Below, in pieces: positions 1 to 64,000 of a stretch of 64,000 nucleotides of DNA. The stretch comes from Candidatus Latescibacterota bacterium (GTDB lineage Bacteria > Latescibacterota > UBA2968 > UBA8231): positions 1,120,001 to 1,184,000 of the forward strand of contig CBDAOB010000004.1 in the NCBI GenBank assembly GCA_965197905.1. Reading direction: 5' to 3'. The notes under the pieces were generated by a model. That model worked only from the letters and a program-made list of their open reading frames with translations, was not told where the DNA came from and did no database searches. The number at the start of each line of letters is the position of its first letter. Positions within the stretch are counted from its first letter, which is position 1. The position numbers and the translations under genes are program-made.

Positions 1-432
1 GCTGTAGGGCGACTGGATCGCGACACCACCGGGCTGCTCCTGCTTACCAACGACGGTGAGCTCGCCTACCGGCTGAGCCACCCGCGCTTCAAGGTGGAGA
101 AACATTACCGCGTCTTGGTGCAAGGGTGCGTGAACGACGGCACGCTGGACCACCTGCGCCGGGGGGTCGAGCTGGAGGATGGCCTCACCGCGCCGGCCCG
201 GGTGGACGTCGCGGAACGAAGCAGAGTGACTACGCGGCTGCAAATGGTTATTCGCGAGGGGCGCAAGCGACAGATCAGACGCATGTGCGCCACTGTAGGG
301 CACGAAGTAGTGGAACTGGAACGTCAGGCCGTGGGCACGGTGCAACTTGGAGATCTGCCCTTGGGTTCCTGGCGCCACCTCGACGAGGGAGAGACGGTCC
401 AACTGCGCAGCCTCGCCGGTTTGCCCCGTTGA
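1..432 (+). CDS. rRNA pseudouridine synthase (RluB/RsuA family), 5'-truncated by the window edge
   Basis: Frame 1 from base 1 reads AVGRLDRDTTGLLLLTNDGE (catalytic GRLD motif), then EGRKRQIRRM. Sits directly upstream of cmk. Confidence 0.93.
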   Translation, partial: AVGRLDRDTTGLLLLTNDGELAYRLSHPRFKVEKHYRVLVQGCVNDGTLDHLRRGVELEDGLTAPARVDVAERSRVTTRLQMVIREGRKRQIRRMCATVGHEVVELERQAVGTVQLGDLPLGSWRHLDEGETVQLRSLAGLPR

Positions 433-438
433 TTCCGT

Positions 439-1134
439 TTGGGTGCGGATAACGCAAACGGACAGGCACGCAAGCTGGTCATTGCCATCGATGGCGTTGT
501 CGGCGCCGGCAAGAGCACGACGGCAAGACGGGTAGCCGATGAACTGGGTTACCGTCATTTGGATACCGGCGCCATGTACCGAGCCGTCACCTTGGCAGCG
601 CTCCGCGACGGAGTGGTTGCTTCCGACGAGCGCGGCCTCGCCGACCTGCTCGCAGTACTGAAGATCGAGCTGGAGCCGCAGAACCTGGGCGGTCGAATCC
701 GGCTCAACGGTGAGGATGTTAGCAACGAGATCCGTACGCCGAAGGTTTCCAGAGGCGTCGGGCCGTACGCAGATGTACCCCTGGTACGACGAGCGCTCGT
801 TTCGCAGCAGCAGGCGATGGGCGCTGGCGGTGGTGTTGTCGCCGATGGTCGTGACATCGGATACGTTGTTTTTCCCGATGCCGACCTGAAGGTTTTGCTG
901 ACCGCCGATCTCGGCACCCGTTCCGAGCGACGCTACCAGGAGTTGACTAAAAAGGGGGTGAATACTTCCCGCGCGGAAGTAGAAGAAGATATCCGCATTC
1001 GCGACCGAGCGGATTCGGCTAGGGATTACGGCGGCGAAAGAGACGCCGAGAAGACTCGCATGCTCGATACCACGTCGCTGACCATTGACGAACAGGTCGC
1101 GCGCATCGTTTCGTGGGCGCGAGAATGTGTTTGA
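439..1134 (+). CDS. cmk: Cytidylate kinase
   Basis: IAIDGVVGAGKST P-loop, LDTGAMYRA and DGRDIG motifs; cmk-rpsA synteny. Exact start uncertain. Confidence 0.95.
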   Translation: MGADNANGQARKLVIAIDGVVGAGKSTTARRVADELGYRHLDTGAMYRAVTLAALRDGVVASDERGLADLLAVLKIELEPQNLGGRIRLNGEDVSNEIRTPKVSRGVGPYADVPLVRRALVSQQQAMGAGGGVVADGRDIGYVVFPDADLKVLLTADLGTRSERRYQELTKKGVNTSRAEVEEDIRIRDRADSARDYGGERDAEKTRMLDTTSLTIDEQVARIVSWARECV

Positions 1135-1237
1135 ACTTTAGAGCCGCCTCGGCGTTCGGACTGACGGTTGAGTCGGGAAGCTTTGGCGGACTGAACGTCC
1201 AATTCGCAATCAAACGAAAATTCGCAAAGGATTTGTA

Positions 1238-3121
1238 ATGACAGAGGAAAACCTAACCGCAGAGGCGGAGAAGCCGGTATACGGCAACGTCTCGATCGAC
1301 GACCTGGAGGCGCCCGAATACAGCGATGAGCAACGGGATGAGTTTATGGCGCTGTACGAGGAAAGCATCTCCGGTATCAAGGAGGGACAGATTGTCAAGG
1401 GCCGGGTCGCGGCAGTCAGCTCTAGCGAAGTATTGGTGGACATCGGATTCAAGTCGGAGGGCGCCATTCCCATCCGCGAGTTCAACGATCCCGAATCCAT
1501 CGTGTTGGACCAGGAGATAGAGGTATTTCTGGAAGATGTCGAGGACCAGGAAGGCCAGATGGTCCTCTCCAAGCAGAAAGCCGACTTCATGAGGGTCTGG
1601 GATCATATAAAGGACGCTCATGACGCTGGATCGACCGTCATGGGAAAACTCATGCGCCGTATCAAAGGGGGCATCGTGGTCGATCTCTTCGGCGTCGATG
1701 CTTTTCTCCCCGGGTCGCAGATCGACACCCGGCAGGTGAAGAACTTCGATCAGTTCATCGGCAAGGAGTTTTCGTTCAAGATCATCAAGCTCAACAAGGC
1801 CCGCCGCAACATCGTCGTCTCCCGCCGCGCCGTGTTGGAGGAAGAGCGGGCGAAACTCCGCGGCGAGATCATCAAGGAGCTAGAAGAGGGACAGGTACGC
1901 GAAGGGGTCGTAAAGAACATCACCGATTTTGGCGCCTTCATCGACCTGGGCGGCGTCGACGGATTGCTGCACATCACCGACATGTCTTGGGGCCGAGTCG
2001 GGCACCCTTCCGAGTTGGTGAATATCGGCGACCGCATCAAGGTAAAGGTGCTGAACTACGACCGCGAACGGGAGCGCATCTCCCTGGGGCTGAAACAACT
2101 GACGTCGCATCCCTGGGAAGCGATTGACGAGAAGTATCCAGTCGACACCCTCACTCAGGGCAAGGTGGTCAGTATTACGGACTACGGCGCTTTTGTGGAG
2201 TTAGAGGAAGGCATCGAGGGATTGGTTCACATCTCTGAAATGTCCTGGACCCAACACGTGCGGCATCCTTCAAAGCTGGTGAACATCGGTGATGCGGTGG
2301 AGGTGGTCATTCTCAAAATCGACCAGGAAAACCACAAGATCTCGTTGGGCATGAAACAGACCGATCCGGATCCGTGGGAGTCGCTGGACGCCCGTTACCC
2401 GGCCGGCGCCAAGCTGGAGGGAACGGTGCGCAGCTTGACCAACTTCGGAGCCTTCGTCGAGATCGAGGACAACATCGACGGTCTCGTCCATATATCCGAC
2501 ATGTCGTGGACCCGCAGAATCCGGCAGGCCAGTGAGATGTTCAAGAAGGGCGATGTGATTCCCGTCGTGGTAACCGAAATCGACAAGAAGCGGCGGCGCA
2601 TCTCCCTGAGCCACAAGGTTGCCTTCGAAAACCCGTGGTCCCGGCTTGCCAAGATCTATGCGGTGGGCACGGAGACCAAGGGTTCCGTTACGCGAATTCT
2701 CGAGCGCGGCGTCGTGGTCTCCTTGGAAGAGGAGGTAGACGGTTTTGTTCCCCTTTCCCAGTTGGCCATCGAGGATCTTCAGACCCCGCGCCAGAGCTTC
2801 GAGATCGACCAGGAGATTCCCTTGAAGGTCATTGAGGTCGACGAGGAGCAGAAGAAGATCGTGCTGAGCGTTCGCGAATACCTCAAAGACAAGGATCGCG
2901 CCGAGTACGAGGCGTATCTTGAAACTCATCCGATTCGACAGGTTACCATCGAAGACGTTGTGGAAGATCAGGACGACGAGATGGAGAGCTGGGGAGATCC
3001 GGCCCTAGAGACCGGAGACGAGTCTGCAGCCGCGAGCGCGGCAGAGGACGACCCCGTCTCCGATGAGGAGGTCAAGGCCACTTCTGTCGACACGAAACCA
3101 ACTGAGCCGGAAGAGGAGTAA
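1238..3121 (+). CDS. rpsA: 30S ribosomal protein S1
   Basis: Repeated S1 domains (FGAFIDLGGVDGLLHITDMSW, YGAFVELEEGIEGLVHISEMSW, FGAFVEIEDNIDGLVHISDMSW); AAGGA SD; acidic C-terminal tail. Confidence 0.98.
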   Translation: MTEENLTAEAEKPVYGNVSIDDLEAPEYSDEQRDEFMALYEESISGIKEGQIVKGRVAAVSSSEVLVDIGFKSEGAIPIREFNDPESIVLDQEIEVFLEDVEDQEGQMVLSKQKADFMRVWDHIKDAHDAGSTVMGKLMRRIKGGIVVDLFGVDAFLPGSQIDTRQVKNFDQFIGKEFSFKIIKLNKARRNIVVSRRAVLEEERAKLRGEIIKELEEGQVREGVVKNITDFGAFIDLGGVDGLLHITDMSWGRVGHPSELVNIGDRIKVKVLNYDRERERISLGLKQLTSHPWEAIDEKYPVDTLTQGKVVSITDYGAFVELEEGIEGLVHISEMSWTQHVRHPSKLVNIGDAVEVVILKIDQENHKISLGMKQTDPDPWESLDARYPAGAKLEGTVRSLTNFGAFVEIEDNIDGLVHISDMSWTRRIRQASEMFKKGDVIPVVVTEIDKKRRRISLSHKVAFENPWSRLAKIYAVGTETKGSVTRILERGVVVSLEEEVDGFVPLSQLAIEDLQTPRQSFEIDQEIPLKVIEVDEEQKKIVLSVREYLKDKDRAEYEAYLETHPIRQVTIEDVVEDQDDEMESWGDPALETGDESAAASAAEDDPVSDEEVKATSVDTKPTEPEEE

Positions 3122-3171
3122 GCCAGCACTAACAGCGGCAGTTTTTGTTCGGCTGCGGCAGCACGGCTTCA

Positions 3172-3203
3172 GCCGGGGGTCTTTGGGCCCCCGGCCTTTC
3201 TAT
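3172..3203 (+). terminator. Probable intrinsic terminator after rpsA
   Basis: Stem GCCGGGGGTC-TTTG-GGCCCCCGGC followed by CTTTCTAT (weak U-tract). Confidence 0.55.
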
Positions 3204-3302
3204 TGCTGCCGGCTGACGCCTTTATGGCCTCCCCCTCCGGACTTATCTTAAGATCGCTTCGGTTAGTCCCGTTCGGACCTCAAGTTACCTCTGAAAGCTA
3301 TC

Positions 3303-5939
3303 GTGCCCGCCCCAAAGATCACTCCGGCCATGGCTCAGTACATGCAGTTCAAGCGCCAGCACAACGACGCCATACTGTTTTTCCGCATGGGCGACTTCTA
3401 CGAGATGTTCTACGACGACGCCGTCGAGGCGTCCAACCTGCTGGGTTTGACCCTCACTGCGCGCAACCACAGCAAGTCATCCGGCTCGGTGCCGCTGGCG
3501 GGGGTTCCCCACCATGCCGCTGATTCCTACCTGGCCAAGCTGGTGCTTCTGGGGCGCAAGGTGGCCATTTGCGAGCAGATGGAGGACCCGAAGAAGGCTA
3601 AAGGCGTCGTCAAGCGCGACGTAGTGCAAGTGGTTTCTCCTGGCACGGTTTTGTCCGACTCGGTGCTCGATCAACAGCGTAACAATTTCCTGGTGAGCCT
3701 TCACTCAGGAGAGGAGCTGACCGGAGTCGCCACCATCGACCTGTCTACCGGCGATTTCACATTGAGCGAACTGACTGCCGGAGATCTATGGGGTGAGTTG
3801 GAGATACTGGCGCCGGCAGAATTTTTGATCGGTGCCGGTGTAGACGAGAAGTGGGTTGAAAAAATGCAGGTCATCCTTCCTGGCACCGCCGTCAGCCGCA
3901 TCGATGATTGGCATTTCGAGTTCAATTCGGCCTATGAGTCGCTGACGACACAACTGGAGGTCCGATCCCTAAAAGGGTACGATGCGGAGGATCTTCGGGC
4001 CGCCATCTGCGCCGGCGGGGCAGCGGTGGATTACCTTCGCGACAACCAACGCGGCGCCATCGCCCACATCAACCGTATCCAGCGCAAACGACCCGATGAC
4101 TTCCTCATGCTGGACGCAACAGCACAACGGAACCTCGAGCTGCTGGCGAACCAGCACGACGGCAAGCGGGAGGGTTCCCTGCTGGAGGTGCTCGATCAGA
4201 CCTGCACGCCCATGGGCGCACGCCTCCTGCGCCGGTGGATTGTGGCGCCGCTGCGCGACACCGCCGCCATAGTCGACCGACAGGACGCCATTGCCGCGTT
4301 GCTCGAAGCCCCCCGGCACTGTTCGGCCCTGCGGGAGGTCATGGGCGGCATCGGTGATCTAGAGCGGGTGATGGCGCGAATCTGTTGCCAGCGTGCCAAC
4401 GCGCGTGATTTGGTCGCCCTTGCCATGTCCTTACGGAGAGTGGAAGAGATTCGGTCGAATCTGGCCGCCTTGCATGGTGTCTTGCTGGAAACCTTGAGTG
4501 GCAGCGGGCTTCCAGACATTCATCCCCTCGTTTCCGAGTTGAGCGATGCCCTGGTGGATGAACCACCGCTCCACCTGTCGGACGGTGGTTTGATTCGCGA
4601 TGGGTATAACGAGAAGCTGGATGAGCTGCGCCTGGCCAGTCGCGGCGGCAAGAAGTGGATTGCCGACCAGCAGACTCACGAACGCCGGCGTACCGGAATA
4701 TCCTCACTCAAAATCGGTTACAATCAGGTTTTCGGATATTACCTGGAGGTCAGCAAGGCCAACCTCGATCGAGTACCTAAGGACTACGTCCGCAAACAGA
4801 CGCTGGCAAACGCCGAACGCTATTTTACTTCCGAACTGAAAGAGTGCGAAGCCCGCGTGCTCGGGGCGGAGGAAAAGATCGTTCAGCTGGAGAGTGAGCT
4901 GTTTGTCGAGTTGCGTTCCCGCGCCGCGGAGTGGGCCGAGCCCGTTCAGCGGGTGGCGCGGACGGTAGCCCAGATCGACGTGCTGTGCAGCCTCGCCGAG
5001 GTGGCCCGCAGTAGCAACTATGTCCGGCCCGAGCTGGATTCAGGTAGCGTGATCGAGATCCTGGGCGGTCGTCATCCGGTGGTTGAGAACCTCAGTCGCG
5101 ACGGTCGATTCGTACCCAACGACATACTGTTGGATGGGAACGGCGATCAGATTCTCCTGATCACCGGTCCCAACATGGCGGGGAAGAGTACGATCATCCG
5201 GCAAGTGGGCCTCATCGTGCTCATGGCCCAAATGGGAAGCTACGTTGCCGCCGAGCACGCCCGAATCGGTGTTGTGGATCGGATATTTACCCGCGTCGGT
5301 GCGGCAGACAACCTCGCCCGCGGGGAAAGCACCTTCATGGTGGAGATGAACGAGGCTTCCAGCATTCTCAACAACGTCACGTCGAAAAGTCTCATTCTTA
5401 TGGACGAGCTGGGACGAGGAACGAGCACCTTCGACGGGTTGAGCATCGCATGGGCCGTGGTGGAATTCCTGCACGGTCGAGACCAGGTGAGACCTCGCAC
5501 TCTGTTTGCCACCCACTACCACGAGCTCACTGAGCTAGAGGGTCAACTGGAGCGTGTTAAGAACGTCAATGTCATGGTGCGGGAAGAGGGAGACAACGTG
5601 GTTTTTCTCCACCGGTTGGAGGCGGGTCCCTGCGATCGCAGTTATGGAATTCATGTGGCGCGAATGGCCGGCATGCCGGATGCCGTCGTGCACCGGGCCC
5701 GCGAGATCCTGAGCATTCTTGAGCGCGACCAGATCGACCGCGAGCGGTTGTCTGGAGACGGAGGCGCCGCCCGAGGCGACACCCCCGTCAAGAATCAGCT
5801 GCAGCTCTTCGATGCCGTCGGGTCCACGTCCTTTCTCGAGCACGAACTGCGCGGGCTCGATATCAGCGCCACCTCTCCTCTCGACGCCCTGCTCAAGTTG
5901 AACGAATGGAAAAAACTGCTGGAGGAAGGAGATCGCTGA
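3303..5939 (+). CDS. mutS: DNA mismatch repair protein MutS
   Basis: TPAMAQY, FFRMGDFYEMF mismatch-binding motif, ITGPNMAGKST Walker A, GESTFMVEM, DELGRGTST, FATHYHELT. Confidence 0.98.
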   Translation: MPAPKITPAMAQYMQFKRQHNDAILFFRMGDFYEMFYDDAVEASNLLGLTLTARNHSKSSGSVPLAGVPHHAADSYLAKLVLLGRKVAICEQMEDPKKAKGVVKRDVVQVVSPGTVLSDSVLDQQRNNFLVSLHSGEELTGVATIDLSTGDFTLSELTAGDLWGELEILAPAEFLIGAGVDEKWVEKMQVILPGTAVSRIDDWHFEFNSAYESLTTQLEVRSLKGYDAEDLRAAICAGGAAVDYLRDNQRGAIAHINRIQRKRPDDFLMLDATAQRNLELLANQHDGKREGSLLEVLDQTCTPMGARLLRRWIVAPLRDTAAIVDRQDAIAALLEAPRHCSALREVMGGIGDLERVMARICCQRANARDLVALAMSLRRVEEIRSNLAALHGVLLETLSGSGLPDIHPLVSELSDALVDEPPLHLSDGGLIRDGYNEKLDELRLASRGGKKWIADQQTHERRRTGISSLKIGYNQVFGYYLEVSKANLDRVPKDYVRKQTLANAERYFTSELKECEARVLGAEEKIVQLESELFVELRSRAAEWAEPVQRVARTVAQIDVLCSLAEVARSSNYVRPELDSGSVIEILGGRHPVVENLSRDGRFVPNDILLDGNGDQILLITGPNMAGKSTIIRQVGLIVLMAQMGSYVAAEHARIGVVDRIFTRVGAADNLARGESTFMVEMNEASSILNNVTSKSLILMDELGRGTSTFDGLSIAWAVVEFLHGRDQVRPRTLFATHYHELTELEGQLERVKNVNVMVREEGDNVVFLHRLEAGPCDRSYGIHVARMAGMPDAVVHRAREILSILERDQIDRERLSGDGGAARGDTPVKNQLQLFDAVGSTSFLEHELRGLDISATSPLDALLKLNEWKKLLEEGDR

Positions 5940-5950
5940 AGGGCGTAGTC

Positions 5951-6502
5951 ATGGCTTCAGCTGCCGATAGATTTTCAACACTGCAGAAAGTAGGCATCTT
6001 TCTCATCGTCCTGGGCCCGGAAAAAGCACGCGACATCCTGGATGGGGTCGATGTGGAGACGTTGCAGCGACTCAACGCCACCATAGAGGAGTTGGGGGAG
6101 CTGACGGCCGAGGAGAAGGCCGCCGTTATGATCGAATTCGGCGACTTCTTCTATAAAGGCAAGGAACTCCTGCCGATATCGAAACCACCCGCGAAAAAGG
6201 GCGACAAACCGCAGCGCCGGCCTGCGAAAGCGGCAGCAACGCAAACCAGCAAATTGCCCAAGACCAAGAAATCTCAGAAAACCGGAAAATCAGCGTCTGC
6301 AGCAAACAAGATAGATGCACCTGGGAGCGATTCGGCAAAGGCGGAGAGCAAATCCGCCGCGACCAAGCCGGAGGAGGAAAAGATCGTCATCTCGGCCCTG
6401 AAGAAGCTGCGCGAGCGGGTCGATCCCAAGCAGATCGATTGGAGCAAGGCTGGTTACGACTTCGGGGAGGGGTTCAAGGGTCCGACGGAAGAAAGGCGTT
6501 AA
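5951..6502 (+). CDS. Hypothetical protein with FliG N-terminal-like domain and Lys/Ala-rich linker
   Basis: STLQKVGIFLIVLGPEKARDILDGV...EEKAAVMIEF resembles the FliG_N pattern (QKAAILLLSLG...A..VL). Basic low-complexity middle. ATG 5951 chosen as start. Confidence 0.6.
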   Translation: MASAADRFSTLQKVGIFLIVLGPEKARDILDGVDVETLQRLNATIEELGELTAEEKAAVMIEFGDFFYKGKELLPISKPPAKKGDKPQRRPAKAAATQTSKLPKTKKSQKTGKSASAANKIDAPGSDSAKAESKSAATKPEEEKIVISALKKLRERVDPKQIDWSKAGYDFGEGFKGPTEERR

Positions 6503-6824
6503 CCGGCGCGGCTGACCGCCTTGAATCTAGCGCCCGGGGGGCAATATTCCAAGTTCGCCCAACCGCCTGGCGATGAGTCGAAACATGTGGATGAGGAGTC
6601 CGGCGGCGGCGGCTATCTGGCTCAGTAGGATTACAGTTCCCAAGATATCGTCCTTCCGTTATATCTCACAGTGATACCCTTTACCTACCCTTTAGCAAAA
6701 CTCACTCCAAATTGCCATTGCCGACACAAGTCTATTAATTACACATAGTAACTAACGGATGCCCGATATCCGAATCGGGGCGCTGTGGGACCATATTTCC
6801 GGGAGTCGGCGGGATTTCAAGGGG

Positions 6825-7580
6825 ATGGACCGAGAGGCGATCGACGAAAGCCTGATCTTCGGACGGCATCCGGTGCTGCAAGCCCTGAAGGCCGATCAAC
6901 CGATTCAGCGGCTGTACCTACAAAAAGGAATCCAGGGAGGGCCCGTCGAAGAGCTGTTCGATCTGGTCAAACAACGGGGCATCCCGTTCGACCTCAAACA
7001 GAGGGCCTTCCTGGATCAGCTGACGGCCGCTGGCAATCATCAGGGTGTGATAGCCGTTCGGGCAGCGGGCGCCTACGCCGACTACCCGACGCTGCTCAGT
7101 AGGCTGGACCCCTGCTCCGCGTTTCTGGTAGCGCTGGACCACGTGCAAGATCCACAGAACCTCGGCGCTATCATTCGCAGCGCCTGCGCCGTGGGCGCGG
7201 ACGGTGTCGTCTTGCCGAAGCGCGGTGCAGCCGGCCTGAGCGGCGGTGCCGCCAAGGCGGCGGCTGGAACCGCCGAGATCCTGCCCGTATGCCGGGTGGC
7301 AAACCTGGTTCAATCGCTGCAGAAGGCGCGAAAAGCCGGCCTGTGGATCGTCGGTCTTGACCCGAGCGCGGATACTCCTTTTACGAAAGTGGATTACCGT
7401 ACAGGTTGCGCCATAGTGGTCGGCGGCGAAGCCGCCGGCCTGCGAAAGCTGGTTCGCGAAAACTGCGATGTCCTCGTAACCATTCCCACTACCGATCACG
7501 TCGAATCACTCAATGCTTCTGTTGCAAGCGCGTTGGTCCTGTATGAGGTGTTTCGTCAACGCTGCCAGGGTCCGACGTAG
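6825..7580 (+). CDS. rlmB: 23S rRNA 2'-O-methyltransferase, TrmH/SpoU family (RlmB-like)
   Basis: IFGRHPV, NHQGV, LDHVQDPQNLGAIIRSA, VVGGEAAGL, ESLNASVA SPOUT motifs. Confidence 0.9.
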   Translation: MDREAIDESLIFGRHPVLQALKADQPIQRLYLQKGIQGGPVEELFDLVKQRGIPFDLKQRAFLDQLTAAGNHQGVIAVRAAGAYADYPTLLSRLDPCSAFLVALDHVQDPQNLGAIIRSACAVGADGVVLPKRGAAGLSGGAAKAAAGTAEILPVCRVANLVQSLQKARKAGLWIVGLDPSADTPFTKVDYRTGCAIVVGGEAAGLRKLVRENCDVLVTIPTTDHVESLNASVASALVLYEVFRQRCQGPT

Positions 7581-10019
7581 ATGGTGCGCCTGTGTGTGGC
7601 TTGCGCGCTGTTCTGCATGACAAGCGCCAATGCCGACGACGCTCCAGCTGACACACTCGTAGTACAGCCCAATCTAGCGGAGGCCACGGCGCTTCTCGAA
7701 TTGAAGAACAGCGACAGGAAGGGTTTCAAATACAGCGGCGATAGCTTTGTGGTGTATGGTCAAAACGACTCCCTTTTTCTACATGGCGCGGCGAAGGTGG
7801 TGCACAAAGGTGTCGAGCTCGGGGCGGCCGAAATGGTCTATCGGCGCCAGGCAGAGATGGTGGAGGCACGCTCCAGCACCGACAGCAGCGGTGTCCCCGT
7901 TGGCAAACCAACCCTCACGCGAGGCGAAGATACGCTTAGAGGATCGCGGATCACCTATTCTATGGAATCCGAGCGTGCAACGATCGTCGACGGACGCATT
8001 CAACGGGACGACGCTTATTACGCCGGTCAGGTAATCAACACACTCAGCTCCGAGGAGTTTCACGTCAATCGGGGTTCCTACACCACCTGTGACTATTCCG
8101 AACCGCACTTCGACTTCTACAGCCCGCAGATCAAGGTGTTGAGCGGCGACATGGCCATTGCTAAGTCGGTGTTTGTTCGCATCAAAGAGAAACCGGTGTT
8201 TTGGATTCCGTTCTACGTTTTTTCGCTGCGAGAAAATAGGCAATCCGGGTTGCTTACGCCCAGCTTCGGTCGCCGCCCGATTCGCTTCGGCAGCAACGAA
8301 AAGGAGTGGGAGATTCGCAACTTGGGATATTACTTCGCGCCCAACGACTACATGGATATGACCGTGGCAGGGGACCTTCGAACGAGCTCCGGATGGCTTA
8401 CTAGCATGAACCTGGCCTATGCAGTGCGTTACCTGCTGAACGGCCAGTTCCAGACGCGATTGGAAAATCGCCACTCCGGGGGAGCGACGAAATGGAGCTG
8501 GTGGACCAGTCTCCGCCACAACCAGGAAGTAGGTGAAAACGCTCAGCTGCGAGCCACCGGAACCTTTCAAAGCAACAAGAACTTCGCCCGCAACAACAGT
8601 TTCAATCTGAATGACAGGCTGGACCGGACGCTTAGATCGAATGCGAGCTTTAGCAAGAGGTGGCGCGGTTCCGGGAATAGTTTGAGTGTCAACGCCAGCC
8701 ATACGGAGCGGCTGGACAGCGACCGTTTCGACACGGTGCTGCCCGAAGTGAGCTTCCGCAAAGCGAGGAAACCGATTTGGGACACACGGAACCCGGGTGT
8801 GAGACGAGGATCGCGAACCACGGAGACACCCTGGTATTCTCAGGTCTTCTACGACGGCGGGGCGCGGATGAGAAACTCGCGATTCCGTCGTGGAAACGAC
8901 GCCGCAACTGAAAGTCAGACCAGCGCCAATCTCAACCTCAATATCTCCTCTCAGCCGAAGCCGTTTTCGTGGCTACAGATCGCCCCGAGACTGAGTGAAT
9001 CCTGGTCTGATCGCGATGTTCGCGATGATTCGCTCGCGTCCGTGCGCCGGGACCGGTTCGACGCCAGCGCCCGCATCACCCAGACGTTTTACGGAATGTT
9101 CTTTCCCCAGATCGGTCCGGTAACCACCTTTCGACACGTGGTCAAACCCAGCGTCGCGTTTCGCTACCAGGCCACTCACGCCGATACGGGAGGTGTGCTC
9201 GGGATCAATGGCCGAGGCAGTCCATGGAAGCAGAACCGCCCGATCGATTTCAGCCTGGACAACACCTTTTGGGTCAAGCTGCAGCGCGGCGAGGAGGAGT
9301 CGAAAGTGCGGCTCGCGCAGCTCAATCTGTCCATCTCTTACGATGTCGACCGCGACTCACAACCCCTGTCGGAACTGCGCTCGAGCTTGAGCCTGGCTGC
9401 CGGCCGGACCCTGGACTCCAGATTGACGCTGCGCTCGAAGTTCTACGACGGCCTCAACCGTCTGGATCTGCTGAATCCGCGCCTGCAACAGATCGAGCTC
9501 AGGACCAGCTTCCGTGCGACTCGCAAAGGAACCACGACCGACGCAGCAGAACCTCATCGAGGAAGCGATTTCGCATCGTCGACGACCGAGTCGTACAATC
9601 CGCGAACGAGCGCCTACGGCTCGCGAGATTCCTTCGGCTACGAACGCGGATTGCAAAGCGATGTCCGGCGACGCGACAGAGCGACGCGTTTGCAGGTGAG
9701 TCACTACGTTTCGCGAACCCGAAGTGTGTCGAGGACCGTCATGCGGTCGTGGATTCGAGTATCCGCCAGCTGGAGCTGGTTACGCCGCTGGCACTTGCAG
9801 TATTCGGTGAATTACAACCTGCACGATCCTAATCAACCATTGGTCGCTGAAGAGCGCATCACGTCCGAGCTGCTGTCGATCCAGCGGGAGTTTCACGACT
9901 GGAGTGCTTCGTTCAACATCGAACCGAATCGATTCCATCGCGATCGCACTTTCTACCTCAAGGCCCAGCTCAAGGATATCCCGCAGATCAAGTTCGAGCG
10001 CGGTGACCGCCGCTTTTGA
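7581..10019 (+). CDS. lptD: LPS-assembly protein LptD-like outer-membrane protein
   Basis: Signal peptide, OstA-like N-terminus, GSYTTCD..PHF, RQSGLLTPSFG, GYYFAPNDYMD; beta-barrel-like C-terminal part. Confidence 0.8.
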   Translation: MVRLCVACALFCMTSANADDAPADTLVVQPNLAEATALLELKNSDRKGFKYSGDSFVVYGQNDSLFLHGAAKVVHKGVELGAAEMVYRRQAEMVEARSSTDSSGVPVGKPTLTRGEDTLRGSRITYSMESERATIVDGRIQRDDAYYAGQVINTLSSEEFHVNRGSYTTCDYSEPHFDFYSPQIKVLSGDMAIAKSVFVRIKEKPVFWIPFYVFSLRENRQSGLLTPSFGRRPIRFGSNEKEWEIRNLGYYFAPNDYMDMTVAGDLRTSSGWLTSMNLAYAVRYLLNGQFQTRLENRHSGGATKWSWWTSLRHNQEVGENAQLRATGTFQSNKNFARNNSFNLNDRLDRTLRSNASFSKRWRGSGNSLSVNASHTERLDSDRFDTVLPEVSFRKARKPIWDTRNPGVRRGSRTTETPWYSQVFYDGGARMRNSRFRRGNDAATESQTSANLNLNISSQPKPFSWLQIAPRLSESWSDRDVRDDSLASVRRDRFDASARITQTFYGMFFPQIGPVTTFRHVVKPSVAFRYQATHADTGGVLGINGRGSPWKQNRPIDFSLDNTFWVKLQRGEEESKVRLAQLNLSISYDVDRDSQPLSELRSSLSLAAGRTLDSRLTLRSKFYDGLNRLDLLNPRLQQIELRTSFRATRKGTTTDAAEPHRGSDFASSTTESYNPRTSAYGSRDSFGYERGLQSDVRRRDRATRLQVSHYVSRTRSVSRTVMRSWIRVSASWSWLRRWHLQYSVNYNLHDPNQPLVAEERITSELLSIQREFHDWSASFNIEPNRFHRDRTFYLKAQLKDIPQIKFERGDRRF

Positions 10020-10031
10020 GGCTCATTCGAT

Positions 10032-10490
10032 ATGAGAGTTTTGGTCCAACGCGTTCGGTTCGGCCGCATCCATGTGGAGGGTGAGCTTCGTGGACAGATC
10101 GGTCACGGTCTGGTTCTGCTGGTTGGTCTCCATGTCGACGACGACGAACAGGCGGTGGCTTTCTGTGCCGACAAGTGCACCGATTTGCGCATCTTCGCCG
10201 ACGAGGCCAGCAAGATGAATAGATCGATTCTAGATGTGGAAGGAGAAATCGTCGCCGTGTCGCAGTTCACTCTCTATGGCGATTGTCGCAAAGGCCGGCG
10301 CCCGAGCTTTTCACACGCCGCCCCCCAGGAGCAGGCTGAACCTTTGTACGAGCTGTTCGTAGAGTTGCTTCGCAACCGCGGAGTGAAGGTGGCCACCGGC
10401 GAATTCGGTGCCTCGATGCTGGTGGAAATCCACAACGACGGTCCCGTCACTCTGATCGTCGAGAGCCCACCCAAAGGGGACGATGGCTGA
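10032..10490 (+). CDS. dtd: D-aminoacyl-tRNA deacylase
   Basis: MRVLVQRV, LRIF, VSQFTLYGD, GRRPSF, NDGPVT motifs. Confidence 0.96.
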   Translation: MRVLVQRVRFGRIHVEGELRGQIGHGLVLLVGLHVDDDEQAVAFCADKCTDLRIFADEASKMNRSILDVEGEIVAVSQFTLYGDCRKGRRPSFSHAAPQEQAEPLYELFVELLRNRGVKVATGEFGASMLVEIHNDGPVTLIVESPPKGDDG

Positions 10491-11085
10491 ATCCGTCAGA
10501 GTCGTGCTCGCCTCGAACTCTCCCCGGCGAAGAGATCTGCTGCGCCAAATCGGGGTGCCGTTCGAGCAGATTGCCAGTCCGGCGGCGGAGCCCGAGCCGG
10601 GAGGGCTTGGTCCAGACCGACACGTTCTCCGCTCAGCGCAAGCGAAAGCTCGGGCGGTGCGCGATCTCCTTGAACACAAAGGAGAGGCGGAACGTCCGAC
10701 CATCGTAATTGGCGCCGATACGGTTGTGAGCGTCGATGGAGATATGCTCGGCAAGCCGGCGGACGAGAATCAAAGTCGCGACATGCTGCGACGCCTCTCG
10801 GGCCGGGTGCATCAGGTGTTCACGGGCGTGGTCGTCATAGGTCCCTATGGCGGTGAATTGGCCGCCAGCGTAGTGACGGCCGTTACCATCAAGGCGTTGT
10901 CGTCACGGGAGGTGGAGACCTACGCGGCAAGCGGAGAGCCGCTTGACAAAGCTGGGGCTTACGCTATCCAAGGCTTGGCTGCCCGTTTCGTTGAACGGGT
11001 GGAAGGATGTTATTATAATGTTGTCGGTTTGCCCCTCTCCCGGCTTTGTGAAATGCTCGAAGAGGCCGGATACGAACTTCCTTGA
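10483..11085 (+). CDS. maf: Maf family nucleoside triphosphate pyrophosphatase
   Basis: LASNSPRRRDLL, IGADTVV, LGKP, DKAGAYAIQG, NVVGLP. Confidence 0.95.
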   Translation: MAESVRVVLASNSPRRRDLLRQIGVPFEQIASPAAEPEPGGLGPDRHVLRSAQAKARAVRDLLEHKGEAERPTIVIGADTVVSVDGDMLGKPADENQSRDMLRRLSGRVHQVFTGVVVIGPYGGELAASVVTAVTIKALSSREVETYAASGEPLDKAGAYAIQGLAARFVERVEGCYYNVVGLPLSRLCEMLEEAGYELP

Positions 11086-11135
11086 TCCAATGACCGCCCC
11101 GTTCTGTTTCCCTTGGAAGGTATGCTGAAATCCCC

Positions 11136-12215
11136 ATGAGCGAGGAGATTTCTCAACATCTGAAGCAAGCTCGGGAAGCCCGGGACGAGCACCTCACCGA
11201 GGCCTGCGAGAGGAGCGGTATCAGTCTGGCGATTCTGCAGGGTCTCGAAGCGGCCCGTTTCGACACCGTCGAGCCGATTTACATGCGCCTGGGGTTGCGC
11301 TCCTACTCCGAGTATCTCGGGCTCGATACAGCGGCGCTGTTGAACGCGTTCGACAAGGATGTGGCGACCAGGTTACCGGACGATCCGGTGCCTCCCGCTG
11401 TGCCCCGACCGCAGAAACCGAGAGGCGGACGGGTTTCATCCATCTCCAGGCGTCAGGTGGTGGCCGTGGTGGTCCTTCTTCTAGCCCTTGTCGCCCTAGC
11501 CTGGATGTTGGTAACGGAATTTTCGGAAAATGGCGAGTTGCAGGATACCGAATTGGCACAACCTAGTGCAGGCCTGTCGGATGCCGGCTCCGAGCAAGCC
11601 AGCATCTCGGCACCGACGGCTCTACTTGCTGCGGCGGATAGCCTTCCGCACTCAGATCCGGTCGTGTCAGATGAAGAGAGTGGTGAGCGCCAGACCGCAG
11701 GCGACGAAGAAATCGAGCCCGTACTCCAGGATGATCTCACCTCCGCGGAGGGCGCCGATACACCCGCGTCGAACAGCACGGGGGCAAACATGCGGTTTGG
11801 GCGGGAATACGAGGCGTTGCCGAATGAGGCATCGGGGAACTCAGCATCGCCCGCGAACCTGGCCGCGTCACCAGAGGTGATTGGAGAGCCGCTGGACGCA
11901 TCCGCCCTCGTGCTGGAGGTCGAGGCGATCGACTCAACCTGGGTGCAAGTCTCGTGGGATGGCCGGGATACCTTTCAGGGCATACTCGCGCCCGGCTTGA
12001 AACGTCGTTGGGTCGCCCGTGAGAAATTTCTGGTGCGCTCGGGGAGAGCCCACGGGGCGCGTTACTGGCTTCAGGGAAATCTTCTCGGCAATGGCCGCCT
12101 CGGGGAGGCGACCAAGGTGTTGCGATTCCGCGCGGACAACAACGGCGTCACCCTGCTGGGGCCGGAACTGGAACCGCTGTCGCTTACGCCAGCGACCTCT
12201 GACGCGGCGGAATGA
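11136..12215 (+). CDS. RodZ-like protein (HTH_25, TM helix, DUF4115-like C-terminus)
   Basis: N-terminal LKQARE...YMRLGLRSYSEYLGLD HTH, a single TM helix, acidic linker, C-terminal LEVEAIDSTWVQV. Confidence 0.75.
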   Translation: MSEEISQHLKQAREARDEHLTEACERSGISLAILQGLEAARFDTVEPIYMRLGLRSYSEYLGLDTAALLNAFDKDVATRLPDDPVPPAVPRPQKPRGGRVSSISRRQVVAVVVLLLALVALAWMLVTEFSENGELQDTELAQPSAGLSDAGSEQASISAPTALLAAADSLPHSDPVVSDEESGERQTAGDEEIEPVLQDDLTSAEGADTPASNSTGANMRFGREYEALPNEASGNSASPANLAASPEVIGEPLDASALVLEVEAIDSTWVQVSWDGRDTFQGILAPGLKRRWVAREKFLVRSGRAHGARYWLQGNLLGNGRLGEATKVLRFRADNNGVTLLGPELEPLSLTPATSDAAE

Positions 12216-14662
12216 TGACTCGAAGATATGTAGATGTATCTCTCCCGCCTCCGCTAGCCAGAGAACTCACCTATCACCTCCCCTCACATCTTGAACCTGC
12301 GGTTCGACCGGGTAGCGTGGTTCTCGTTCCCGTTCATGGCCGTCTGCTCACCGGTATCGTGGTCCGCGACGCGCAGGAACTGGGTGGAGTGGACACAGGG
12401 AAGATCAAGGAGGTCTCCGAGGTACTGGACAGCGACACTCTGCTCGATCCAAAGCTGGTGGACCTTTGTCGTTGGATCGCCGGTTATTATCTGGCGCCTT
12501 TGGGAGCGGCGCTGGGAGCGGCGTTGCCACCCGGTATTCAGCTGGCATCGACTCGACTCGTGCATCTGCGTCAGGCGACAGCGGTCGGCGGAGACGTGAT
12601 CGATGAGCGGGTATTGGGCGAGCTGCGGAGGGAATCGCCGTTAAAGGTGACCACTTTGCAACGACGATTGGGGCGTTCCGGCCTGGAAGGAGCGTTGCGG
12701 CGGCTGCGGCGCGACGGCCAGGTGGAGATTGTTCCCTTCCTCAAGGCGCCCCCTGTCCGCAGCGAACGCTGTGTTAGATTGGCCGACGGAGAAAGTGCGG
12801 AAGCGGCCTTGAAGGAGTTGCCGGCACGGGCGCATCGCAAATCGGCTTTCTTGAAACACATGCTTCAATTCGAATCGGCGACGCGTAAATCCCTCACCGA
12901 ACAGGGATTCAGCTCTGCGTTGGTGTCGGGCTTCGCCAAGATCGGGTTGGTGGAAAGCTTCGACCGCGAGGTATTGCGCGATCCGCTCTCCCACATCGAT
13001 CCGGTGGAGGAGGACGTTCAGTGTTTGAGTCCGGACCAGGAGAAAGCGATTGAGAAACTGAGCGCCGCCGTAGACCGCGAAAGGTTCTTCCCGGTCCTCC
13101 TGCACGGAGTCACGGGGAGCGGCAAAACATTGGTTTATCTCCATGCTGTTTCCCAGGTATTGGAACGGGGGCGGAGTGCCATCGTTCTGGTTCCGGAAAT
13201 CGCTCTGGCCTGGCAGACTGTGCGGCGATTCAAAGCTGAATTCGGTGATCGTGTCGCCGTGTTGCACAGCCAACTGTCGCCGGGCGAGCGCTACGATACC
13301 TGGCGACAATTGAGGCGCGGCGATCAGTCGATCGTCATTGGCGCTCGGTCCGCCATCTTCGCTCCCATGGTAGATTTGGGCATCATCGTTGTCGATGAAG
13401 AACACGACAGCTCTTACAAGCAGGAGGATTTGGACGGCCGGCAAGCCTTGCCATACAGCGGCAGGGACGTGGCTTTGGTACGTGGCCAGAGAGAGGAAGC
13501 CGTGGTTCTGCTGGGCTCGGCGACTCCCAGCCTCGAATCGTATCAAAATGCCCAAACCGGCAAGTATCACTATCTCACAATGCCGGCGCGCATAGACTCG
13601 CGACCTCTGCCGCGGGTAAGCGTCGTCGACATGCATGGAGAGTCGTTCCAAGGCAAACGGCGCCCAATCTTCTCGCGCGAGTTGCGGCTGAAGATTCGCG
13701 ATCGCCTCGATCGCAATGAAAAGATCGTGCTGCTGCAGAACCGCCGGGGATTTTCCCCCATCCTGTTGTGCGCATCCTGTGGCGAAGCAGCCGAATGCAA
13801 GCGTTGCCGGGTCACCCTCACCTACCACCGCCATGGCGGTGGCGAAATGAGATGCCACTACTGCGACTTTCGGGGATCGATTCCATCTACCTGCGATCAT
13901 TGCGCCGCTGCCGATCTGCAATTTGAGGGCATTGGAACGCAGCGGGTGGAAGAGACCCTATTGGAACAGTTTCCAGGCGTACGCGTCATTCGTATGGATG
14001 TGGACAGCACCACAGCCAAAGGCTCGCATGACGAGCTAGTGGAGAGTTTCCGTCACGGCGAAGCAGATATCCTTCTGGGCACCCAGATGGTGGCCAAAGG
14101 GTTGGATTTCCCCGAAGTCACTCTGGTCGGCGTCATTTCGGCCGACACCTCGATGCACATGCCCGACTTTCGGGCAGCAGAACGCAGCTTTCAGCTTCTC
14201 ACACAGGTTGCGGGCAGGTCGGGAAGGGGCACGACGCCTGGTGAGGTGGTGATCCAAACTCTGCTCAGCGATTCACCCGTTCTGCGTGAGGCTGCCAGGC
14301 AGGATTACGCGGCGTTCGCCGACCGAGAAATGCAGATACGCAGTGAAGCGGGATTCCCTCCCTTCGGCCGACTGATCGTCTTTTTGTGGCGCGGCACGGA
14401 TGAATCGGCAGTATCGCGGGCGGCTACTCAGGGGACCTTGGAATTGAATTCCCTCGTCTGCGGAACCGCACGGGTATTGGGACCCGCTTCCGCACCGCTG
14501 GCCCGGCTGCGCGATCAATACCGTTGGCACGCTCTGTTGTGCGGCACTGCTGCCAATAGTGCACACGGAATCGCGTGCACGGCATTGACGCCCATGCGCC
14601 GAATTGCAGGAGATGAAAACGTCGCGTTGAGCGTCAACGTCGACCCATTGAGTATGATGTGA
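12212..14662 (+). CDS. priA: Primosomal protein N' (replication restart helicase)
   Basis: GVTGSGKT, LVPEIAL, DEEH, four CxxC Zn ligands, GTQMVAKGLDFP, QVAGRSGR. Confidence 0.97.
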   Translation: MMTRRYVDVSLPPPLARELTYHLPSHLEPAVRPGSVVLVPVHGRLLTGIVVRDAQELGGVDTGKIKEVSEVLDSDTLLDPKLVDLCRWIAGYYLAPLGAALGAALPPGIQLASTRLVHLRQATAVGGDVIDERVLGELRRESPLKVTTLQRRLGRSGLEGALRRLRRDGQVEIVPFLKAPPVRSERCVRLADGESAEAALKELPARAHRKSAFLKHMLQFESATRKSLTEQGFSSALVSGFAKIGLVESFDREVLRDPLSHIDPVEEDVQCLSPDQEKAIEKLSAAVDRERFFPVLLHGVTGSGKTLVYLHAVSQVLERGRSAIVLVPEIALAWQTVRRFKAEFGDRVAVLHSQLSPGERYDTWRQLRRGDQSIVIGARSAIFAPMVDLGIIVVDEEHDSSYKQEDLDGRQALPYSGRDVALVRGQREEAVVLLGSATPSLESYQNAQTGKYHYLTMPARIDSRPLPRVSVVDMHGESFQGKRRPIFSRELRLKIRDRLDRNEKIVLLQNRRGFSPILLCASCGEAAECKRCRVTLTYHRHGGGEMRCHYCDFRGSIPSTCDHCAAADLQFEGIGTQRVEETLLEQFPGVRVIRMDVDSTTAKGSHDELVESFRHGEADILLGTQMVAKGLDFPEVTLVGVISADTSMHMPDFRAAERSFQLLTQVAGRSGRGTTPGEVVIQTLLSDSPVLREAARQDYAAFADREMQIRSEAGFPPFGRLIVFLWRGTDESAVSRAATQGTLELNSLVCGTARVLGPASAPLARLRDQYRWHALLCGTAANSAHGIACTALTPMRRIAGDENVALSVNVDPLSMM

Positions 14663-14669
14663 GGTAGTC

Positions 14670-16919
14670 ATGTCAGTAGCTCTATTTTGTCTGTTTTTGG
14701 CACTTCTATCGACCTCCGTCTGTGCAAGGGCTCAAGGCGAATGGACCGCTTTTACGAGTATGCGCGACATGAACGATGTAATGGTGGATCGGAATTTTGT
14801 GTGGGCCGCCACATCAGGAGGAGTTTTGCGATACGACCAGGAAAGCCGCACCTACTCGAGATTTACCCGGTTGGACGGGTTGGCTGGCAACAAAGTGCTG
14901 AGTCTGGCGCGAGACGACAACGGAGACGTGTGGATGGGCACCGACCACCAGGGGTTGACTCGATTCAGCGCGGCTAATGCAAGATTCGACCGCACCTTTT
15001 TCGAGTTCGCCGAGTTGGCGGTGAACGTTATGGTCACTCGCGGCAATCGCGTGTTCGTTGGAACGAGCAGAGGCGTGAGCGTATTTCTCAGCGATCGGGA
15101 GGAGGTAAAAGAGTCCTACCGGCAGCTGGGAGATCTTACCAAGGACATTCCCGTTACCGCGCTGGCATTGCTCGGCGATTCTCTAGTCGTTGGCACTGAA
15201 GAAGGATTCGCAATTGCTGATCTGAGACAACCCAATCTACAGGACCCGGAGAGTTGGTCAGGAATCCGCGGACTCGGCAAAATCCGGGACGTCATCGTTT
15301 TTTCCAACAGGTTGTTCTTTGTGTCCGAAGAGGGTGTCTTGAGATATGACAGTTCACGAGACTTCTTGCTGCGTGAATCGGCTCTGGAAGATATCGTGAG
15401 TTTTGGGATTCTGGACGGCAACTTGATATTCATTACTGAATCCGGAGCCATAAATCAAAGAAGCAGCTCAGGTCGGTGGATTGTGCAATCTGGCGAGGTG
15501 ATCTCGGGTGTTCGGGAGCTCGCATACTCTGATAGTGCCCTATGGCTTGCAACAACGGAAGGCCTCAAGGTTTTGGGGGCGCAGGCTCCTCCCCCCTCAC
15601 GCGAGCCTGCGGCCAATCATTTCCATGACATGCAACTTCTGGACAACGGCGAACTCTGGATCGCCAGTGTTCCCAACGACTTCACGCGTCCCTACGGACT
15701 CTACCAGTTCGACCCATCTGACTCGAGCTGGACGATTCACGACGAGTCCAACGATCTGCCAAGCCACTATTCAAACCAGTGGAAGGAGTTTGTTCCCCCA
15801 ACAATCGTTGCTTTGGAGGTGGACGCAACCGGCAGTCTTTGGGCTGGTACGTGGGGTCAAGGATTGGGGACTCGAGGAGCTAACGGCAGTTGGGAATGGC
15901 TCGATCAAAACAACTCCGTGCTGCGAGGCGTAGGTGGCGGAGGTTCCTTTGTGGTGATTGCCGATGTCATGCAGGATGAGGAGAATCTGTTGTGGATTAC
16001 GAATGTGCTGGCTGGTCTTGCCGTAATCGACACCAACGATCCGACCAGGGGCACTTTGTATAGCCAGAGTGAACTAGGGGTCCCGAGAGACATAGGCGAG
16101 ATCGCTATCGGGCCGGATGGGTTAAAGTGGATCTCGCTTCCGCTCGACGGCTTCTTGCTATTCGATGATGGAGGGACCCCGTTTGAAAAGGGGGACGAGT
16201 TCGCCTTTCCAATAAGTACTTCCGTGGAAGACCGGCTCACCAGCGACAGAGTCAAAGACGTCATGGTAGACAGCCGGGGCCAGGTATGGCTGGCCACTAA
16301 CAACGGACTCAATGTCGTGCGCGGCAGCTACGACCGTGGGAATCGAACGTTTGAAATTGAAAGATGGCGCGTCTTCGACTTGGATGATGGATTGCCGTCA
16401 AGCGAGATCAGCACGTTCGTCGAAGACGATCTGGGCAACGTTTGGGTGGGTACCGACGGTGGAATCGGTCAGATAACGCCGGCGGGCGAGGTGGCGTTCG
16501 CGCTGACCACCGAAAACAGCGGGCTGATCGACAACCGCATAAACTCCCTGCTCTTTGACCGAGACGCGGGCGAACTCTGGATAGGCACCTTTGACGGATT
16601 GAGTCGACTGAAGATCTCCCTGGGGAGCGAGTCGGGAAGCGATGAGCTGATCGTATACCCCAACCCGCTGGTATTGAGCTCGCGCAATGCGAGCTTGACA
16701 TTCTCGGGTCTGCCGCTGGGAGCCGAGCTGCAGATCTTCGACCTGGGTGGGAACCTCGTCTGGCGTCACCGGGGAACACCGGGCACAGGCTCGGTGTCGT
16801 GGAGCGGCCAAAATCAGGCTGGCTTCCTCGTCGCCAGTGGGGTCTACTTTTTTGTCGCTCGAGACGAGACCGGCAAGACGACATCGGGAAAATTTGCGGT
16901 CATAAATGGCCGCAATTAG
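14670..16919 (+). CDS. Secreted beta-propeller protein (PorZ-like) with C-terminal FlgD-Ig/T9SS-CTD-like domain
   Basis: Signal peptide; repeated GL.xN.V...D..G.VW.GT propeller blades; C-terminal VYPNP...IFDLGGNLV...W.G.N..G..VASGVYF. Confidence 0.75.
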   Translation: MSVALFCLFLALLSTSVCARAQGEWTAFTSMRDMNDVMVDRNFVWAATSGGVLRYDQESRTYSRFTRLDGLAGNKVLSLARDDNGDVWMGTDHQGLTRFSAANARFDRTFFEFAELAVNVMVTRGNRVFVGTSRGVSVFLSDREEVKESYRQLGDLTKDIPVTALALLGDSLVVGTEEGFAIADLRQPNLQDPESWSGIRGLGKIRDVIVFSNRLFFVSEEGVLRYDSSRDFLLRESALEDIVSFGILDGNLIFITESGAINQRSSSGRWIVQSGEVISGVRELAYSDSALWLATTEGLKVLGAQAPPPSREPAANHFHDMQLLDNGELWIASVPNDFTRPYGLYQFDPSDSSWTIHDESNDLPSHYSNQWKEFVPPTIVALEVDATGSLWAGTWGQGLGTRGANGSWEWLDQNNSVLRGVGGGGSFVVIADVMQDEENLLWITNVLAGLAVIDTNDPTRGTLYSQSELGVPRDIGEIAIGPDGLKWISLPLDGFLLFDDGGTPFEKGDEFAFPISTSVEDRLTSDRVKDVMVDSRGQVWLATNNGLNVVRGSYDRGNRTFEIERWRVFDLDDGLPSSEISTFVEDDLGNVWVGTDGGIGQITPAGEVAFALTTENSGLIDNRINSLLFDRDAGELWIGTFDGLSRLKISLGSESGSDELIVYPNPLVLSSRNASLTFSGLPLGAELQIFDLGGNLVWRHRGTPGTGSVSWSGQNQAGFLVASGVYFFVARDETGKTTSGKFAVINGRN

Positions 16920-17571
16920 GATTATTCTGATGCTCGCGCTCGCCCTGCAAAGCGGTCGAGCCGAAGCGACGGACGCATCGCGCTTTACCATCGCCCGTCT
17001 GCAATACGACGGCGGGGGCGACTGGTACAGCGACCCCTCTTCCCTGGCAAATCTGCTCGAGTTTCTGCGGCGCAACACCAACATCGAGGTGGCGGCGGAA
17101 CCGGTGCGCGTCCGTATTATGGACGAGGAGCTGTTCTCCTATCCATATCTCTATCTCACTGGTCACGGCAACATACGTTTGTCACCCGAAGAAACCGTTC
17201 GACTGCGACATTTTCTCGAAAGCGGAGGGTTTCTTCATGCCGATGACAACTACGGCATGGATGAGTCGTTCCGCCGGGAGCTGAAGAAGCTGTTTCCCAA
17301 GAAAGAACTCGTCGAACTTCCGCGCGACCACGAGATTTTCCGCTGCCATTTCGAGTTTTCCGAAGGTTTGCCGAAGATCCATGCGCACGACGGCAAGCGT
17401 CCCCAGGCGTTGGCGCTTTACGATGCCAATCGAATCGTCGTCCTGTACACCTATGAGTCGGACCTGGGGGACGGTTGGGAAGATCCCGCCGTGCACAGCG
17501 ACCCCGAGGAGAAACGGCGAGCAGCTTTGCGCATGGGCACGAACATCGTGGTTTGGGCATTAACCCATTAG
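16906..17571 (+). CDS. DUF4159 domain protein (exported)
   Basis: IARLQYDGGGDWY.DP, YPYLYLTGHG, GGFLHADDNYG, DLGDGWED, ALRMGTNI. Confidence 0.85.
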   Translation: MAAIRIILMLALALQSGRAEATDASRFTIARLQYDGGGDWYSDPSSLANLLEFLRRNTNIEVAAEPVRVRIMDEELFSYPYLYLTGHGNIRLSPEETVRLRHFLESGGFLHADDNYGMDESFRRELKKLFPKKELVELPRDHEIFRCHFEFSEGLPKIHAHDGKRPQALALYDANRIVVLYTYESDLGDGWEDPAVHSDPEEKRRAALRMGTNIVVWALTH

Positions 17572-17572
17572 C

Positions 17573-20500
17573 ATGAGAGACCCCGGGGAACTCTACGTCT
17601 CGCTGGAAACCCAACTGAGGCGGTTCCGACACAAGCTATTGCTGTCCGACCTGGCCGACGTCCTTGTGGGCGGGTTGTTGGCGGCACTCGTTCTGGGCTG
17701 GTGCTGGGTTGCCCTGGAGGCCGTCCTCTACTTGGCTCCCGGAATGCGCGCGGCCTCGGGTGTCGGGGCCGCCCTGCTGAGCGCCGCGGCCGTCGGGGTT
17801 CTGCTCGCAAAACGAATACCCGGACATCTTGCCTTGGGAGAGGTGGCGCTGCTGATCGAGGAGCATTGTCCTCAGCTGCGGCAGCGTCTGATCACCAGTC
17901 TTCAGCTCGGGAAAGACGACTACTCCGAAGTGCGTTTTTCTAGAGCGCTGTTCCTGGCGACCCTAGAGCGGGCCGTCGATGAGTTGCGCGCACTAGACCT
18001 GACCCCCCTGTTGCGAAGGCGCGAAATCGCGAACGGAGCTGTGCGCGCCGTCGGCGTCGCGCTGGTGGCCATCGGTTCAGTCGCAGTGTTCGACGATACG
18101 TTGGGTGCGGCGGCGGTTCGTTGCGCCCATCCGCTCACGGCGTTCGAGAAAACGCCCTCGACTCTTATTTCCGTCGCAGCCAACGAGAGCACGGTGATAG
18201 CCGGCGAGAACTTCGCCATCCAGATTCGTTTCGCAGGTGATCTTCCCCACGCAGCTACGATATTGAGTCGCGAGGAGACAGCATCCGAATATGCCCGGCA
18301 ACGGCTCCTGGTCGGTGGCGTCGATTCGCTGAACTTTACCTTCGAGTCCGTCAAGAGAGCCTTCAGCTTTATGGTCGAGGCGAATGACGGCACGAGTGCG
18401 ATTCACGAGGTCGAGGTAATCGATCCGCCGTTTATCGAGAAGATTCGCCTGCGCTATCAATACCCAGAGTACAGCGGTCTGCCTGCCGCGGTCGAGGAGG
18501 AGACGGGTGATATCCGGTGCCTTCGAGGCACTCGCGTGGCTGTCGAAATTTTTGCCAGCAAACCGCTGGCCGCCGCACAATTGGTGTTGAACGACTCGAT
18601 ACGGCTGGAAGGAGCAGTCACCGATGCCGGGGCAAGCACGGCGTTTGTCGTTGAATCTGCCGGAAGTTATGTCGTCGCCCTGCGCGACCGCTTCGGCGTC
18701 CCCAACAAGAATCCGATTCGGTATTCCATTCTCGCGGTAGACGACGCGTTTCCCCAGATCAGCATTGCCGAACCTGGGGTGGATATGGACCTGCCCGATA
18801 ACATGAAGGTGACCCTAGGCGTGGAAGCCGTAGACGACTATGGGGTCACGAAATTAACGCTGGTGCACCAGGTAAATGAGGGCCCGCCTACCCGATCACC
18901 GATGACCTTTGTTCCCGATTCCAACGTCCGCGTTCAATGGGAGTGGGACCTTTCGACCTGGGATTTGCTACCCGAAGATCAAGTCCGTTACCACGTAGAG
19001 GCTTTCGACAACGACGTCGTCGCCGGGCCCAAGAAAAGCTCGTCAGCCGAATTCTCGCTGCGGTTTCCCTCGATCCAGGAGCTGTTCGACGAGGTTCGAG
19101 ATGCCCAGGAGGAAACGCTGGACCATCTCGAGACGCTCGCCGAGGAAAGTTCCGAGACCGGCGAGTACCTCGAGGAACTCCGACGAGAGCTGCTGAAGAA
19201 AGAAACGTTGAGTTGGGAACAGGACAGAGAGCTCGAGTCGACGCTGGAGGAAGAAACCGAACGGGCGCAGGCGATCGAAGAAATCGCCCGCGACATCGAT
19301 GAAGCCATGACCGCCATGAAAGAGTCGGGATTGGCCACCGCAGATCTGCTGGAAAAAATGGCGGAGTTGCGCAAGTTGATGGAATCGGTCATGAGCCCGC
19401 AGATGCAAGAAGCGCTTTCTGCTTTGCAGGATGCCGCCAAGAGCCAGGATCCACAGCGACTGGCAGAGGCGCTGCGCAAATTCGCCGAAGACCACAAGCT
19501 GTTTGAGGAGCGGCTGGATAGGTCCATATCGCTGCTTGAGCGGGTGCAGGTAGAGCAGCGACTGCAAGCGGCGGTCAAACGAGCCCAGAACCTGGAAAAG
19601 AGACAGGCCCAGATCAACGCAGGGATGGATTTGGATCTCGGCGATCCCAGATTGCCGCAACATGAAACAGCTCTGCAGCGCGACGCGGATGGGCTGCAAA
19701 AGGAGCTGTCGGAGCTCGGACAGCTAATGGACGAATACAGTGAGAAGACCGCCGAGAATCTGGAACGCCAATCGGCACTTATGGAAGAGGAAAATATCTC
19801 GGGCCGCATGAAAGAGGTGACGCAACTGCTGGAAGCCCCGGCCAACACGAAGGCGCGACAAAAGGGATCCGACCTCGAGGAGGATCTGGGCAAGCTGGCG
19901 CACAGCATGCAACATCTCCAGGGAGAATATGCCGATGAACAGAAAGGGCAGCTTACCCAAGCGATGCGCACCGCAATCCACGAATTGTTGCGATTGTCCG
20001 AAAGGCAGGAATCCGTCGCCGGGGAGACCCGCAAGGCAAGAGACGACGACAGCGTCGAGATGGCGGAAAATCAATTTGCCGTCGCGCAGGGTACGGCTCT
20101 CGTGGTTGAAAAACTGGGAGCGATATCCAGGCGGACCATGAGCCTGGGGTACGGTCTCTCCACCTCCCTGGGTTATGCCATGCACCATATGGGGCAGGCA
20201 ACCGATCTGCTGGGTCGGCGGCAGCTGCGGGGCACCGATGAGCAGCAGGTAGCGGCTATGGGTTATCTCAACGAATCGATCCTGCTCTTGCGCAAGAGCA
20301 TGGATAATCTGGCGGATGCCCGCATGCCGTCCGCGTTCGACGAGGCGATGCAGCAGATGGCTGGCATGGCGGAACGGCAAAGTGACATAAATCAAGCAAC
20401 GCAAGAAGCGTTTGGTCAGCAGGGCAAGGAAGCCGGCGATCGCGGCCGCGCAAGTGCCAGCCACCGTCGCCGCATGGAGCAGCTGGCGGCGGAACAGCGA

Positions 20501-20920
20501 AGTCTTTACGAAGCGTTGAAAGCGCTTGAACGCTCCCTTCGCGGGAACCGGGGCGCTGAGGAAAGGACTCGTGCCATGGAGCGGGAAATGGAGACCGTGC
20601 TTCAGGACCTGCAGGGTCCCCGACTTCCAAAACGGACCCTGGATCTGCAGAACAACATTCTGCAGAGAATGCTCGATGCGAGTCGCTCTATCCACAATCG
20701 GGGGTATGAAAAACAGAGAAAGTCAGAGAGCGGGAGCGATTTCGAGTACAGCGGCCCTCCATGGTTGCCGGCGGACAAGGGGGAATCGCAGGATCTACTG
20801 CGAGAAGCGTTGAGAAATGCCCTCGCGGGTCCTTATCCGGAAGAGTACCGACGTCTGATTCGCACCTACTACGAACGTGTGTATCAAGACGCGGTTGTGA
20901 GGCCAGGATCGGACCAGTGA
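17573..20920 (+). CDS. DUF4175-like membrane-anchored Ig-domain and coiled-coil protein
   Basis: Three N-terminal TM helices, YPEYSGL, AVDDYGV, YHVEAFDND..GPK, then a long Gln/Glu-rich coiled coil ending YRRLIRTYYE. Confidence 0.75.
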   Translation: MRDPGELYVSLETQLRRFRHKLLLSDLADVLVGGLLAALVLGWCWVALEAVLYLAPGMRAASGVGAALLSAAAVGVLLAKRIPGHLALGEVALLIEEHCPQLRQRLITSLQLGKDDYSEVRFSRALFLATLERAVDELRALDLTPLLRRREIANGAVRAVGVALVAIGSVAVFDDTLGAAAVRCAHPLTAFEKTPSTLISVAANESTVIAGENFAIQIRFAGDLPHAATILSREETASEYARQRLLVGGVDSLNFTFESVKRAFSFMVEANDGTSAIHEVEVIDPPFIEKIRLRYQYPEYSGLPAAVEEETGDIRCLRGTRVAVEIFASKPLAAAQLVLNDSIRLEGAVTDAGASTAFVVESAGSYVVALRDRFGVPNKNPIRYSILAVDDAFPQISIAEPGVDMDLPDNMKVTLGVEAVDDYGVTKLTLVHQVNEGPPTRSPMTFVPDSNVRVQWEWDLSTWDLLPEDQVRYHVEAFDNDVVAGPKKSSSAEFSLRFPSIQELFDEVRDAQEETLDHLETLAEESSETGEYLEELRRELLKKETLSWEQDRELESTLEEETERAQAIEEIARDIDEAMTAMKESGLATADLLEKMAELRKLMESVMSPQMQEALSALQDAAKSQDPQRLAEALRKFAEDHKLFEERLDRSISLLERVQVEQRLQAAVKRAQNLEKRQAQINAGMDLDLGDPRLPQHETALQRDADGLQKELSELGQLMDEYSEKTAENLERQSALMEEENISGRMKEVTQLLEAPANTKARQKGSDLEEDLGKLAHSMQHLQGEYADEQKGQLTQAMRTAIHELLRLSERQESVAGETRKARDDDSVEMAENQFAVAQGTALVVEKLGAISRRTMSLGYGLSTSLGYAMHHMGQATDLLGRRQLRGTDEQQVAAMGYLNESILLLRKSMDNLADARMPSAFDEAMQQMAGMAERQSDINQATQEAFGQQGKEAGDRGRASASHRRRMEQLAAEQRSLYEALKALERSLRGNRGAEERTRAMEREMETVLQDLQGPRLPKRTLDLQNNILQRMLDASRSIHNRGYEKQRKSESGSDFEYSGPPWLPADKGESQDLLREALRNALAGPYPEEYRRLIRTYYERVYQDAVVRPGSDQ

Positions 20921-22386
20921 GAGCCGCGATTCTGATCCTGATCGGTTGCGGGGTGATTTTCCCCAAGTTGTCGTGGGCATCCGAAACCTCCAAGCTTGCA
21001 GCCCGAATCGACAGTTTGCTGGTCGCAGGCAACTTGAAGGCCGCGGCGCGAATTATTCAGAAGGAGCGCGAGGTCGCCGGCGACGAAAGGTTGTTCGGTT
21101 GGAGACGCGCCGAAATTTACCTGGCTAGGGGTGAGTACCAAGATGCCGTGGCGGAGTACGCCAGATACCTGACGAAAAAACCCCATCACTACTCAGCTCT
21201 CGAAGGGCGATTGCGGCAACTGATGGGCGAGCCCGAAGGCGCAGCCGACATACTGAAGGCGCTGGCCGTAGCCGCGGCGGGGGCTGACGACGGCCTGCAA
21301 CTGTCGTTGTTGACCTCCTCCTGCGCACTGATGGCCGGCAAGCCCCGGCTGGGGTTCGATGCCCTCGCTCCGTACGCTTCCGACCCACAGGTGTCGATCG
21401 TCGTTTTGCAGTTCGCTCACAAATGCGAGGCGAAGGGCTATCTTGAAGTAGCCGTCGCCGCTTATGGACGGTACGCCGATCAAAATCCAGATTCCCCGCA
21501 GCACTACACCAGTCTAGTGCGTCAGGCGGAGGTGGCTTCCAAACTCGGGAAACACGCCAAGGCCGTGGAGCTTTACAGTCGTTTGGCCCGCGATTTCCCA
21601 GATAGACCGGAAGCGTTGGATGCGTTCTTGGGTCTGGGCCGGTTGTATCTGGAGGAGTTCAACCAACCGAAAACCGCTCAACCCCTGTTGCTGAAGGCCG
21701 TCAACGGATCTCCGGGCACCGAAAGGAGCCTGCACGCCACCTCCCTCATGGCCGAGTGCGCCCTGCGATTGGACGAACTGGACGAGGCTCTTTCCCTCGT
21801 CGAAAACGTCGATAGGAAGGTGCCGATTCCGTACGAATTGCGACTGCAACGAGCCGAGATTCGCTACTTTCGTCACGATTTCGCAGCGGCGGCAGACACC
21901 CTGCAGCAGCTTTTGTTGGAAGACCTGCAGGAGGATTTGGCGAACGACGCACTGGCGCTTCTTCTTCGCGTCGACGACCGGGAGAACCATCCTCGTGCCC
22001 TCGAGATTCTTGCGCGTGCCCAGCTATTCGAACGCCAGCAACGAACCGAGGAAGCGGCCGCGGCGTGGCACTGGCTCCGGCTGAAGGCCCCGTTGTCGCT
22101 GCGACCCCTTGGCTTGTTGCTGCAGGCGAACCACCGGATCGACGCGGGGGACGACGGAACAGCCTCAACGCTCCTGGACAACCTGGTGGCGTCTTTTCCC
22201 GCAAGCCCATACGCCCTGGATGCCCAGCTCCGGTTGGCGAATATCTACTTGCGAGACGGGCAGCGCGCCCGCGCGCTAAAGACCTTCGAAACGGCCGTGC
22301 TCGCCTTTCCGCAGGATGCGCGCACTCCCGAGATTCGTTTGAAGATTCAACGGTTGAGAGCCGAACAAAACCGGAACCCTGAATGA
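20917..22386 (+). CDS. Exported tetratricopeptide-repeat protein
   Basis: GTGA overlap with the upstream stop; signal-like N-terminus; repeated A...Y..L...FP.S..A TPR (BamD/CpoB-like) helices. Confidence 0.8.
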   Translation: MRAAILILIGCGVIFPKLSWASETSKLAARIDSLLVAGNLKAAARIIQKEREVAGDERLFGWRRAEIYLARGEYQDAVAEYARYLTKKPHHYSALEGRLRQLMGEPEGAADILKALAVAAAGADDGLQLSLLTSSCALMAGKPRLGFDALAPYASDPQVSIVVLQFAHKCEAKGYLEVAVAAYGRYADQNPDSPQHYTSLVRQAEVASKLGKHAKAVELYSRLARDFPDRPEALDAFLGLGRLYLEEFNQPKTAQPLLLKAVNGSPGTERSLHATSLMAECALRLDELDEALSLVENVDRKVPIPYELRLQRAEIRYFRHDFAAAADTLQQLLLEDLQEDLANDALALLLRVDDRENHPRALEILARAQLFERQQRTEEAAAAWHWLRLKAPLSLRPLGLLLQANHRIDAGDDGTASTLLDNLVASFPASPYALDAQLRLANIYLRDGQRARALKTFETAVLAFPQDARTPEIRLKIQRLRAEQNRNPE

Positions 22387-23642
22387 GAAACACCCTGCTG
22401 GTAGCCACGCTCGTAGGTTGGGCCGTCAACGTGTCCGCGGACAGGCTGCTCATTCCAATGGACCAATCGCAGCGCAATCACCTCAAAGCGTATGGAGCCG
22501 CGTTTTGGGCTTTGGAACGGGGCGCTCTGGTCGAATGGCTACTCAACTATCGCGGCGGCTCCTTTCTACTGCAGTCCGATCCGCTCATTGAACGGGAGGT
22601 GCAGATTCGCGGGGTCGGTGTTTCCCGCATCTCCGAAAGCAGCGCTGCAGCGATCTACGTCGAGGTTGATCGCGGCAACATGGAGGTGGTGCGCCTCGAA
22701 AAGGCGCCGAAAATCGCAATCTACACACCGCCCAACTCCCAGCCGTGGGACGACGCGGTGACCATGGCGCTGGATTACGCTCAGATCGATTACGAGAAAA
22801 TTTGGGACGAGGAGGTATTGAAGGGAAAGCTGAGCGAGTTCGACTGGCTGCATTTACATCACGAAGACTTCACGGGTCAGTACGGGAAATTCTTCCAAAG
22901 CGAGCGCCATCGATCCTGGTATCAGGAGCAGCAGCAACTCTACGAGGCGTGGGCGCGGCGGCTAGGATTTCAAAAAGTCTCCAACTTGAAGAAAGAGGTG
23001 GCTCGCACCATTCGCACATACGTGGAGCAGGGCGGTTTTCTCTTTGCTATGTGCTCTGCTACCGACACCTTCGACATCGCCCTCTCCGCTTCCGGAACAG
23101 ACATCGTGCACGAGGTCTACGATGGCGATCCCGCTGACGCCAATGCCCAGTCGCGGCTCGATTTCGCCAACACCGTTGCCTTCGAAAATTTCCGCCTTAT
23201 AGAAGATCCGCTTTATTACGAATTCTCAGACATTGACACGACGCCGACACCGCTGTTGCAGACCCGAGGCGCTGAAGCGGATTATTTTACCCTGTTCGAG
23301 TTCTCCGCCAAACACGATCCGGTGCCAACCATGTTGACCCAGTGTCATACCAACGTGGTCAATGGATTCGTTGGTCAAACCACTGATTTCAAACGTCAGC
23401 TGATCAAAGACTCGGTCGTAATTCTTGCCGAGGTAGAAGGATCGGACGCCGTACGCTATATCCATGGCCAGGTAGGCCGTGGCACGTTCACCTTCTACGG
23501 CGGCCACGATCCCGAGGATTACCGCCATCACGTGGGCGAACCTCCGACGCAGCTGACCCTGTTCCCCACTTCCCCGGGTTACCGGTTGATTCTCAACAAC
23601 GTATTATTTCCCGCAGCCAAAAAGAAGGAAAGAAAAACATGA
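22383..23642 (+). CDS. Conserved exported protein with class I glutamine-amidotransferase-like motifs (family often auto-labelled 'asparagine synthetase B')
   Basis: Signal peptide; NHLKAYG, WLLNYRGGSF, PWDDAVT, WLHLHHEDFTGQYGKF, GGFLFAMCSATD, GGHDPEDY, GYRLILNNVLFPAA. Confidence 0.7.
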   Translation: MRNTLLVATLVGWAVNVSADRLLIPMDQSQRNHLKAYGAAFWALERGALVEWLLNYRGGSFLLQSDPLIEREVQIRGVGVSRISESSAAAIYVEVDRGNMEVVRLEKAPKIAIYTPPNSQPWDDAVTMALDYAQIDYEKIWDEEVLKGKLSEFDWLHLHHEDFTGQYGKFFQSERHRSWYQEQQQLYEAWARRLGFQKVSNLKKEVARTIRTYVEQGGFLFAMCSATDTFDIALSASGTDIVHEVYDGDPADANAQSRLDFANTVAFENFRLIEDPLYYEFSDIDTTPTPLLQTRGAEADYFTLFEFSAKHDPVPTMLTQCHTNVVNGFVGQTTDFKRQLIKDSVVILAEVEGSDAVRYIHGQVGRGTFTFYGGHDPEDYRHHVGEPPTQLTLFPTSPGYRLILNNVLFPAAKKKERKT

Positions 23643-23742
23643 ACCTCGACCGACGGCCGACCAGCTCGAGCGCGAAGCGGCGACAGCCGCGGCACGGCCT
23701 GCGCGCCGCAAAGCATTTTTGCGCACCACTAGTGAGGCACCC

Positions 23743-24756
23743 GTGAGCCAGACAACGAATCAGTTGCACCAGAATGATGACGTTGAGGCGGTGGAACGAC
23801 TCGCCGGAGTCAGCGAGAGACTCTATGCCGAGATCGGCAAGGTCGTCATTGGCCAAAGCGACATCGTCGAGCAGCTGTTTATCGCCCTGTTGGCGGGCGG
23901 TCATTGTCTTTTGGTCGGCGTTCCGGGCTTGGCGAAGACGACCTTGATCCAAACTCTGGCCCGGAGCCTGGATCTAAGATTTGGCCGCATTCAGTTCACC
24001 CCCGACCTGATGCCCTCCGACATAACGGGCACCGAGGTCCTGGAGGAGGATGCCGACAGCCACCGCAAGCAGTTTCGTTTTGTTCGCGGTCCCATATTCG
24101 CCAACATTATCCTCGCCGACGAGATCAACCGGACCCCTCCCAAGACCCAGGCTGCGCTGCTGCAGGCCATGCAGGAACACGCCGTCACCGCGGGCGGCCA
24201 TACCATGAGGTTGGAGGAGCCTTTTTTTGTTCTGGCCACTCAGAATCCGATCGAGCAGGAAGGCACCTACCCGCTGCCCGAGGCCCAGTTGGATCGGTTC
24301 ATCTTCAACCTGTGGATGGACTACCCGGATGCGAGCGAGGAAGAGGAGATCGTGCGGGTCACCACAAGCTCCGGCGGCGCCGATGTTGGGGCCGTTCTAA
24401 GTGGGGCGGAGATCGCCGAGGTACAGCAGCTGGTACGGCGAGTCCCGGTAGCCGATCACGTCGTCAGCTTCGCCGTGAACCTAGTGCGCTGTACCCGTCC
24501 CGGCGATCCCGGCGCACCGGACTATGTCCGCGAGTTAATCCATTGGGGGGCGGGTCCACGAGCCTCTCAAAACCTCGTACTGACCGCCAAAGCCCGGGCG
24601 ATCTTGCACGGACGCCACTCCGTCGCCACCGAAGATATCAAAGAGGTGGCGTTACCGGTTCTGCGTCATCGCCTCGTGGTCAATTTCCACGCCGAAGCGC
24701 AGAACGTCGGTGCGTCGGACCTCGTGCAGCGGCTTCTCGACAGCAACCCTTCCTGA
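23743..24756 (+). CDS. moxR: MoxR-family AAA+ ATPase
   Basis: GVPGLAKT, RIQFTPDLMPSDITG, LADEINRTPPKTQAALL, ATQNPIEQEGTYPLPEAQLDRF. Confidence 0.95.
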   Translation: MSQTTNQLHQNDDVEAVERLAGVSERLYAEIGKVVIGQSDIVEQLFIALLAGGHCLLVGVPGLAKTTLIQTLARSLDLRFGRIQFTPDLMPSDITGTEVLEEDADSHRKQFRFVRGPIFANIILADEINRTPPKTQAALLQAMQEHAVTAGGHTMRLEEPFFVLATQNPIEQEGTYPLPEAQLDRFIFNLWMDYPDASEEEEIVRVTTSSGGADVGAVLSGAEIAEVQQLVRRVPVADHVVSFAVNLVRCTRPGDPGAPDYVRELIHWGAGPRASQNLVLTAKARAILHGRHSVATEDIKEVALPVLRHRLVVNFHAEAQNVGASDLVQRLLDSNPS

Positions 24757-24757
24757 C

Positions 24758-25681
24758 GTGGCTGCGAGCGACAGATCGGAAACACCTGAAGTAGCCTCAT
24801 ATCTCGATCCGGAGGTAGCTTCCCGACTGGGCCGCCTCGATCTCGTCGCGCGGCTGGTGGTGGAGGGATTCATCACCGGATTGCACCGCAGTCCATATCA
24901 CGGTTTCTCGGTAGAATTTTCGGAGCACAGACCCTACCTGCCCGGCGACTCGGCTCGCAATATCGATTGGAAGGCGTTCGGAAAAACCGACCGGCTGTAC
25001 GTAAAACAGTTCGAAGAGGAAACCAACCTCAAAGCTTATCTCGTCCTCGACGTGAGCGGATCGATGGGGTTTCAATCGGGAGCGGCCATCAGCAAGTTCC
25101 GCTACGCTTCATCATTGGCCGCGGCGCTGGCCTATCTGATGTTGCGTCAGCGCGATGCCGTCGGCCTGCTGCTGTTCCACGAAGAGATTGAATCCTTCGT
25201 GCCACCGCGTTCCGTCCATAGCCATCTGCACGTGCTGTTGAAAGAGATCGGTCGCGCCGAACCGGCGGCTGAAACCCGCATCGGCCCCGCTTTCGAAAGC
25301 CTGGTCGAACGCATCTCCCGCCGCGGGTTGATCGTAGTCTTTTCCGACCTTCTCGATGACCCTGCCCAAGTGCTTCAGGGTCTTAGACATTTTAGGCACC
25401 GGGGTCATGAGGTTATTCTGTTTCATGTGCTGGATCCCCGCGAGCGGGACCTGAGTTTTCGCGGCAGCACCCGGTTCATCGACCTGGAGGATCCCGACAA
25501 CGCCCTGTCGACCCAACCTTGGCACGTACAACACGAGTATCGCCAGCTCATGGATGAGATGATAGCTACCTATCGCCACGGCTGCGCCGAAGCCCGAATC
25601 GACTACGTGCTCCTGGACACCGCAACCCCATTTGACGTCGCCCTTACCCGCTATCTCGTGCGCAGAAATCGGATCGGCTGA
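24758..25681 (+). CDS. DUF58 family protein (VWA-like, MoxR-associated)
   Basis: GLHRSPYHGFSVEFSEHRPY.PGD, IDWK, KQFEEETN, DVSGSM MIDAS-like motif. Confidence 0.92.
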   Translation: MAASDRSETPEVASYLDPEVASRLGRLDLVARLVVEGFITGLHRSPYHGFSVEFSEHRPYLPGDSARNIDWKAFGKTDRLYVKQFEEETNLKAYLVLDVSGSMGFQSGAAISKFRYASSLAAALAYLMLRQRDAVGLLLFHEEIESFVPPRSVHSHLHVLLKEIGRAEPAAETRIGPAFESLVERISRRGLIVVFSDLLDDPAQVLQGLRHFRHRGHEVILFHVLDPRERDLSFRGSTRFIDLEDPDNALSTQPWHVQHEYRQLMDEMIATYRHGCAEARIDYVLLDTATPFDVALTRYLVRRNRIG

Positions 25682-25744
25682 TCCACCGGCATTGGTCGCG
25701 CTGCAGATTTTTTTAGGTGTGCCGATAGCATTAAAGGGTGAATC

Positions 25745-25773
25745 TTGACTTTTTTGTACACATAGGATATTTT
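25745..25773 (+). promoter_or_regulatory. Putative sigma70-type promoter of the suf operon
   Basis: TTGACT (25745-50), 17-bp spacer, TATTTT (25768-73). Confidence 0.55.
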
Positions 25774-25828
25774 GGTACTCCGGGGTCGATAGCTTTTCCC
25801 CTAACCGACTCGACTCTTTTGACTTAAA

Positions 25829-25850
25829 ATCTTGACTTTTTTGTCAAGAT
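25829..25850. promoter_or_regulatory. Palindromic operator, probable Rrf2/IscR-like binding site
   Basis: Perfect inverted repeat ATCTTGAC-TTTTTT-GTCAAGAT. A degenerate copy (ATCTTGAC-TTTTTT-GTACACAT) at 25742-25763 overlaps the -35. Confidence 0.7.
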
Positions 25851-25901
25851 AATCGCCAGCTCACCGCAGACCTGGCGCTAACTGAGAGGTCTGGAAACCA
25901 G

Positions 25902-27368
25902 ATGACGACGGCTGAAACCGGAATCGAAGAGCTCGCAACTCAGGAGTATAAGTACGGTTTTGTAACCGACATCGATGCGGACGAAGCTCCTCCGGGTCTG
26001 AATGAGGATATCATCCGTTTCATCTCCGCCAAGAAGGACGAGCCCGAGTTCATGCTCGAATGGCGTCTCAAAGCCTACCGAAATTGGCAAAAGATGGACG
26101 ACCCAACCCGACGGAAACCCAGCCGGCTGTGGGCTATGGTCAACTATCCGGACGTGGACTATCAGAGCATCATCTACTATTCCGCCCCGAAGCAGAAGAA
26201 AGGTCCGGAAAGCCTGGATGAGGTGGATCCGGAGCTGTTGGCGACTTACGAAAAGCTGGGCATACCGCTGGCGGAGCAGAAGATGTTGACGGGAGTGGCG
26301 GTGGATGCGGTGTTCGACAGCGTCTCGGTGGCCACGACCTTCAAGGAGAAACTCGGCGAGCTTGGCATCATCTTCTGTTCCTTCAGCGAGGCCGTGCAGA
26401 ACCATCCCGATCTAGTCAAGAAGTACCTCGGGTCCGTAGTACCCTACAACGATAATTTCTTCGCGGCCCTGAATTCAGCCGTGTTCAGCGACGGGTCGTT
26501 TGTTTTCATACCCAAGGGTGTCCGCTGTCCGATGGAGCTGTCCACCTATTTTCGCATCAACGCGGCAAACACGGGTCAGTTCGAACGCACGTTGATTGTT
26601 GCCGACGAGGACAGCTACGTCAGCTACCTCGAGGGTTGTACGGCGCCCATGCGTGACGAGAATCAGCTACATGCAGCTGTGGTGGAGCTGGTCACCCTAG
26701 ATCGAGCCCAGATCAAATACTCGACCGTGCAGAACTGGTATCCCGGGGACGCCAACGGCGTCGGTGGCATCTACAACTTTGTCACCAAACGCGGCGCCTG
26801 CCGCGGCGTCGATTCGAAGATCTCATGGACCCAGGTAGAAACCGGATCCGCCATCACCTGGAAATACCCCAGCTGCATCCTTCAGGGAGACCGTTCCGTA
26901 GGCGAATTCTACTCCGTAGCCGTTTCGGCGCTGCGGCAGCAGGCGGATACCGGCACCAAGATGATTCACTTAGGCAAGGACACCCGGAGCACGGTTATAT
27001 CCAAGGGGATATCCGCCGCGCACGGCCAGAATACCTATAGAGGATGGGTCAACATACAGCGCAACGCAGCCAACGCCCGCAACTACACCCAATGCGACTC
27101 GATGTTGATTGGCGACCAGTGCGGAGCGCACACCTTTCCCTATATCGATGTCAAGAACACCTCTTCCCAGGTGGAGCACGAAGCCTCTACCTCGAAGATT
27201 GGTGAAGATCAAATCTTTTACTGCAATCAGCGTGGGTTGTCCACCGAGGACGCGGTATCTCTCATCGTGAACGGTTTCTGCAAAGAGGTGCTGGCCGAAC
27301 TTCCCATGGAATTCGCCGTGGAGGCCCAGAAGCTGCTGGGTATTAGCCTGGAGGGCAGCGTTGGTTGA
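25902..27368 (+). CDS. sufB: Fe-S cluster assembly protein SufB
   Basis: [67 protein letters not shown]. Confidence 0.98.
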
Positions 27369-27440
27369 CTCGGGGCGTGGCTGGCACCACGCCGGCTGAC
27401 TCAAAATGAGTCTGGTAGGCCAAAATTTTGGAGACCTAAG

Positions 27441-28202
27441 ATGTTGAAGATCGAGAATCTGCACGCCTCTGTTGAAGGGAGCGAAATCCTGAGGGGCGTC
27501 GACCTGGCTGTTGGCGAGGGCGAGGTTCACGCCATCATGGGTCCGAATGGCTCGGGCAAGAGCACCCTGGCTCAAGTGTTGGCCGGCCATGAAGCGTACG
27601 AGGTGACCGCAGGGTCGGTAACCTACGAGGGAAACGACCTGTTGGAGATGGCTCCGGAGGAGAGAGCACGCGAGGGCCTGTTCCTCGCCTTCCAGTACCC
27701 GGTAGAGATACCCGGAGTCAACTCGGCCTATTTCCTCCGCACGGGTTTGAATGAAATCCGCAAACACCGGGGGGAGGAGGAGGTCGATGCCCTGGATTTT
27801 CTGAGCCTCATTCGCGAGAAGCTCAAGTTGGTGGAGATGGATGAGAGCTTCTTGAAGCGCGCCGTCAACGATGGTTTTTCAGGGGGCGAGAAGAAGCGGC
27901 ACGAGATCCTGCAGATGGCAGTCCTCGAACCCAGGCTTGCCATTTTGGACGAGACCGACTCCGGCCTCGACATCGATGCCTTGCGCATCGTAGCGGATGG
28001 CGTCAACCTGTTGCACGACCAACACAAAAGCGTCGTTGTCGTAACTCACTACCAGCGGCTTTTGGAGTACATCGTACCCGATTTTGTCCACGTCCTGTCG
28101 GCGGGTCGTATCGTGAAGTCGGGCGGCAAGGAGCTGGCGCTGGAATTGGAGGAAAAAGGGTACGACTGGCTGCGGCAGGACGAAGTCGAGCTCGGGAACT
28201 GA
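27441..28202 (+). CDS. sufC: Fe-S cluster assembly ATPase SufC
   Basis: [48 protein letters not shown]. Confidence 0.98.
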
Positions 28203-28206
28203 GCCA

Positions 28207-29565
28207 ATGGTTCGCTCACAAATCAAGAAGGCCGACCACACCCATCGCTACCGCGTTCTTTTCGAAGATGCCGCCAAGAGTTTGAACGGTGCATCCGCAC
28301 CTCTACTTGCCGGCGCCCGGCAGGAGGCGATGGACCGATTCTTGGAGATGGGGTTTCCCACCACCCGAGACGAAGACTGGCGTTATACCCGGCTCGATCC
28401 CCTCTGGAAGACCGACTTCGAACCGGCGCTGGAAGTACCGTCTGACCGTATTTCGGCAGCGGATGTCAATTCCTGGTCCCCCTTTGACGACAGCGGCATT
28501 CAGCTGGTTTTCATCAATGGTCACTACGCCGAAGGGTTGTCCTCTACCGATCTGGTGCCCGGAAATTGGTCGGTCTGTAGTTTGGCCCAGGCGTGTGAGA
28601 AACACCAAACCCTCATCGAACCGCATTTGAGCCGTCATGTTTCGTTCAAGGAGCACGCGTTTGTCGCTCTCAACACCGCTTTTGCGCAGGATGGAGCGTT
28701 CATTCGAATCGGCAAAGGTGGCAGCGCCGAGCATCCGATTCATCTGCTCTTTCTCACCACCGATGGGGGCGGTAGGGTGTTCTCGTCCCCCAGAAACCTG
28801 ATTGTTGCCGAAGCCGGAAGTCGGGCCCGCGTGGTGGAAAGCTACGTCGGTTGCGGCAAGAATCCGTCGTTGACCAACGTCGTCAGCGAGATCGTCGTGG
28901 AAGAGGAAGCAATCCTCGACCACTACAAGATCCAACGAGGCGGAAACGGCACGATTCACCTCGACACGATGCAGATGGTGGCAGCATCGAAAGCCACCTT
29001 CAAATCGACGTGCGTCACGGTCGGAGGACTCCTCACGCGCAACAACGTCGCCACCGTTCTCGACGGCGAAGGGATCGACTCAACCTTGAACGGCCTCTAC
29101 CTCGTAGACGGCGAAGAGCACATCGACAATCACACGCTCATAGAACACGCGCAACCGAATTGCGGCAGCCATGAATTTTACAAGGGTGTTTTGAGCGGCT
29201 CCGCCACAGCCGCGTTCAGGGGACGTATTCTCGTCCGACGTCCGGCGCAAAAGACAGACGCCTATCAGTCCAATCAAAATCTGCTCCTTTCCGAGAAAGC
29301 CGATGTCAATACGCGGCCACAGCTCGAGATCTATGCAGACGACGTGAAATGCAGCCACGGTGCGACGGTCGGGCAATTAGACGAAGACGCCACATTCTAC
29401 CTTCGCTCTCGCGGCCTGGGGCGCGATATGGCAACCGATGTTTTGACCCAGGCTTTCGCCGGGGAGGTGGTAGACCGAATCGAGAACGAACCGTTGCGGG
29501 ATCTGGTGTCGCGACTGGCTGCGGATAAGCTCGAGGCGGGTCGAATCGCGAGGAGCGAATCTTGA
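28207..29565 (+). CDS. sufD: Fe-S cluster assembly protein SufD
   Basis: FPTTRDEDWRYT, AQKTDAYQ, PQLEIYADDVKCSHGATVG. Confidence 0.97.
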   Translation: MVRSQIKKADHTHRYRVLFEDAAKSLNGASAPLLAGARQEAMDRFLEMGFPTTRDEDWRYTRLDPLWKTDFEPALEVPSDRISAADVNSWSPFDDSGIQLVFINGHYAEGLSSTDLVPGNWSVCSLAQACEKHQTLIEPHLSRHVSFKEHAFVALNTAFAQDGAFIRIGKGGSAEHPIHLLFLTTDGGGRVFSSPRNLIVAEAGSRARVVESYVGCGKNPSLTNVVSEIVVEEEAILDHYKIQRGGNGTIHLDTMQMVAASKATFKSTCVTVGGLLTRNNVATVLDGEGIDSTLNGLYLVDGEEHIDNHTLIEHAQPNCGSHEFYKGVLSGSATAAFRGRILVRRPAQKTDAYQSNQNLLLSEKADVNTRPQLEIYADDVKCSHGATVGQLDEDATFYLRSRGLGRDMATDVLTQAFAGEVVDRIENEPLRDLVSRLAADKLEAGRIARSES

Positions 29566-30830
29566 GTCAATCAACCCTCGAAGTTGGCACCGAATTGAGG
29601 CAGGAAGAGTTGGCCTTGGATGTGGAGCTCATTCGTCGCGACTTTCCCATCCTTGAGGAGCAAGTCCGCGACAAACCTCTAATCTACTTCGACAACGCCG
29701 CCACAACCCACAAACCCCAGGGAGTCCTTGCAGCCCTCGCGTCGTACTATACGACCGAGAATTCCAACATACATCGGGGCGTACATCACCTGAGCCAGCG
29801 AGCGACATTCTCCTTCGAGCGGGCACGAGGGCGCGTTCGCATGTTCCTGAACGCCAACGATGCCAGCGAGGTGATTTTTGTTCGAGGCACCACCGAGGCG
29901 ATCAATCTGGTCGCTCAGAGTTACGGTCGCGCCCACGTCAACGCCGGTGATGAGGTTGTCATTTCTCATATGGAGCACCATTCGAACATCGTACCCTGGC
30001 AGTTGCTCTGCGAGGAGAAGGGTGCTCGACTTCGCGTTATTCCCGTGGACGACGACAGCGAACTGGACATGGATGCCTTTGAGAGGTTGCTGAACGACCG
30101 AACTCGAATCGTCGCCGTCACCCACGCCTCCAACGTGACGGGAACGGTCAACCCCATCCAGCAGATCGTTGAATCTGCGCACCGCCACGGCGTTCCCGTG
30201 CTCGTGGATGGGGCGCAGGCGGTGCCTCACATGCTGGTTGACGTTCAAGAGTTGGGGTGTGATTTCTACGCCTTCTCCGGGCACAAATTCTTCGGACCGA
30301 CTGGAATTGGAGTGCTGTACGGAAAACACGCCCTGTTGGCAGAGATGCCCCCGTACGAGGGCGGCGGGTCGATGATCAAATCGGTGTCGTTCGAAGGGAC
30401 GACCTTTGCTCCCCCTCCGACCCGCTTCGAAGCCGGCACGCCAAACATAGCCGGCGCCATAGGTCTCGAGGCCGCCATCGAATATTTCGACCACGTAGGT
30501 GCCGAACGGATCCACCAACACGAACTCGCCGTGCTGGACTACGCGATTGAGCGGTTGTCCGCTATCGACGGGCTAACGATGATCGGAAATGCACGACACA
30601 AGGTGGGCGTCATCTCGTTTGTGATGGAATCCGCCCATCCGCACGATATCGGAACCATCCTCGACACGGAAGGCGTTGCCATCCGCACGGGACACCATTG
30701 CGCCCAACCACTCATGGAACGATTCAACGTGGCGGCCACGGCACGAGTATCCCTCGCTTTCTACAACACGCGTGAGGAGGTCGACGAACTGATCAAGGCA
30801 TTGGGAAGAGTCACGGAGGTATTTTCGTAA
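29562..30830 (+). CDS. sufS: Cysteine desulfurase SufS
   Basis: YFDNAATTHKP, EHHSNIVPW, SGHK (PLP Lys), RFEAGTP, RTGHHCAQP. Confidence 0.97.
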   Translation: MSQSTLEVGTELRQEELALDVELIRRDFPILEEQVRDKPLIYFDNAATTHKPQGVLAALASYYTTENSNIHRGVHHLSQRATFSFERARGRVRMFLNANDASEVIFVRGTTEAINLVAQSYGRAHVNAGDEVVISHMEHHSNIVPWQLLCEEKGARLRVIPVDDDSELDMDAFERLLNDRTRIVAVTHASNVTGTVNPIQQIVESAHRHGVPVLVDGAQAVPHMLVDVQELGCDFYAFSGHKFFGPTGIGVLYGKHALLAEMPPYEGGGSMIKSVSFEGTTFAPPPTRFEAGTPNIAGAIGLEAAIEYFDHVGAERIHQHELAVLDYAIERLSAIDGLTMIGNARHKVGVISFVMESAHPHDIGTILDTEGVAIRTGHHCAQPLMERFNVAATARVSLAFYNTREEVDELIKALGRVTEVFS

Positions 30831-31285
30831 TGACCGAGTTGCGCGAGCTCTATCAACAAATCATCCTCGACCACAACAGAAGTCCCCGGAACTTCGGAAA
30901 GCTGGAGACCCCTACCTCAGACCAGGAGGGATACAACCCGCTGTGCGGCGATCACCTTCACATCTACCTCCACGTAGACGAAGACGGGCTCATACAGGAT
31001 ATATCGTTCGAGGGTACGGGGTGCGCGATTTCGAAGGCCTCGGCCTCGCTGATGAGCACCATGGTAAAGGGGAAAACGGTCGAAGAAACCGAAACACTGT
31101 TTCGGGACTTTCACAACTTGCTGACTGGGGATGCTGATTCTGAGGTCGATATGGATGGCCTCGGTAAGTTGGCCGTCTTTGCGGGGGTCCGAGAATTTCC
31201 CATGCGGGTCAAATGCGCCACCTTGGCGTGGCATACGATGAAGGCTGCTCTCGCCGGTCAGGACCACCCCGTTTCCACCGAGTAA
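30830..31285 (+). CDS. sufU: SufU (IscU-like sulfur carrier/scaffold)
   Basis: LYQQIILDH, NPLCGD, GCAISKASAS, RVKCATLAWH. Confidence 0.95.
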   Translation: MTELRELYQQIILDHNRSPRNFGKLETPTSDQEGYNPLCGDHLHIYLHVDEDGLIQDISFEGTGCAISKASASLMSTMVKGKTVEETETLFRDFHNLLTGDADSEVDMDGLGKLAVFAGVREFPMRVKCATLAWHTMKAALAGQDHPVSTE

Positions 31286-31299
31286 AGGAGAGGTGTTTC

Positions 31300-31623
31300 A
31301 TGGATGACACGAGTCCGCAAAATGAAGTCGAAGCGCGTGTGGTGGAAGTGCTGAAGACGTGTTACGATCCAGAGATTCCGGTAAATATCTACGAGCTGGG
31401 TCTGATCTACGACATCGAGGTGGAGGAGGACAACAACGTTCATATAAACATGACGTTGACCTCACCCGCCTGCCCGGTCGCCGGCACGCTGCCTCCTGAG
31501 ATTCAAAACAAGGTCGCGGAAATGCCCGAGATCAGTGATGCGAAGGTCGACGTGGTTTGGGACCCGCCATGGACCGTAGATATGATGTCTGAGGCAGCCA
31601 AGCTCGAATTGGGGATATTGTAG
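31300..31623 (+). CDS. sufT: DUF59/SufT Fe-S assembly protein
   Basis: DPEIPVNIYELGLIY, MTLTSPACP, WDPPW; SD upstream of ATG 31300. Confidence 0.92.
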   Translation: MDDTSPQNEVEARVVEVLKTCYDPEIPVNIYELGLIYDIEVEEDNNVHINMTLTSPACPVAGTLPPEIQNKVAEMPEISDAKVDVVWDPPWTVDMMSEAAKLELGIL

Positions 31624-31625
31624 CC

Positions 31626-32099
31626 GTGAAACTCAGCTCGCTGGAAGAGTACGGTCTGCGCTGTTTACTTCAGCTTGCCCGTACGAACATGAACCAATCG
31701 CTCACCATCGAAGAGATAAGCCAGGCTGAAGGTATCACTCCGCCAAACGTCGCGAAGATCATGCGCATTATGAGGCGTGGCGGATTCGTGGAAAGCGTTC
31801 GCGGTCAAAACGGCGGGTACACTCTGGCGTTGACCGCTCAGGAGATCATCATAGGCGACGTGCTGGAGGTGTTGGGCGGGCGATTGTACGATCCAAATTT
31901 CTGTGAGCATTTCGTTGGCAGTGAAGATTCGTGCCTGCACGAATCGAGCCATTGTTCCATCAGGTCGCTGTGGAATCGTGTACAAACGGCAGTGGATGAT
32001 GTGCTGCGTCAGACGACACTGGCCGACCTGACGCACGGTCCGTCTCAAAAAGAAACAGTTTACTCACCCGGCATGATCGCTATCTCCGATGTTACTTGA
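31626..32099 (+). CDS. Rrf2-family transcriptional regulator with three Cys
   Basis: EYGLRCL, VESVRGQNGGY.L winged HTH, C-x9-C-x6-C, TLADL. Confidence 0.92.
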   Translation: MKLSSLEEYGLRCLLQLARTNMNQSLTIEEISQAEGITPPNVAKIMRIMRRGGFVESVRGQNGGYTLALTAQEIIIGDVLEVLGGRLYDPNFCEHFVGSEDSCLHESSHCSIRSLWNRVQTAVDDVLRQTTLADLTHGPSQKETVYSPGMIAISDVT

Positions 32100-32123
32100 G
32101 CATACCAAAATTTGAGCCACTGC

Positions 32124-32154
32124 GCCCTCGGCTTTCTAGCCGAGGGTTTTTTTT
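32124..32154 (+). terminator. Intrinsic terminator of the suf operon
   Basis: GCCCTCGGCT-TTCT-AGCCGAGGGT followed by a T-run. Confidence 0.85.
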
Positions 32155-32259
32155 GGTGGATGATGCCAGCGCAATTCACATTGGTCACACAAGGTCGGAA
32201 CGACACTCTTGCGCCAATAGATTGAAATTGAAATCACTATAGTTGCATAGCATTTCAGC

Positions 32260-32288
32260 TTGCCAGAAAAAATGAGTTTCGTTATTTT
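32260..32288 (+). promoter_or_regulatory. Putative promoter of the histone-like gene
   Basis: TTGCCA, 17-bp spacer, TATTTT, in an AT-rich intergenic region. Confidence 0.45.
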
Positions 32289-32366
32289 TGCAACTAAATG
32301 TAACGTATTGTTTTGCAGTTCGATGCAAAAGAATATGACCCACTAGCCAACCGAGGGAGGAGCTTA

Positions 32367-32630
32367 ATGGCTAAGGCGAAACGTAAGAAGGCAGCGCCGA
32401 AGAAGAAGAAAGCGGCTGCCAAGAAGAAGGCAGCTCCAAAGCGGAAGAAGGCGGCTGCCAAGAGGAAGAAAGCAGCGCCGAAGAGGAAGAAAGCAGCGGC
32501 AAAGAAGAAAAAAGCTGCTCCGAAGCGGAAGAAGGCGGCTGCCAAGAAGAAGAAGGCAGCGCCGAAGAGGAAGAAAGCAGCGGCAAAGAAGAAAAAAGCT
32601 GCTCCTAGGAGGAAAGCAAGAAGGAGATAA
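32367..32630 (+). CDS. Histone H1-like, Lys/Ala/Arg/Pro-only nucleoid protein (87 aa)
   Basis: Strong SD (GGAGGAG) before ATG 32367; alternating K[KR]KKAAP/K[KR]KKAAA heptads with varied synonymous codons; own downstream terminator. Confidence 0.85.
   Translation: MAKAKRKKAAPKKKKAAAKKKAAPKRKKAAAKRKKAAPKRKKAAAKKKKAAPKRKKAAAKKKKAAPKRKKAAAKKKKAAPRRKARRR
32441..32608 (+). repeat. Two near-identical 84-bp tandem units within the histone-like gene
   Basis: GCGGAAGAAGGCGGCTGCCAAG...AAAAAAGCTGCTCC begins at 32441 and again at 32525. Confidence 0.85.
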
Positions 32631-32637
32631 ACCCTTT

Positions 32638-34584
32638 TCAGATTTTCGAAGCGGCGTCGGTCCCTGGATCGACGCCGCTTTTTTTTGTCAGGTCTCGAAG
32701 AGCCTTTTCCCTCAGCGCTAGGTATTTGGCAGGGGAGTACTCGGGAAGCTGAGATTCCCGAAGATCGAACCCGAACGCGCGTTTGCTCAGCACGATAATC
32801 GGGGGAGCCTGCACGCGTTTGAAATAGCTTACCCGCAGCAACCGCTCAACCTGCTCCAGGTCTTCGATCCAACTCCGGACCGTCGGAAAATAGCTTCGGA
32901 AAGCAGCTGGATCGTTCCAGCCTATGTTCTCAAGCAAACGACCGTCCACGAACCAAGTAAGAAAGTCCATGGGGTGTTTCCGATATTCGATCATTTGACG
33001 GAGAACCGCATCGTGATAACCGTATTTGATAGGGTCTCCTAGACCTTGGGTCACATCCTGCTGTTCGGAAAGCTCGGCGCTGGGAACCGTGGTGCCGTCT
33101 AGAAGATTTTGGGGAATGAGATCGGACTTGAATACCTCCCTGTTTAGGAATCGAGCCAGCTCGAGCACCTGCACCTTGTACAGGTCAGCTATCGGGGCAA
33201 TGGCCCCGTTGACATCGCCGTACAGGGTGGCATACCCGAGCGCGGTTTCGGTCTTGTTGCCGTTGTTGGTATAGACCAATCCGAACTTGGCTGCAAGACC
33301 GGAAAGAATGTCTGCCCCTCGAATTCGGGCTTGAACATTCTCATCAACCAGCCGAGTATATTCTCCGGCTTCGCCACGAAATTGTGCTTCCAGAATCGCC
33401 TCGGACAGGTGGTCGTAGAGCTTCTGTATCGAAAACTCGAGCATCTCAACGCCGAGGTCAGAGCAGAGCTGGCGGGCGTTATTCCGGGTAATGGATGAGT
33501 TGAAACGGCTGGGCATGTTTACCGCCAGTACACGTTCCTTCCCGAACGCCCCGACCAGCAAGGCGGCAACGGTACTCGAATCCACTCCGCCGCTCACCCC
33601 CACCAGGTATTTTCCGTCGTTGCCGCGAAGTTGATCCAGATGGCGCAGCCCTGTGAGTATGCCATCGTAAATCGCCTCTATCTCGCTCTGGGCGGGTGGC
33701 GCCGCCGCGTTGCGGGAGACCCATACCATCTCCTCCCGCCATGGCCGGGCTCGGCATGCGACACTGCCGTCGCCCGAATACACGGTCGTATCACCGTCGA
33801 ATACGATCACGTTCTTACCGTTGTTCTGTGCGCCCACCTGATTTACGTAAAATAATGGAATGGGTGATCGTTTGAGCATCTCGGAGACGACCCGATTCCG
33901 CTTGTCATTCTTTTTCCACGTCCAGGGAGATGCCGAGAGATTGAACAGGGCGTCGGCTCCCCTTGCATGGTACATCTTGAGAGTATCGAGCATTTGGCAG
34001 TCGGCACGGTAATCCTGGCACCAGATATCCTCGCATAGCTGGACCCCGAACGAAAAAGTCTCCCCGTTTTTCCGTACGATCTCGAACGGCACCATCCATT
34101 CGTCGAGCGAACAACCCCGTTCGGCCGACAATTTCCGCAGAGAGTAGAAATGCCGGTCATCGTCGAAGAACCGATAGTTGGGATGCAGGGTCTTGGGTTG
34201 TACACCGGGCGCGAACTCCTTCGGACCTCTCCCAAGAAATTTCATGTTGCTGCAGACCCATACAGCGTTGTATTTCCGGATACGTCCGTCTTCACCGATC
34301 TGAGCTGCGTCCGTGACGACATTGCCGAACAGCACCGTTACCCCTTCACTGGCGCTGCGAACTTCGTCGCTGTACGCGACAAAGTCTTCGACAACGGCAT
34401 CCACCTCCCACAGATCACCGAGAATGTAACCCGAGATGCACAGTTCCGAGAACACGATGATCTCGGCCCCCCCATCGCGAGCCCGCTCAATGTAGCTCCG
34501 CATCTTGGCGACGTTGAGGTCCGGTCGTGCGGGCAGAACTTCCATCTGCACCAGGACGATCTCCGGTAGATCCTCGATTATCAC
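32638..34584 (-). CDS. nadE: Glutamine-dependent NAD+ synthetase
   Basis: Nitrilase domain (FSELC, KTLHPNY.FFDD.RHF, CEDIW) fused to a synthetase domain (GVSGGVDS, ENVQARIRG, NKTE...GYATLYGD, PSAEL, FKR.QAPP). GTG 34584 is the likely start. Confidence 0.95.
   Translation of the reverse strand: MIIEDLPEIVLVQMEVLPARPDLNVAKMRSYIERARDGGAEIIVFSELCISGYILGDLWEVDAVVEDFVAYSDEVRSASEGVTVLFGNVVTDAAQIGEDGRIRKYNAVWVCSNMKFLGRGPKEFAPGVQPKTLHPNYRFFDDDRHFYSLRKLSAERGCSLDEWMVPFEIVRKNGETFSFGVQLCEDIWCQDYRADCQMLDTLKMYHARGADALFNLSASPWTWKKNDKRNRVVSEMLKRSPIPLFYVNQVGAQNNGKNVIVFDGDTTVYSGDGSVACRARPWREEMVWVSRNAAAPPAQSEIEAIYDGILTGLRHLDQLRGNDGKYLVGVSGGVDSSTVAALLVGAFGKERVLAVNMPSRFNSSITRNNARQLCSDLGVEMLEFSIQKLYDHLSEAILEAQFRGEAGEYTRLVDENVQARIRGADILSGLAAKFGLVYTNNGNKTETALGYATLYGDVNGAIAPIADLYKVQVLELARFLNREVFKSDLIPQNLLDGTTVPSAELSEQQDVTQGLGDPIKYGYHDAVLRQMIEYRKHPMDFLTWFVDGRLLENIGWNDPAAFRSYFPTVRSWIEDLEQVERLLRVSYFKRVQAPPIIVLSKRAFGFDLRESQLPEYSPAKYLALREKALRDLTKKSGVDPGTDAASKI
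32649..32686 (+). terminator. Intrinsic terminator for the histone-like gene, inside the antisense 3' end of nadE
   Basis: AAGCGGCGTCGGTCC-CT-GGATCGACGCCGCTT followed by TTTTTT. Confidence 0.8.
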
Positions 34585-34786
34585 GATCGGCTCTTCTCTC
34601 GGCGTACGTTCGGCAAGGAAACAACACATTCATCTGTTTGGTTCCACAGATTGCGCTAAAATATAGGCAAATAGGATCAAGGTGCGGCGCCCGCCCGGTG
34701 GAGCCGGGCGCGGAGTGGTGTTATGTTAAAAGCTCGAATCCGGACAAAAATTCGCCTCACAACCCTTAATCATTCGAGGAAGACTC

Positions 34787-35377
34787 ATGAAACGGCACTT
34801 CGTTTTGCTGTGTTTCGCAGGACTCTTGATTCATCCAGATTGGGTGACAGCCGAGCTGAAGTTGGGTTACATAGACTCGGAATTGCTGAAGAAGAACCTG
34901 CCCGAATTCAAACAGGCCCAGCGCCAAATGGACGGTCTGCGAGAGCAGTACGAGCGCGAAATGGGCGATCGTCAGAGTAGGCTCATTAAGATGCAGGAAG
35001 ACTTCCGCAAGCAAGAGCTACTCATGAGCGAAGCCAGGAAAACAGAATTGCAGGCGGAGTTCGAACAGCAGATGATGCAGTTGGAGGAATTCAGGGTTAC
35101 AAAGTTTGGACCCGAGGGGGAGCTGGTTCAAAAGAACTTCGAGCTCTCGGCACCCATATTTGAATGGGTCAACGAAATCCTTCAGGAGGTTGGAAGAGAG
35201 GGCACCTACGATTTCATCTTCGATGTTGGCCGGAACAGTGGGATCGTCTATGCCGCGGAGGGTAAATACGACCTGACGGATATCGTATTGGAACGTCTCG
35301 AGGTCGCGCGGGAGAAAAAGCGGGAGGCAGGTGAAAAACAGGGCGAGACGGAGGACGAACCGGAAACACAGGAGTAG
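34787..35377 (+). CDS. skp: OmpH/Skp periplasmic chaperone
   Basis: Signal peptide, LKLGYIDS, coiled coil, YDFIFD...YDLTDIVL. Confidence 0.9.
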   Translation: MKRHFVLLCFAGLLIHPDWVTAELKLGYIDSELLKKNLPEFKQAQRQMDGLREQYEREMGDRQSRLIKMQEDFRKQELLMSEARKTELQAEFEQQMMQLEEFRVTKFGPEGELVQKNFELSAPIFEWVNEILQEVGREGTYDFIFDVGRNSGIVYAAEGKYDLTDIVLERLEVAREKKREAGEKQGETEDEPETQE

Positions 35378-35387
35378 GAGCTGCGTA

Positions 35388-36153
35388 TCAGAGAACCTTT
35401 GCTATCTCTTCCAACAACCTCTTCTCGAAATCGGCAGTTTTGCTCACGAAACTTGAAACCGCAAGAGCCCTGAGCTGAACAACCGTGTCGGATTTGATCT
35501 CACCGGAGAGCACCACAATCGGGGTATCCAACTGCAGGTTGCGGCGCAGCAGGCGAATGGCCCTGTTCCCCTCTAAAGTCTGGTAGATTCAGATCCATCA
35601 GGATAAGATCGAACCGGTTGGATTTCAACACGTCGATGGCCGCCTTGATCAGGCCGGCCACTTCCACCCGGTAACCTTCCTTTTCTAGAAGATTCTTTAC
35701 CATTGCCTGAATCATCTGGGAATCGTCGACGACCAGAACGGAGGTTTTTTTCAGGGGTTCCGGCGCAGCTTGGGACGGATCCTGCTCTCCGCCGAGAGCT
35801 ATTTCGATCGTCATCTGGAGCTCCCGTTGCTTAAAGGGTTTCAGCACGTAGCCGCTGGGTCGCGTCAACTTGGCGCGCTGGAAGTTGTAGTCGTCTGTGT
35901 GGCTGGTTACGTAGATAATCGGTACATCTGATCTCTGCCGAATCTGTTCCGCGGCCTCGACACCGTCGAGGCTGCCCGAGAGGTGGATGTCCATCAGCAC
36001 CAGATCGGGGTTTAGCTCGAGCACTTTTTCGACCGCTTCTTCACCCGTGGTAGCGACGCTTGCAGTAGCATGCCCCATCTCCTCAACGGTCAGATGCAAC
36101 AGGCTCGACACATCTGGCTCATCATCGACAATTAGGATTTGTTTCTGCGCCAT
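35388..36153 (-). pseudogene. Tandem receiver-domain response regulator with an apparent 1-nt frameshift at ~35562
   Basis: REC1 is intact (ILIVDDE, DLVLMDI, KPF). REC2 runs to DLNLPDFRGEQ and continues in another frame as AIRLLRRNLQLDTPIVVLSGEIK...SSFVSK...EIAKVL* (stop 35388). Confidence 0.8.
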
Positions 36154-36221
36154 ATATGAACCTCTGAATACTGCTTGCTCGATTCAAATAAATATATCGA
36201 ATTGGCTGTAACCCTCAAGGA

Positions 36222-39200
36222 TTAGTCGCCCTTCAGCGCAGATATAAGGGGGGATCGAAGCCCGGTCAGCGTCGCCGCAAAAACGGCAATGGTCCCGGTC
36301 GCGAAAACCGCCGCCAAAGTGGCCCAAATGGACCCCCACGGGACCTGCGCCGCCCGATATGCTGCATGCGGCGCCACCGCGATCGCGGCCGCGACGAGGC
36401 CACAGGCGATACCAGCCGCCAGCAGAAATGTGCATTCGCTAAAGAGCACAACGGTCAAACTGCGCCCGTTGTATCCGCACGCCCGCAACACCGCCAGCTC
36501 CGCCCTTCTTTCGACAATGTTGCGCCACAACACGACTCCCAGGCCGATCGTTCCAAGCAGTAGACCGAGGCCGCCCAGCAGCTGAAAGGTTCCCAGGTAG
36601 GTATTCTCCACCTCGCGGTATCGGGCCAGTCGATCGCCCGTGGCGGTGATGTCGAGTCCGTACTCGGACAGTGTATTCTCCAGAATCGCCGAGATCTGCC
36701 GGTCACGTTTCCCGGCAGTGTGCAGCAGAAAGTAGCTGTGACCATGGAAACCGGGGAAGTTACGCGTGAACTGCTCGTCCGAGATCAATAGTTCGCTCTG
36801 AAATAGCGAACCTTTCATAAGGCCGATGATGCGCAGCGTGATCCGCTCACCAGAGCGATTCTTCACCTCAATCTCATCCCCGAGACCTAGGTGCAGAATC
36901 CACTGAGCCGAATTGTAATCGGCGAAGGCTGGAATGACGTCGGAGATCTCCTCGTCCAGGAGCACCCACGGGTTTCCCCCTGTGAATCCGGGCGGAAGCG
37001 CCTGAAACGAGAACCCCCCGCGCTGCACAAGGCGGTTCGGAACCCCCAGAATGCGAGGTCGTTGGGGTCGGTAGAGGTTGAGGCAGCTGATATCTTCGCC
37101 GGGCAAACTTCGCAACGACAAGACGGTGGTCCCTTCGAGATGTTCTTCGTCAGCCGGGTTGAAGCCGAGCTCGTAACGCCCCAGCGCCGAATCCAGGTCT
37201 CGCAACAGCGGCACATCCGATTCGGCTACGAGAGTGAATCCGCCGGCTCCACCGTCGACTCTTTGCAACTCATTTAAGGATGGATGAGTGACTCGATTGG
37301 CCCCTACGGCTACCAGAATGAAACTGGCCGCACTGACCAGGGCGATGCAAAGCAGGGCACGACCCGGTCGACTGCGGTTGTTGCGCAAGCCCATTTGGAT
37401 CAACGAAACCCATCCTCGGTTGACTAATGCTCCCGAGCCAACTCCACGTTGCCACCACGCGCTCAACCCGGCCAAAGCCGCCACGAGGACGAGCAGGCCG
37501 GTCGCATAAAACATGCCGGCGCTCTTCGCCCCGTCCATGGCGGTCCCCAGGACCGCGGTTGCAAATCCGGTCCCAAGAGTCATCATTGACAGAAGAAGGG
37601 CTTTCTTTGGGGTTCTCGATCTTGAGGCCGTGGTTGTGATCCCGCGCAACAGGGATGTTACGGGCATGGTCTCCAGGCGCTTCACTGCCACCACCACGGT
37701 CAATACCGCCAGCAAAACGGAGATCGCGAGCCCGCTCGCCATGGTCGATGGCACCAGATGGACCGTGAGATACGTCGTGCCTACAGCAGCGACCCACCAG
37801 GTCCGAAGACCCTCGAGCATCAACCAGGCATACGCGACGGCCATCCCCAGCCCGACGAGACCCCCTGCCAGCGCCAAGTACCCCCCCTCCAGAGCGAAAC
37901 GGCGACTCACAGCACTGCTCGAAAAACCGACCGACCTAAGGTATCCCACCTCGGGAGCTCTTTTTTCTAAGCCCAACCCAAACAACAGCACTGCCAGCAG
38001 CATCGCCGACACGATCAAGAAGATGCTGAACCCGATGAAGAGACCGCTGAAATCGGTCGCGCCGGATGCCGCCTCGAGTCCCTGCTCTCTCAATGGCTGG
38101 AAAACCAGGCCAGCTTCCCCTCCATCGAGCCGGGACAGCAGCGCCTTTTCGAAGCGTTGGAGCGTAACTTCCCGCGCTGCTTCGTCCATCGGTCCGACCC
38201 AGATCGAGGTGAGGTCACCGAATCGACTGCGCCAGAGATTCTGCCCGGTTGCGCTGGCGACAAACGCTTTGGGCGTAGCTTGGAAGGCATCCCAGTATTC
38301 TTCGTCGACTGGACGAATCGATGTAAGGTCCATGGGGAACGGCGCCTCCCACGAAGCCATATTGTCATGTTCGCTCAGTCCCGGAAATGGGGGTGTCAGA
38401 AACCTGCGAGCGGCGAGCTCCCGGTGCGCAACAATCCCGCCAAGGGTGAACTCTTTAGTGACGGTAATCAGCTGGTCCCCTGGACCGGGAATGAAGTAGC
38501 TCACCGAAATCGGCTCCCCCGGCTCGACGCCAAGATCGTTCGCCGCCCACGAATTCAACAGAATCTCGTCTGCGGCCAGGCCGGATACAGTGGAGCCGTC
38601 CTCCAGATACAGGGATTGGAAACCGGACTCCGGCACGGGTGGGTCCACGGCCGTAATCGTGGAGTACGGAACGACACGGCCTTGCCCCTCTATGGTTACT
38701 GCGAGATAGGTCAATATTGGCAGTGCGGGAACGCCGATTTCGGCGGCCGCCTCGCGCGCTGCCGCCGCCAGCTTGGCCGGAATCATAAATTGCCGACTCT
38801 CCACCACAAAAAAACCTTCCTTGGGCGACAGCCCCAAGCCGAGATCCTGCAACAGCAAAACCTCATCCAACCCCTTCTGCAGAACAGTGATGGAATCCGC
38901 GACTTCACCCTCAGGGGCCGATGCCAAAAGCGCGTTGACCTCCGCCATACGATCAACCGTTTTCTGCAGATCACCGAGACGCACGAAAGCGTTGTAAGGT
39001 TGGGACTGCTGGGCGAACAAACTGAAGCGACCGATATCTCGATCGGGCACAACCCCGACCAGGACGACACGCAACAGCCGGGTGTGCGCTGCGCGCGAAC
39101 CAAACACGAACTCCGGCGCCACATCGAAGTTCCCTCCCACCGCCAGCAGGATGACATCCCCTAGATCCACGCGTAGTTGCTGCTGAAGAGCGGCATTGAT

Positions 39201-39617
39201 CACAAGGGGCGGAAACGGATTTTGGGACAGGATGCCGTTCGAGTCGTCGAATAGCTTGAGCAGCCCATGACCGCTGCCGGGAAAGAGCCTGGCGAAGTTC
39301 GAGTCGACGCCGCACATCTGAATCTTCGTAGCTCGCAGTCCCGTCTCGGGCACAGAGGCGCTGCCGCGCAGCAGAATGGCGGAAACGACGCGAAAATTCG
39401 TTCGGTTCGTAAGATCGGCGGCGATGGTGGTACGGAAGAAACGATCGGCGACGATGCCATGATCGATGGAGCCCAGTCGCTCGAGTGCAAGATCTCGCAA
39501 ACTGCCGCGGACCGAGTCCCCGACGATCAGCGCCCCGGTCAATACGGCAGTAGTGATTGCAAATCCCAGCACCACGGCCATATGAAGAGGCCAGAAATAC
39601 CTCAGGCTTCGGAGCAA
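36222..39617 (-). CDS. Large duplicated FtsX/MacB-type ABC transporter permease
   Basis: Two TM-periplasmic-3TM halves; EKRAPEVGYLRSVGF and ERRAELAVLRACGY FtsX motifs; adjacent to a LolD-like ATPase. Confidence 0.88.
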   Translation of the reverse strand: MLRSLRYFWPLHMAVVLGFAITTAVLTGALIVGDSVRGSLRDLALERLGSIDHGIVADRFFRTTIAADLTNRTNFRVVSAILLRGSASVPETGLRATKIQMCGVDSNFARLFPGSGHGLLKLFDDSNGILSQNPFPPLVINAALQQQLRVDLGDVILLAVGGNFDVAPEFVFGSRAAHTRLLRVVLVGVVPDRDIGRFSLFAQQSQPYNAFVRLGDLQKTVDRMAEVNALLASAPEGEVADSITVLQKGLDEVLLLQDLGLGLSPKEGFFVVESRQFMIPAKLAAAAREAAAEIGVPALPILTYLAVTIEGQGRVVPYSTITAVDPPVPESGFQSLYLEDGSTVSGLAADEILLNSWAANDLGVEPGEPISVSYFIPGPGDQLITVTKEFTLGGIVAHRELAARRFLTPPFPGLSEHDNMASWEAPFPMDLTSIRPVDEEYWDAFQATPKAFVASATGQNLWRSRFGDLTSIWVGPMDEAAREVTLQRFEKALLSRLDGGEAGLVFQPLREQGLEAASGATDFSGLFIGFSIFLIVSAMLLAVLLFGLGLEKRAPEVGYLRSVGFSSSAVSRRFALEGGYLALAGGLVGLGMAVAYAWLMLEGLRTWWVAAVGTTYLTVHLVPSTMASGLAISVLLAVLTVVVAVKRLETMPVTSLLRGITTTASRSRTPKKALLLSMMTLGTGFATAVLGTAMDGAKSAGMFYATGLLVLVAALAGLSAWWQRGVGSGALVNRGWVSLIQMGLRNNRSRPGRALLCIALVSAASFILVAVGANRVTHPSLNELQRVDGGAGGFTLVAESDVPLLRDLDSALGRYELGFNPADEEHLEGTTVLSLRSLPGEDISCLNLYRPQRPRILGVPNRLVQRGGFSFQALPPGFTGGNPWVLLDEEISDVIPAFADYNSAQWILHLGLGDEIEVKNRSGERITLRIIGLMKGSLFQSELLISDEQFTRNFPGFHGHSYFLLHTAGKRDRQISAILENTLSEYGLDITATGDRLARYREVENTYLGTFQLLGGLGLLLGTIGLGVVLWRNIVERRAELAVLRACGYNGRSLTVVLFSECTFLLAAGIACGLVAAAIAVAPHAAYRAAQVPWGSIWATLAAVFATGTIAVFAATLTGLRSPLISALKGD

Positions 39618-40276
39618 ACCCCACTCACCAGATCAGCGCGACGCTCGCAGCGAACGGCCAGCTCGGCACTGTGGGTAACAATGATAAGAATCGAAGGTCG
39701 GTCGGAGTGAAGCTCGAAAAGGAGCGCGATGACGGCCGCAGCAGCTTCGCGATCCAGATTACCTGTGGGTTCGTCGCACAGCAGAACCGACGGCTCGTTG
39801 ATCAACGCGCGGGCGACCGCGGCGCGCTGGCATTCACCCCCGGACATCTCGCCGGGTCGATGATCGAGGCGGTGGCCCAACTCGACGCGATCCAACAGAG
39901 ACTTTGCCCGTTTCAGAGCGTCCCTGCCACTACTGCGGTACGGCCAGGTGGGGACGAGCACGTTCTCGAGAAGCGAGTACTGAGGCAGCAGGTGATGGGC
40001 CTGGAAAACGAAACCGATGTGTTGGTTTCGGAAACGGGCTAAGTCCACCTCGCTGAGATTGCCCGGGGCGGTGCCATCGATGGTCACCGTACCGGAGGAA
40101 GGAGCGTCCAACGTTCCCAACAAGTGAAGGAGAGTGCTTTTGCCGGATCCAGATGGTCCGCTGATGGCCAACGATTCGCCCTGGCGCACGGATAGGTTTA
40201 CACCACGGAGTACCTCTACGTCGCCGAAGCGTTTGCAAAGATCTCGAGCCTCCACTATTCCCGTTTTTTCAGTCAC
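39602..40276 (-). CDS. LolD/MacB-type ABC ATP-binding protein
   Basis: GPSGSGKSTLL, GFVFQAHHLLP, MSGGECQR, LCDEPTGNLD, VTH. GTG 40276 overlaps the upstream stop. Confidence 0.95.
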   Translation of the reverse strand: MTEKTGIVEARDLCKRFGDVEVLRGVNLSVRQGESLAISGPSGSGKSTLLHLLGTLDAPSSGTVTIDGTAPGNLSEVDLARFRNQHIGFVFQAHHLLPQYSLLENVLVPTWPYRSSGRDALKRAKSLLDRVELGHRLDHRPGEMSGGECQRAAVARALINEPSVLLCDEPTGNLDREAAAAVIALLFELHSDRPSILIIVTHSAELAVRCERRADLVSGVCSEA

Positions 40277-40691
40277 CAGTCGCCACCTCAATCTTGTCGG
40301 CGATGAATTTGGGTATCGCGACGGACTCCAGGCTGCTGTCTGCATGGCATATGCAGCACGCCACCACGATGTGCCCCCGAGCGATGTGGGTTGCATCACA
40401 GGTGATGTTGAAAGCGTAAGCTATAGACTTTTCGCTGCGTCGCTCAACGGTCAGCTCAATCTCCAGCTCATCCTCGAAACGAGCGGGGTTGAGATATTCG
40501 CAGTCGGCGGTCAAGCGGGGGAAACCGAGCTGCTTGCCCTCCCATTCCAAGGCAACGCTCAGCCCGAGAGATCGGAGAAAATCGTGTTCAGTGGCCTCCA
40601 TGAATGCAAAAAATCGCGAGAAGTGCACGATGCCTGCCATGTCGGTGTCCGCAAACTCGACCGTTCTTCTAGTTCTGTGCTGTGATGCCAT
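40269..40691 (-). CDS. Hot-dog acyl-CoA thioesterase (4HBT/YbgC family)
   Basis: VEFADTDMAGIVHFSRFF.FME, CEYLNPARFEDEL. Confidence 0.9.
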   Translation of the reverse strand: MASQHRTRRTVEFADTDMAGIVHFSRFFAFMEATEHDFLRSLGLSVALEWEGKQLGFPRLTADCEYLNPARFEDELEIELTVERRSEKSIAYAFNITCDATHIARGHIVVACCICHADSSLESVAIPKFIADKIEVATGD

Positions 40692-40758
40692 GATATCTAC
40701 TCGCGGACCGAGCCGACAATGAGCTTGCCCGATGAAGCTGCCGAGGCGGTCGGATGCA

Positions 40759-41229
40759 TCAGGAGCCAGGTTTGAAATAGGTCACTAGAAACCCGCCGAG
40801 GGCGGCCAGCGCAATGCCCAGCATGAACGGCCAGCGCACGACGGCAAGACCTCCCGCTGGTGGATGCAGGGCCGTCGCCACCACCGCGTTGACGATAGGA
40901 GCGCCGGCGAAGACGATGGACATCACCACCGTTGGAGTCCCCTTGGCGCCAAACGCCAGCAGCACACCCAACGCCCCGATGGCACCGACAAATCCGGCCA
41001 CCGTCGACCAGCCCGCACCGCGCGCCGGGAAATTCCAGGAAGCGCCATTGACGACGAGCACGATGAGCGACCCGATAACGGCGGTGATGAGGTAGGCCAC
41101 GCCGACAAACAGATACGCCTTGTACCTGCCGTTTATGGGATCGGCCATAGCACCCTGCCCAATGTGGAGAAAAACCCCGTAAAGACCCCAGGACAAAACC
41201 GTGATGAGAGCAAAGATCAACCAACTCAT
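40759..41229 (-). CDS. Small polytopic membrane protein (DMT/EamA-like)
   Basis: About five hydrophobic helices; W.IFAL...WG.YG and VMSIVFAGAPIVN; AAGGAG SD before ATG 41229. Confidence 0.65.
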   Translation of the reverse strand: MSWLIFALITVLSWGLYGVFLHIGQGAMADPINGRYKAYLFVGVAYLITAVIGSLIVLVVNGASWNFPARGAGWSTVAGFVGAIGALGVLLAFGAKGTPTVVMSIVFAGAPIVNAVVATALHPPAGGLAVVRWPFMLGIALAALGGFLVTYFKPGS

Positions 41230-41231
41230 GT

Positions 41232-42521
41232 TCACTCCTTTGCAGCGTATCGTTTATAGACGGCCAGCGTGTTGCGAGCCATCGTGGTGTCGTCGAATCT
41301 TTCTCGCACCGCCTGCTGGCCCGAGCTGCCGAATTCGATTCTGCGTGCCGGATCTTCCGCGAGTTGCCCCAGCGCTTCACCGATAGCAACCGCGGAGTTC
41401 GGGTCTACCAGCACCCCACCACCGGTGGCTGCTATCAGCTCCGGAAACGCGCCATGCCGCGGTTCTACCACTGGGATCCCGGCGGCCAGCGACTCCAATA
41501 CGAATAGACCCTTAGGGTCGGCATAGGTGGTGGGCACCGATAGAACATCAAGTCGCTGCAGAAACGCAATCTTTTCCTCCCGCGTAACCTCTCCTTTGTA
41601 GATGACCCTGCCCTCGAGGCCGCGTTCCCGAACCTGGCGCATCAGGTCCTGGAAATAAACTCGGTCCGCGCTGCCGAGATATCCAGCGATCCTCAGGGTC
41701 AAATTCTCTTTTCCGAGACGATCACTCAGCTGAAAGAACGCCTCGATGAGGAGGTGCAGCCCCTTCTCCGGGCAGATGCGGGCCAGATAACCGATGTTGA
41801 AAGGTCCTTCCTCGTGGACCGGATCACTGTACCCGTTAAGAGCAATGCCCAGGTGAACTACGTCGACCCTCTCGGGTGGCACTCCGAGTAACGTGGCCAT
41901 ATAGTCGGAGTAATAGGCACAGGGCGCAACGAATCCATCCGCATCTGCGGCCCGTTGACGCAAAAGGCGCAATACTTGCGACTTGTAGGGTTCGATGAGA
42001 CCGTCGACGAACAGGTCCTCGCCCTGCAGAGCACAGAGCACCGGCACTCCCAGCTGTCGTTTGAGCTCGAGGGCGAATCCGAGGAATAAGGAGTTGGGCA
42101 GCTGCACCAGGTCGGGCTTGAAAACGCGAGCCAGCCAGTCGACCAGCTTGGCCAATTCCTTGCGTTGGCGACCTTGCTCCCCCTCCAGCACCGACAGCGT
42201 GAGTGCGCCCAGATCAGCGGCACTGGTAGAGGCGCTGAACCTGGATAGGCTGTTGAGCAATAGCGGGCGATCGAGCAAGCGGTCGATCGCCGCAGGCGTA
42301 TGGCGAAAGAGCGCCAATTTCTGTTGTAGATATACGTTTATGCCTCCGAAGAACACGCGGTCGATGCTGACATCCTCCTCGTCGGTCCGCAGCGGGGTAT
42401 ACGTGGGTACCAGAACGAGGTCAATCCCCAGCCTCTGGAGTGCAGCAGCGAGGGTATTGTCGTGAATGCAGCTGCCGCAATACATGCCGGCCGCTCCGGC
42501 GGCTATGCAGGCGACCTTCAT
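41232..42521 (-). CDS. Glycosyltransferase family 4 with N-terminal CxxC
   Basis: IGYLARICPEKGL and PKGLFVLESLAAGIPVV...GAFPE GT-B motifs; N-terminal GMYCGSC; ATGA overlap at 42518-42521. Confidence 0.88.
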   Translation of the reverse strand: MKVACIAAGAAGMYCGSCIHDNTLAAALQRLGIDLVLVPTYTPLRTDEEDVSIDRVFFGGINVYLQQKLALFRHTPAAIDRLLDRPLLLNSLSRFSASTSAADLGALTLSVLEGEQGRQRKELAKLVDWLARVFKPDLVQLPNSLFLGFALELKRQLGVPVLCALQGEDLFVDGLIEPYKSQVLRLLRQRAADADGFVAPCAYYSDYMATLLGVPPERVDVVHLGIALNGYSDPVHEEGPFNIGYLARICPEKGLHLLIEAFFQLSDRLGKENLTLRIAGYLGSADRVYFQDLMRQVRERGLEGRVIYKGEVTREEKIAFLQRLDVLSVPTTYADPKGLFVLESLAAGIPVVEPRHGAFPELIAATGGGVLVDPNSAVAIGEALGQLAEDPARRIEFGSSGQQAVRERFDDTTMARNTLAVYKRYAAKE

Positions 42522-43987
42522 CTTCGGTCCAGGTCGAAGAATCTCGCGATCTGTGCGGCTTCGGGGGGTCGGGTGAGCAGCGATCCAATGACCATGCTCG
42601 CCGTTGAAACCAGAAACATCGCCGCTACGGGCATCACCCCCGTCCCTGCCACGGTGTAGTCCGGGATCTGGCGGCTCGCCAAGAAGAAATAGATCCACAT
42701 CACCACTACGCTCGCGACACTGGCCGCGACCCCGTATTTGGTGCTGCGTTTCCAAAAGAGGGCGGCGACCACAATCGGAAACAGGGCGGCAAATCCGGTA
42801 AATGACCAGATCGCCATCTTGAAGATGCTGCGATCCACGACGAGCGACAGAACGTAGGTCAGGGCAAGAATGGCGATCACGAACAGTCGACCACTGCGTA
42901 CCTGCTGCCGTTCGCCCATGCTGTCGTGAAAACCGTAATGGCGTACAATGTCCTGGGTGAACATGGTCCCCAGGGAAAGCACCTGGGAGTCAAGCGAAGA
43001 CATGATGGCGGCGAACACGCCGGCGGCCAGCAAACCGGCGAGAATTCCAGGGGCGTACTGATCGATCATCCGGATCAGGATGCTGTTGGCGGCCGGCCCT
43101 TCCAAACCGGGAAAATCGACCGAGCCCAAGATTCCCAACAGCACGCTGGGTATCCAGACGATGGCGATGCACAGAGGATAGCAGATCAGCGGCCAGCGAA
43201 AGGTGCGAGCGCTTTTCGCTGTCAGGCAATGCATGAACATGTGGGGAAACATGCCCACCGACAGCGGCACGAAGGTGTAGGATAACATCTCGATGGGAGA
43301 GACACGAGCACCGCGAACAAGCAGCTCAGGTTGCTGCCCCGCTACCCTCGACAGAGCATGTTGCAACCCACCCATCCGGTCGACAATTACAAAGAAGGCC
43401 ACGGCGCCCAGTACCATGAATACCATGGTCTGAAACGCGTTGGCCCAGGCAGTGCCACGGAGTCCTCCCGAACAGACGTAGACCAGAACCACGACGCAGA
43501 CGAGCAACCCCCCTAACCATTGAGGAATCTCGCCCCCGGTAATCTGGTGCATGGTGATACCCCCTCCCATCACGCCGATCAAGAGATACGGTATGACCAA
43601 TGCCACCAAAACGACAAAGAGCAATAGACCCAGAAGATCAGATCCCCACCGCTGACGAAAATATTCTACCTGGGTCAAAAACCCGAATCGTTTCCCCAAC
43701 GACCACAGACGGGTTCCAACGAAAAAAAACACCGCCGGAATGATCAGCGCCGAGGAAGAGGCCATAAGGGCGAAGACACCGATGCCAACGTGGTAAGCTT
43801 GTGCCGACGCGCCAAGAATGGCAAAGGCAGTCATGTTGGTGCCAAAAAGCGACATCAACAGGAGAAAGGGACCGATGGTGCGGCTGGCCACAAAATAATC
43901 TTCGCCGGTGCCACGGAAGAGTCGGTGGCTCAGCCCGCCGATGACGATAACCAGGCCCAGATAGACGAGAATGACCGTTGTCGTCAG
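42518..43987 (-). CDS. Sodium:solute symporter family protein
   Basis: EDYFVASRTIG, GGLRGTAW, AAIMSSLDSQ, many TM helices. The apparent start codon is CTG at 43987. Confidence 0.9.
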   Translation of the reverse strand: MTTTVILVYLGLVIVIGGLSHRLFRGTGEDYFVASRTIGPFLLLMSLFGTNMTAFAILGASAQAYHVGIGVFALMASSSALIIPAVFFFVGTRLWSLGKRFGFLTQVEYFRQRWGSDLLGLLLFVVLVALVIPYLLIGVMGGGITMHQITGGEIPQWLGGLLVCVVVLVYVCSGGLRGTAWANAFQTMVFMVLGAVAFFVIVDRMGGLQHALSRVAGQQPELLVRGARVSPIEMLSYTFVPLSVGMFPHMFMHCLTAKSARTFRWPLICYPLCIAIVWIPSVLLGILGSVDFPGLEGPAANSILIRMIDQYAPGILAGLLAAGVFAAIMSSLDSQVLSLGTMFTQDIVRHYGFHDSMGERQQVRSGRLFVIAILALTYVLSLVVDRSIFKMAIWSFTGFAALFPIVVAALFWKRSTKYGVAASVASVVVMWIYFFLASRQIPDYTVAGTGVMPVAAMFLVSTASMVIGSLLTRPPEAAQIARFFDLDRR

Positions 43988-44205
43988 GGTCGGTCCTCCC
44001 CCGCGTCGACCTCTTCCGGCCAGGCATGACCTACCAAAAGCCACATTATCAAGGCAGCTGCGACACAGAAACCGACATGGTAGAGCAGGCCGATGGGAAG
44101 CGCGAACAGGATCCGATCGTCATGCCAGAACCACAAATCGTTGTGAAGCAGATAGAGAAGGAACAGAAGCAGGTACAACAGCGGGCGAACCCGAATATTC
44201 GTCAC
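43984..44205 (-). CDS. Small 2-TM SSS-partner protein (DUF3311-like)
   Basis: LLHNDLWFW...LPIGLLYHVGF; directly upstream of the symporter; GTGA overlap with the halogenase stop. Confidence 0.75.
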   Translation of the reverse strand: MTNIRVRPLLYLLLFLLYLLHNDLWFWHDDRILFALPIGLLYHVGFCVAAALIMWLLVGHAWPEEVDAGEDRP

Positions 44206-45449
44206 GAGACCAATTCCGCACCGCACATCTCGCGCAGCGGTCCGAACACGATGGGCACCGATTCGCTGAAGACGTTGCCGCTGAGGATGTCGACGATGCC
44301 CTGCTTGCAATGAGGGTATCGCTGTAGAAAGCTGGAAAAGCTGAAATCCTTCGTGTAAAAGGCCTGTACCAGATTACGCACCGCCCCCATCGCGCTCTCG
44401 ACATTGTCGGCGAAGGCGCCCAGACGCGATGCGGACAGATCGTCCTGGTCGAACGCTTCGCCGATGGCGTCGGCCGCCCACTCTCCTGTTTTCAAAGCCA
44501 GGAATACTCCGGAGGAATAGATCGGATCCAGAAAACCATAGGCATCTCCCACCAGCAGCCAACCTTCTCCAGCCAATCGTCGGGCACGGTAGGAAAAGTC
44601 CTGGGTGACGCGGACCGGAAAGAGTTGCTCCGCTCCTTGCAGCCGATTCAACAGAGGGCGGCAACGAGACAGCTCGTCGTCAAAGATCTGCTGGGCGTTT
44701 TCGCTACGGTTTTGCAGCAGATAATCCAAGGAGCCGACGACACCGATGCTGGTGCAATCGTTCGCCAGCGGAATCGACCAGAACCATGAATCCTTGTTTT
44801 CGGTGAGCAGCACGAGAGTCGCACCTTCGTCGATGCCTGGATCGCGCGTGGCGCCGCGAACGTGGGTGAAAATCGAGGCTTTCTTGAGTTCGGGATCGAC
44901 CATCTTCAGAGCGAGTTTACGCGCCAGCAAAGCGCTTTGCCCGCTGGCGTCGGCGACGATGCGCGAGCGCAAGTTACACACACGGCCATCGGGCAATCTC
45001 ACCTCTGCACCTTCGGCTCGATCGCCGTCGAAGAGCACCCTCTGCACGGCAGCCCCGCGCACGACTTCAACGCCGATATCGGCGGCATTATCCAGGAGCA
45101 TCTGGTCAAACTCACTGCGCAACACCTGCCAGGTGACGGAACTCTCGTGGGGATCGTTCTCGGAAAAGTAGAACGGAGCCGATGCCTTGCCGCTGTGACT
45201 GTAGAACTGGACGCTGTGTTTTCGGGGAAAATGACTCGCTCCCAAACGCTCGAGCACACCAAGTCGCTGAAAGGTCCAGTAGGTAGCCGGCATCAGGGAT
45301 TCGCCGATCTTGAAGGTCGGTTCGGAAGCCCGCTCAAACAGCAGAACCCGGTACCCCGACTTCGCAACCAGAGCCGCCACTGTGCTTCCCGCCGGCCCGC
45401 CCCCGATGACAATTAGATCGGATAAAGTATCTGCCGTGAGGTTTGTCAT
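44202..45449 (-). CDS. Flavin-dependent halogenase-like FAD enzyme (PltA/CmlS/CndH type)
   Basis: GGGPAG, KIGESL, Lys in HFPRKHSV, RSEFDQML, WFWSIP (WxWxIP signature), GDAYGFLDPIYSSGV. Confidence 0.8.
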   Translation of the reverse strand: MTNLTADTLSDLIVIGGGPAGSTVAALVAKSGYRVLLFERASEPTFKIGESLMPATYWTFQRLGVLERLGASHFPRKHSVQFYSHSGKASAPFYFSENDPHESSVTWQVLRSEFDQMLLDNAADIGVEVVRGAAVQRVLFDGDRAEGAEVRLPDGRVCNLRSRIVADASGQSALLARKLALKMVDPELKKASIFTHVRGATRDPGIDEGATLVLLTENKDSWFWSIPLANDCTSIGVVGSLDYLLQNRSENAQQIFDDELSRCRPLLNRLQGAEQLFPVRVTQDFSYRARRLAGEGWLLVGDAYGFLDPIYSSGVFLALKTGEWAADAIGEAFDQDDLSASRLGAFADNVESAMGAVRNLVQAFYTKDFSFSSFLQRYPHCKQGIVDILSGNVFSESVPIVFGPLREMCGAELVS

Positions 45450-46747
45450 GAGTGCTCGGTGACGCGGTGGTCGGTCACCCGTCGCGATTTCAGCTCGAAA
45501 CGAGGCAGCGAACCCGGCGATACGGCGGTGACCTGCATGCGCAGGCCAAGCTTCAGCTGCAGGGCGTTGGAAATAGCTGACTCAATCTGACGCGGCGGCT
45601 CGCCGGCCGCCTCGATCTGGATTCGAACCTCGTCCATGCTGCCGCGACGATAAACGTCCACTGCAAACTCGGTTATTGCCTCAAATTCACGAACGACATT
45701 TTCGATCGCGCTGGGGAAGAAGACGAGTCCGCGAACGATGAGCGAATCGTCCAAACGTCCCATGACACCGCCCTCCGTACGACGCAGGCTACGGCCACAG
45801 CCGCATGCTCGGGATGATGCCAGCTTGATGCGGTCTCCAGTGCGGTAGCGCAACACGGGGCTCCCGGTGCGACCGAGATTGGTGATCACCAGTTCCCCAT
45901 CGTCGGTATCGTCGCCTGTGTCCGGGTCGATGACCTCGATCACAAACTCGTTTTCATTCAGGTGCAGTCCATCTTGGACATCGCACTCGTATCCCCAGGC
46001 CCCCACCTCGGTGGCGCCAGCATGATCGAAACAGCGGGCACCCCAGGCCTCTTCGATGCGACGTTTCGTAGCAGGAAGGCTGGCCCCCGGCTCTCCAGCG
46101 TGTATGGTGGTGCTCACGGCCGACGCTCGCAGGTCCAGCCCGTTTGCGACCGCCACCTCCGCCAGGTGCAGTGCGTAGGTCGGCGTGCAGACGAGTACAG
46201 TTGCGCCGTTGTCGATTATGGAATGCAACCGTTGTTCGGTAGACATGCCGCCGCCGGAGATGGCGAGACAGCCGATCGCCCGGGCACCCTCCAAAGCGCT
46301 CCAGAATCCGATGAATGGACCGAAAGAAAACGCGAAAAACACCCGATCCTCCGAGCCGACGCCAGCCGACCGGTAGACCGAGGACCAGCATTCCGCCCAC
46401 CAGGACCAGCTCTCCTCCGTGTCCAACCAGCGCAGTGGCTGACCCATGGTCCCTGAGGTTTGGTGAATCCGAATGTAGTCTTCGACGGAATACGTCAGGT
46501 TCGTACCGTAGGGTGGATGGCCCTGCTGGTCGACACTGAGCTCCTCGCGGGTGGTGAAAGGGAGACGGCGATAGGCAGCCAGGTCTACGAGGTCGTCGGC
46601 GCTGCGGATTCCGGCATTACTCAGCCTGGGGCCATAGAACTCGTTGCTTTCGAGAAGCGCAGCCGCCAGCATGCGCAAGCGCTGCAACTGTTGACGTTCC
46701 CGCTGGTCAACGGAGAGCGTATCACCCGGTGGAACTACAGCGCCCAT
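45446..46747 (-). CDS. Phenylacetate-CoA ligase (PaaK)-like adenylating enzyme
   Basis: LPFTTREEL, HQTSGTMG, CTPTYALHL, AGEPG, AGATE, RYRTGD, FPSAIENVV. Confidence 0.88.
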   Translation of the reverse strand: MGAVVPPGDTLSVDQRERQQLQRLRMLAAALLESNEFYGPRLSNAGIRSADDLVDLAAYRRLPFTTREELSVDQQGHPPYGTNLTYSVEDYIRIHQTSGTMGQPLRWLDTEESWSWWAECWSSVYRSAGVGSEDRVFFAFSFGPFIGFWSALEGARAIGCLAISGGGMSTEQRLHSIIDNGATVLVCTPTYALHLAEVAVANGLDLRASAVSTTIHAGEPGASLPATKRRIEEAWGARCFDHAGATEVGAWGYECDVQDGLHLNENEFVIEVIDPDTGDDTDDGELVITNLGRTGSPVLRYRTGDRIKLASSRACGCGRSLRRTEGGVMGRLDDSLIVRGLVFFPSAIENVVREFEAITEFAVDVYRRGSMDEVRIQIEAAGEPPRQIESAISNALQLKLGLRMQVTAVSPGSLPRFELKSRRVTDHRVTEHS

Positions 46748-48834
46748 TCCAACTCGAACCCCAGAGTCGCGGGAGGTGCCGGTATGACGGAAGTATTGCC
46801 GAAACCCCGCGTTTCGAAGTCGCGGTCGGTAAGATTCTTCAGATACATCCGGGCGCCTGCGTGGCGCAGGTTGAGGCGCAACGCCAGGTCGAATATCAAC
46901 CCGTCGCGCATCTCGAAATCGTTGTCGGCCGCAATGAATTGCGTTCCCGCGTATCGGGCGCCGAGACTCACCTCCGCATGACGCCCGAGGTTTCGCGTCG
47001 TCCACAGATTGAGCATGTGCTCCGGCGCGAACGGAGCGGTATTCCCCGACCGGTCGAAGGTTTGGAACTGAACTCCGGTTGCGGTGAGGACCTGGGCGGT
47101 TTCACGAAATTCGGTCAACTCGGCGGAGGTGTAGGCATAGGTCACGAAGCCGTGCCAACCGGGCGTTATCTGTGCCGACAGATCGAGCTCCAAACCTCGG
47201 GAACGTTGATCTCCGGTTTCCCGCAAAACCCCACGGTCGTCCGGTATCGCCAGGTTCGACTTTTTCAACTGATAGAGGGCGAACGTGCCGGTGATACGAC
47301 CATCGAAGGCGTTCAACTTCGAACCTACCTCCATCTGAGCGCTCTCCTCCGCCTTGCGCTTGCCCACCACCTGACTGGAAGGCGGCGCAAACCCGAGACC
47401 GACATTGGTATAGATGGACCAATCGTTGGACAGTCGGTAGACGGCGCCGATCATAGGACTTAGACGCCGGTAGTCCCGATCCGTGTCGGTGTCGTCGTCG
47501 CGGTAGTCAAGATAATCGAAGCGGCTGCCCAGAAAGAGCTCGTAACGCTCATCCACACTGACATTGTGGACCAGATAGGGAGCTATGGTGAGAGTGCGGG
47601 CATCAGCAGACGAGAATTGACCTGGAATTATCGCCCACGGCTTCGAGGCGGTTTCCAACGGATTGAACAGGTCGATGCTGGGAAGGGCTGCGACATCCAA
47701 CGCAAACTCGTCCGTCCATCGACCTACCTCGAAACCAGCCATGGTTTGGTGCTTCAAGCCGAATCCGGAAAAACTGATCGCCGTTTCCAGCTGGTTGCCC
47801 ACCAACCGCTGACGGTCGTCGAGAATCAAAAGCGTGCGGAACAGGTCTAGGGAACCGCTGGCATTGGGAAAGGCGCCATTAAAAAGAGTCCCTCTGGAAG
47901 GCCAGTCCAGATCAGTGTAATACAGCTTGTTGCGCAGCGTCAGATGATCGGTTATCCGATTGACGTATTCGACTCGGGCCCTGTAGGTGTCCTGGCTGGA
48001 GCCGTCGAACGGTGATTGGTAGGACCGCCGGCGGGGCACGTCGGCGATTTCGGAACCGACGATGGGGAGCCCGGAGTCACTGGCGTAATCACTGCGAAAG
48101 TACTCCAGATCGACGTATAGATTCGCGGTTTCGCTGAGACGCCATGAGAGCACCGGATTCACGCCGAAGGCGGAATTCTCCTTGTCCTGACGGTAATTGT
48201 CCGAATCCTGCCACAACAGATTGCCACGAATGGCGACACCGGCAGGTTGGCTTGCCCATCCCAGATCGAGCTTCCCGCGGAACGATGATGGAAAGCGACC
48301 CGCAGCGGCGTTGATGACGGCGAATCGGCCGAACAACGGCCGTTTGCGCACCAGATTGACCGCCCCCGACAGCGGATTACTGCCGTAGACAAACGCCCCC
48401 GGGCCTTTGAGGACCTCCACCCGTTCGAGGTTGTAGGTGTTGTAGAAGCTCACCTCCGGTTCCTGCACCCCATCGGTAAGCACGAGCCCGCTCGACAGTG
48501 AATCGAACCCGCGGATGACAAAGAAATCGTGGGTGCCGAACCCTGTTTGAACATTGACACCACTGATGTTTTTCAAGGCGTCGCCCAGGACCACGGCGTT
48601 CTGACGTCTAAGCTGGACATCCGTAACGACACCCACACTGAGAGGAGTGCGCTGCAATGGTAGAGGGATCTTGGTCGCTACAGAGCTTGTGGTGGGCAGC
48701 TCGAGACGGCTATCGGTGACGACGATCTCCTCCAAGGTATATGAGAGGGAGTCTGGTGGGTTCGCCCACCCGTCGGTTGCTGTCAAACCCTGGAAAGAGA
48801 TCGCACTTGCGAGGAAAATCAGGATCGGTGTCAA
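46735..48834 (-). CDS. TonB-dependent receptor (siderophore-receptor-like)
   Basis: Signal peptide, TonB box LEEIVVT, ATK..LP...TPLSVGVV, ERVEVLKGPGAFVYG plug, NLTDRDF near the C-terminus. Confidence 0.92.
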   Translation of the reverse strand: MTPILIFLASAISFQGLTATDGWANPPDSLSYTLEEIVVTDSRLELPTTSSVATKIPLPLQRTPLSVGVVTDVQLRRQNAVVLGDALKNISGVNVQTGFGTHDFFVIRGFDSLSSGLVLTDGVQEPEVSFYNTYNLERVEVLKGPGAFVYGSNPLSGAVNLVRKRPLFGRFAVINAAAGRFPSSFRGKLDLGWASQPAGVAIRGNLLWQDSDNYRQDKENSAFGVNPVLSWRLSETANLYVDLEYFRSDYASDSGLPIVGSEIADVPRRRSYQSPFDGSSQDTYRARVEYVNRITDHLTLRNKLYYTDLDWPSRGTLFNGAFPNASGSLDLFRTLLILDDRQRLVGNQLETAISFSGFGLKHQTMAGFEVGRWTDEFALDVAALPSIDLFNPLETASKPWAIIPGQFSSADARTLTIAPYLVHNVSVDERYELFLGSRFDYLDYRDDDTDTDRDYRRLSPMIGAVYRLSNDWSIYTNVGLGFAPPSSQVVGKRKAEESAQMEVGSKLNAFDGRITGTFALYQLKKSNLAIPDDRGVLRETGDQRSRGLELDLSAQITPGWHGFVTYAYTSAELTEFRETAQVLTATGVQFQTFDRSGNTAPFAPEHMLNLWTTRNLGRHAEVSLGARYAGTQFIAADNDFEMRDGLIFDLALRLNLRHAGARMYLKNLTDRDFETRGFGNTSVIPAPPATLGFELEWAL

Positions 48835-49168
48835 TTGTCCTCCAGCTGTTCGCCACTCTCAGCAAGCTGAGCTTTGGCAGTTTCGTACAGGTCCTGTGGC
48901 AGCGGGCCGGCCTCGACCGCGCGAAGGTTGCTGCACAAATGATCCAGGTCTCCGGTACCGACAATGCTTGTGTGACAACCCGGATGGGAAAGCGCATAGC
49001 GCAACATGAACTCGTGGCGTTTCATGTCACCGGCCACGGTGGACAGGCCGGACCTTTCGGCGCGTCTGTCTTGCCGATTTGGATCCATGAGCTCTGGGAG
49101 CGCCGTCCCGTACCGAGATGGGTCTCCTGGAGCCCGGTCCGACCCAACCTTCGGAGTGGAAGCGACAT
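48831..49168 (-). pseudogene. Aldo/keto reductase remnant with large internal deletion
   Basis: AKR N-terminus MSLPLRRLGRTGLQETHLG is joined out of frame to an AKR C-terminus (EFMLRYALSHPGCHTSIVGT..LDHL..NLRAVEAGPLP). The catalytic core is missing. Confidence 0.75.
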
Positions 49169-49289
49169 CGTTCCGGCCTTCGTTTTGGTGGCGTCGGGAG
49201 TAGATAAACCTACACATATAAAAAATAATCCGCCGAAGCAGGACAACTCCGGCATTAGTCCCTATTATTTCTGGGGGAGAGACAACGAA

Positions 49290-50735
49290 ATGCCAGATGA
49301 AAAAATGAACAGATATTTCGACGATTGGCGAAAGCGGGAGGAGATCGCCGAATCGATGATTCCGATCATTGGCGGCCTATATCGCGACCATGGTGTGGTC
49401 ACGACTTTGTACGGCCGGTCGCTTATCAACAAGTCGACTATCGATATCCTCAAGGCGCATCGCTTCACCCGGAAGATCCTCTCGGCGGAGCTCTCCATCC
49501 TCTCAACCCGGTCAGTTCTTGAGGCGATCTGCAAGCTGGAGCTGGCACCGGCTCGAATCGACATCGGAAAATTGACCGCGAATTTCGTGAAAAACGGAAA
49601 TGGCGCCGATGTCGACGCCTTCGTGAAGCGGGAACTGGCGGTCATAAAAACACTGGATACCGTAGGCGATCGACCGCAGGACGTCGTGCTCTTCGGATTC
49701 GGTCGCGTCGGCCGCATGATTGCCCGGATTCTGATTGAACGCAGTGGCGGCGGCGACAAATGGCGGTTGCGCGCCATTGTCGTACAGAAGCGCAAGAATG
49801 ATAGCGTGCTCAAACGCGCCAGCCTGCTGCGGCGCGATTCGGTTCACGGCCAGTTTAACGGGACAATCACCGTCGACGAAGAGGAACAGGCGATCGTCGC
49901 CAATGGTAACATGATTCGCGTGTTATATGCGGATGGTCCCGAAAGCGTCGACTACACGAAGTATGGAATTTCCGAGGCGATCGTTGTTGACAACAGCGGC
50001 GCGTGGCGTGACCGCAAAGGGCTCGGGAGGCATTTCTTGTGCGACGGTGTGGCCAAGGTCGTTCTCACAGCTCCCGGCAAGGGCGACGTGCCCAACATCG
50101 TTTACGGCGTCAACAACAACTGCATCAACGATGAAGAGAACATCATCTCCGCGGGCAGCTGCACAACCAACGCCATCGTTCCGGTGTTGAAAGCGATCCA
50201 CGATCGCTTCGGCATCGAAAGTGGCCATATCGAGACCTGCCACTCCTATACCAACGACCAGAACCTCAACGACAATTTCCATCATTTCAGTCGTAGGGGA
50301 AGGGCGGCCCCCTTGAACATGGTCATTACCGAAACGGGAGCGGCGGAAGCGGTGGGCAAGGTGTTGCCCGACTTGGATGGCAGACTCACGGCGAACGCCA
50401 TCAGGGTGCCTACCCCGAACGTATCCCTGGCGATCCTGAGCCTCAACTTGAACAGCACGGTCTCGGTTGATCAGGTAAATGGTTACTTACGCGACATCTC
50501 GCTCGAGTCACCCCTGCAGGGGCAGATCGACTTCGTTAGCTCACCGGAAGTGGTGTCCACCGATTTTATAGGCAATATGAAGGCCGGCGTCGTCGACTCA
50601 CTGGCCACCATCGTTCAGGGCAGACGCTGCAACATCTACGTTTGGTACGACAACGAGTTCGGCTACAGCGTCCAGGTGGTGCGAATCCTTCAACATGTGG
50701 CGAACCTGGAGCTACCCTCTTTCCCCCGGGTTTAG
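49290..50735 (+). CDS. gap: Glyceraldehyde-3-phosphate dehydrogenase, long (~480 aa) form
   Basis: DVVLFGFGRVGR, SAGSCTTN, HSYTNDQN, RVPTPNVS, WYDNEFGYS, plus an N-terminal extension of ~130 aa; SD before ATG 49290. Confidence 0.93.
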   Translation: MPDEKMNRYFDDWRKREEIAESMIPIIGGLYRDHGVVTTLYGRSLINKSTIDILKAHRFTRKILSAELSILSTRSVLEAICKLELAPARIDIGKLTANFVKNGNGADVDAFVKRELAVIKTLDTVGDRPQDVVLFGFGRVGRMIARILIERSGGGDKWRLRAIVVQKRKNDSVLKRASLLRRDSVHGQFNGTITVDEEEQAIVANGNMIRVLYADGPESVDYTKYGISEAIVVDNSGAWRDRKGLGRHFLCDGVAKVVLTAPGKGDVPNIVYGVNNNCINDEENIISAGSCTTNAIVPVLKAIHDRFGIESGHIETCHSYTNDQNLNDNFHHFSRRGRAAPLNMVITETGAAEAVGKVLPDLDGRLTANAIRVPTPNVSLAILSLNLNSTVSVDQVNGYLRDISLESPLQGQIDFVSSPEVVSTDFIGNMKAGVVDSLATIVQGRRCNIYVWYDNEFGYSVQVVRILQHVANLELPSFPRV

Positions 50736-50746
50736 CCCCCAGTTGC

Positions 50747-51259
50747 TCAGTCGGCCGAGCGTTTGTTCAACGCCCCATTCCGAACCATGGGCAGGTTGGA
50801 TAGTTCGGTGAAGAGATACCGGTTTTGTCCGAGCTGTATACCGGTCTCTCCGAAAATCAGGTCCACGGTATAGATCCTGCTGCCATTGCTCACCAGGCTC
50901 ATCTCCCGGTAGTCGAAGTATTCACCGTCGGTGAGCTCAAACACGTAGGTGCAGCTGCGGCCCGTACACGCTTCCTTCCAGTACATTCCCTGCGCCCAGA
51001 ACAGAGTGTTTTGAGCGTCGGGTAGCCGCGATCCCGGATGTGCGGTTAGAATCTCGGTGCGCACGGTGAGGTTGCCGTTCTGAAATGTCCAGAACCGAAC
51101 CTGCTCGGCGTCTATGGGTTCGTACTCCATCGAGGGGAGCTGGGTATCTTGGTATTGGAATAGGACCTGACCATCCAACCTTTCCTGGTCGGTGGAGCCT
51201 GTGGGGTTTTGTCCGCATGCAAACAGCGCAGCAACGAGAAGATATTTGACATTTCGCAT
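50747..51259 (-). CDS. Hypothetical lipoprotein
   Basis: GGAGG SD; MRNVKYLLVAALFA-C lipobox; beta-rich body. Confidence 0.7.
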   Translation of the reverse strand: MRNVKYLLVAALFACGQNPTGSTDQERLDGQVLFQYQDTQLPSMEYEPIDAEQVRFWTFQNGNLTVRTEILTAHPGSRLPDAQNTLFWAQGMYWKEACTGRSCTYVFELTDGEYFDYREMSLVSNGSRIYTVDLIFGETGIQLGQNRYLFTELSNLPMVRNGALNKRSAD

Positions 51260-51380
51260 TTTGTGCCTCCTTTCGCCACAGGGGCGTTGTGACGCTTGAC
51301 AAGCCGGAACGACCATGGATCGGTTCCGCGAGGTCGTTCGACACCGATACAAGTCAAGGAGCCCCGTTCCAGGTAGCAAC

Positions 51381-51408
51381 AAAAAACCGGCCCGAATAAG
51401 GGCCGGTT
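51381..51408 (-). terminator. Intrinsic terminator (minus strand)
   Basis: The minus strand reads AACCGGCCC-TTATTC-GGGCCGGTT-TTTT. Confidence 0.8.
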
Positions 51409-51682
51409 GGAAGTATCGCGCACGAATTGCGGGGTAGGGCTACAATTGTGCTCTATGGACCTCTCGATTGATCGGGATGAATCTGCTGCGATTCGACCAG
51501 CCTTCAATCATAGATCTGATTCCCCTCCTACAGGTGCAGTCCTTGCGTGGCGAACGATGGTTGCCGCTTGCTTCCGTTCCCGGCAACGCTTGATACCGCT
51601 TAGTAGTATATATCGACACGTTCTGACAATCCCTTTAGTCGCCCATATCCCCGGTTGCTGGAGCCGGATCCCGCGACCAGTC

Positions 51683-52951
51683 CTAAAGCGTCAGGTTGAG
51701 GCAAACGATTTCCTCCTCGTTGCGGAGGAACAAACGACCGGCTGCCAGGGCTGGCATCGTCCAGCAACGGCCCTCAAGTATCTGGGCGGTGCTCTTCTCA
51801 CGGTAGGATTCGGGTGTCGCTTCCACCAACCCTAGGTTTCCCTGCTCGCCCAGGACGATGAGATGCCCCGCCGCCAGCAGGAGTGTTCCTTTGCCGAAAC
51901 CGCGCTTCTTCCAGCGCTCGGATCCCGTACGGGCATCCAAACATTTGAGGATGGCGTTGTCGAAACCGTAGAGGTAATCACCCTGTACTACCGATGAGCC
52001 AAAGTGATTCTTCATCATCCGCGTTTTCCAGATCTCCCGCGCGGTAAGATTCGAGCCCGCCGCATCGACCTGGATCACACTCGCCCCGGTGTCGTAGCCG
52101 GATGAAATGAAGATCCTGTTGGGGGGAATGAAAACCGGGGTCGCGGCGTTTACGTCGTAGCTCGTCTCCCATGGAAAGCTCCATAACGTGGCACCATCTG
52201 AGGGATCGAGGGCAATCAGCCCAGGCGAGGTGAAAAAGATCACCTGTCGGCGACCGGCGAGGTCAATGGCTATGGGCGAGGAGTAACTCGGTTTTCCGGC
52301 AGCCGCGGTCCAGGCGATCTTGCCACTGTCTCGCCGAAATGCGGCGATGGTCGCGTCCTGCTCAACCTCGGAAAAGACATCCAGTACCGAGGTCTTGGGA
52401 CTGCCACCGGTTTCGACCAAAACCAGATCGCCTTCGACCAACGGCGACGAGCAAAACCCCCATCTCGGGGGCTCTCCACCGAACATCTTCATTAGATCGT
52501 GCTCCCACACCACCTTACCATCGTCGGCGCCGACGGCATACAGCTTCCCACGCGCTCCAAGCGCATAGACCTGTTTCCCGTCTATCGTTGGCGTGGCCCT
52601 GGGGCCATTGCCTCCTTGGTGGTCCAGGAAGATGTCATCCATTCTAAGGCGCCACACCTGGCGACCATCGGCGGCATCGAGACAGAGCAGGTACTCGGCA
52701 TGGTCGCGAGACACCATGGTGTAAAGGCGGTTACCTTCGACGGCGATGCCGGAAAACCCTCCACCACCGGCAACCCGCCACTCTACCTTGGGTCCGGCAG
52801 CGGGCCAAGTTTGTGGCAGCTCGGACACCACCGAAACACCGTCTCGATGGGGCCCTCGCCACTGTGGCCAGCCGGGCGCATCCGCGCCTGCGTCGGCGGT
52901 GCAGACGGCCGCCATGATACAAAGGGTCATGAATCTGCTGTGTGGTGTCAT
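51683..52951 (-). CDS. Exported PQQ-like (BamB-like) beta-propeller protein
   Basis: Signal peptide, WPQWRGP.RDG, GPRATP, SSPLVEGD, SYSSP, WTMPALA.GRLFLRN. Confidence 0.88.
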   Translation of the reverse strand: MTPHSRFMTLCIMAAVCTADAGADAPGWPQWRGPHRDGVSVVSELPQTWPAAGPKVEWRVAGGGGFSGIAVEGNRLYTMVSRDHAEYLLCLDAADGRQVWRLRMDDIFLDHQGGNGPRATPTIDGKQVYALGARGKLYAVGADDGKVVWEHDLMKMFGGEPPRWGFCSSPLVEGDLVLVETGGSPKTSVLDVFSEVEQDATIAAFRRDSGKIAWTAAAGKPSYSSPIAIDLAGRRQVIFFTSPGLIALDPSDGATLWSFPWETSYDVNAATPVFIPPNRIFISSGYDTGASVIQVDAAGSNLTAREIWKTRMMKNHFGSSVVQGDYLYGFDNAILKCLDARTGSERWKKRGFGKGTLLLAAGHLIVLGEQGNLGLVEATPESYREKSTAQILEGRCWTMPALAAGRLFLRNEEEIVCLNLTL

Positions 52952-53006
52952 GGTATGGTTTCCTCTCGCGGCGTACCCAGGGTCACATTCGCGAGGAATC
53001 AGGATG

Positions 53007-54350
53007 TCAGGTGTAACGGGCGTTGCGATATTTGAGATCGTAGAACTCTGGAAGAAGCTGATCCACCTGGAGCAGCCCTTTTCGAGTTAGCTCGATCAGG
53101 TCGCGGTTGAAATCCAACAGCTGTTCCCGCTCGAGGTCCTGCAGCACCGGCAAGAAACGGGTGACGATATCGACGCCGAACTTTTCTTGAAAGTAGGATG
53201 GACTCAGCCGGCCCACCTTCAGTTGCAGGATGAATTCCCTTGTCAATCGTTCGGCGGCGTCGGTGACGAAACCCCGTGCCAAGGGCAGACGACCCTCCTG
53301 CAGCGCCTTCAGGTAGGGGTCCCACTCGGCCAGATTCTGAAAGTGGACGCCGCCCACGTGAGAAAAGGAAGCCACCCCGGTTCCGAGCATGTCGCTGCTT
53401 TGCCATACCGCGTCCCGGTAGACGAATTCGCCGTTCCCTCCGGCCCTGGTCATGGTGTAGGCACTGGATGCTTCGAATCCGGCTTCTTCAAACTGTTCCA
53501 TGGCGTACGCGTGCCAGGCGCGCTTGGTTTCCCAGTTCGCGAAATCGAGGTCGGACCCCTGGGCGAGCTCTTTGGAGTAGACGGTGTTGTGCGGGAGCTC
53601 CATCTGGTAGATGGTTACGCTGTCCGGCTCGAGAGCAATGGTCCGGCTCACCGTCTCCTTCCAGCTGTCCCACGATTCGCCTACCATGCCCGCGATGAGG
53701 TCGACGTTTAGCTGTTCGAACTCGAGCTCCCGAATCCAGGGCATGACCTGGTAGATCTCAGGCGAACGATGGGCGCGGCCGTTGTTGGCGAGAATCTCGT
53801 CGTTCAGATTCTCAATGCCCAGACTGAGGCGTGTAACCCCGATTTCTTTGATCGCTTCCAATTTTGCCTGGGTGAGCGTCCCTGGCTCGCATTCGAAAGC
53901 CACCTCCCGAGCACCCTCCCAGGAGATGCACTGTTGCGCGCGGGTAACAAACTGCCGCAGGTGGCGAGCACTGATGTAGGATGGCGTGCCGCCCCCAAAG
54001 TAGATGAAGGTGAGATCCCGGCCCTGCACGGCGGGAAGCTCGGCGTAGATCTCCAGCTCCAGTATCAACCCGTCGAGGTATTGTTGGATGTCGGAGCTGT
54101 TTTTGTCGGTGTACACGCGGAAATAACAGAACCTGCACCGCTTGCGACAGAATGGGATGTGGATATAGAGCCCCACGGGGGTTTCCGAATCGGCAGGCGA
54201 GCTGTTGAGGACGTCGTAGGCATGGCCAACCTCTTCCTCCTTCCAGAACGAGTATGGCGGATAGTTGGAGACGAATACGCTCCCTATCTCGGTCTGGGCC
54301 CGCGCTTTGCGCGTCGTTGCGGGATCTGGATTGGTGGTTGGGCTATTCAA
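53007..54350 (-). CDS. HemN-like radical SAM enzyme
   Basis: LYIHIPFCRKRCRFCYF (CxxxCxxC), YFGGGTPS, RLSLGIE, NVDLIAG, LGTGVASFS. Confidence 0.9.
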   Translation of the reverse strand: MNSPTTNPDPATTRKARAQTEIGSVFVSNYPPYSFWKEEEVGHAYDVLNSSPADSETPVGLYIHIPFCRKRCRFCYFRVYTDKNSSDIQQYLDGLILELEIYAELPAVQGRDLTFIYFGGGTPSYISARHLRQFVTRAQQCISWEGAREVAFECEPGTLTQAKLEAIKEIGVTRLSLGIENLNDEILANNGRAHRSPEIYQVMPWIRELEFEQLNVDLIAGMVGESWDSWKETVSRTIALEPDSVTIYQMELPHNTVYSKELAQGSDLDFANWETKRAWHAYAMEQFEEAGFEASSAYTMTRAGGNGEFVYRDAVWQSSDMLGTGVASFSHVGGVHFQNLAEWDPYLKALQEGRLPLARGFVTDAAERLTREFILQLKVGRLSPSYFQEKFGVDIVTRFLPVLQDLEREQLLDFNRDLIELTRKGLLQVDQLLPEFYDLKYRNARYT

Positions 54351-55455
54351 CGGGTTGCTCTCCGAAGCAGTACAGGTATCCGTTTTCGGCGCCGATTACA
54401 AGCCGGTCCCCTGCCATGGATGGGGAGGCGATGATGGCCGAACCAGCAGCAAAACGCCAACGCTCCTCTCCGGAAGATAGGTCGAGACCGAAAAGGGTGC
54501 CGCCAGTCGTTCCGAAATAGACCCGCCCGGAAGCAACCACCGGCGAAGAGTCGACCTTCGAACCCGCGGCGAAGCTCCACAGCAGTTCTCCTGTTTTCGG
54601 GTGCAGCGCACGTACGAATTTGTCACGTCCGGCAACGACGATGTGCTCGCGTAGCACCGCGGCCGAAGCGTAGAACGGAAACCGGTGGTCAATTTCCCGA
54701 TATCTCCAGGCTACTTCACCTGATTCCAGATCGAGAGCAACAAACTCGTCACCAAAAGTCCCTAGGTAGGCGAACCTCCTCTGTACCGCGGGACTCGCCG
54801 CAGTGTAGGAACCCAAGGTGATCTGGTCCAGCTCGCGGCCCGTCTGGGTGTCTAGTACGCGCAATAAGCCGTCGCAGCCGGCGACCAGCACGCTACCGTC
54901 GACGACGGGACAGGAGGCGTGAACGTACCCCTCGGTCTCGAACCTCCAGATCTCCTCTCCGGTATCTCGGTTTATGCAGTAGAGCCGTTGGTCGTAAGAC
55001 CCGAAGAACAGTCGCTCGCCGCTGGCGACGGCAGAGGAAACGATAGCGTCCTCCGCGGCAAAGGTCCACCGCGGCGCTCCGTTGGCAAGGTTCAGACTAT
55101 GAAACCTGCCAGCCTCGTCGCCGAAGAAGATCCCTCCATCATATACCAGCGGCGAGGATTTGATGGCTGCACGGGCCGCGTATTCCCATTTGAGCTCTCC
55201 CGAATACAGGTCGACGGCGTAGAGTGTGCTGTCCATCGATCCCACGTAGGCGACTCGGCCCAGAATGGCCGCCGTGGATTCGATTGGAGCTCGGGTCGGG
55301 AAGGTCCAGAGAAGCTGCGGCGTTGTCGGCAGGTTGGCGGCGCTGACGCCCGACATCTGCGGGTCACCGCGAAAGCTGGGCCAGCTATCGCGCGCGAGGC
55401 AAGGCGACACCAAGACCAGTTGCCAGACGCAGAAGCTGAGAAACCACGCACCCAT
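54343..55455 (-). CDS. Exported PQQ-like beta-propeller protein (regular repeats)
   Basis: Signal peptide, WPSFRGD, about eight blades of SSP.V....Y.G..DG..YA.D..TG...W.F; TGATG coupling with the upstream stop. Confidence 0.88.
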   Translation of the reverse strand: MGAWFLSFCVWQLVLVSPCLARDSWPSFRGDPQMSGVSAANLPTTPQLLWTFPTRAPIESTAAILGRVAYVGSMDSTLYAVDLYSGELKWEYAARAAIKSSPLVYDGGIFFGDEAGRFHSLNLANGAPRWTFAAEDAIVSSAVASGERLFFGSYDQRLYCINRDTGEEIWRFETEGYVHASCPVVDGSVLVAGCDGLLRVLDTQTGRELDQITLGSYTAASPAVQRRFAYLGTFGDEFVALDLESGEVAWRYREIDHRFPFYASAAVLREHIVVAGRDKFVRALHPKTGELLWSFAAGSKVDSSPVVASGRVYFGTTGGTLFGLDLSSGEERWRFAAGSAIIASPSMAGDRLVIGAENGYLYCFGEQPVE

Positions 55456-56570
55456 CAGAATGCGGCCCGGTATAGCTCGAGAAGGTCGGACAGCGCCAAC
55501 GGCCGCGGATTGAAACGGGCGGTCCATTGCTCGGCGGCATCGGCGGCGAGGTCGGGGAGGACTTCCTCCGGCACCGGAATTTCCCGCAACTGCTGGGGCA
55601 ATCCCGCCGTGGAACGAACAACCGCCAGACGCTCGATCATCTCGTCGGCGCCACCTCCCAACACTGCGTATTCCCGAAACATCTCCGCGTCGTTGTGGCG
55701 TATGACGTGAGTCAACATCAAGCCGACCGCCGCGCCGTGAGATATATTGAAGCGGGCCGACAGCGGATTGGCGCAGGCGTGGGCCGCACCAAGCATGGAG
55801 TGTTCGATGGCAACGCCTGCAAAATGGGCCCCCGTCAACATCGCCTCCCACGGTTTGCTATCCTCGGTTCCGGCAAGCACCGTCTCGTAGTTCCTCTCGA
55901 GCAGGCGCCATGCCTCCGCTGCGAACATCTGCGACACAGGGTTGCGCCGCGTGCAAACATAGCTCTCCGCGGCGTGCGCCATGGCATCCAATCCGGTAGC
56001 AGCCACGACTTCGCGAGGGGCGCTGGGCGCCAGATGGGGGTCGAGAATGACCGCGACAAATTTCACCTTGCTATCGCCGCACGCCATCTTGCGATGTGAC
56101 TCGTCCTGGGCGATTACCGCGAACGATTGGGCTTCGCTGCCGGTGCCGGCGGTTGTTGGAATCCCGATCGCCGGCAACATCGGCTTGGTCGCACGGTTTA
56201 CACCCCAGTAATCCTCCATGCTACCGCCGTTGGTATAGATGAAGTTGATCCCCTTGGCGCAGTCCATGGCGCTGCCGCCACCTAGGCCGACGATGAGGTC
56301 GATGCTCCCACATTGATGTGCGAAATCGGCCCCGACCCGGACGTTGCTCGCCGTGGGGTTCTCGTCCACCTGATCGAAGATGTGGCATTCGTCGACTGAC
56401 CCCATGAGCAGGTCAAACGCCTTGGTAGTTAAGCCGCAGCGGGTGATCCCTGGGTCGGAGACCAGCAGAATCTGCCGAGCTCCAAACTTTTCCGGCATAG
56501 CGCCGAGGTCGTCCAGTCGCCCGGCGCCGACCAGCACCTCGGGACTGCACTGGAACTCAAACGAGGGCAT
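55455..56570 (-). CDS. Iron-containing alcohol dehydrogenase
   Basis: GLGGGSAMDCAK, IPTTAGTGSE, DAMAHAAESY, H-x13-HG metal ligands. Confidence 0.93.
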   Translation of the reverse strand: MPSFEFQCSPEVLVGAGRLDDLGAMPEKFGARQILLVSDPGITRCGLTTKAFDLLMGSVDECHIFDQVDENPTASNVRVGADFAHQCGSIDLIVGLGGGSAMDCAKGINFIYTNGGSMEDYWGVNRATKPMLPAIGIPTTAGTGSEAQSFAVIAQDESHRKMACGDSKVKFVAVILDPHLAPSAPREVVAATGLDAMAHAAESYVCTRRNPVSQMFAAEAWRLLERNYETVLAGTEDSKPWEAMLTGAHFAGVAIEHSMLGAAHACANPLSARFNISHGAAVGLMLTHVIRHNDAEMFREYAVLGGGADEMIERLAVVRSTAGLPQQLREIPVPEEVLPDLAADAAEQWTARFNPRPLALSDLLELYRAAF

Positions 56571-58008
56571 CTTGCAGCGGCCCGGAGCTCCTGATCTGCA
56601 GCGCTCGTTGCTGATACAGCAATTCGAAGAGATTGCCCTCGTGGGGCTGATCCCACTCAATCCGATTGGTCCTAATCGGCCCGATATTGAGACGGTCGAT
56701 GGCAGGCGTCGTGAGCAATTCGGCGACGAAATCTCGTTGATCCGACAGAGCCGTCACCACCAGGCTTGGTCCGATCATGTTCAACAACTCTGCCTGTGGT
56801 GCCTGAACCACGCTGACGAACGGGAAGAGGAATTCGGTGTTGGCCAGCGGGTGTGAGCCGTCTTCGCACCATACAACCGTTGGCAGCAAGAAGCTGCAGC
56901 CATCCACGATGGTGAGACGCGGACCTTTGCGATACCGTGCGGTCAGGTCTTCCGCACCCGGAATTGTCAGCTGCGACTCGATCAACTGGTCGATGCCTCG
57001 CGCGACGTCCGGGTTGCTGAAGGCGGCGATCCGGGCGCGATCGTCGGTGAGACTGCGGGCTTCGATCTTCGCCAGCCGGCGCGCCAGTTCCTCGGCGAGC
57101 TCGCGTCCTTGCGACGTGGTCCACACACCGGAGGCATTGATGCAGGAGCGACCGCCGTTGTCGACCACCGAATGTTCGATGAGATCCAGGTATTCGGACC
57201 ACTGCGGTGCCGTGTCGGCGGCAAAGAGAATCTTGCTACGTCCGGGACCATGAATTTGAACCCCGGGTTCGGTGCACCACGGATCGACGGTGGCTCCACC
57301 TCCGAACAAGAGGGAGCGTCCACATTGCAGCAGAATCTCCGCCGCTCCGCTGTGATCCGTTGGATAGAAGCTGAACGCCGGTGCTGGACAGCCGGCAGCC
57401 ATAAACGCCTGGGCTACCCGAAACGGCGTCCAGGGCTCCTCCGCGCCCGGTTTTAGAACCACCGGGACCTTGAGCGCAATGGAAGGCAACCACAGGGAGT
57501 GAACCCCGGGGGAATTGCTCGGCAGGACGCAACCGAGAGCCTGGGTCTGGCACAGATAGCTGAGGTTGCGACCGTCCGGATTTGTGCCGGCCGTGCCGTC
57601 GAGCACGGTCATATCCAACCCGCGGGTCAAACCGTCCAGGACCTTCTCCATCGACGTCAGGACTGTGGAGATCTTCTCCATGTTGGAGCGACAAAGGACT
57701 CGAGGTAGACCGGTGCTTGCCGAGGTCTGGGCAACATAGTCGTTCGGCGTTTGCACCGAGTTCCCCAGCGGCAACTCCCCTTCCATGAACAGCTTCGCGG
57801 CCCGGTAGCAGAGCTCCATCAACGCGGCCGTACCCATCTCGGCTAGCTGCTGTTTGTGATGGGCAGCAGCCGCAAGATCGAGCGCGATCAATCCTCGATT
57901 GGCCACGCTGACCTCGGCCAGCGGCTCTCCCGATCGAATATCCCGCACGATGCTTTTCTTCAGGCTTGCGTACGGCGTGCCGGCGCGCAGGATCGGTAGG
58001 TGCAGCAT
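56557..58008 (-). CDS. Divergent aldehyde dehydrogenase-fold enzyme (EhpG/LuxC-like acyl reductase candidate)
   Basis: LPSNSPG, VVLKP, LFGGG, HGPGRSK in place of ELGGK, NGGRSCINAS (catalytic Cys), TEFLFPFVSV; TGATG coupling with the upstream gene. Confidence 0.8.
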   Translation of the reverse strand: MLHLPILRAGTPYASLKKSIVRDIRSGEPLAEVSVANRGLIALDLAAAAHHKQQLAEMGTAALMELCYRAAKLFMEGELPLGNSVQTPNDYVAQTSASTGLPRVLCRSNMEKISTVLTSMEKVLDGLTRGLDMTVLDGTAGTNPDGRNLSYLCQTQALGCVLPSNSPGVHSLWLPSIALKVPVVLKPGAEEPWTPFRVAQAFMAAGCPAPAFSFYPTDHSGAAEILLQCGRSLLFGGGATVDPWCTEPGVQIHGPGRSKILFAADTAPQWSEYLDLIEHSVVDNGGRSCINASGVWTTSQGRELAEELARRLAKIEARSLTDDRARIAAFSNPDVARGIDQLIESQLTIPGAEDLTARYRKGPRLTIVDGCSFLLPTVVWCEDGSHPLANTEFLFPFVSVVQAPQAELLNMIGPSLVVTALSDQRDFVAELLTTPAIDRLNIGPIRTNRIEWDQPHEGNLFELLYQQRALQIRSSGPLQDALV

Positions 58009-59126
58009 CAGTAGACTCCCACCACCACCGACTGCTGCAGCTCGGAAAGCAACCGCAGGTTGCAGACCCCGTCCCACGGATACTGGACGGTCGGTTCCGC
58101 GCGTTCGGCCTCGTCCCGCTCCAGAAAACGGGGCATGAAGAACTCCTTCGTCAAGGTGGTCAGCATGACCCGACCTGTTCCCCCGTACGGTACCACCTCA
58201 TTCGGTGACTTGGGATCCACCAGCTCGATTACCGCCCGAGGCTGCGGCGGGTAGTAGGTGATCGCGTAGTCGTCTTCCGGATCGAACGGCTTGAAACAGG
58301 CCAATCCCATCAGGGTGTTGCCGTAGGTCGGGACGAAATCGATCCCAGGTACCAGCTCCTCGCGGGCAAATCGATGGAACTGGGCATCCATCTCGGTGCC
58401 GCCGCAGAAAATCCCAGTGATCCCCGCTTTGGCCAGGGAGATCTTCGAGGCCAGTGCTTCCAGCAGTTTTGGGGTGGTGAACAGACAGCGGACGTTATCG
58501 TGAGCCCGCAGTACCGTAAGTGCCTGGTGTACAACGTGATCCTTGTACTCTTCCAGGTCGCGGTGTTTGCCTTGGGACACCATTCGGTTTACCCAGCGGG
58601 GATCCAGGTCGACCATGAAACAGATGCCACCGCGCAGCTGCGCCAGGTGTTCCACTGCCAGACGCAGGCGGCGCGGGCCGCTGGGACCGAGCATCAACCA
58701 GTCGCCGCCAGGAGGGAACCCCTCCGCCGATAGTGACTCGCTGAATTGCTCGTAATCGATCTGGAAATCCCGGACATTGATGCGGTACTTGGGCGTGCCC
58801 GTGGACCCACCGGTTTCGAACACGTACACCGGGTCGTCTTTGTACGCCTTGGGGACCCAACGCCGCACCGGCCCGCCGCGCAGCCACTCATCCTGGAAAT
58901 GGCCCAGCTTGCTCAGGTCGCCGTAAGCCCCGATTTCGGTGAGCGGATCGAAGCCGAGCTCTTCCTTCCGCTGCAGCCAGAAGTCGCAACCGGTCTCGGC
59001 ACTGAAATGCCAGCGTACGATCTCGCGGACATGAGCGTTGAGTTGCTCGCCGGCGGCGTTGACGGCACTGTCCGTGGGTCTTTCAGAATCTACCATGTTC
59101 AAGAGAGTATTGGGGTGTTCGCTCAA
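58008..59126 (-). CDS. EhpF-like truncated ANL adenylating enzyme
   Basis: Motif order matches my recollection of Pantoea EhpF: RWHFS.ETG..FW...E.L.FDP, ETGGSTGTPKY, DLDPRWV, TTP.LL, GGTE, YG.T..G, PRFLERD, C-terminal GVY. Start is 59126 or ATG 59096. Confidence 0.8.
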   Translation of the reverse strand: MSEHPNTLLNMVDSERPTDSAVNAAGEQLNAHVREIVRWHFSAETGCDFWLQRKEELGFDPLTEIGAYGDLSKLGHFQDEWLRGGPVRRWVPKAYKDDPVYVFETGGSTGTPKYRINVRDFQIDYEQFSESLSAEGFPPGGDWLMLGPSGPRRLRLAVEHLAQLRGGICFMVDLDPRWVNRMVSQGKHRDLEEYKDHVVHQALTVLRAHDNVRCLFTTPKLLEALASKISLAKAGITGIFCGGTEMDAQFHRFAREELVPGIDFVPTYGNTLMGLACFKPFDPEDDYAITYYPPQPRAVIELVDPKSPNEVVPYGGTGRVMLTTLTKEFFMPRFLERDEAERAEPTVQYPWDGVCNLRLLSELQQSVVVGVY

Positions 59127-59142
59127 ATCGCGTAGACCGCGA

Positions 59143-60576
59143 TCACTCGCCGGCTATCGCGAACAAGGTGTTGCGGCTGGCAATGTACAAGACCCCGTTT
59201 TTGGCGACGGGTGTGGTGTAGATGGAGCTTCCCATGTTGACTTCGTAAAGCAGCTCCTTCTTCTTGCCGGCGCGGAATACAGCCACGTCCCCGTCTTCGT
59301 CTCCGACGTAGAGCTTGCCGTCGGCCACCAGCACCGAACCCCATATAGCCGCAAAGGTGTCGTAGGTCCAGTACTTCTCGCCGGTGGCGGCGTCTATGCA
59401 GTAGACGAATCCGGTGAGATCGGCGGTGTAGAGCAGTCCATCGCTGACGGCCACGGTCGACATAGTGCGATTGTATTCGTGGCCACCCAGATGCCAAACC
59501 GGCCCGCTCGAAGTAATATCTCCGCTGCCTCGTGCATCGATCGCCCACAGATGTCCGATCCCTTCGCCATGTTCGGGATCCTGTCCAACCCCGACATAAA
59601 CGATGTTGTCGTGAATCACCGGTGTGGAAATGATATTGTTCCGCGTCCCTCGTCCTCCCAACTCCCACCGGCTATCCTTCGGATTGCAGTCGAATTTCCA
59701 GATCAGCTTGCCGGTTTCCGGCTCAAAAGAGTAGATCCATCCGTCCCCGCCGGGAAAGACGACCTGTCCCTTGCCGTCGATCTCCGCGTAGGCCGGATTG
59801 GACCACTGGCCATGGAGAATGCCTTCCCCGGGGTCGGCGTTCTCCCACACCAGTTCGCCAGTATGTTTGTTGACCGCGATGAAGCTGGGCGCAAACGGGG
59901 AGGGAACATGCACGTGTCCCTCATCCACGCCGTTGCTGGTGACGACGAAGATCAGATCGCCGGCGCCGATGGGCGAACAGGTGGCGAGGTTGTGGGGAAA
60001 TACATCCAGCTCGGCGATCATGTCCAGCTTCCAGATCAGATCGGCATCACTGGCCGTAGTGTCCGTCTCATTCTGAATCGCACCATCGTTTTCACCGTCG
60101 AGGAATCCCTCTGTGTCCGCGCTGACGATTTCACATCGGTTGGAGATGTAATAGAGCCGGTCCCCCTCGATATACGGGGTTGAGCAGATTCCCTGCTGGG
60201 GCCAGTCGTTGACCCTGCCAGCGGGTAGTTTGGTGTGACTCGCCTGCCACAGAAAGGCACCGTCGGTTTCGTTGAAGGCGATCAGCACGCCGCGATCTCC
60301 CGTGTCCTTCGGAATACGCAGGGCTCCGTTGTTGGTGCCGACGAAAACCTTGCCGCCGATGATCAGCGGCCCGGCATACGTCTGGGAACCGAGCTCCGCC
60401 TTCCATTTGATGTTCTTACCTGTTTTGGTATCCCACGTTGCCGGCAGGTCCTTCGCCTCTACGACCATGTTTCGACCCGGGGTAAAACCCCACATGGCGG
60501 TTTCGGCGGGCTCGGCTTGCAGCATGCCGGTCATAAAGGTCACGGCGATCAGAGCAGCAAAACGCATCATCTTCAT
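59143..60576 (-). CDS. Exported PQQ-like beta-propeller protein with acidic Ca-loop-like insert
   Basis: Signal peptide, W...GKNIKWKAELGSQTY, DTEGFLDGENDG, HGQWSNP, GQDPEHGEG; ATGA coupling. Confidence 0.85.
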   Translation of the reverse strand: MKMMRFAALIAVTFMTGMLQAEPAETAMWGFTPGRNMVVEAKDLPATWDTKTGKNIKWKAELGSQTYAGPLIIGGKVFVGTNNGALRIPKDTGDRGVLIAFNETDGAFLWQASHTKLPAGRVNDWPQQGICSTPYIEGDRLYYISNRCEIVSADTEGFLDGENDGAIQNETDTTASDADLIWKLDMIAELDVFPHNLATCSPIGAGDLIFVVTSNGVDEGHVHVPSPFAPSFIAVNKHTGELVWENADPGEGILHGQWSNPAYAEIDGKGQVVFPGGDGWIYSFEPETGKLIWKFDCNPKDSRWELGGRGTRNNIISTPVIHDNIVYVGVGQDPEHGEGIGHLWAIDARGSGDITSSGPVWHLGGHEYNRTMSTVAVSDGLLYTADLTGFVYCIDAATGEKYWTYDTFAAIWGSVLVADGKLYVGDEDGDVAVFRAGKKKELLYEVNMGSSIYTTPVAKNGVLYIASRNTLFAIAGE

Positions 60577-62774
60577 TGAGATTCGTTCTCCCACACCCTC
60601 AGGTTGTCGTACTGAATGTCTGCCGCGGAATAGCCATAGATCCCCGGACTTCCCGATCGATTCGGCAACGGGTCCTCCGCGGTCATCGTCCAGGATGCCG
60701 GCTCGGGATCGCCCCTGGGCCAGACCTTTCCCTTCACCAGAGCACGGCTGTCTTCCACGTCGACGCGCATCTTGACGGTGTACCAGACGTTGGGGTCCCA
60801 ACTGAAGTCGATCGTTTTCGCCATGCGCAGATCTGAAGCCCACGAGCGAATCTGGAGACGCTGATGGTTGCCCATCATATCCAGCGTGTAACGCTGATTG
60901 ATGAGCCCCATATCGGGTCGTCGTCGTTTGTTCTTGGTACCCAAAAGGTCAGCCTGGATCGTGTATCCACTCATGGTGGAGGCGCCCAGGTAGACGTTGG
61001 AGCGATGTAACCCCCGTGGCGATGGAGGTTTTACCAGGACGCGGTTGCCATCTTGAGTCGCAACCTTGAACTTGCTGCTGGCAGCCACCCAATAGGGCGG
61101 ATTCTTCCCCACTTCCACGGTCTCGAAATCCTCGGTCCAGGGTAAGTCCGGAAACGCGCGAACGCGGGCGCTCGCCTCCAGACCTTCGTAGGTCGCCTTT
61201 ACCGCACCCGCCTGGCCTCCCGCTTTGCCGTCGAGTTTGAGTCGGCCTTTGTCGTTCTGTGATCCAGCTATGTTTTCGAGACTCCATGCTGCTGGCACGC
61301 TACCCAGAGGATTGCCGGTGGCATCGAAGGCGCGGGCCTCGAAGGTCACCTTCTGTCCCGGGCGGGTTAGCAGCTCCGTGGGCGTCGCCTGCAGATGGGT
61401 AGCGGCCCCGACCACGGGTGGCGGTTGCGCCGCTCCCATTTTCTTCGTGGAAGCAGTCGACTTGCCATCGCCGAGGCAGTAAAGTCCTTCCTCGGTGCTG
61501 AAATAGATCCGTCCGCGGTCAACGGCCGGCGAGCCGTAGATCTCGGCCGGTCGGTCTTCTTCGCCTACCAAAACCCTATCCGCGTCTAGTTTGGTCGCCG
61601 CTGCAGTGCTGACGTCGACGATATGGAATCCCCCATTGACCTCCGTCGCAAAGATCTTTCCGTCGGCCCACACCGGCGAGCCCTTACCTACGGTGCCGAG
61701 GCTGTACTGCCATCGCGAGGCCCCCGTTGCCGCATCGAGACAATGCAGGTTGGCCGAGTTGTCCACCACGAATAGATCACCCCCGTGTACCACTGGCGAA
61801 GTGTAACCGACGGCGCAGCCGTCGTAGCGCCAGACCTCATGTGTAGCGGTGACGTCCCCGGTTCCCGTGCCGTCGATGCAGACGACTCGGCCCATCTCCG
61901 TACTGTCCAGATTCTCCTCGCTGTGAGCAGCATAGACCAGATTGCCCTCCACCACCACCGACGAATTGATACCCCGCTGGCTGAGCTTGAACCCCCAAAC
62001 CTTTTCGCCGGTAAGCGCTTTCATGGCATAGATGCCGCCGTCGGCGTTTCCGGCAATGAGCAACTCCTGACCATTGATATTGGCTAACACCGGCACCGAG
62101 TAGGTAGTGTCGAGAGGTCGACCGCCCGGTGTAGAGATCCACACAACGTCGCCTGTCCTCTTGTCAAAGGCGAAATAACGATGACGCGGGACGGTGTGCG
62201 CACCCCAGCTGACATTGAGGAAGCTTATGATTACGAGATTGTCCACCACCACCGGAGTATGGACGCGGCCGCCGTATCCGGAGATGCGACCGTACTCCTC
62301 GGTCAGCGAGCGCGACCATACGATGCCACCGTCGCGGTCGAAGCAGAAGAACAGCCCCTGTACCCCGTGGGCGTAGATGTAGCCGGTTTCCGGATCGCCC
62401 GCCGGGCTCGCCCAACCGACCCTGTTAAAGGGAATCGTGGTGTGAAACAGGTTGAAACGGTGTTCCCAGATCAGTTCACCAGTCTCGGCATCGAAACCGG
62501 CGACGCGTTCCTGTTCGGTGATGTCTCGTCCGACCCGTCCCATGACATAAACCCGCCCATCCAAAACAACAGGGGTGGAACGCCCCGTAAAATCGGCCCG
62601 CCAGAGCAGATTCTTGCCTTCCGGGGACCACTCTGAGATGAGCCCGGTATCCTGGCCGACGCCATTTTGGGACGGTCCACGCCAGCTGGGCCAATCTCCG
62701 CCAGCCGAAGTGACCAGGAAAACGCAGAGAAAGGGGACGGTTCTTAGTACCCTTCCGTACGATGACTGAATCAT
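60573..62774 (-). CDS. Large exported PQQ-like beta-propeller protein with extra C-terminal beta-sandwich domains
   Basis: Signal peptide, DWPSWRGP, propeller blades, then an Ig-like segment and a ConA/DUF1080-like end (YTIQAD...WYTVKMRV...GKVWPRG..EP..W...GSPGIYG...YDNL). Confidence 0.85.
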   Translation of the reverse strand: MIQSSYGRVLRTVPFLCVFLVTSAGGDWPSWRGPSQNGVGQDTGLISEWSPEGKNLLWRADFTGRSTPVVLDGRVYVMGRVGRDITEQERVAGFDAETGELIWEHRFNLFHTTIPFNRVGWASPAGDPETGYIYAHGVQGLFFCFDRDGGIVWSRSLTEEYGRISGYGGRVHTPVVVDNLVIISFLNVSWGAHTVPRHRYFAFDKRTGDVVWISTPGGRPLDTTYSVPVLANINGQELLIAGNADGGIYAMKALTGEKVWGFKLSQRGINSSVVVEGNLVYAAHSEENLDSTEMGRVVCIDGTGTGDVTATHEVWRYDGCAVGYTSPVVHGGDLFVVDNSANLHCLDAATGASRWQYSLGTVGKGSPVWADGKIFATEVNGGFHIVDVSTAAATKLDADRVLVGEEDRPAEIYGSPAVDRGRIYFSTEEGLYCLGDGKSTASTKKMGAAQPPPVVGAATHLQATPTELLTRPGQKVTFEARAFDATGNPLGSVPAAWSLENIAGSQNDKGRLKLDGKAGGQAGAVKATYEGLEASARVRAFPDLPWTEDFETVEVGKNPPYWVAASSKFKVATQDGNRVLVKPPSPRGLHRSNVYLGASTMSGYTIQADLLGTKNKRRRPDMGLINQRYTLDMMGNHQRLQIRSWASDLRMAKTIDFSWDPNVWYTVKMRVDVEDSRALVKGKVWPRGDPEPASWTMTAEDPLPNRSGSPGIYGYSAADIQYDNLRVWENESQ

Positions 62775-62815
62775 TCGCCACAGTCCTTGCAAACTCGCCA
62801 AGTGTGTATGGTTAG

Positions 62816-62844
62816 AGTGTACAGGATGATACACCTCGCATCAA
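62816..62844 (-). promoter_or_regulatory. Putative sigma70-type promoter for the propeller/EhpF operon
   Basis: The minus strand reads TTGATG, 17-bp spacer, TACACT, about 40 nt upstream of ATG 62774. Confidence 0.55.
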
Positions 62845-62901
62845 CTCGCGGGGCCTAAATCTGGTTGTGGGCGAGGTAGTGTAGGAAGCCGGGCGTCGAC
62901 G

Positions 62902-63777
62902 TCAGCCTTTGAATTGAAACGGCTCGACCCCTCGAACCCCGGGCCGGGTGACAAACAGGCCGCCGGCGTGGGGTTCGCGGTCCCAATCGGCGGCGGTCAT
63001 GCCGGAGCTGGCGCAGGTGATGTAGAGGCTGTCGAGCTCCTGTCCAGCGAACGCACAAGCGGTCACCTTCGACACTGGCAGATCGATCTGCTGCATGACG
63101 CGCCCAGCCTGCGGATCCCAACGGCACACTCTGGAACCGCCGTAGTGAGCGATCCAGAGCATGTCCTCGGCGTCGATAACCATGCCGTCGGGCATACCGG
63201 TCTCTTGCGGAATCTCGAACAGGATCCTCTCGTTGTGGACGTCACCCGTGTCCATATCGAACTCGTACACCCGCACATCGAACCTGGGAGAATCGATGTA
63301 ATACATCGTTCGATGATCTAGACTCCAGCAGATTCCATTGGAGATGCTTATATCGGAAAACACCTTGTGGACGCTGAGGTCGGTATCCATTCGGTACAAC
63401 CCGCCTGCTCCAGGTACGGGGGTGATAGCCATGGTGCCAGCCCAGAATCGTCCAGCCGGATCGCATTTTCCTTCGTTGAACCGGTTTTCGGGTAGATCTG
63501 CTTCGGGGTCGGCGATCGGCTCAAAGGTTCTGGATTCCAGATCGTACGCGGCGAATCCATGGTGCATCGCCAGCATCAATCCACCGGAGGCGCGCTGGAC
63601 CACCGTTCCCACCGGTTGCCCGACATCGTGTTCCACATCGGCGCCGGTTGCAGGATCGTAGACATGCAACGTGTTGCCCATGATGTCGACCCAGTAGAGC
63701 ACCTTGTTCTCACCATCCCAGATGGGACCTTCGCCGACCACCGCGTGGGCGTCAACCACGAGCTCTACCTCGTTCAC
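62902..63777 (-). CDS. SMP-30/gluconolactonase family protein
   Basis: GEGPIWD, RFNEGKCDPAGRFWAGTM, SNGICWS, PDGMVIDAE, TACAFAG; AAGGAG SD before GTG 63777. Confidence 0.93.
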   Translation of the reverse strand: MNEVELVVDAHAVVGEGPIWDGENKVLYWVDIMGNTLHVYDPATGADVEHDVGQPVGTVVQRASGGLMLAMHHGFAAYDLESRTFEPIADPEADLPENRFNEGKCDPAGRFWAGTMAITPVPGAGGLYRMDTDLSVHKVFSDISISNGICWSLDHRTMYYIDSPRFDVRVYEFDMDTGDVHNERILFEIPQETGMPDGMVIDAEDMLWIAHYGGSRVCRWDPQAGRVMQQIDLPVSKVTACAFAGQELDSLYITCASSGMTAADWDREPHAGGLFVTRPGVRGVEPFQFKG

Positions 63778-63830
63778 GGTTGGTTCTCCTTGTTTGATTC
63801 GTGTTGCAGAGCGAGTCCGCTCCCGCGTCA

Positions 63831-64000
63831 TCACTGAACGGTGCGACCGTAGGACGGGAATCCTACGTAGCTTCGAATGACGAATGCCATCCGATCGAAT
63901 TCGCTGTTCCGCAGCAGCGGCTCGTCGAACTTCAGGTGATCCTTATAGATGCCCATGATCGTGTTGAGCTCGTAGCCGAAATAGGAAGAGACGTTGACCA
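63831..64000 (-). CDS. C-terminal fragment of an unidentified protein
   Basis: Open frame ...VNVSSYFGYELNTIMGIYKDHLKFDEPLLRNSEFDRMAFVIRSYVGFPSYGRTVQ* running off the window edge. Confidence 0.55.
   Translation of the reverse strand, partial: VNVSSYFGYELNTIMGIYKDHLKFDEPLLRNSEFDRMAFVIRSYVGFPSYGRTVQ

Follow-up and report, generated by a model that had tools for sequence, protein, structure and literature searches.

An EhpF/EhpG-like gene trio of a Latescibacterota bacterium, most likely for acid-to-alcohol conversion outside phenazine metabolism, in a conserved cluster that co-occurs with WxxxRG beta-propellers

Why would a Latescibacterota bacterium carry relatives of EhpF and EhpG, two proteins of the D-alanylgriseoluteic acid cluster of Pantoea agglomerans (PDB 3HGU, 3HGV, 3L2K)? 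On contig CBDAOB010000004.1, the ligase and the reductase form a trio with an iron-type alcohol dehydrogenase (Fe-ADH). The window analyzed here is the whole stretch of 64,000 nucleotides around it. An earlier note described the trio without its context of about 18 genes and without the link to a propeller family. All three genes are co-directional on the minus strand, as are all other features given below. Comparison with the orthologues favours ATG start codons at 59096 for the ligase (58008..59096, 362 aa), at 58008 for the reductase (56557..58008, 483 aa) and at 56570 for the Fe-ADH (55455..56570, 371 aa). The ligase start proposed earlier, TTG at 59126, lies 10 codons further upstream and is replaced by the ATG, which gives the length of the closest homologue. 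The genes overlap as reported, by 1 nt between ligase and reductase (TGATG at 58008) and by 14 nt between reductase and Fe-ADH; the Fe-ADH gene in turn shares 1 nt with the next propeller gene. Ligase and reductase genes are translationally coupled in the source genome.

By its EhpF match, its place in the tree and an Arg motif, the ligase is a truncated adenylating enzyme of the EhpF/GriC type. It aligns with residues 17-372 of EhpF (PDB 3HGU/3L2K; E 3.6e-46), so that the EhpF motif order, which the earlier note had described down to the terminal GVY, extends over the full length. The P-loop ETGGSTGxPK is retained, and G360 and Y362 are invariant (60/60 aligned sequences). Canonical ANL enzymes carry a C-terminal subdomain. 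The ligase stops in register with EhpF and is a short ANL protein without this part: no C-terminal AMP-binding Pfam match was found in it, and the PaaK-like neighbour has one. Identity to Pantoea EhpF, the sole close solved structure, is about 31%, and the tree places the ligase family in a clade of its own (support 100/100), distant from the Pantoea protein. The pocket motif is GPRRLR instead of GPHIVG, with Arg-Arg in place of His-Ile and R142, R143 and R145 present in 36/36 clade members. In view of this Arg-rich pocket, the substrate may bear a second negative charge. The clade is 52-80% identical across phyla and almost always single-copy, and the ligase homologues, distant relatives included, make up at least 8000 clusters. 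Two distant relatives are fused, P0220 to a Zn-ADH and P0197 to a class III aminotransferase; both partners are of aldehyde-consuming types, and we count these fusions in favour of a reductive route. An apparent ligase-reductase fusion in one genome (G019, 833-aa open frame) was rejected as a stop-to-stop artefact.

The reductase is assigned to the EhpG/GriD-type ALDH-fold acyl reductases on the basis of its match to Pantoea EhpG (24% identity, E 5e-36), conservation and fold (Pfam Aldedh, E 1.6e-7; model with pLDDT 93 and TM of about 0.75 to ALDHs). Cys289, the predicted catalytic residue, is present in 65/65 aligned sequences. The general-base Glu of hydrolytic aldehyde dehydrogenases (LELGG) is absent, as claimed before. 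Judging from the alignment, the site is an invariant His and not simply a lost residue: the position is His253 in this protein and His in 62/62 cluster orthologues (Gln in Pantoea EhpG). Loss of the Glu is also a mark of CoA-acylating ALDHs that work oxidatively; one of them, MMSDH, turns up in the profile matches of the reductase, and the direction of the reaction is therefore not fixed by sequence. The reductase gene lies inside the ligase locus in 56/80 loci; among ten genomes picked because the two do not adjoin, it is found elsewhere in the genome in nine. Of its plasmid-borne relatives, the closest adjoin EhpF-type ligases.

The third protein, a group III Fe-ADH by Pfam, keeps its metal ligands, as stated earlier (D195, H199, H264 and H278, 31/31), together with the GGGS NAD motif (31/31). 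The previously reported Asn is N268, at the position of the second His in HAIAH/HAMAH, and is conserved in 31/31 sequences (HAxAN). This His of the HxxxH motif is the proposed base in Fe-ADHs, and its absence suggests that the activity may be altered. The Fe-ADH is found in 30/32 ligase-clade genomes and in none of 16 others. Since the trio genes are retained together even when they are split across the genome, the acid-to-aldehyde-to-alcohol route proposed earlier is still the best reading, although the individual reactions are only predicted. Most likely, the trio converts an acid to an alcohol for a non-phenazine purpose, inside a propeller-linked gene system.

The trio is embedded in a cluster of about 18 genes in widely conserved order, with four putatively exported propellers, a radical SAM enzyme, a halogenase-like enzyme, a CoA ligase, a thioesterase, importers, a GT4 glycosyltransferase and a MacB-type ABC transporter. 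Propeller A (60573..62834; PQQ_2), a PQQ-like beta-propeller with C-terminal extra domains and a hydrophobic N-terminus, is conserved upstream of the ligase and probably exported. Export is likewise probable for propeller B (59143..60576; PQQ_2), the most conserved one, with identities of about 57-76% across most cluster loci and of 39-42% in several planctomycete loci. Propeller C (54343..55455) scores above the cut-off for ACSF4 propellers (PF13570, 208.8 bits vs 133) and is also retained in loci that lack the ligase. A HemN-like radical SAM enzyme (53007..54350), identified by profile and conservation and with CxxxCxxC intact, is present in 28/32 ligase-clade genomes and 0/16 others. Propeller D (51683..52951) is of the WPQWRGP type and belongs to a family that has eight more copies elsewhere in the source genome; its model is nearest to BamB (TM 0.65-0.69).

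The remaining genes point to uptake, tailoring and export. A TonB-dependent receptor (46735..48834, Pfam) occupies the same position in G017, G030, G032 and G040. The PaaK/FlxY-like CoA ligase (45446..46738, start approximate) has a conserved position and scores 214-244 bits with NCBIfam PaaK, below the cut-off. The flavin-dependent halogenase-like enzyme (44202..45449) matches Trp_halogenase, with CmlS/QhpG below cut-off; its conserved Lys and WxWxIP are retained in 10 orthologues. There follow a conserved pair of a DUF3311 small membrane protein and a sodium:solute symporter (42518..44190, Pfam), a GT4 with N-terminal CxxC (41232..42521, by profile and motif), a small membrane protein that is EamA-like by eye and has no Pfam match (40759..41235, recurring in 18 loci), a 4HBT-type thioesterase (40269..40691, PF13279, recurring in 11 loci), and, by profile, an ABC ATPase with a 1131-aa double FtsX/MacB-type permease (36222..40399). 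No NCBIfam model was matched at its cut-off by any cluster gene scanned, and the recurrent neighbours include neither a precursor peptide (ORFs of at least 70 aa) nor ACP or fatty-acid synthase genes. A promoter scan gave chance level only. We found no description of the cluster in the literature searched, to which subscription journals mostly did not belong.

The co-occurrence of the ligase clade with a multi-copy family of WxxxRG propellers in a set of 283 genomes is a new finding. The family is present in 81/81 ligase-clade genomes, where the cluster propellers make at least one copy trivial, and in 13/202 others, being absent from the remaining 189; copy counts are lower bounds, and the profiled genomes include relatives that are not independent and many that are incomplete. 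A genome of the same genus, G001, has no propeller copy at all and is also devoid of ligase, reductase, GT4 and permease. The source genome has eight copies outside the cluster, and dispersed propellers adjoin aldo/keto reductase and Gfo/Idh/MocA genes. That the cluster tracks a scattered propeller family is a hint of a cofactor or glycolipid still to be discovered. The propellers carry signal-like N-termini, unlike the ligase. No clear catalytic or cofactor motif was seen in 66 representatives, which have mainly structural residues in common; the nearest fold is the non-enzymatic BamB, and fold and Atlas searches returned only BamB/PQQ-like and generic GT4 labels. As quinoproteins, the propellers score far below cut-off (TIGR03075, TIGR04528). 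PqqC is over cut-off in 2/66 ligase-clade genomes, and PF03070 as a PqqC proxy gave no match. Searches of the source genome with PF03284 and TIGR02111 have no weight alone, because the positive controls were likewise silent.

The 13 genomes with propellers but no ligase clade imply that the trio is not strictly required. The FtsX permease is present in 12 of them, as opposed to 0/7 propeller-negative genomes, and a GT4 in nine. Between their propellers lie NuoEF/NuoG-like, ferredoxin and NapH-like redox genes. Inside the ligase-less clusters there is a terpene module of a DUF116-polyprenyl synthase, an SHC-like protein with DxDD and a prenyltransferase-beta-like protein, and the SHC-like part often adjoins the FtsX permease. 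In related clusters of Planctomycetota and Acidobacteriota, DxDD cyclase-like proteins of 610-631 aa stand beside GT4, ABC and FtsX genes. The DUF116-polyprenyl synthase fusion occurs in 9/13 ligase-less genomes, 17/21 ligase-bearing planctomycetes, 0/4 relatives and 1/8 Acidobacteriota clade genomes; neither the fusion nor the SHC-like cyclase was found in the source genome. The terpene module was considered as a strict replacement of the trio and rejected, because the fusion also occurs in ligase-bearing planctomycetes and the ligase-less GT4s are not one group. An 'SHC-like' cyclase clade is listed as of unknown function (PMC12324236, PMC7306690); its likeness to the cluster proteins is one of length, taxa and Pfam only.

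We infer that trio and cluster make, glycosylate and export an alcohol that the WxxxRG propellers use as ligand or cofactor. Reactions, direction, step order, substrate and propeller role are all read from the genes, and we consider the chances of this account to be about even. An acid, probably imported via the TonB receptor and the sodium symporter, would be tailored, probably as a CoA thioester, by the PaaK-like ligase, the halogenase-like flavoenzyme, the radical SAM enzyme and the thioesterase. The 362-aa ligase would adenylate the carboxylic acid with ATP. For the next step, GriC/GriD are the model: the acyl group would pass to Cys289 of the ALDH-fold partner and be reduced there to the aldehyde at the expense of NAD(P)H. 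The Fe-ADH would then turn this aldehyde into a primary alcohol. The GT4 may then glycosylate the alcohol, and the MacB/FtsX-type ABC transporter may transfer it to the periplasm, where it would serve the propellers. A bolder version is tentative, and we would rather doubt it than not: the cluster would make and export a glycosylated cofactor that has not been described, with a prenyl group in many planctomycetes. The many unexplained 'BamB/PQQ-like' proteins of the WxxxRG family in Planctomycetota, Acidobacteriota, Poribacteria and Latescibacterota would thereby become a class of enzymes or electron carriers of the periplasm. In this version, the trio would build the alcohol head, ligase-less genomes would salvage it, and the orphan SHC-like cyclases would belong to the same pathway.

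The earlier note had also suggested that scavenged phenazines are modified; the trio would then treat imported phenazine-1,6-dicarboxylate in the way that EhpF/EhpG treat phenazine made by the cell itself. EhpF is indeed the only close solved structure, the cluster has importers, and the Arg-rich pocket could hold a second carboxylate. However, a tblastn search of the source genome (91% complete) detected no homologue of Pantoea PhzA/B, PhzF or PhzG, and found EhpF and EhpG in the same run, in line with the reported lack of phenazine core genes. PhzD and PhzE queries gave only unlinked matches of about 27%, and PF02567 had no match (control positive in 10/14 genomes). EhpR was not found in the source genome either, and phz core genes and an EhpR homologue were seen in 0/113 loci. 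Together with the distant clade and the differing pocket motif, this leaves the suggestion unsupported and, in our view, highly improbable. The substrate is probably not a phenazine.

The same chemistry could instead yield a structural envelope glycolipid or lipid anchor, with the propellers as BamB-like carriers or scaffolds and not as cofactor enzymes. We regard this as unlikely. MacB/FtsX-type ABC transporters pull amphiphiles from membranes, and both the terpene module inside ligase-less clusters and the BamB-like propellers without catalytic motif would suit such a product, but the terpene fusion is missing from the source genome, the four relatives and all but one of the Acidobacteriota clade genomes, no ACP or fatty-acid synthase genes recur nearby, and the redox genes between ligase-less propellers fit electron transfer. 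ACSF4 is an adenylation-plus-propeller protein. It is quite unlikely that the ligase, like ACSF4, adenylates the acid for an amine or alcohol acceptor, and that the ALDH-fold protein reduces a CoA thioester from the PaaK-like ligase: the ACSF4 score of propeller C, the second ligase with a thioesterase and the separation of ligase and reductase in some genomes are outweighed by the plasmid-borne reductase relatives next to EhpF-type ligases, the translational coupling, and signal-like N-termini on the propellers and none on the ligase. The reactions of Fe-ADHs and Cys-acylating ALDHs can run in both directions, and the system, which has two importers, could be catabolic: it would take up a substrate, and the trio would oxidize an alcohol via the aldehyde and leave the acid in activated form, or detoxify an aldehyde, while the propellers would bind or hydrolyze. 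The aldo/keto reductase and Gfo/Idh/MocA genes near dispersed propellers would agree with this. GT4, radical SAM enzyme, halogenase-like enzyme and exporter-type ABC transporter indicate synthesis, though, the ligase is almost always single-copy and well conserved across phyla, and the GriC/GriD precedent is reductive, so that we hold a catabolic role to be decidedly improbable.

To our knowledge, a few antibiotic pathways are the only known setting of EhpF/EhpG-type pairs. The identity across phyla and the number of homologue clusters suggest that the present pair is probably part of the core physiology of abundant bacteria in soil, sponges and the ocean. By its co-occurrence profile, the cluster is linked to a large and so far unexplained family of propellers and, in planctomycetes, also to SHC-like cyclases. 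Work on the system could lead to a new cofactor or to a lipid biomarker, and biocatalysis could gain an acid reductase that needs no carrier.

With Pantoea EhpF/EhpG, the pair shares full-length homology and the succession of a truncated, GVY-ending adenylating enzyme and an ALDH-fold protein that has the Cys but not the general-base Glu. It differs in sequence (identities of about 31% and 24%, a clade of its own, Arg-Arg for His-Ile, His for Gln at the Glu site) and in setting: there is no phenazine core, an Fe-ADH replaces the SDR, and propellers, GT4 and ABC transporter surround the trio. For grixazone synthesis in Streptomyces griseus, GriC/GriD are described to adenylate 3,4-AHBA and to reduce the acyl-AMP to the aldehyde (PMC10179220). 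The two-protein logic from acid via acyl-AMP to aldehyde appears the same, in a comparison of that description with genes alone; GriC/GriD differ in their substrate, 3-amino-4-hydroxybenzoate, and in a route that ends at the aldehyde, in an antibiotic cluster. Streptomyces plasmid matches (32-35%) are annotated as 'arylcarboxylate reductase'. The LuxE/LuxC fatty acid reductase also combines ATP activation with an ALDH-fold acyl reductase. The likeness drawn earlier holds as an analogy of this logic only, since neither LuxE nor LuxC is among the Pfam and NCBIfam matches, the 60 profile matches listed or the fold matches listed, and there are no luciferase genes. PQQ and mycofactocin combine a biosynthesis cluster with dispersed dependent enzymes, and the mycofactocin cluster includes a glycosyltransferase and a radical SAM enzyme. 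Against PQQ systems stand the rarity of PqqC and the lack of a conserved quinoprotein active-site motif, and against both the lack of a precursor peptide among the recurrent neighbours at the ORF length searched. What the present cluster has in common with them is that one conserved locus, with glycosyltransferase and radical SAM enzyme, predicts a scattered multi-copy family, here of PQQ-like propellers.

The earlier note described three overlapping genes, and these are co-directional on the minus strand: a ligase gene (59096-58008), a gene for a reductase with ALDH fold (58008-56557), and a gene for an iron-type alcohol dehydrogenase (Fe-ADH, 56570-55455), with overlaps of 1 nt and 14 nt, respectively. 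The comparison with EhpF and EhpG that the note proposed supports its assignments. In a PDB search, EhpF (3HGU, 3L2K) aligns with the ligase over its full length (E 3.6e-46), and the next match has an E-value of only 0.58. The reductase matches the product of the gene 3' of ehpF on a Pantoea agglomerans plasmid (24%, E 5e-36). In residue alignments that include close relatives and, in a few cases, duplicated genomes, the reductase Cys289 is conserved in 65/65 sequences. The position of the general-base Glu, correctly described as lost, is taken by His253, which is His in 62/62 cluster orthologues, and Gln, Arg and Tyr in three non-cluster sequences. In the Fe-ADH, for which intact metal ligands and an Asn at the usual second His had been noticed, D195, H199, H264, H278 and N268 are conserved in 31/31 sequences of the same kind of alignment.

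The trio was also said to occur without phenazine core genes, and indeed none is present in the related loci examined (0/113). A tblastn search of the genome (91% complete) with the Pantoea genes identified one homologue each of EhpF and EhpG, and none of PhzA/B, PhzF, PhzG or EhpR. The PhzD and PhzE queries gave only unlinked matches of ~27%, which we read as housekeeping paralogues. In a 38-row tree, the ligase, 12 cluster orthologues and two library representatives, which share the Arg-Arg motif, form one group (100/100), and Pantoea EhpF is on a separate branch. The motif of this clade is GP-R142-R143-L-R145 (36/36), and its EhpF counterpart is GP-H-I-V-G. His-Val-Val-Gly is the pocket motif of aryl-CoA ligases. 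By analogy, the Arg-Arg motif suggests a substrate unlike that of EhpF, perhaps doubly anionic. With the core genes not found, EhpF on another branch and a different putative pocket motif, the idea that the trio acts on phenazines is not supported, and the trio does not classify as part of a phenazine cluster.

The trio forms the middle of a cluster that extends from 62834 to 36222. The order is propellers A and B (probably exported beta-propellers), the trio, propeller C, a HemN-like radical SAM protein and propeller D (of the multi-copy WxxxRG family), then a TonB receptor, a PaaK-like ligase, a halogenase-like enzyme, DUF3311 and a sodium symporter, and finally a GT4 with CxxC, a small membrane protein, a 4HBT thioesterase, an ABC ATPase and a double FtsX permease. 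At 48831-51382, the cluster is broken up by an opposite-strand GAPDH gene and a 211-aa ORF without family, with a 128-aa remnant resembling aldo/keto reductases 5' of the TonB gene; this insert is shared by genome G002, and the interval also contains a stretch matched in G030. An ORF that follows the cluster (32638-34629, named by eye) resembles glutamine-dependent NAD synthetases; none of the 80 top-ranked GTDB loci, out of at least 588, showed it. At 17573-30830, plus-strand genes for a long coiled-coil protein, a TPR protein, a MoxR AAA and a DUF58-like protein, and the suf operon after them (all named by eye), are unrelated to the trio.

The same gene order, with some genes lost, is found in G017, G030, G032 and G040, and planctomycetes have the cluster in rearranged order. 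Among at least 588 GTDB loci, the 80 best were surveyed, many of them broken by contig ends: the reductase is within 10 kb of the ligase in 56, GT4 in 28, Fe-ADH in 26, the radical SAM protein in 21 and the permease in 17. By record name, these loci belong to Poribacteria, Latescibacterota, Gemmatimonadota, Acidobacteriota, Planctomycetota and Verrucomicrobiia, among others; the ligase protein search gave at least 8000 scored candidates. L012 (5031-5726) and eight similar loci, chiefly of Poribacteria, have a Vgb-lyase-like propeller of 231 aa, in most of them between ligase and reductase.

The trio is one unit even where it is split across the genome. The Fe-ADH orthologue is present in 30/32 Acidobacteriota genomes with the ligase clade versus 0/16 without, the radical SAM protein in 28/32 versus 0/16, and the reductase in 9/10 genomes selected because it does not adjoin the ligase. 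Ligase and propeller D were each queried in three genome sets, with thresholds that varied between sets, three centre genomes picked as positives, kin that are not independent, some propeller copies from the cluster itself, and PQQ-like propellers under threshold left out. Both were found in 27 of 41 relatives (ligase only 0, propeller only 1, neither 13), in 33 of 131 Acidobacteriota, including the unpublished G093 and G068 (0, 2 and 96), and in 21 of 111 Planctomycetota (0, 10 and 80). Twelve genomes with a distant ligase alone (32-38%) were scored as clade-negative, and the propeller family is present in 0/12 of them. Positive genomes have 2-17 propeller copies (at least, for Acidobacteriota and Planctomycetota); the window's genome carries 8 of WxxxRG type outside the cluster. 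In the same-genus genome G001 (89% complete), ligase, reductase, GT4, permease and every propeller copy were not found. At L151 (G000:C4:1256000-1275999), the genes of three dispersed WxxxRG propellers are interleaved with those for three aldo/keto reductases, two PD40 propellers, a DUF3179 protein and an AhpC/DsbD-like protein.

Propeller genomes that lack the ligase clade keep the permease (12/13, versus 0/7 propeller-negative genomes) and GT4 (9/13), without the reductase (0/8 examined) or the Fe-ADH and radical SAM orthologues (0/11 examined). The propellers are thus more closely associated with permease and GT4 than with the trio. In the ligase-less loci, the genes for propellers, GT4, ABC and permease are joined by genes for NuoEF-like, NuoG-like and NapH-like proteins and ferredoxins; several of these loci also carry a DUF116 domain fused to a polyprenyl synthase, an SHC-like cyclase with DxDD and a prenyltransferase-beta-like gene. 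Examples are L111 (7050-20000) and L112 (18-12570) of G234, L113/L114, L121 and L124, in which the NapH-like product is a membrane Fe-S protein and an NHL protein and a radical SAM protein are encoded as well. A terpene module that substitutes for the trio was considered and rejected: the fusion occurs in 9/13 of the exceptions, but also in 17/21 ligase-bearing planctomycetes, in addition to 1/8 Acidobacteriota, 0/4 relatives and 0/10 propeller-negative planctomycetes. It is therefore an add-on tied to the propeller system. An SHC-like clade of unknown function has been reported in these phyla (PMC12324236, PMC7306690); its gene context, in supplementary figure S10 of PMC7306690, may anticipate part of the cluster link.

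GriC/GriD activate 3,4-AHBA by adenylation and then reduce it to the aldehyde (PMC10179220). EhpF-O form a hydroxymethyl product from phenazine-1,6-dicarboxylate (PMC3175449), and in Xenorhabdus a 6-formyl intermediate has been described (PMC11477647). In distant relatives of the ligase, the ligase domain is fused behind a Zn-ADH (P0220) or a class III aminotransferase (P0197), as expected if they give aldehydes. On these grounds, the trio is read as an acid-to-alcohol route. The ligase would convert the acid to an acyl-AMP, the reductase would take this via acyl-Cys289 to the aldehyde, and the Fe-ADH would form an alcohol as hydroxyl acceptor for GT4; the ABC transporter would export the product to the propellers, which have hydrophobic N-termini. 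The acid-to-aldehyde step is probable, an alcohol as the product of the trio somewhat favored, and the whole route, through GT4 and export to the propellers, has about an even chance. The missing Glu would also fit oxidative CoA-acylating enzymes, which counts against a reductive route. The mainly structural conservation of the propellers across 66 representatives and their resemblance to BamB also count against the proposed route. Home-made PQQ as the propeller cofactor is unlikely, since PqqC is above cut-off in just 2/66 clade genomes (and 0/14 others).

Family members also occur in other settings. On Halalkalicoccus jeotgali plasmid 2 (L105:6550-11374), a sodium symporter, an EhpF-like ligase, an EhpG-like reductase and a divergent SDR are found without a surrounding biosynthetic cluster. 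On a Streptomyces sp. NBC_00342 plasmid (L104:7989-17071), a GriC-like 'arylcarboxylate reductase' is immediately 5' of a type I PKS and lacks an ALDH partner in its vicinity; some EhpF/GriC family members may thus load a PKS instead. A separate distant ligase clade (L125-L129, 32-35%, GPHIIG motif), from planctomycetes and one acidobacterium, has class III aminotransferase and male-sterility-type reductase-like genes nearby, in genomes that lack the propeller family.

Among known systems, the pair belongs neither with LuxE/LuxC nor, as regards the reductase, with the hydrolytic ALDHs. No description of the cluster was found in the open-access main texts that were searched. That the system yields a new class of cofactor is a tentative and rather doubtful idea. 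The ligase-reductase pair has the sequence features of the EhpF/EhpG and GriC/GriD type, and would resemble these enzymes in function. It is thus a pair of known enzyme type within an undescribed, widespread system.
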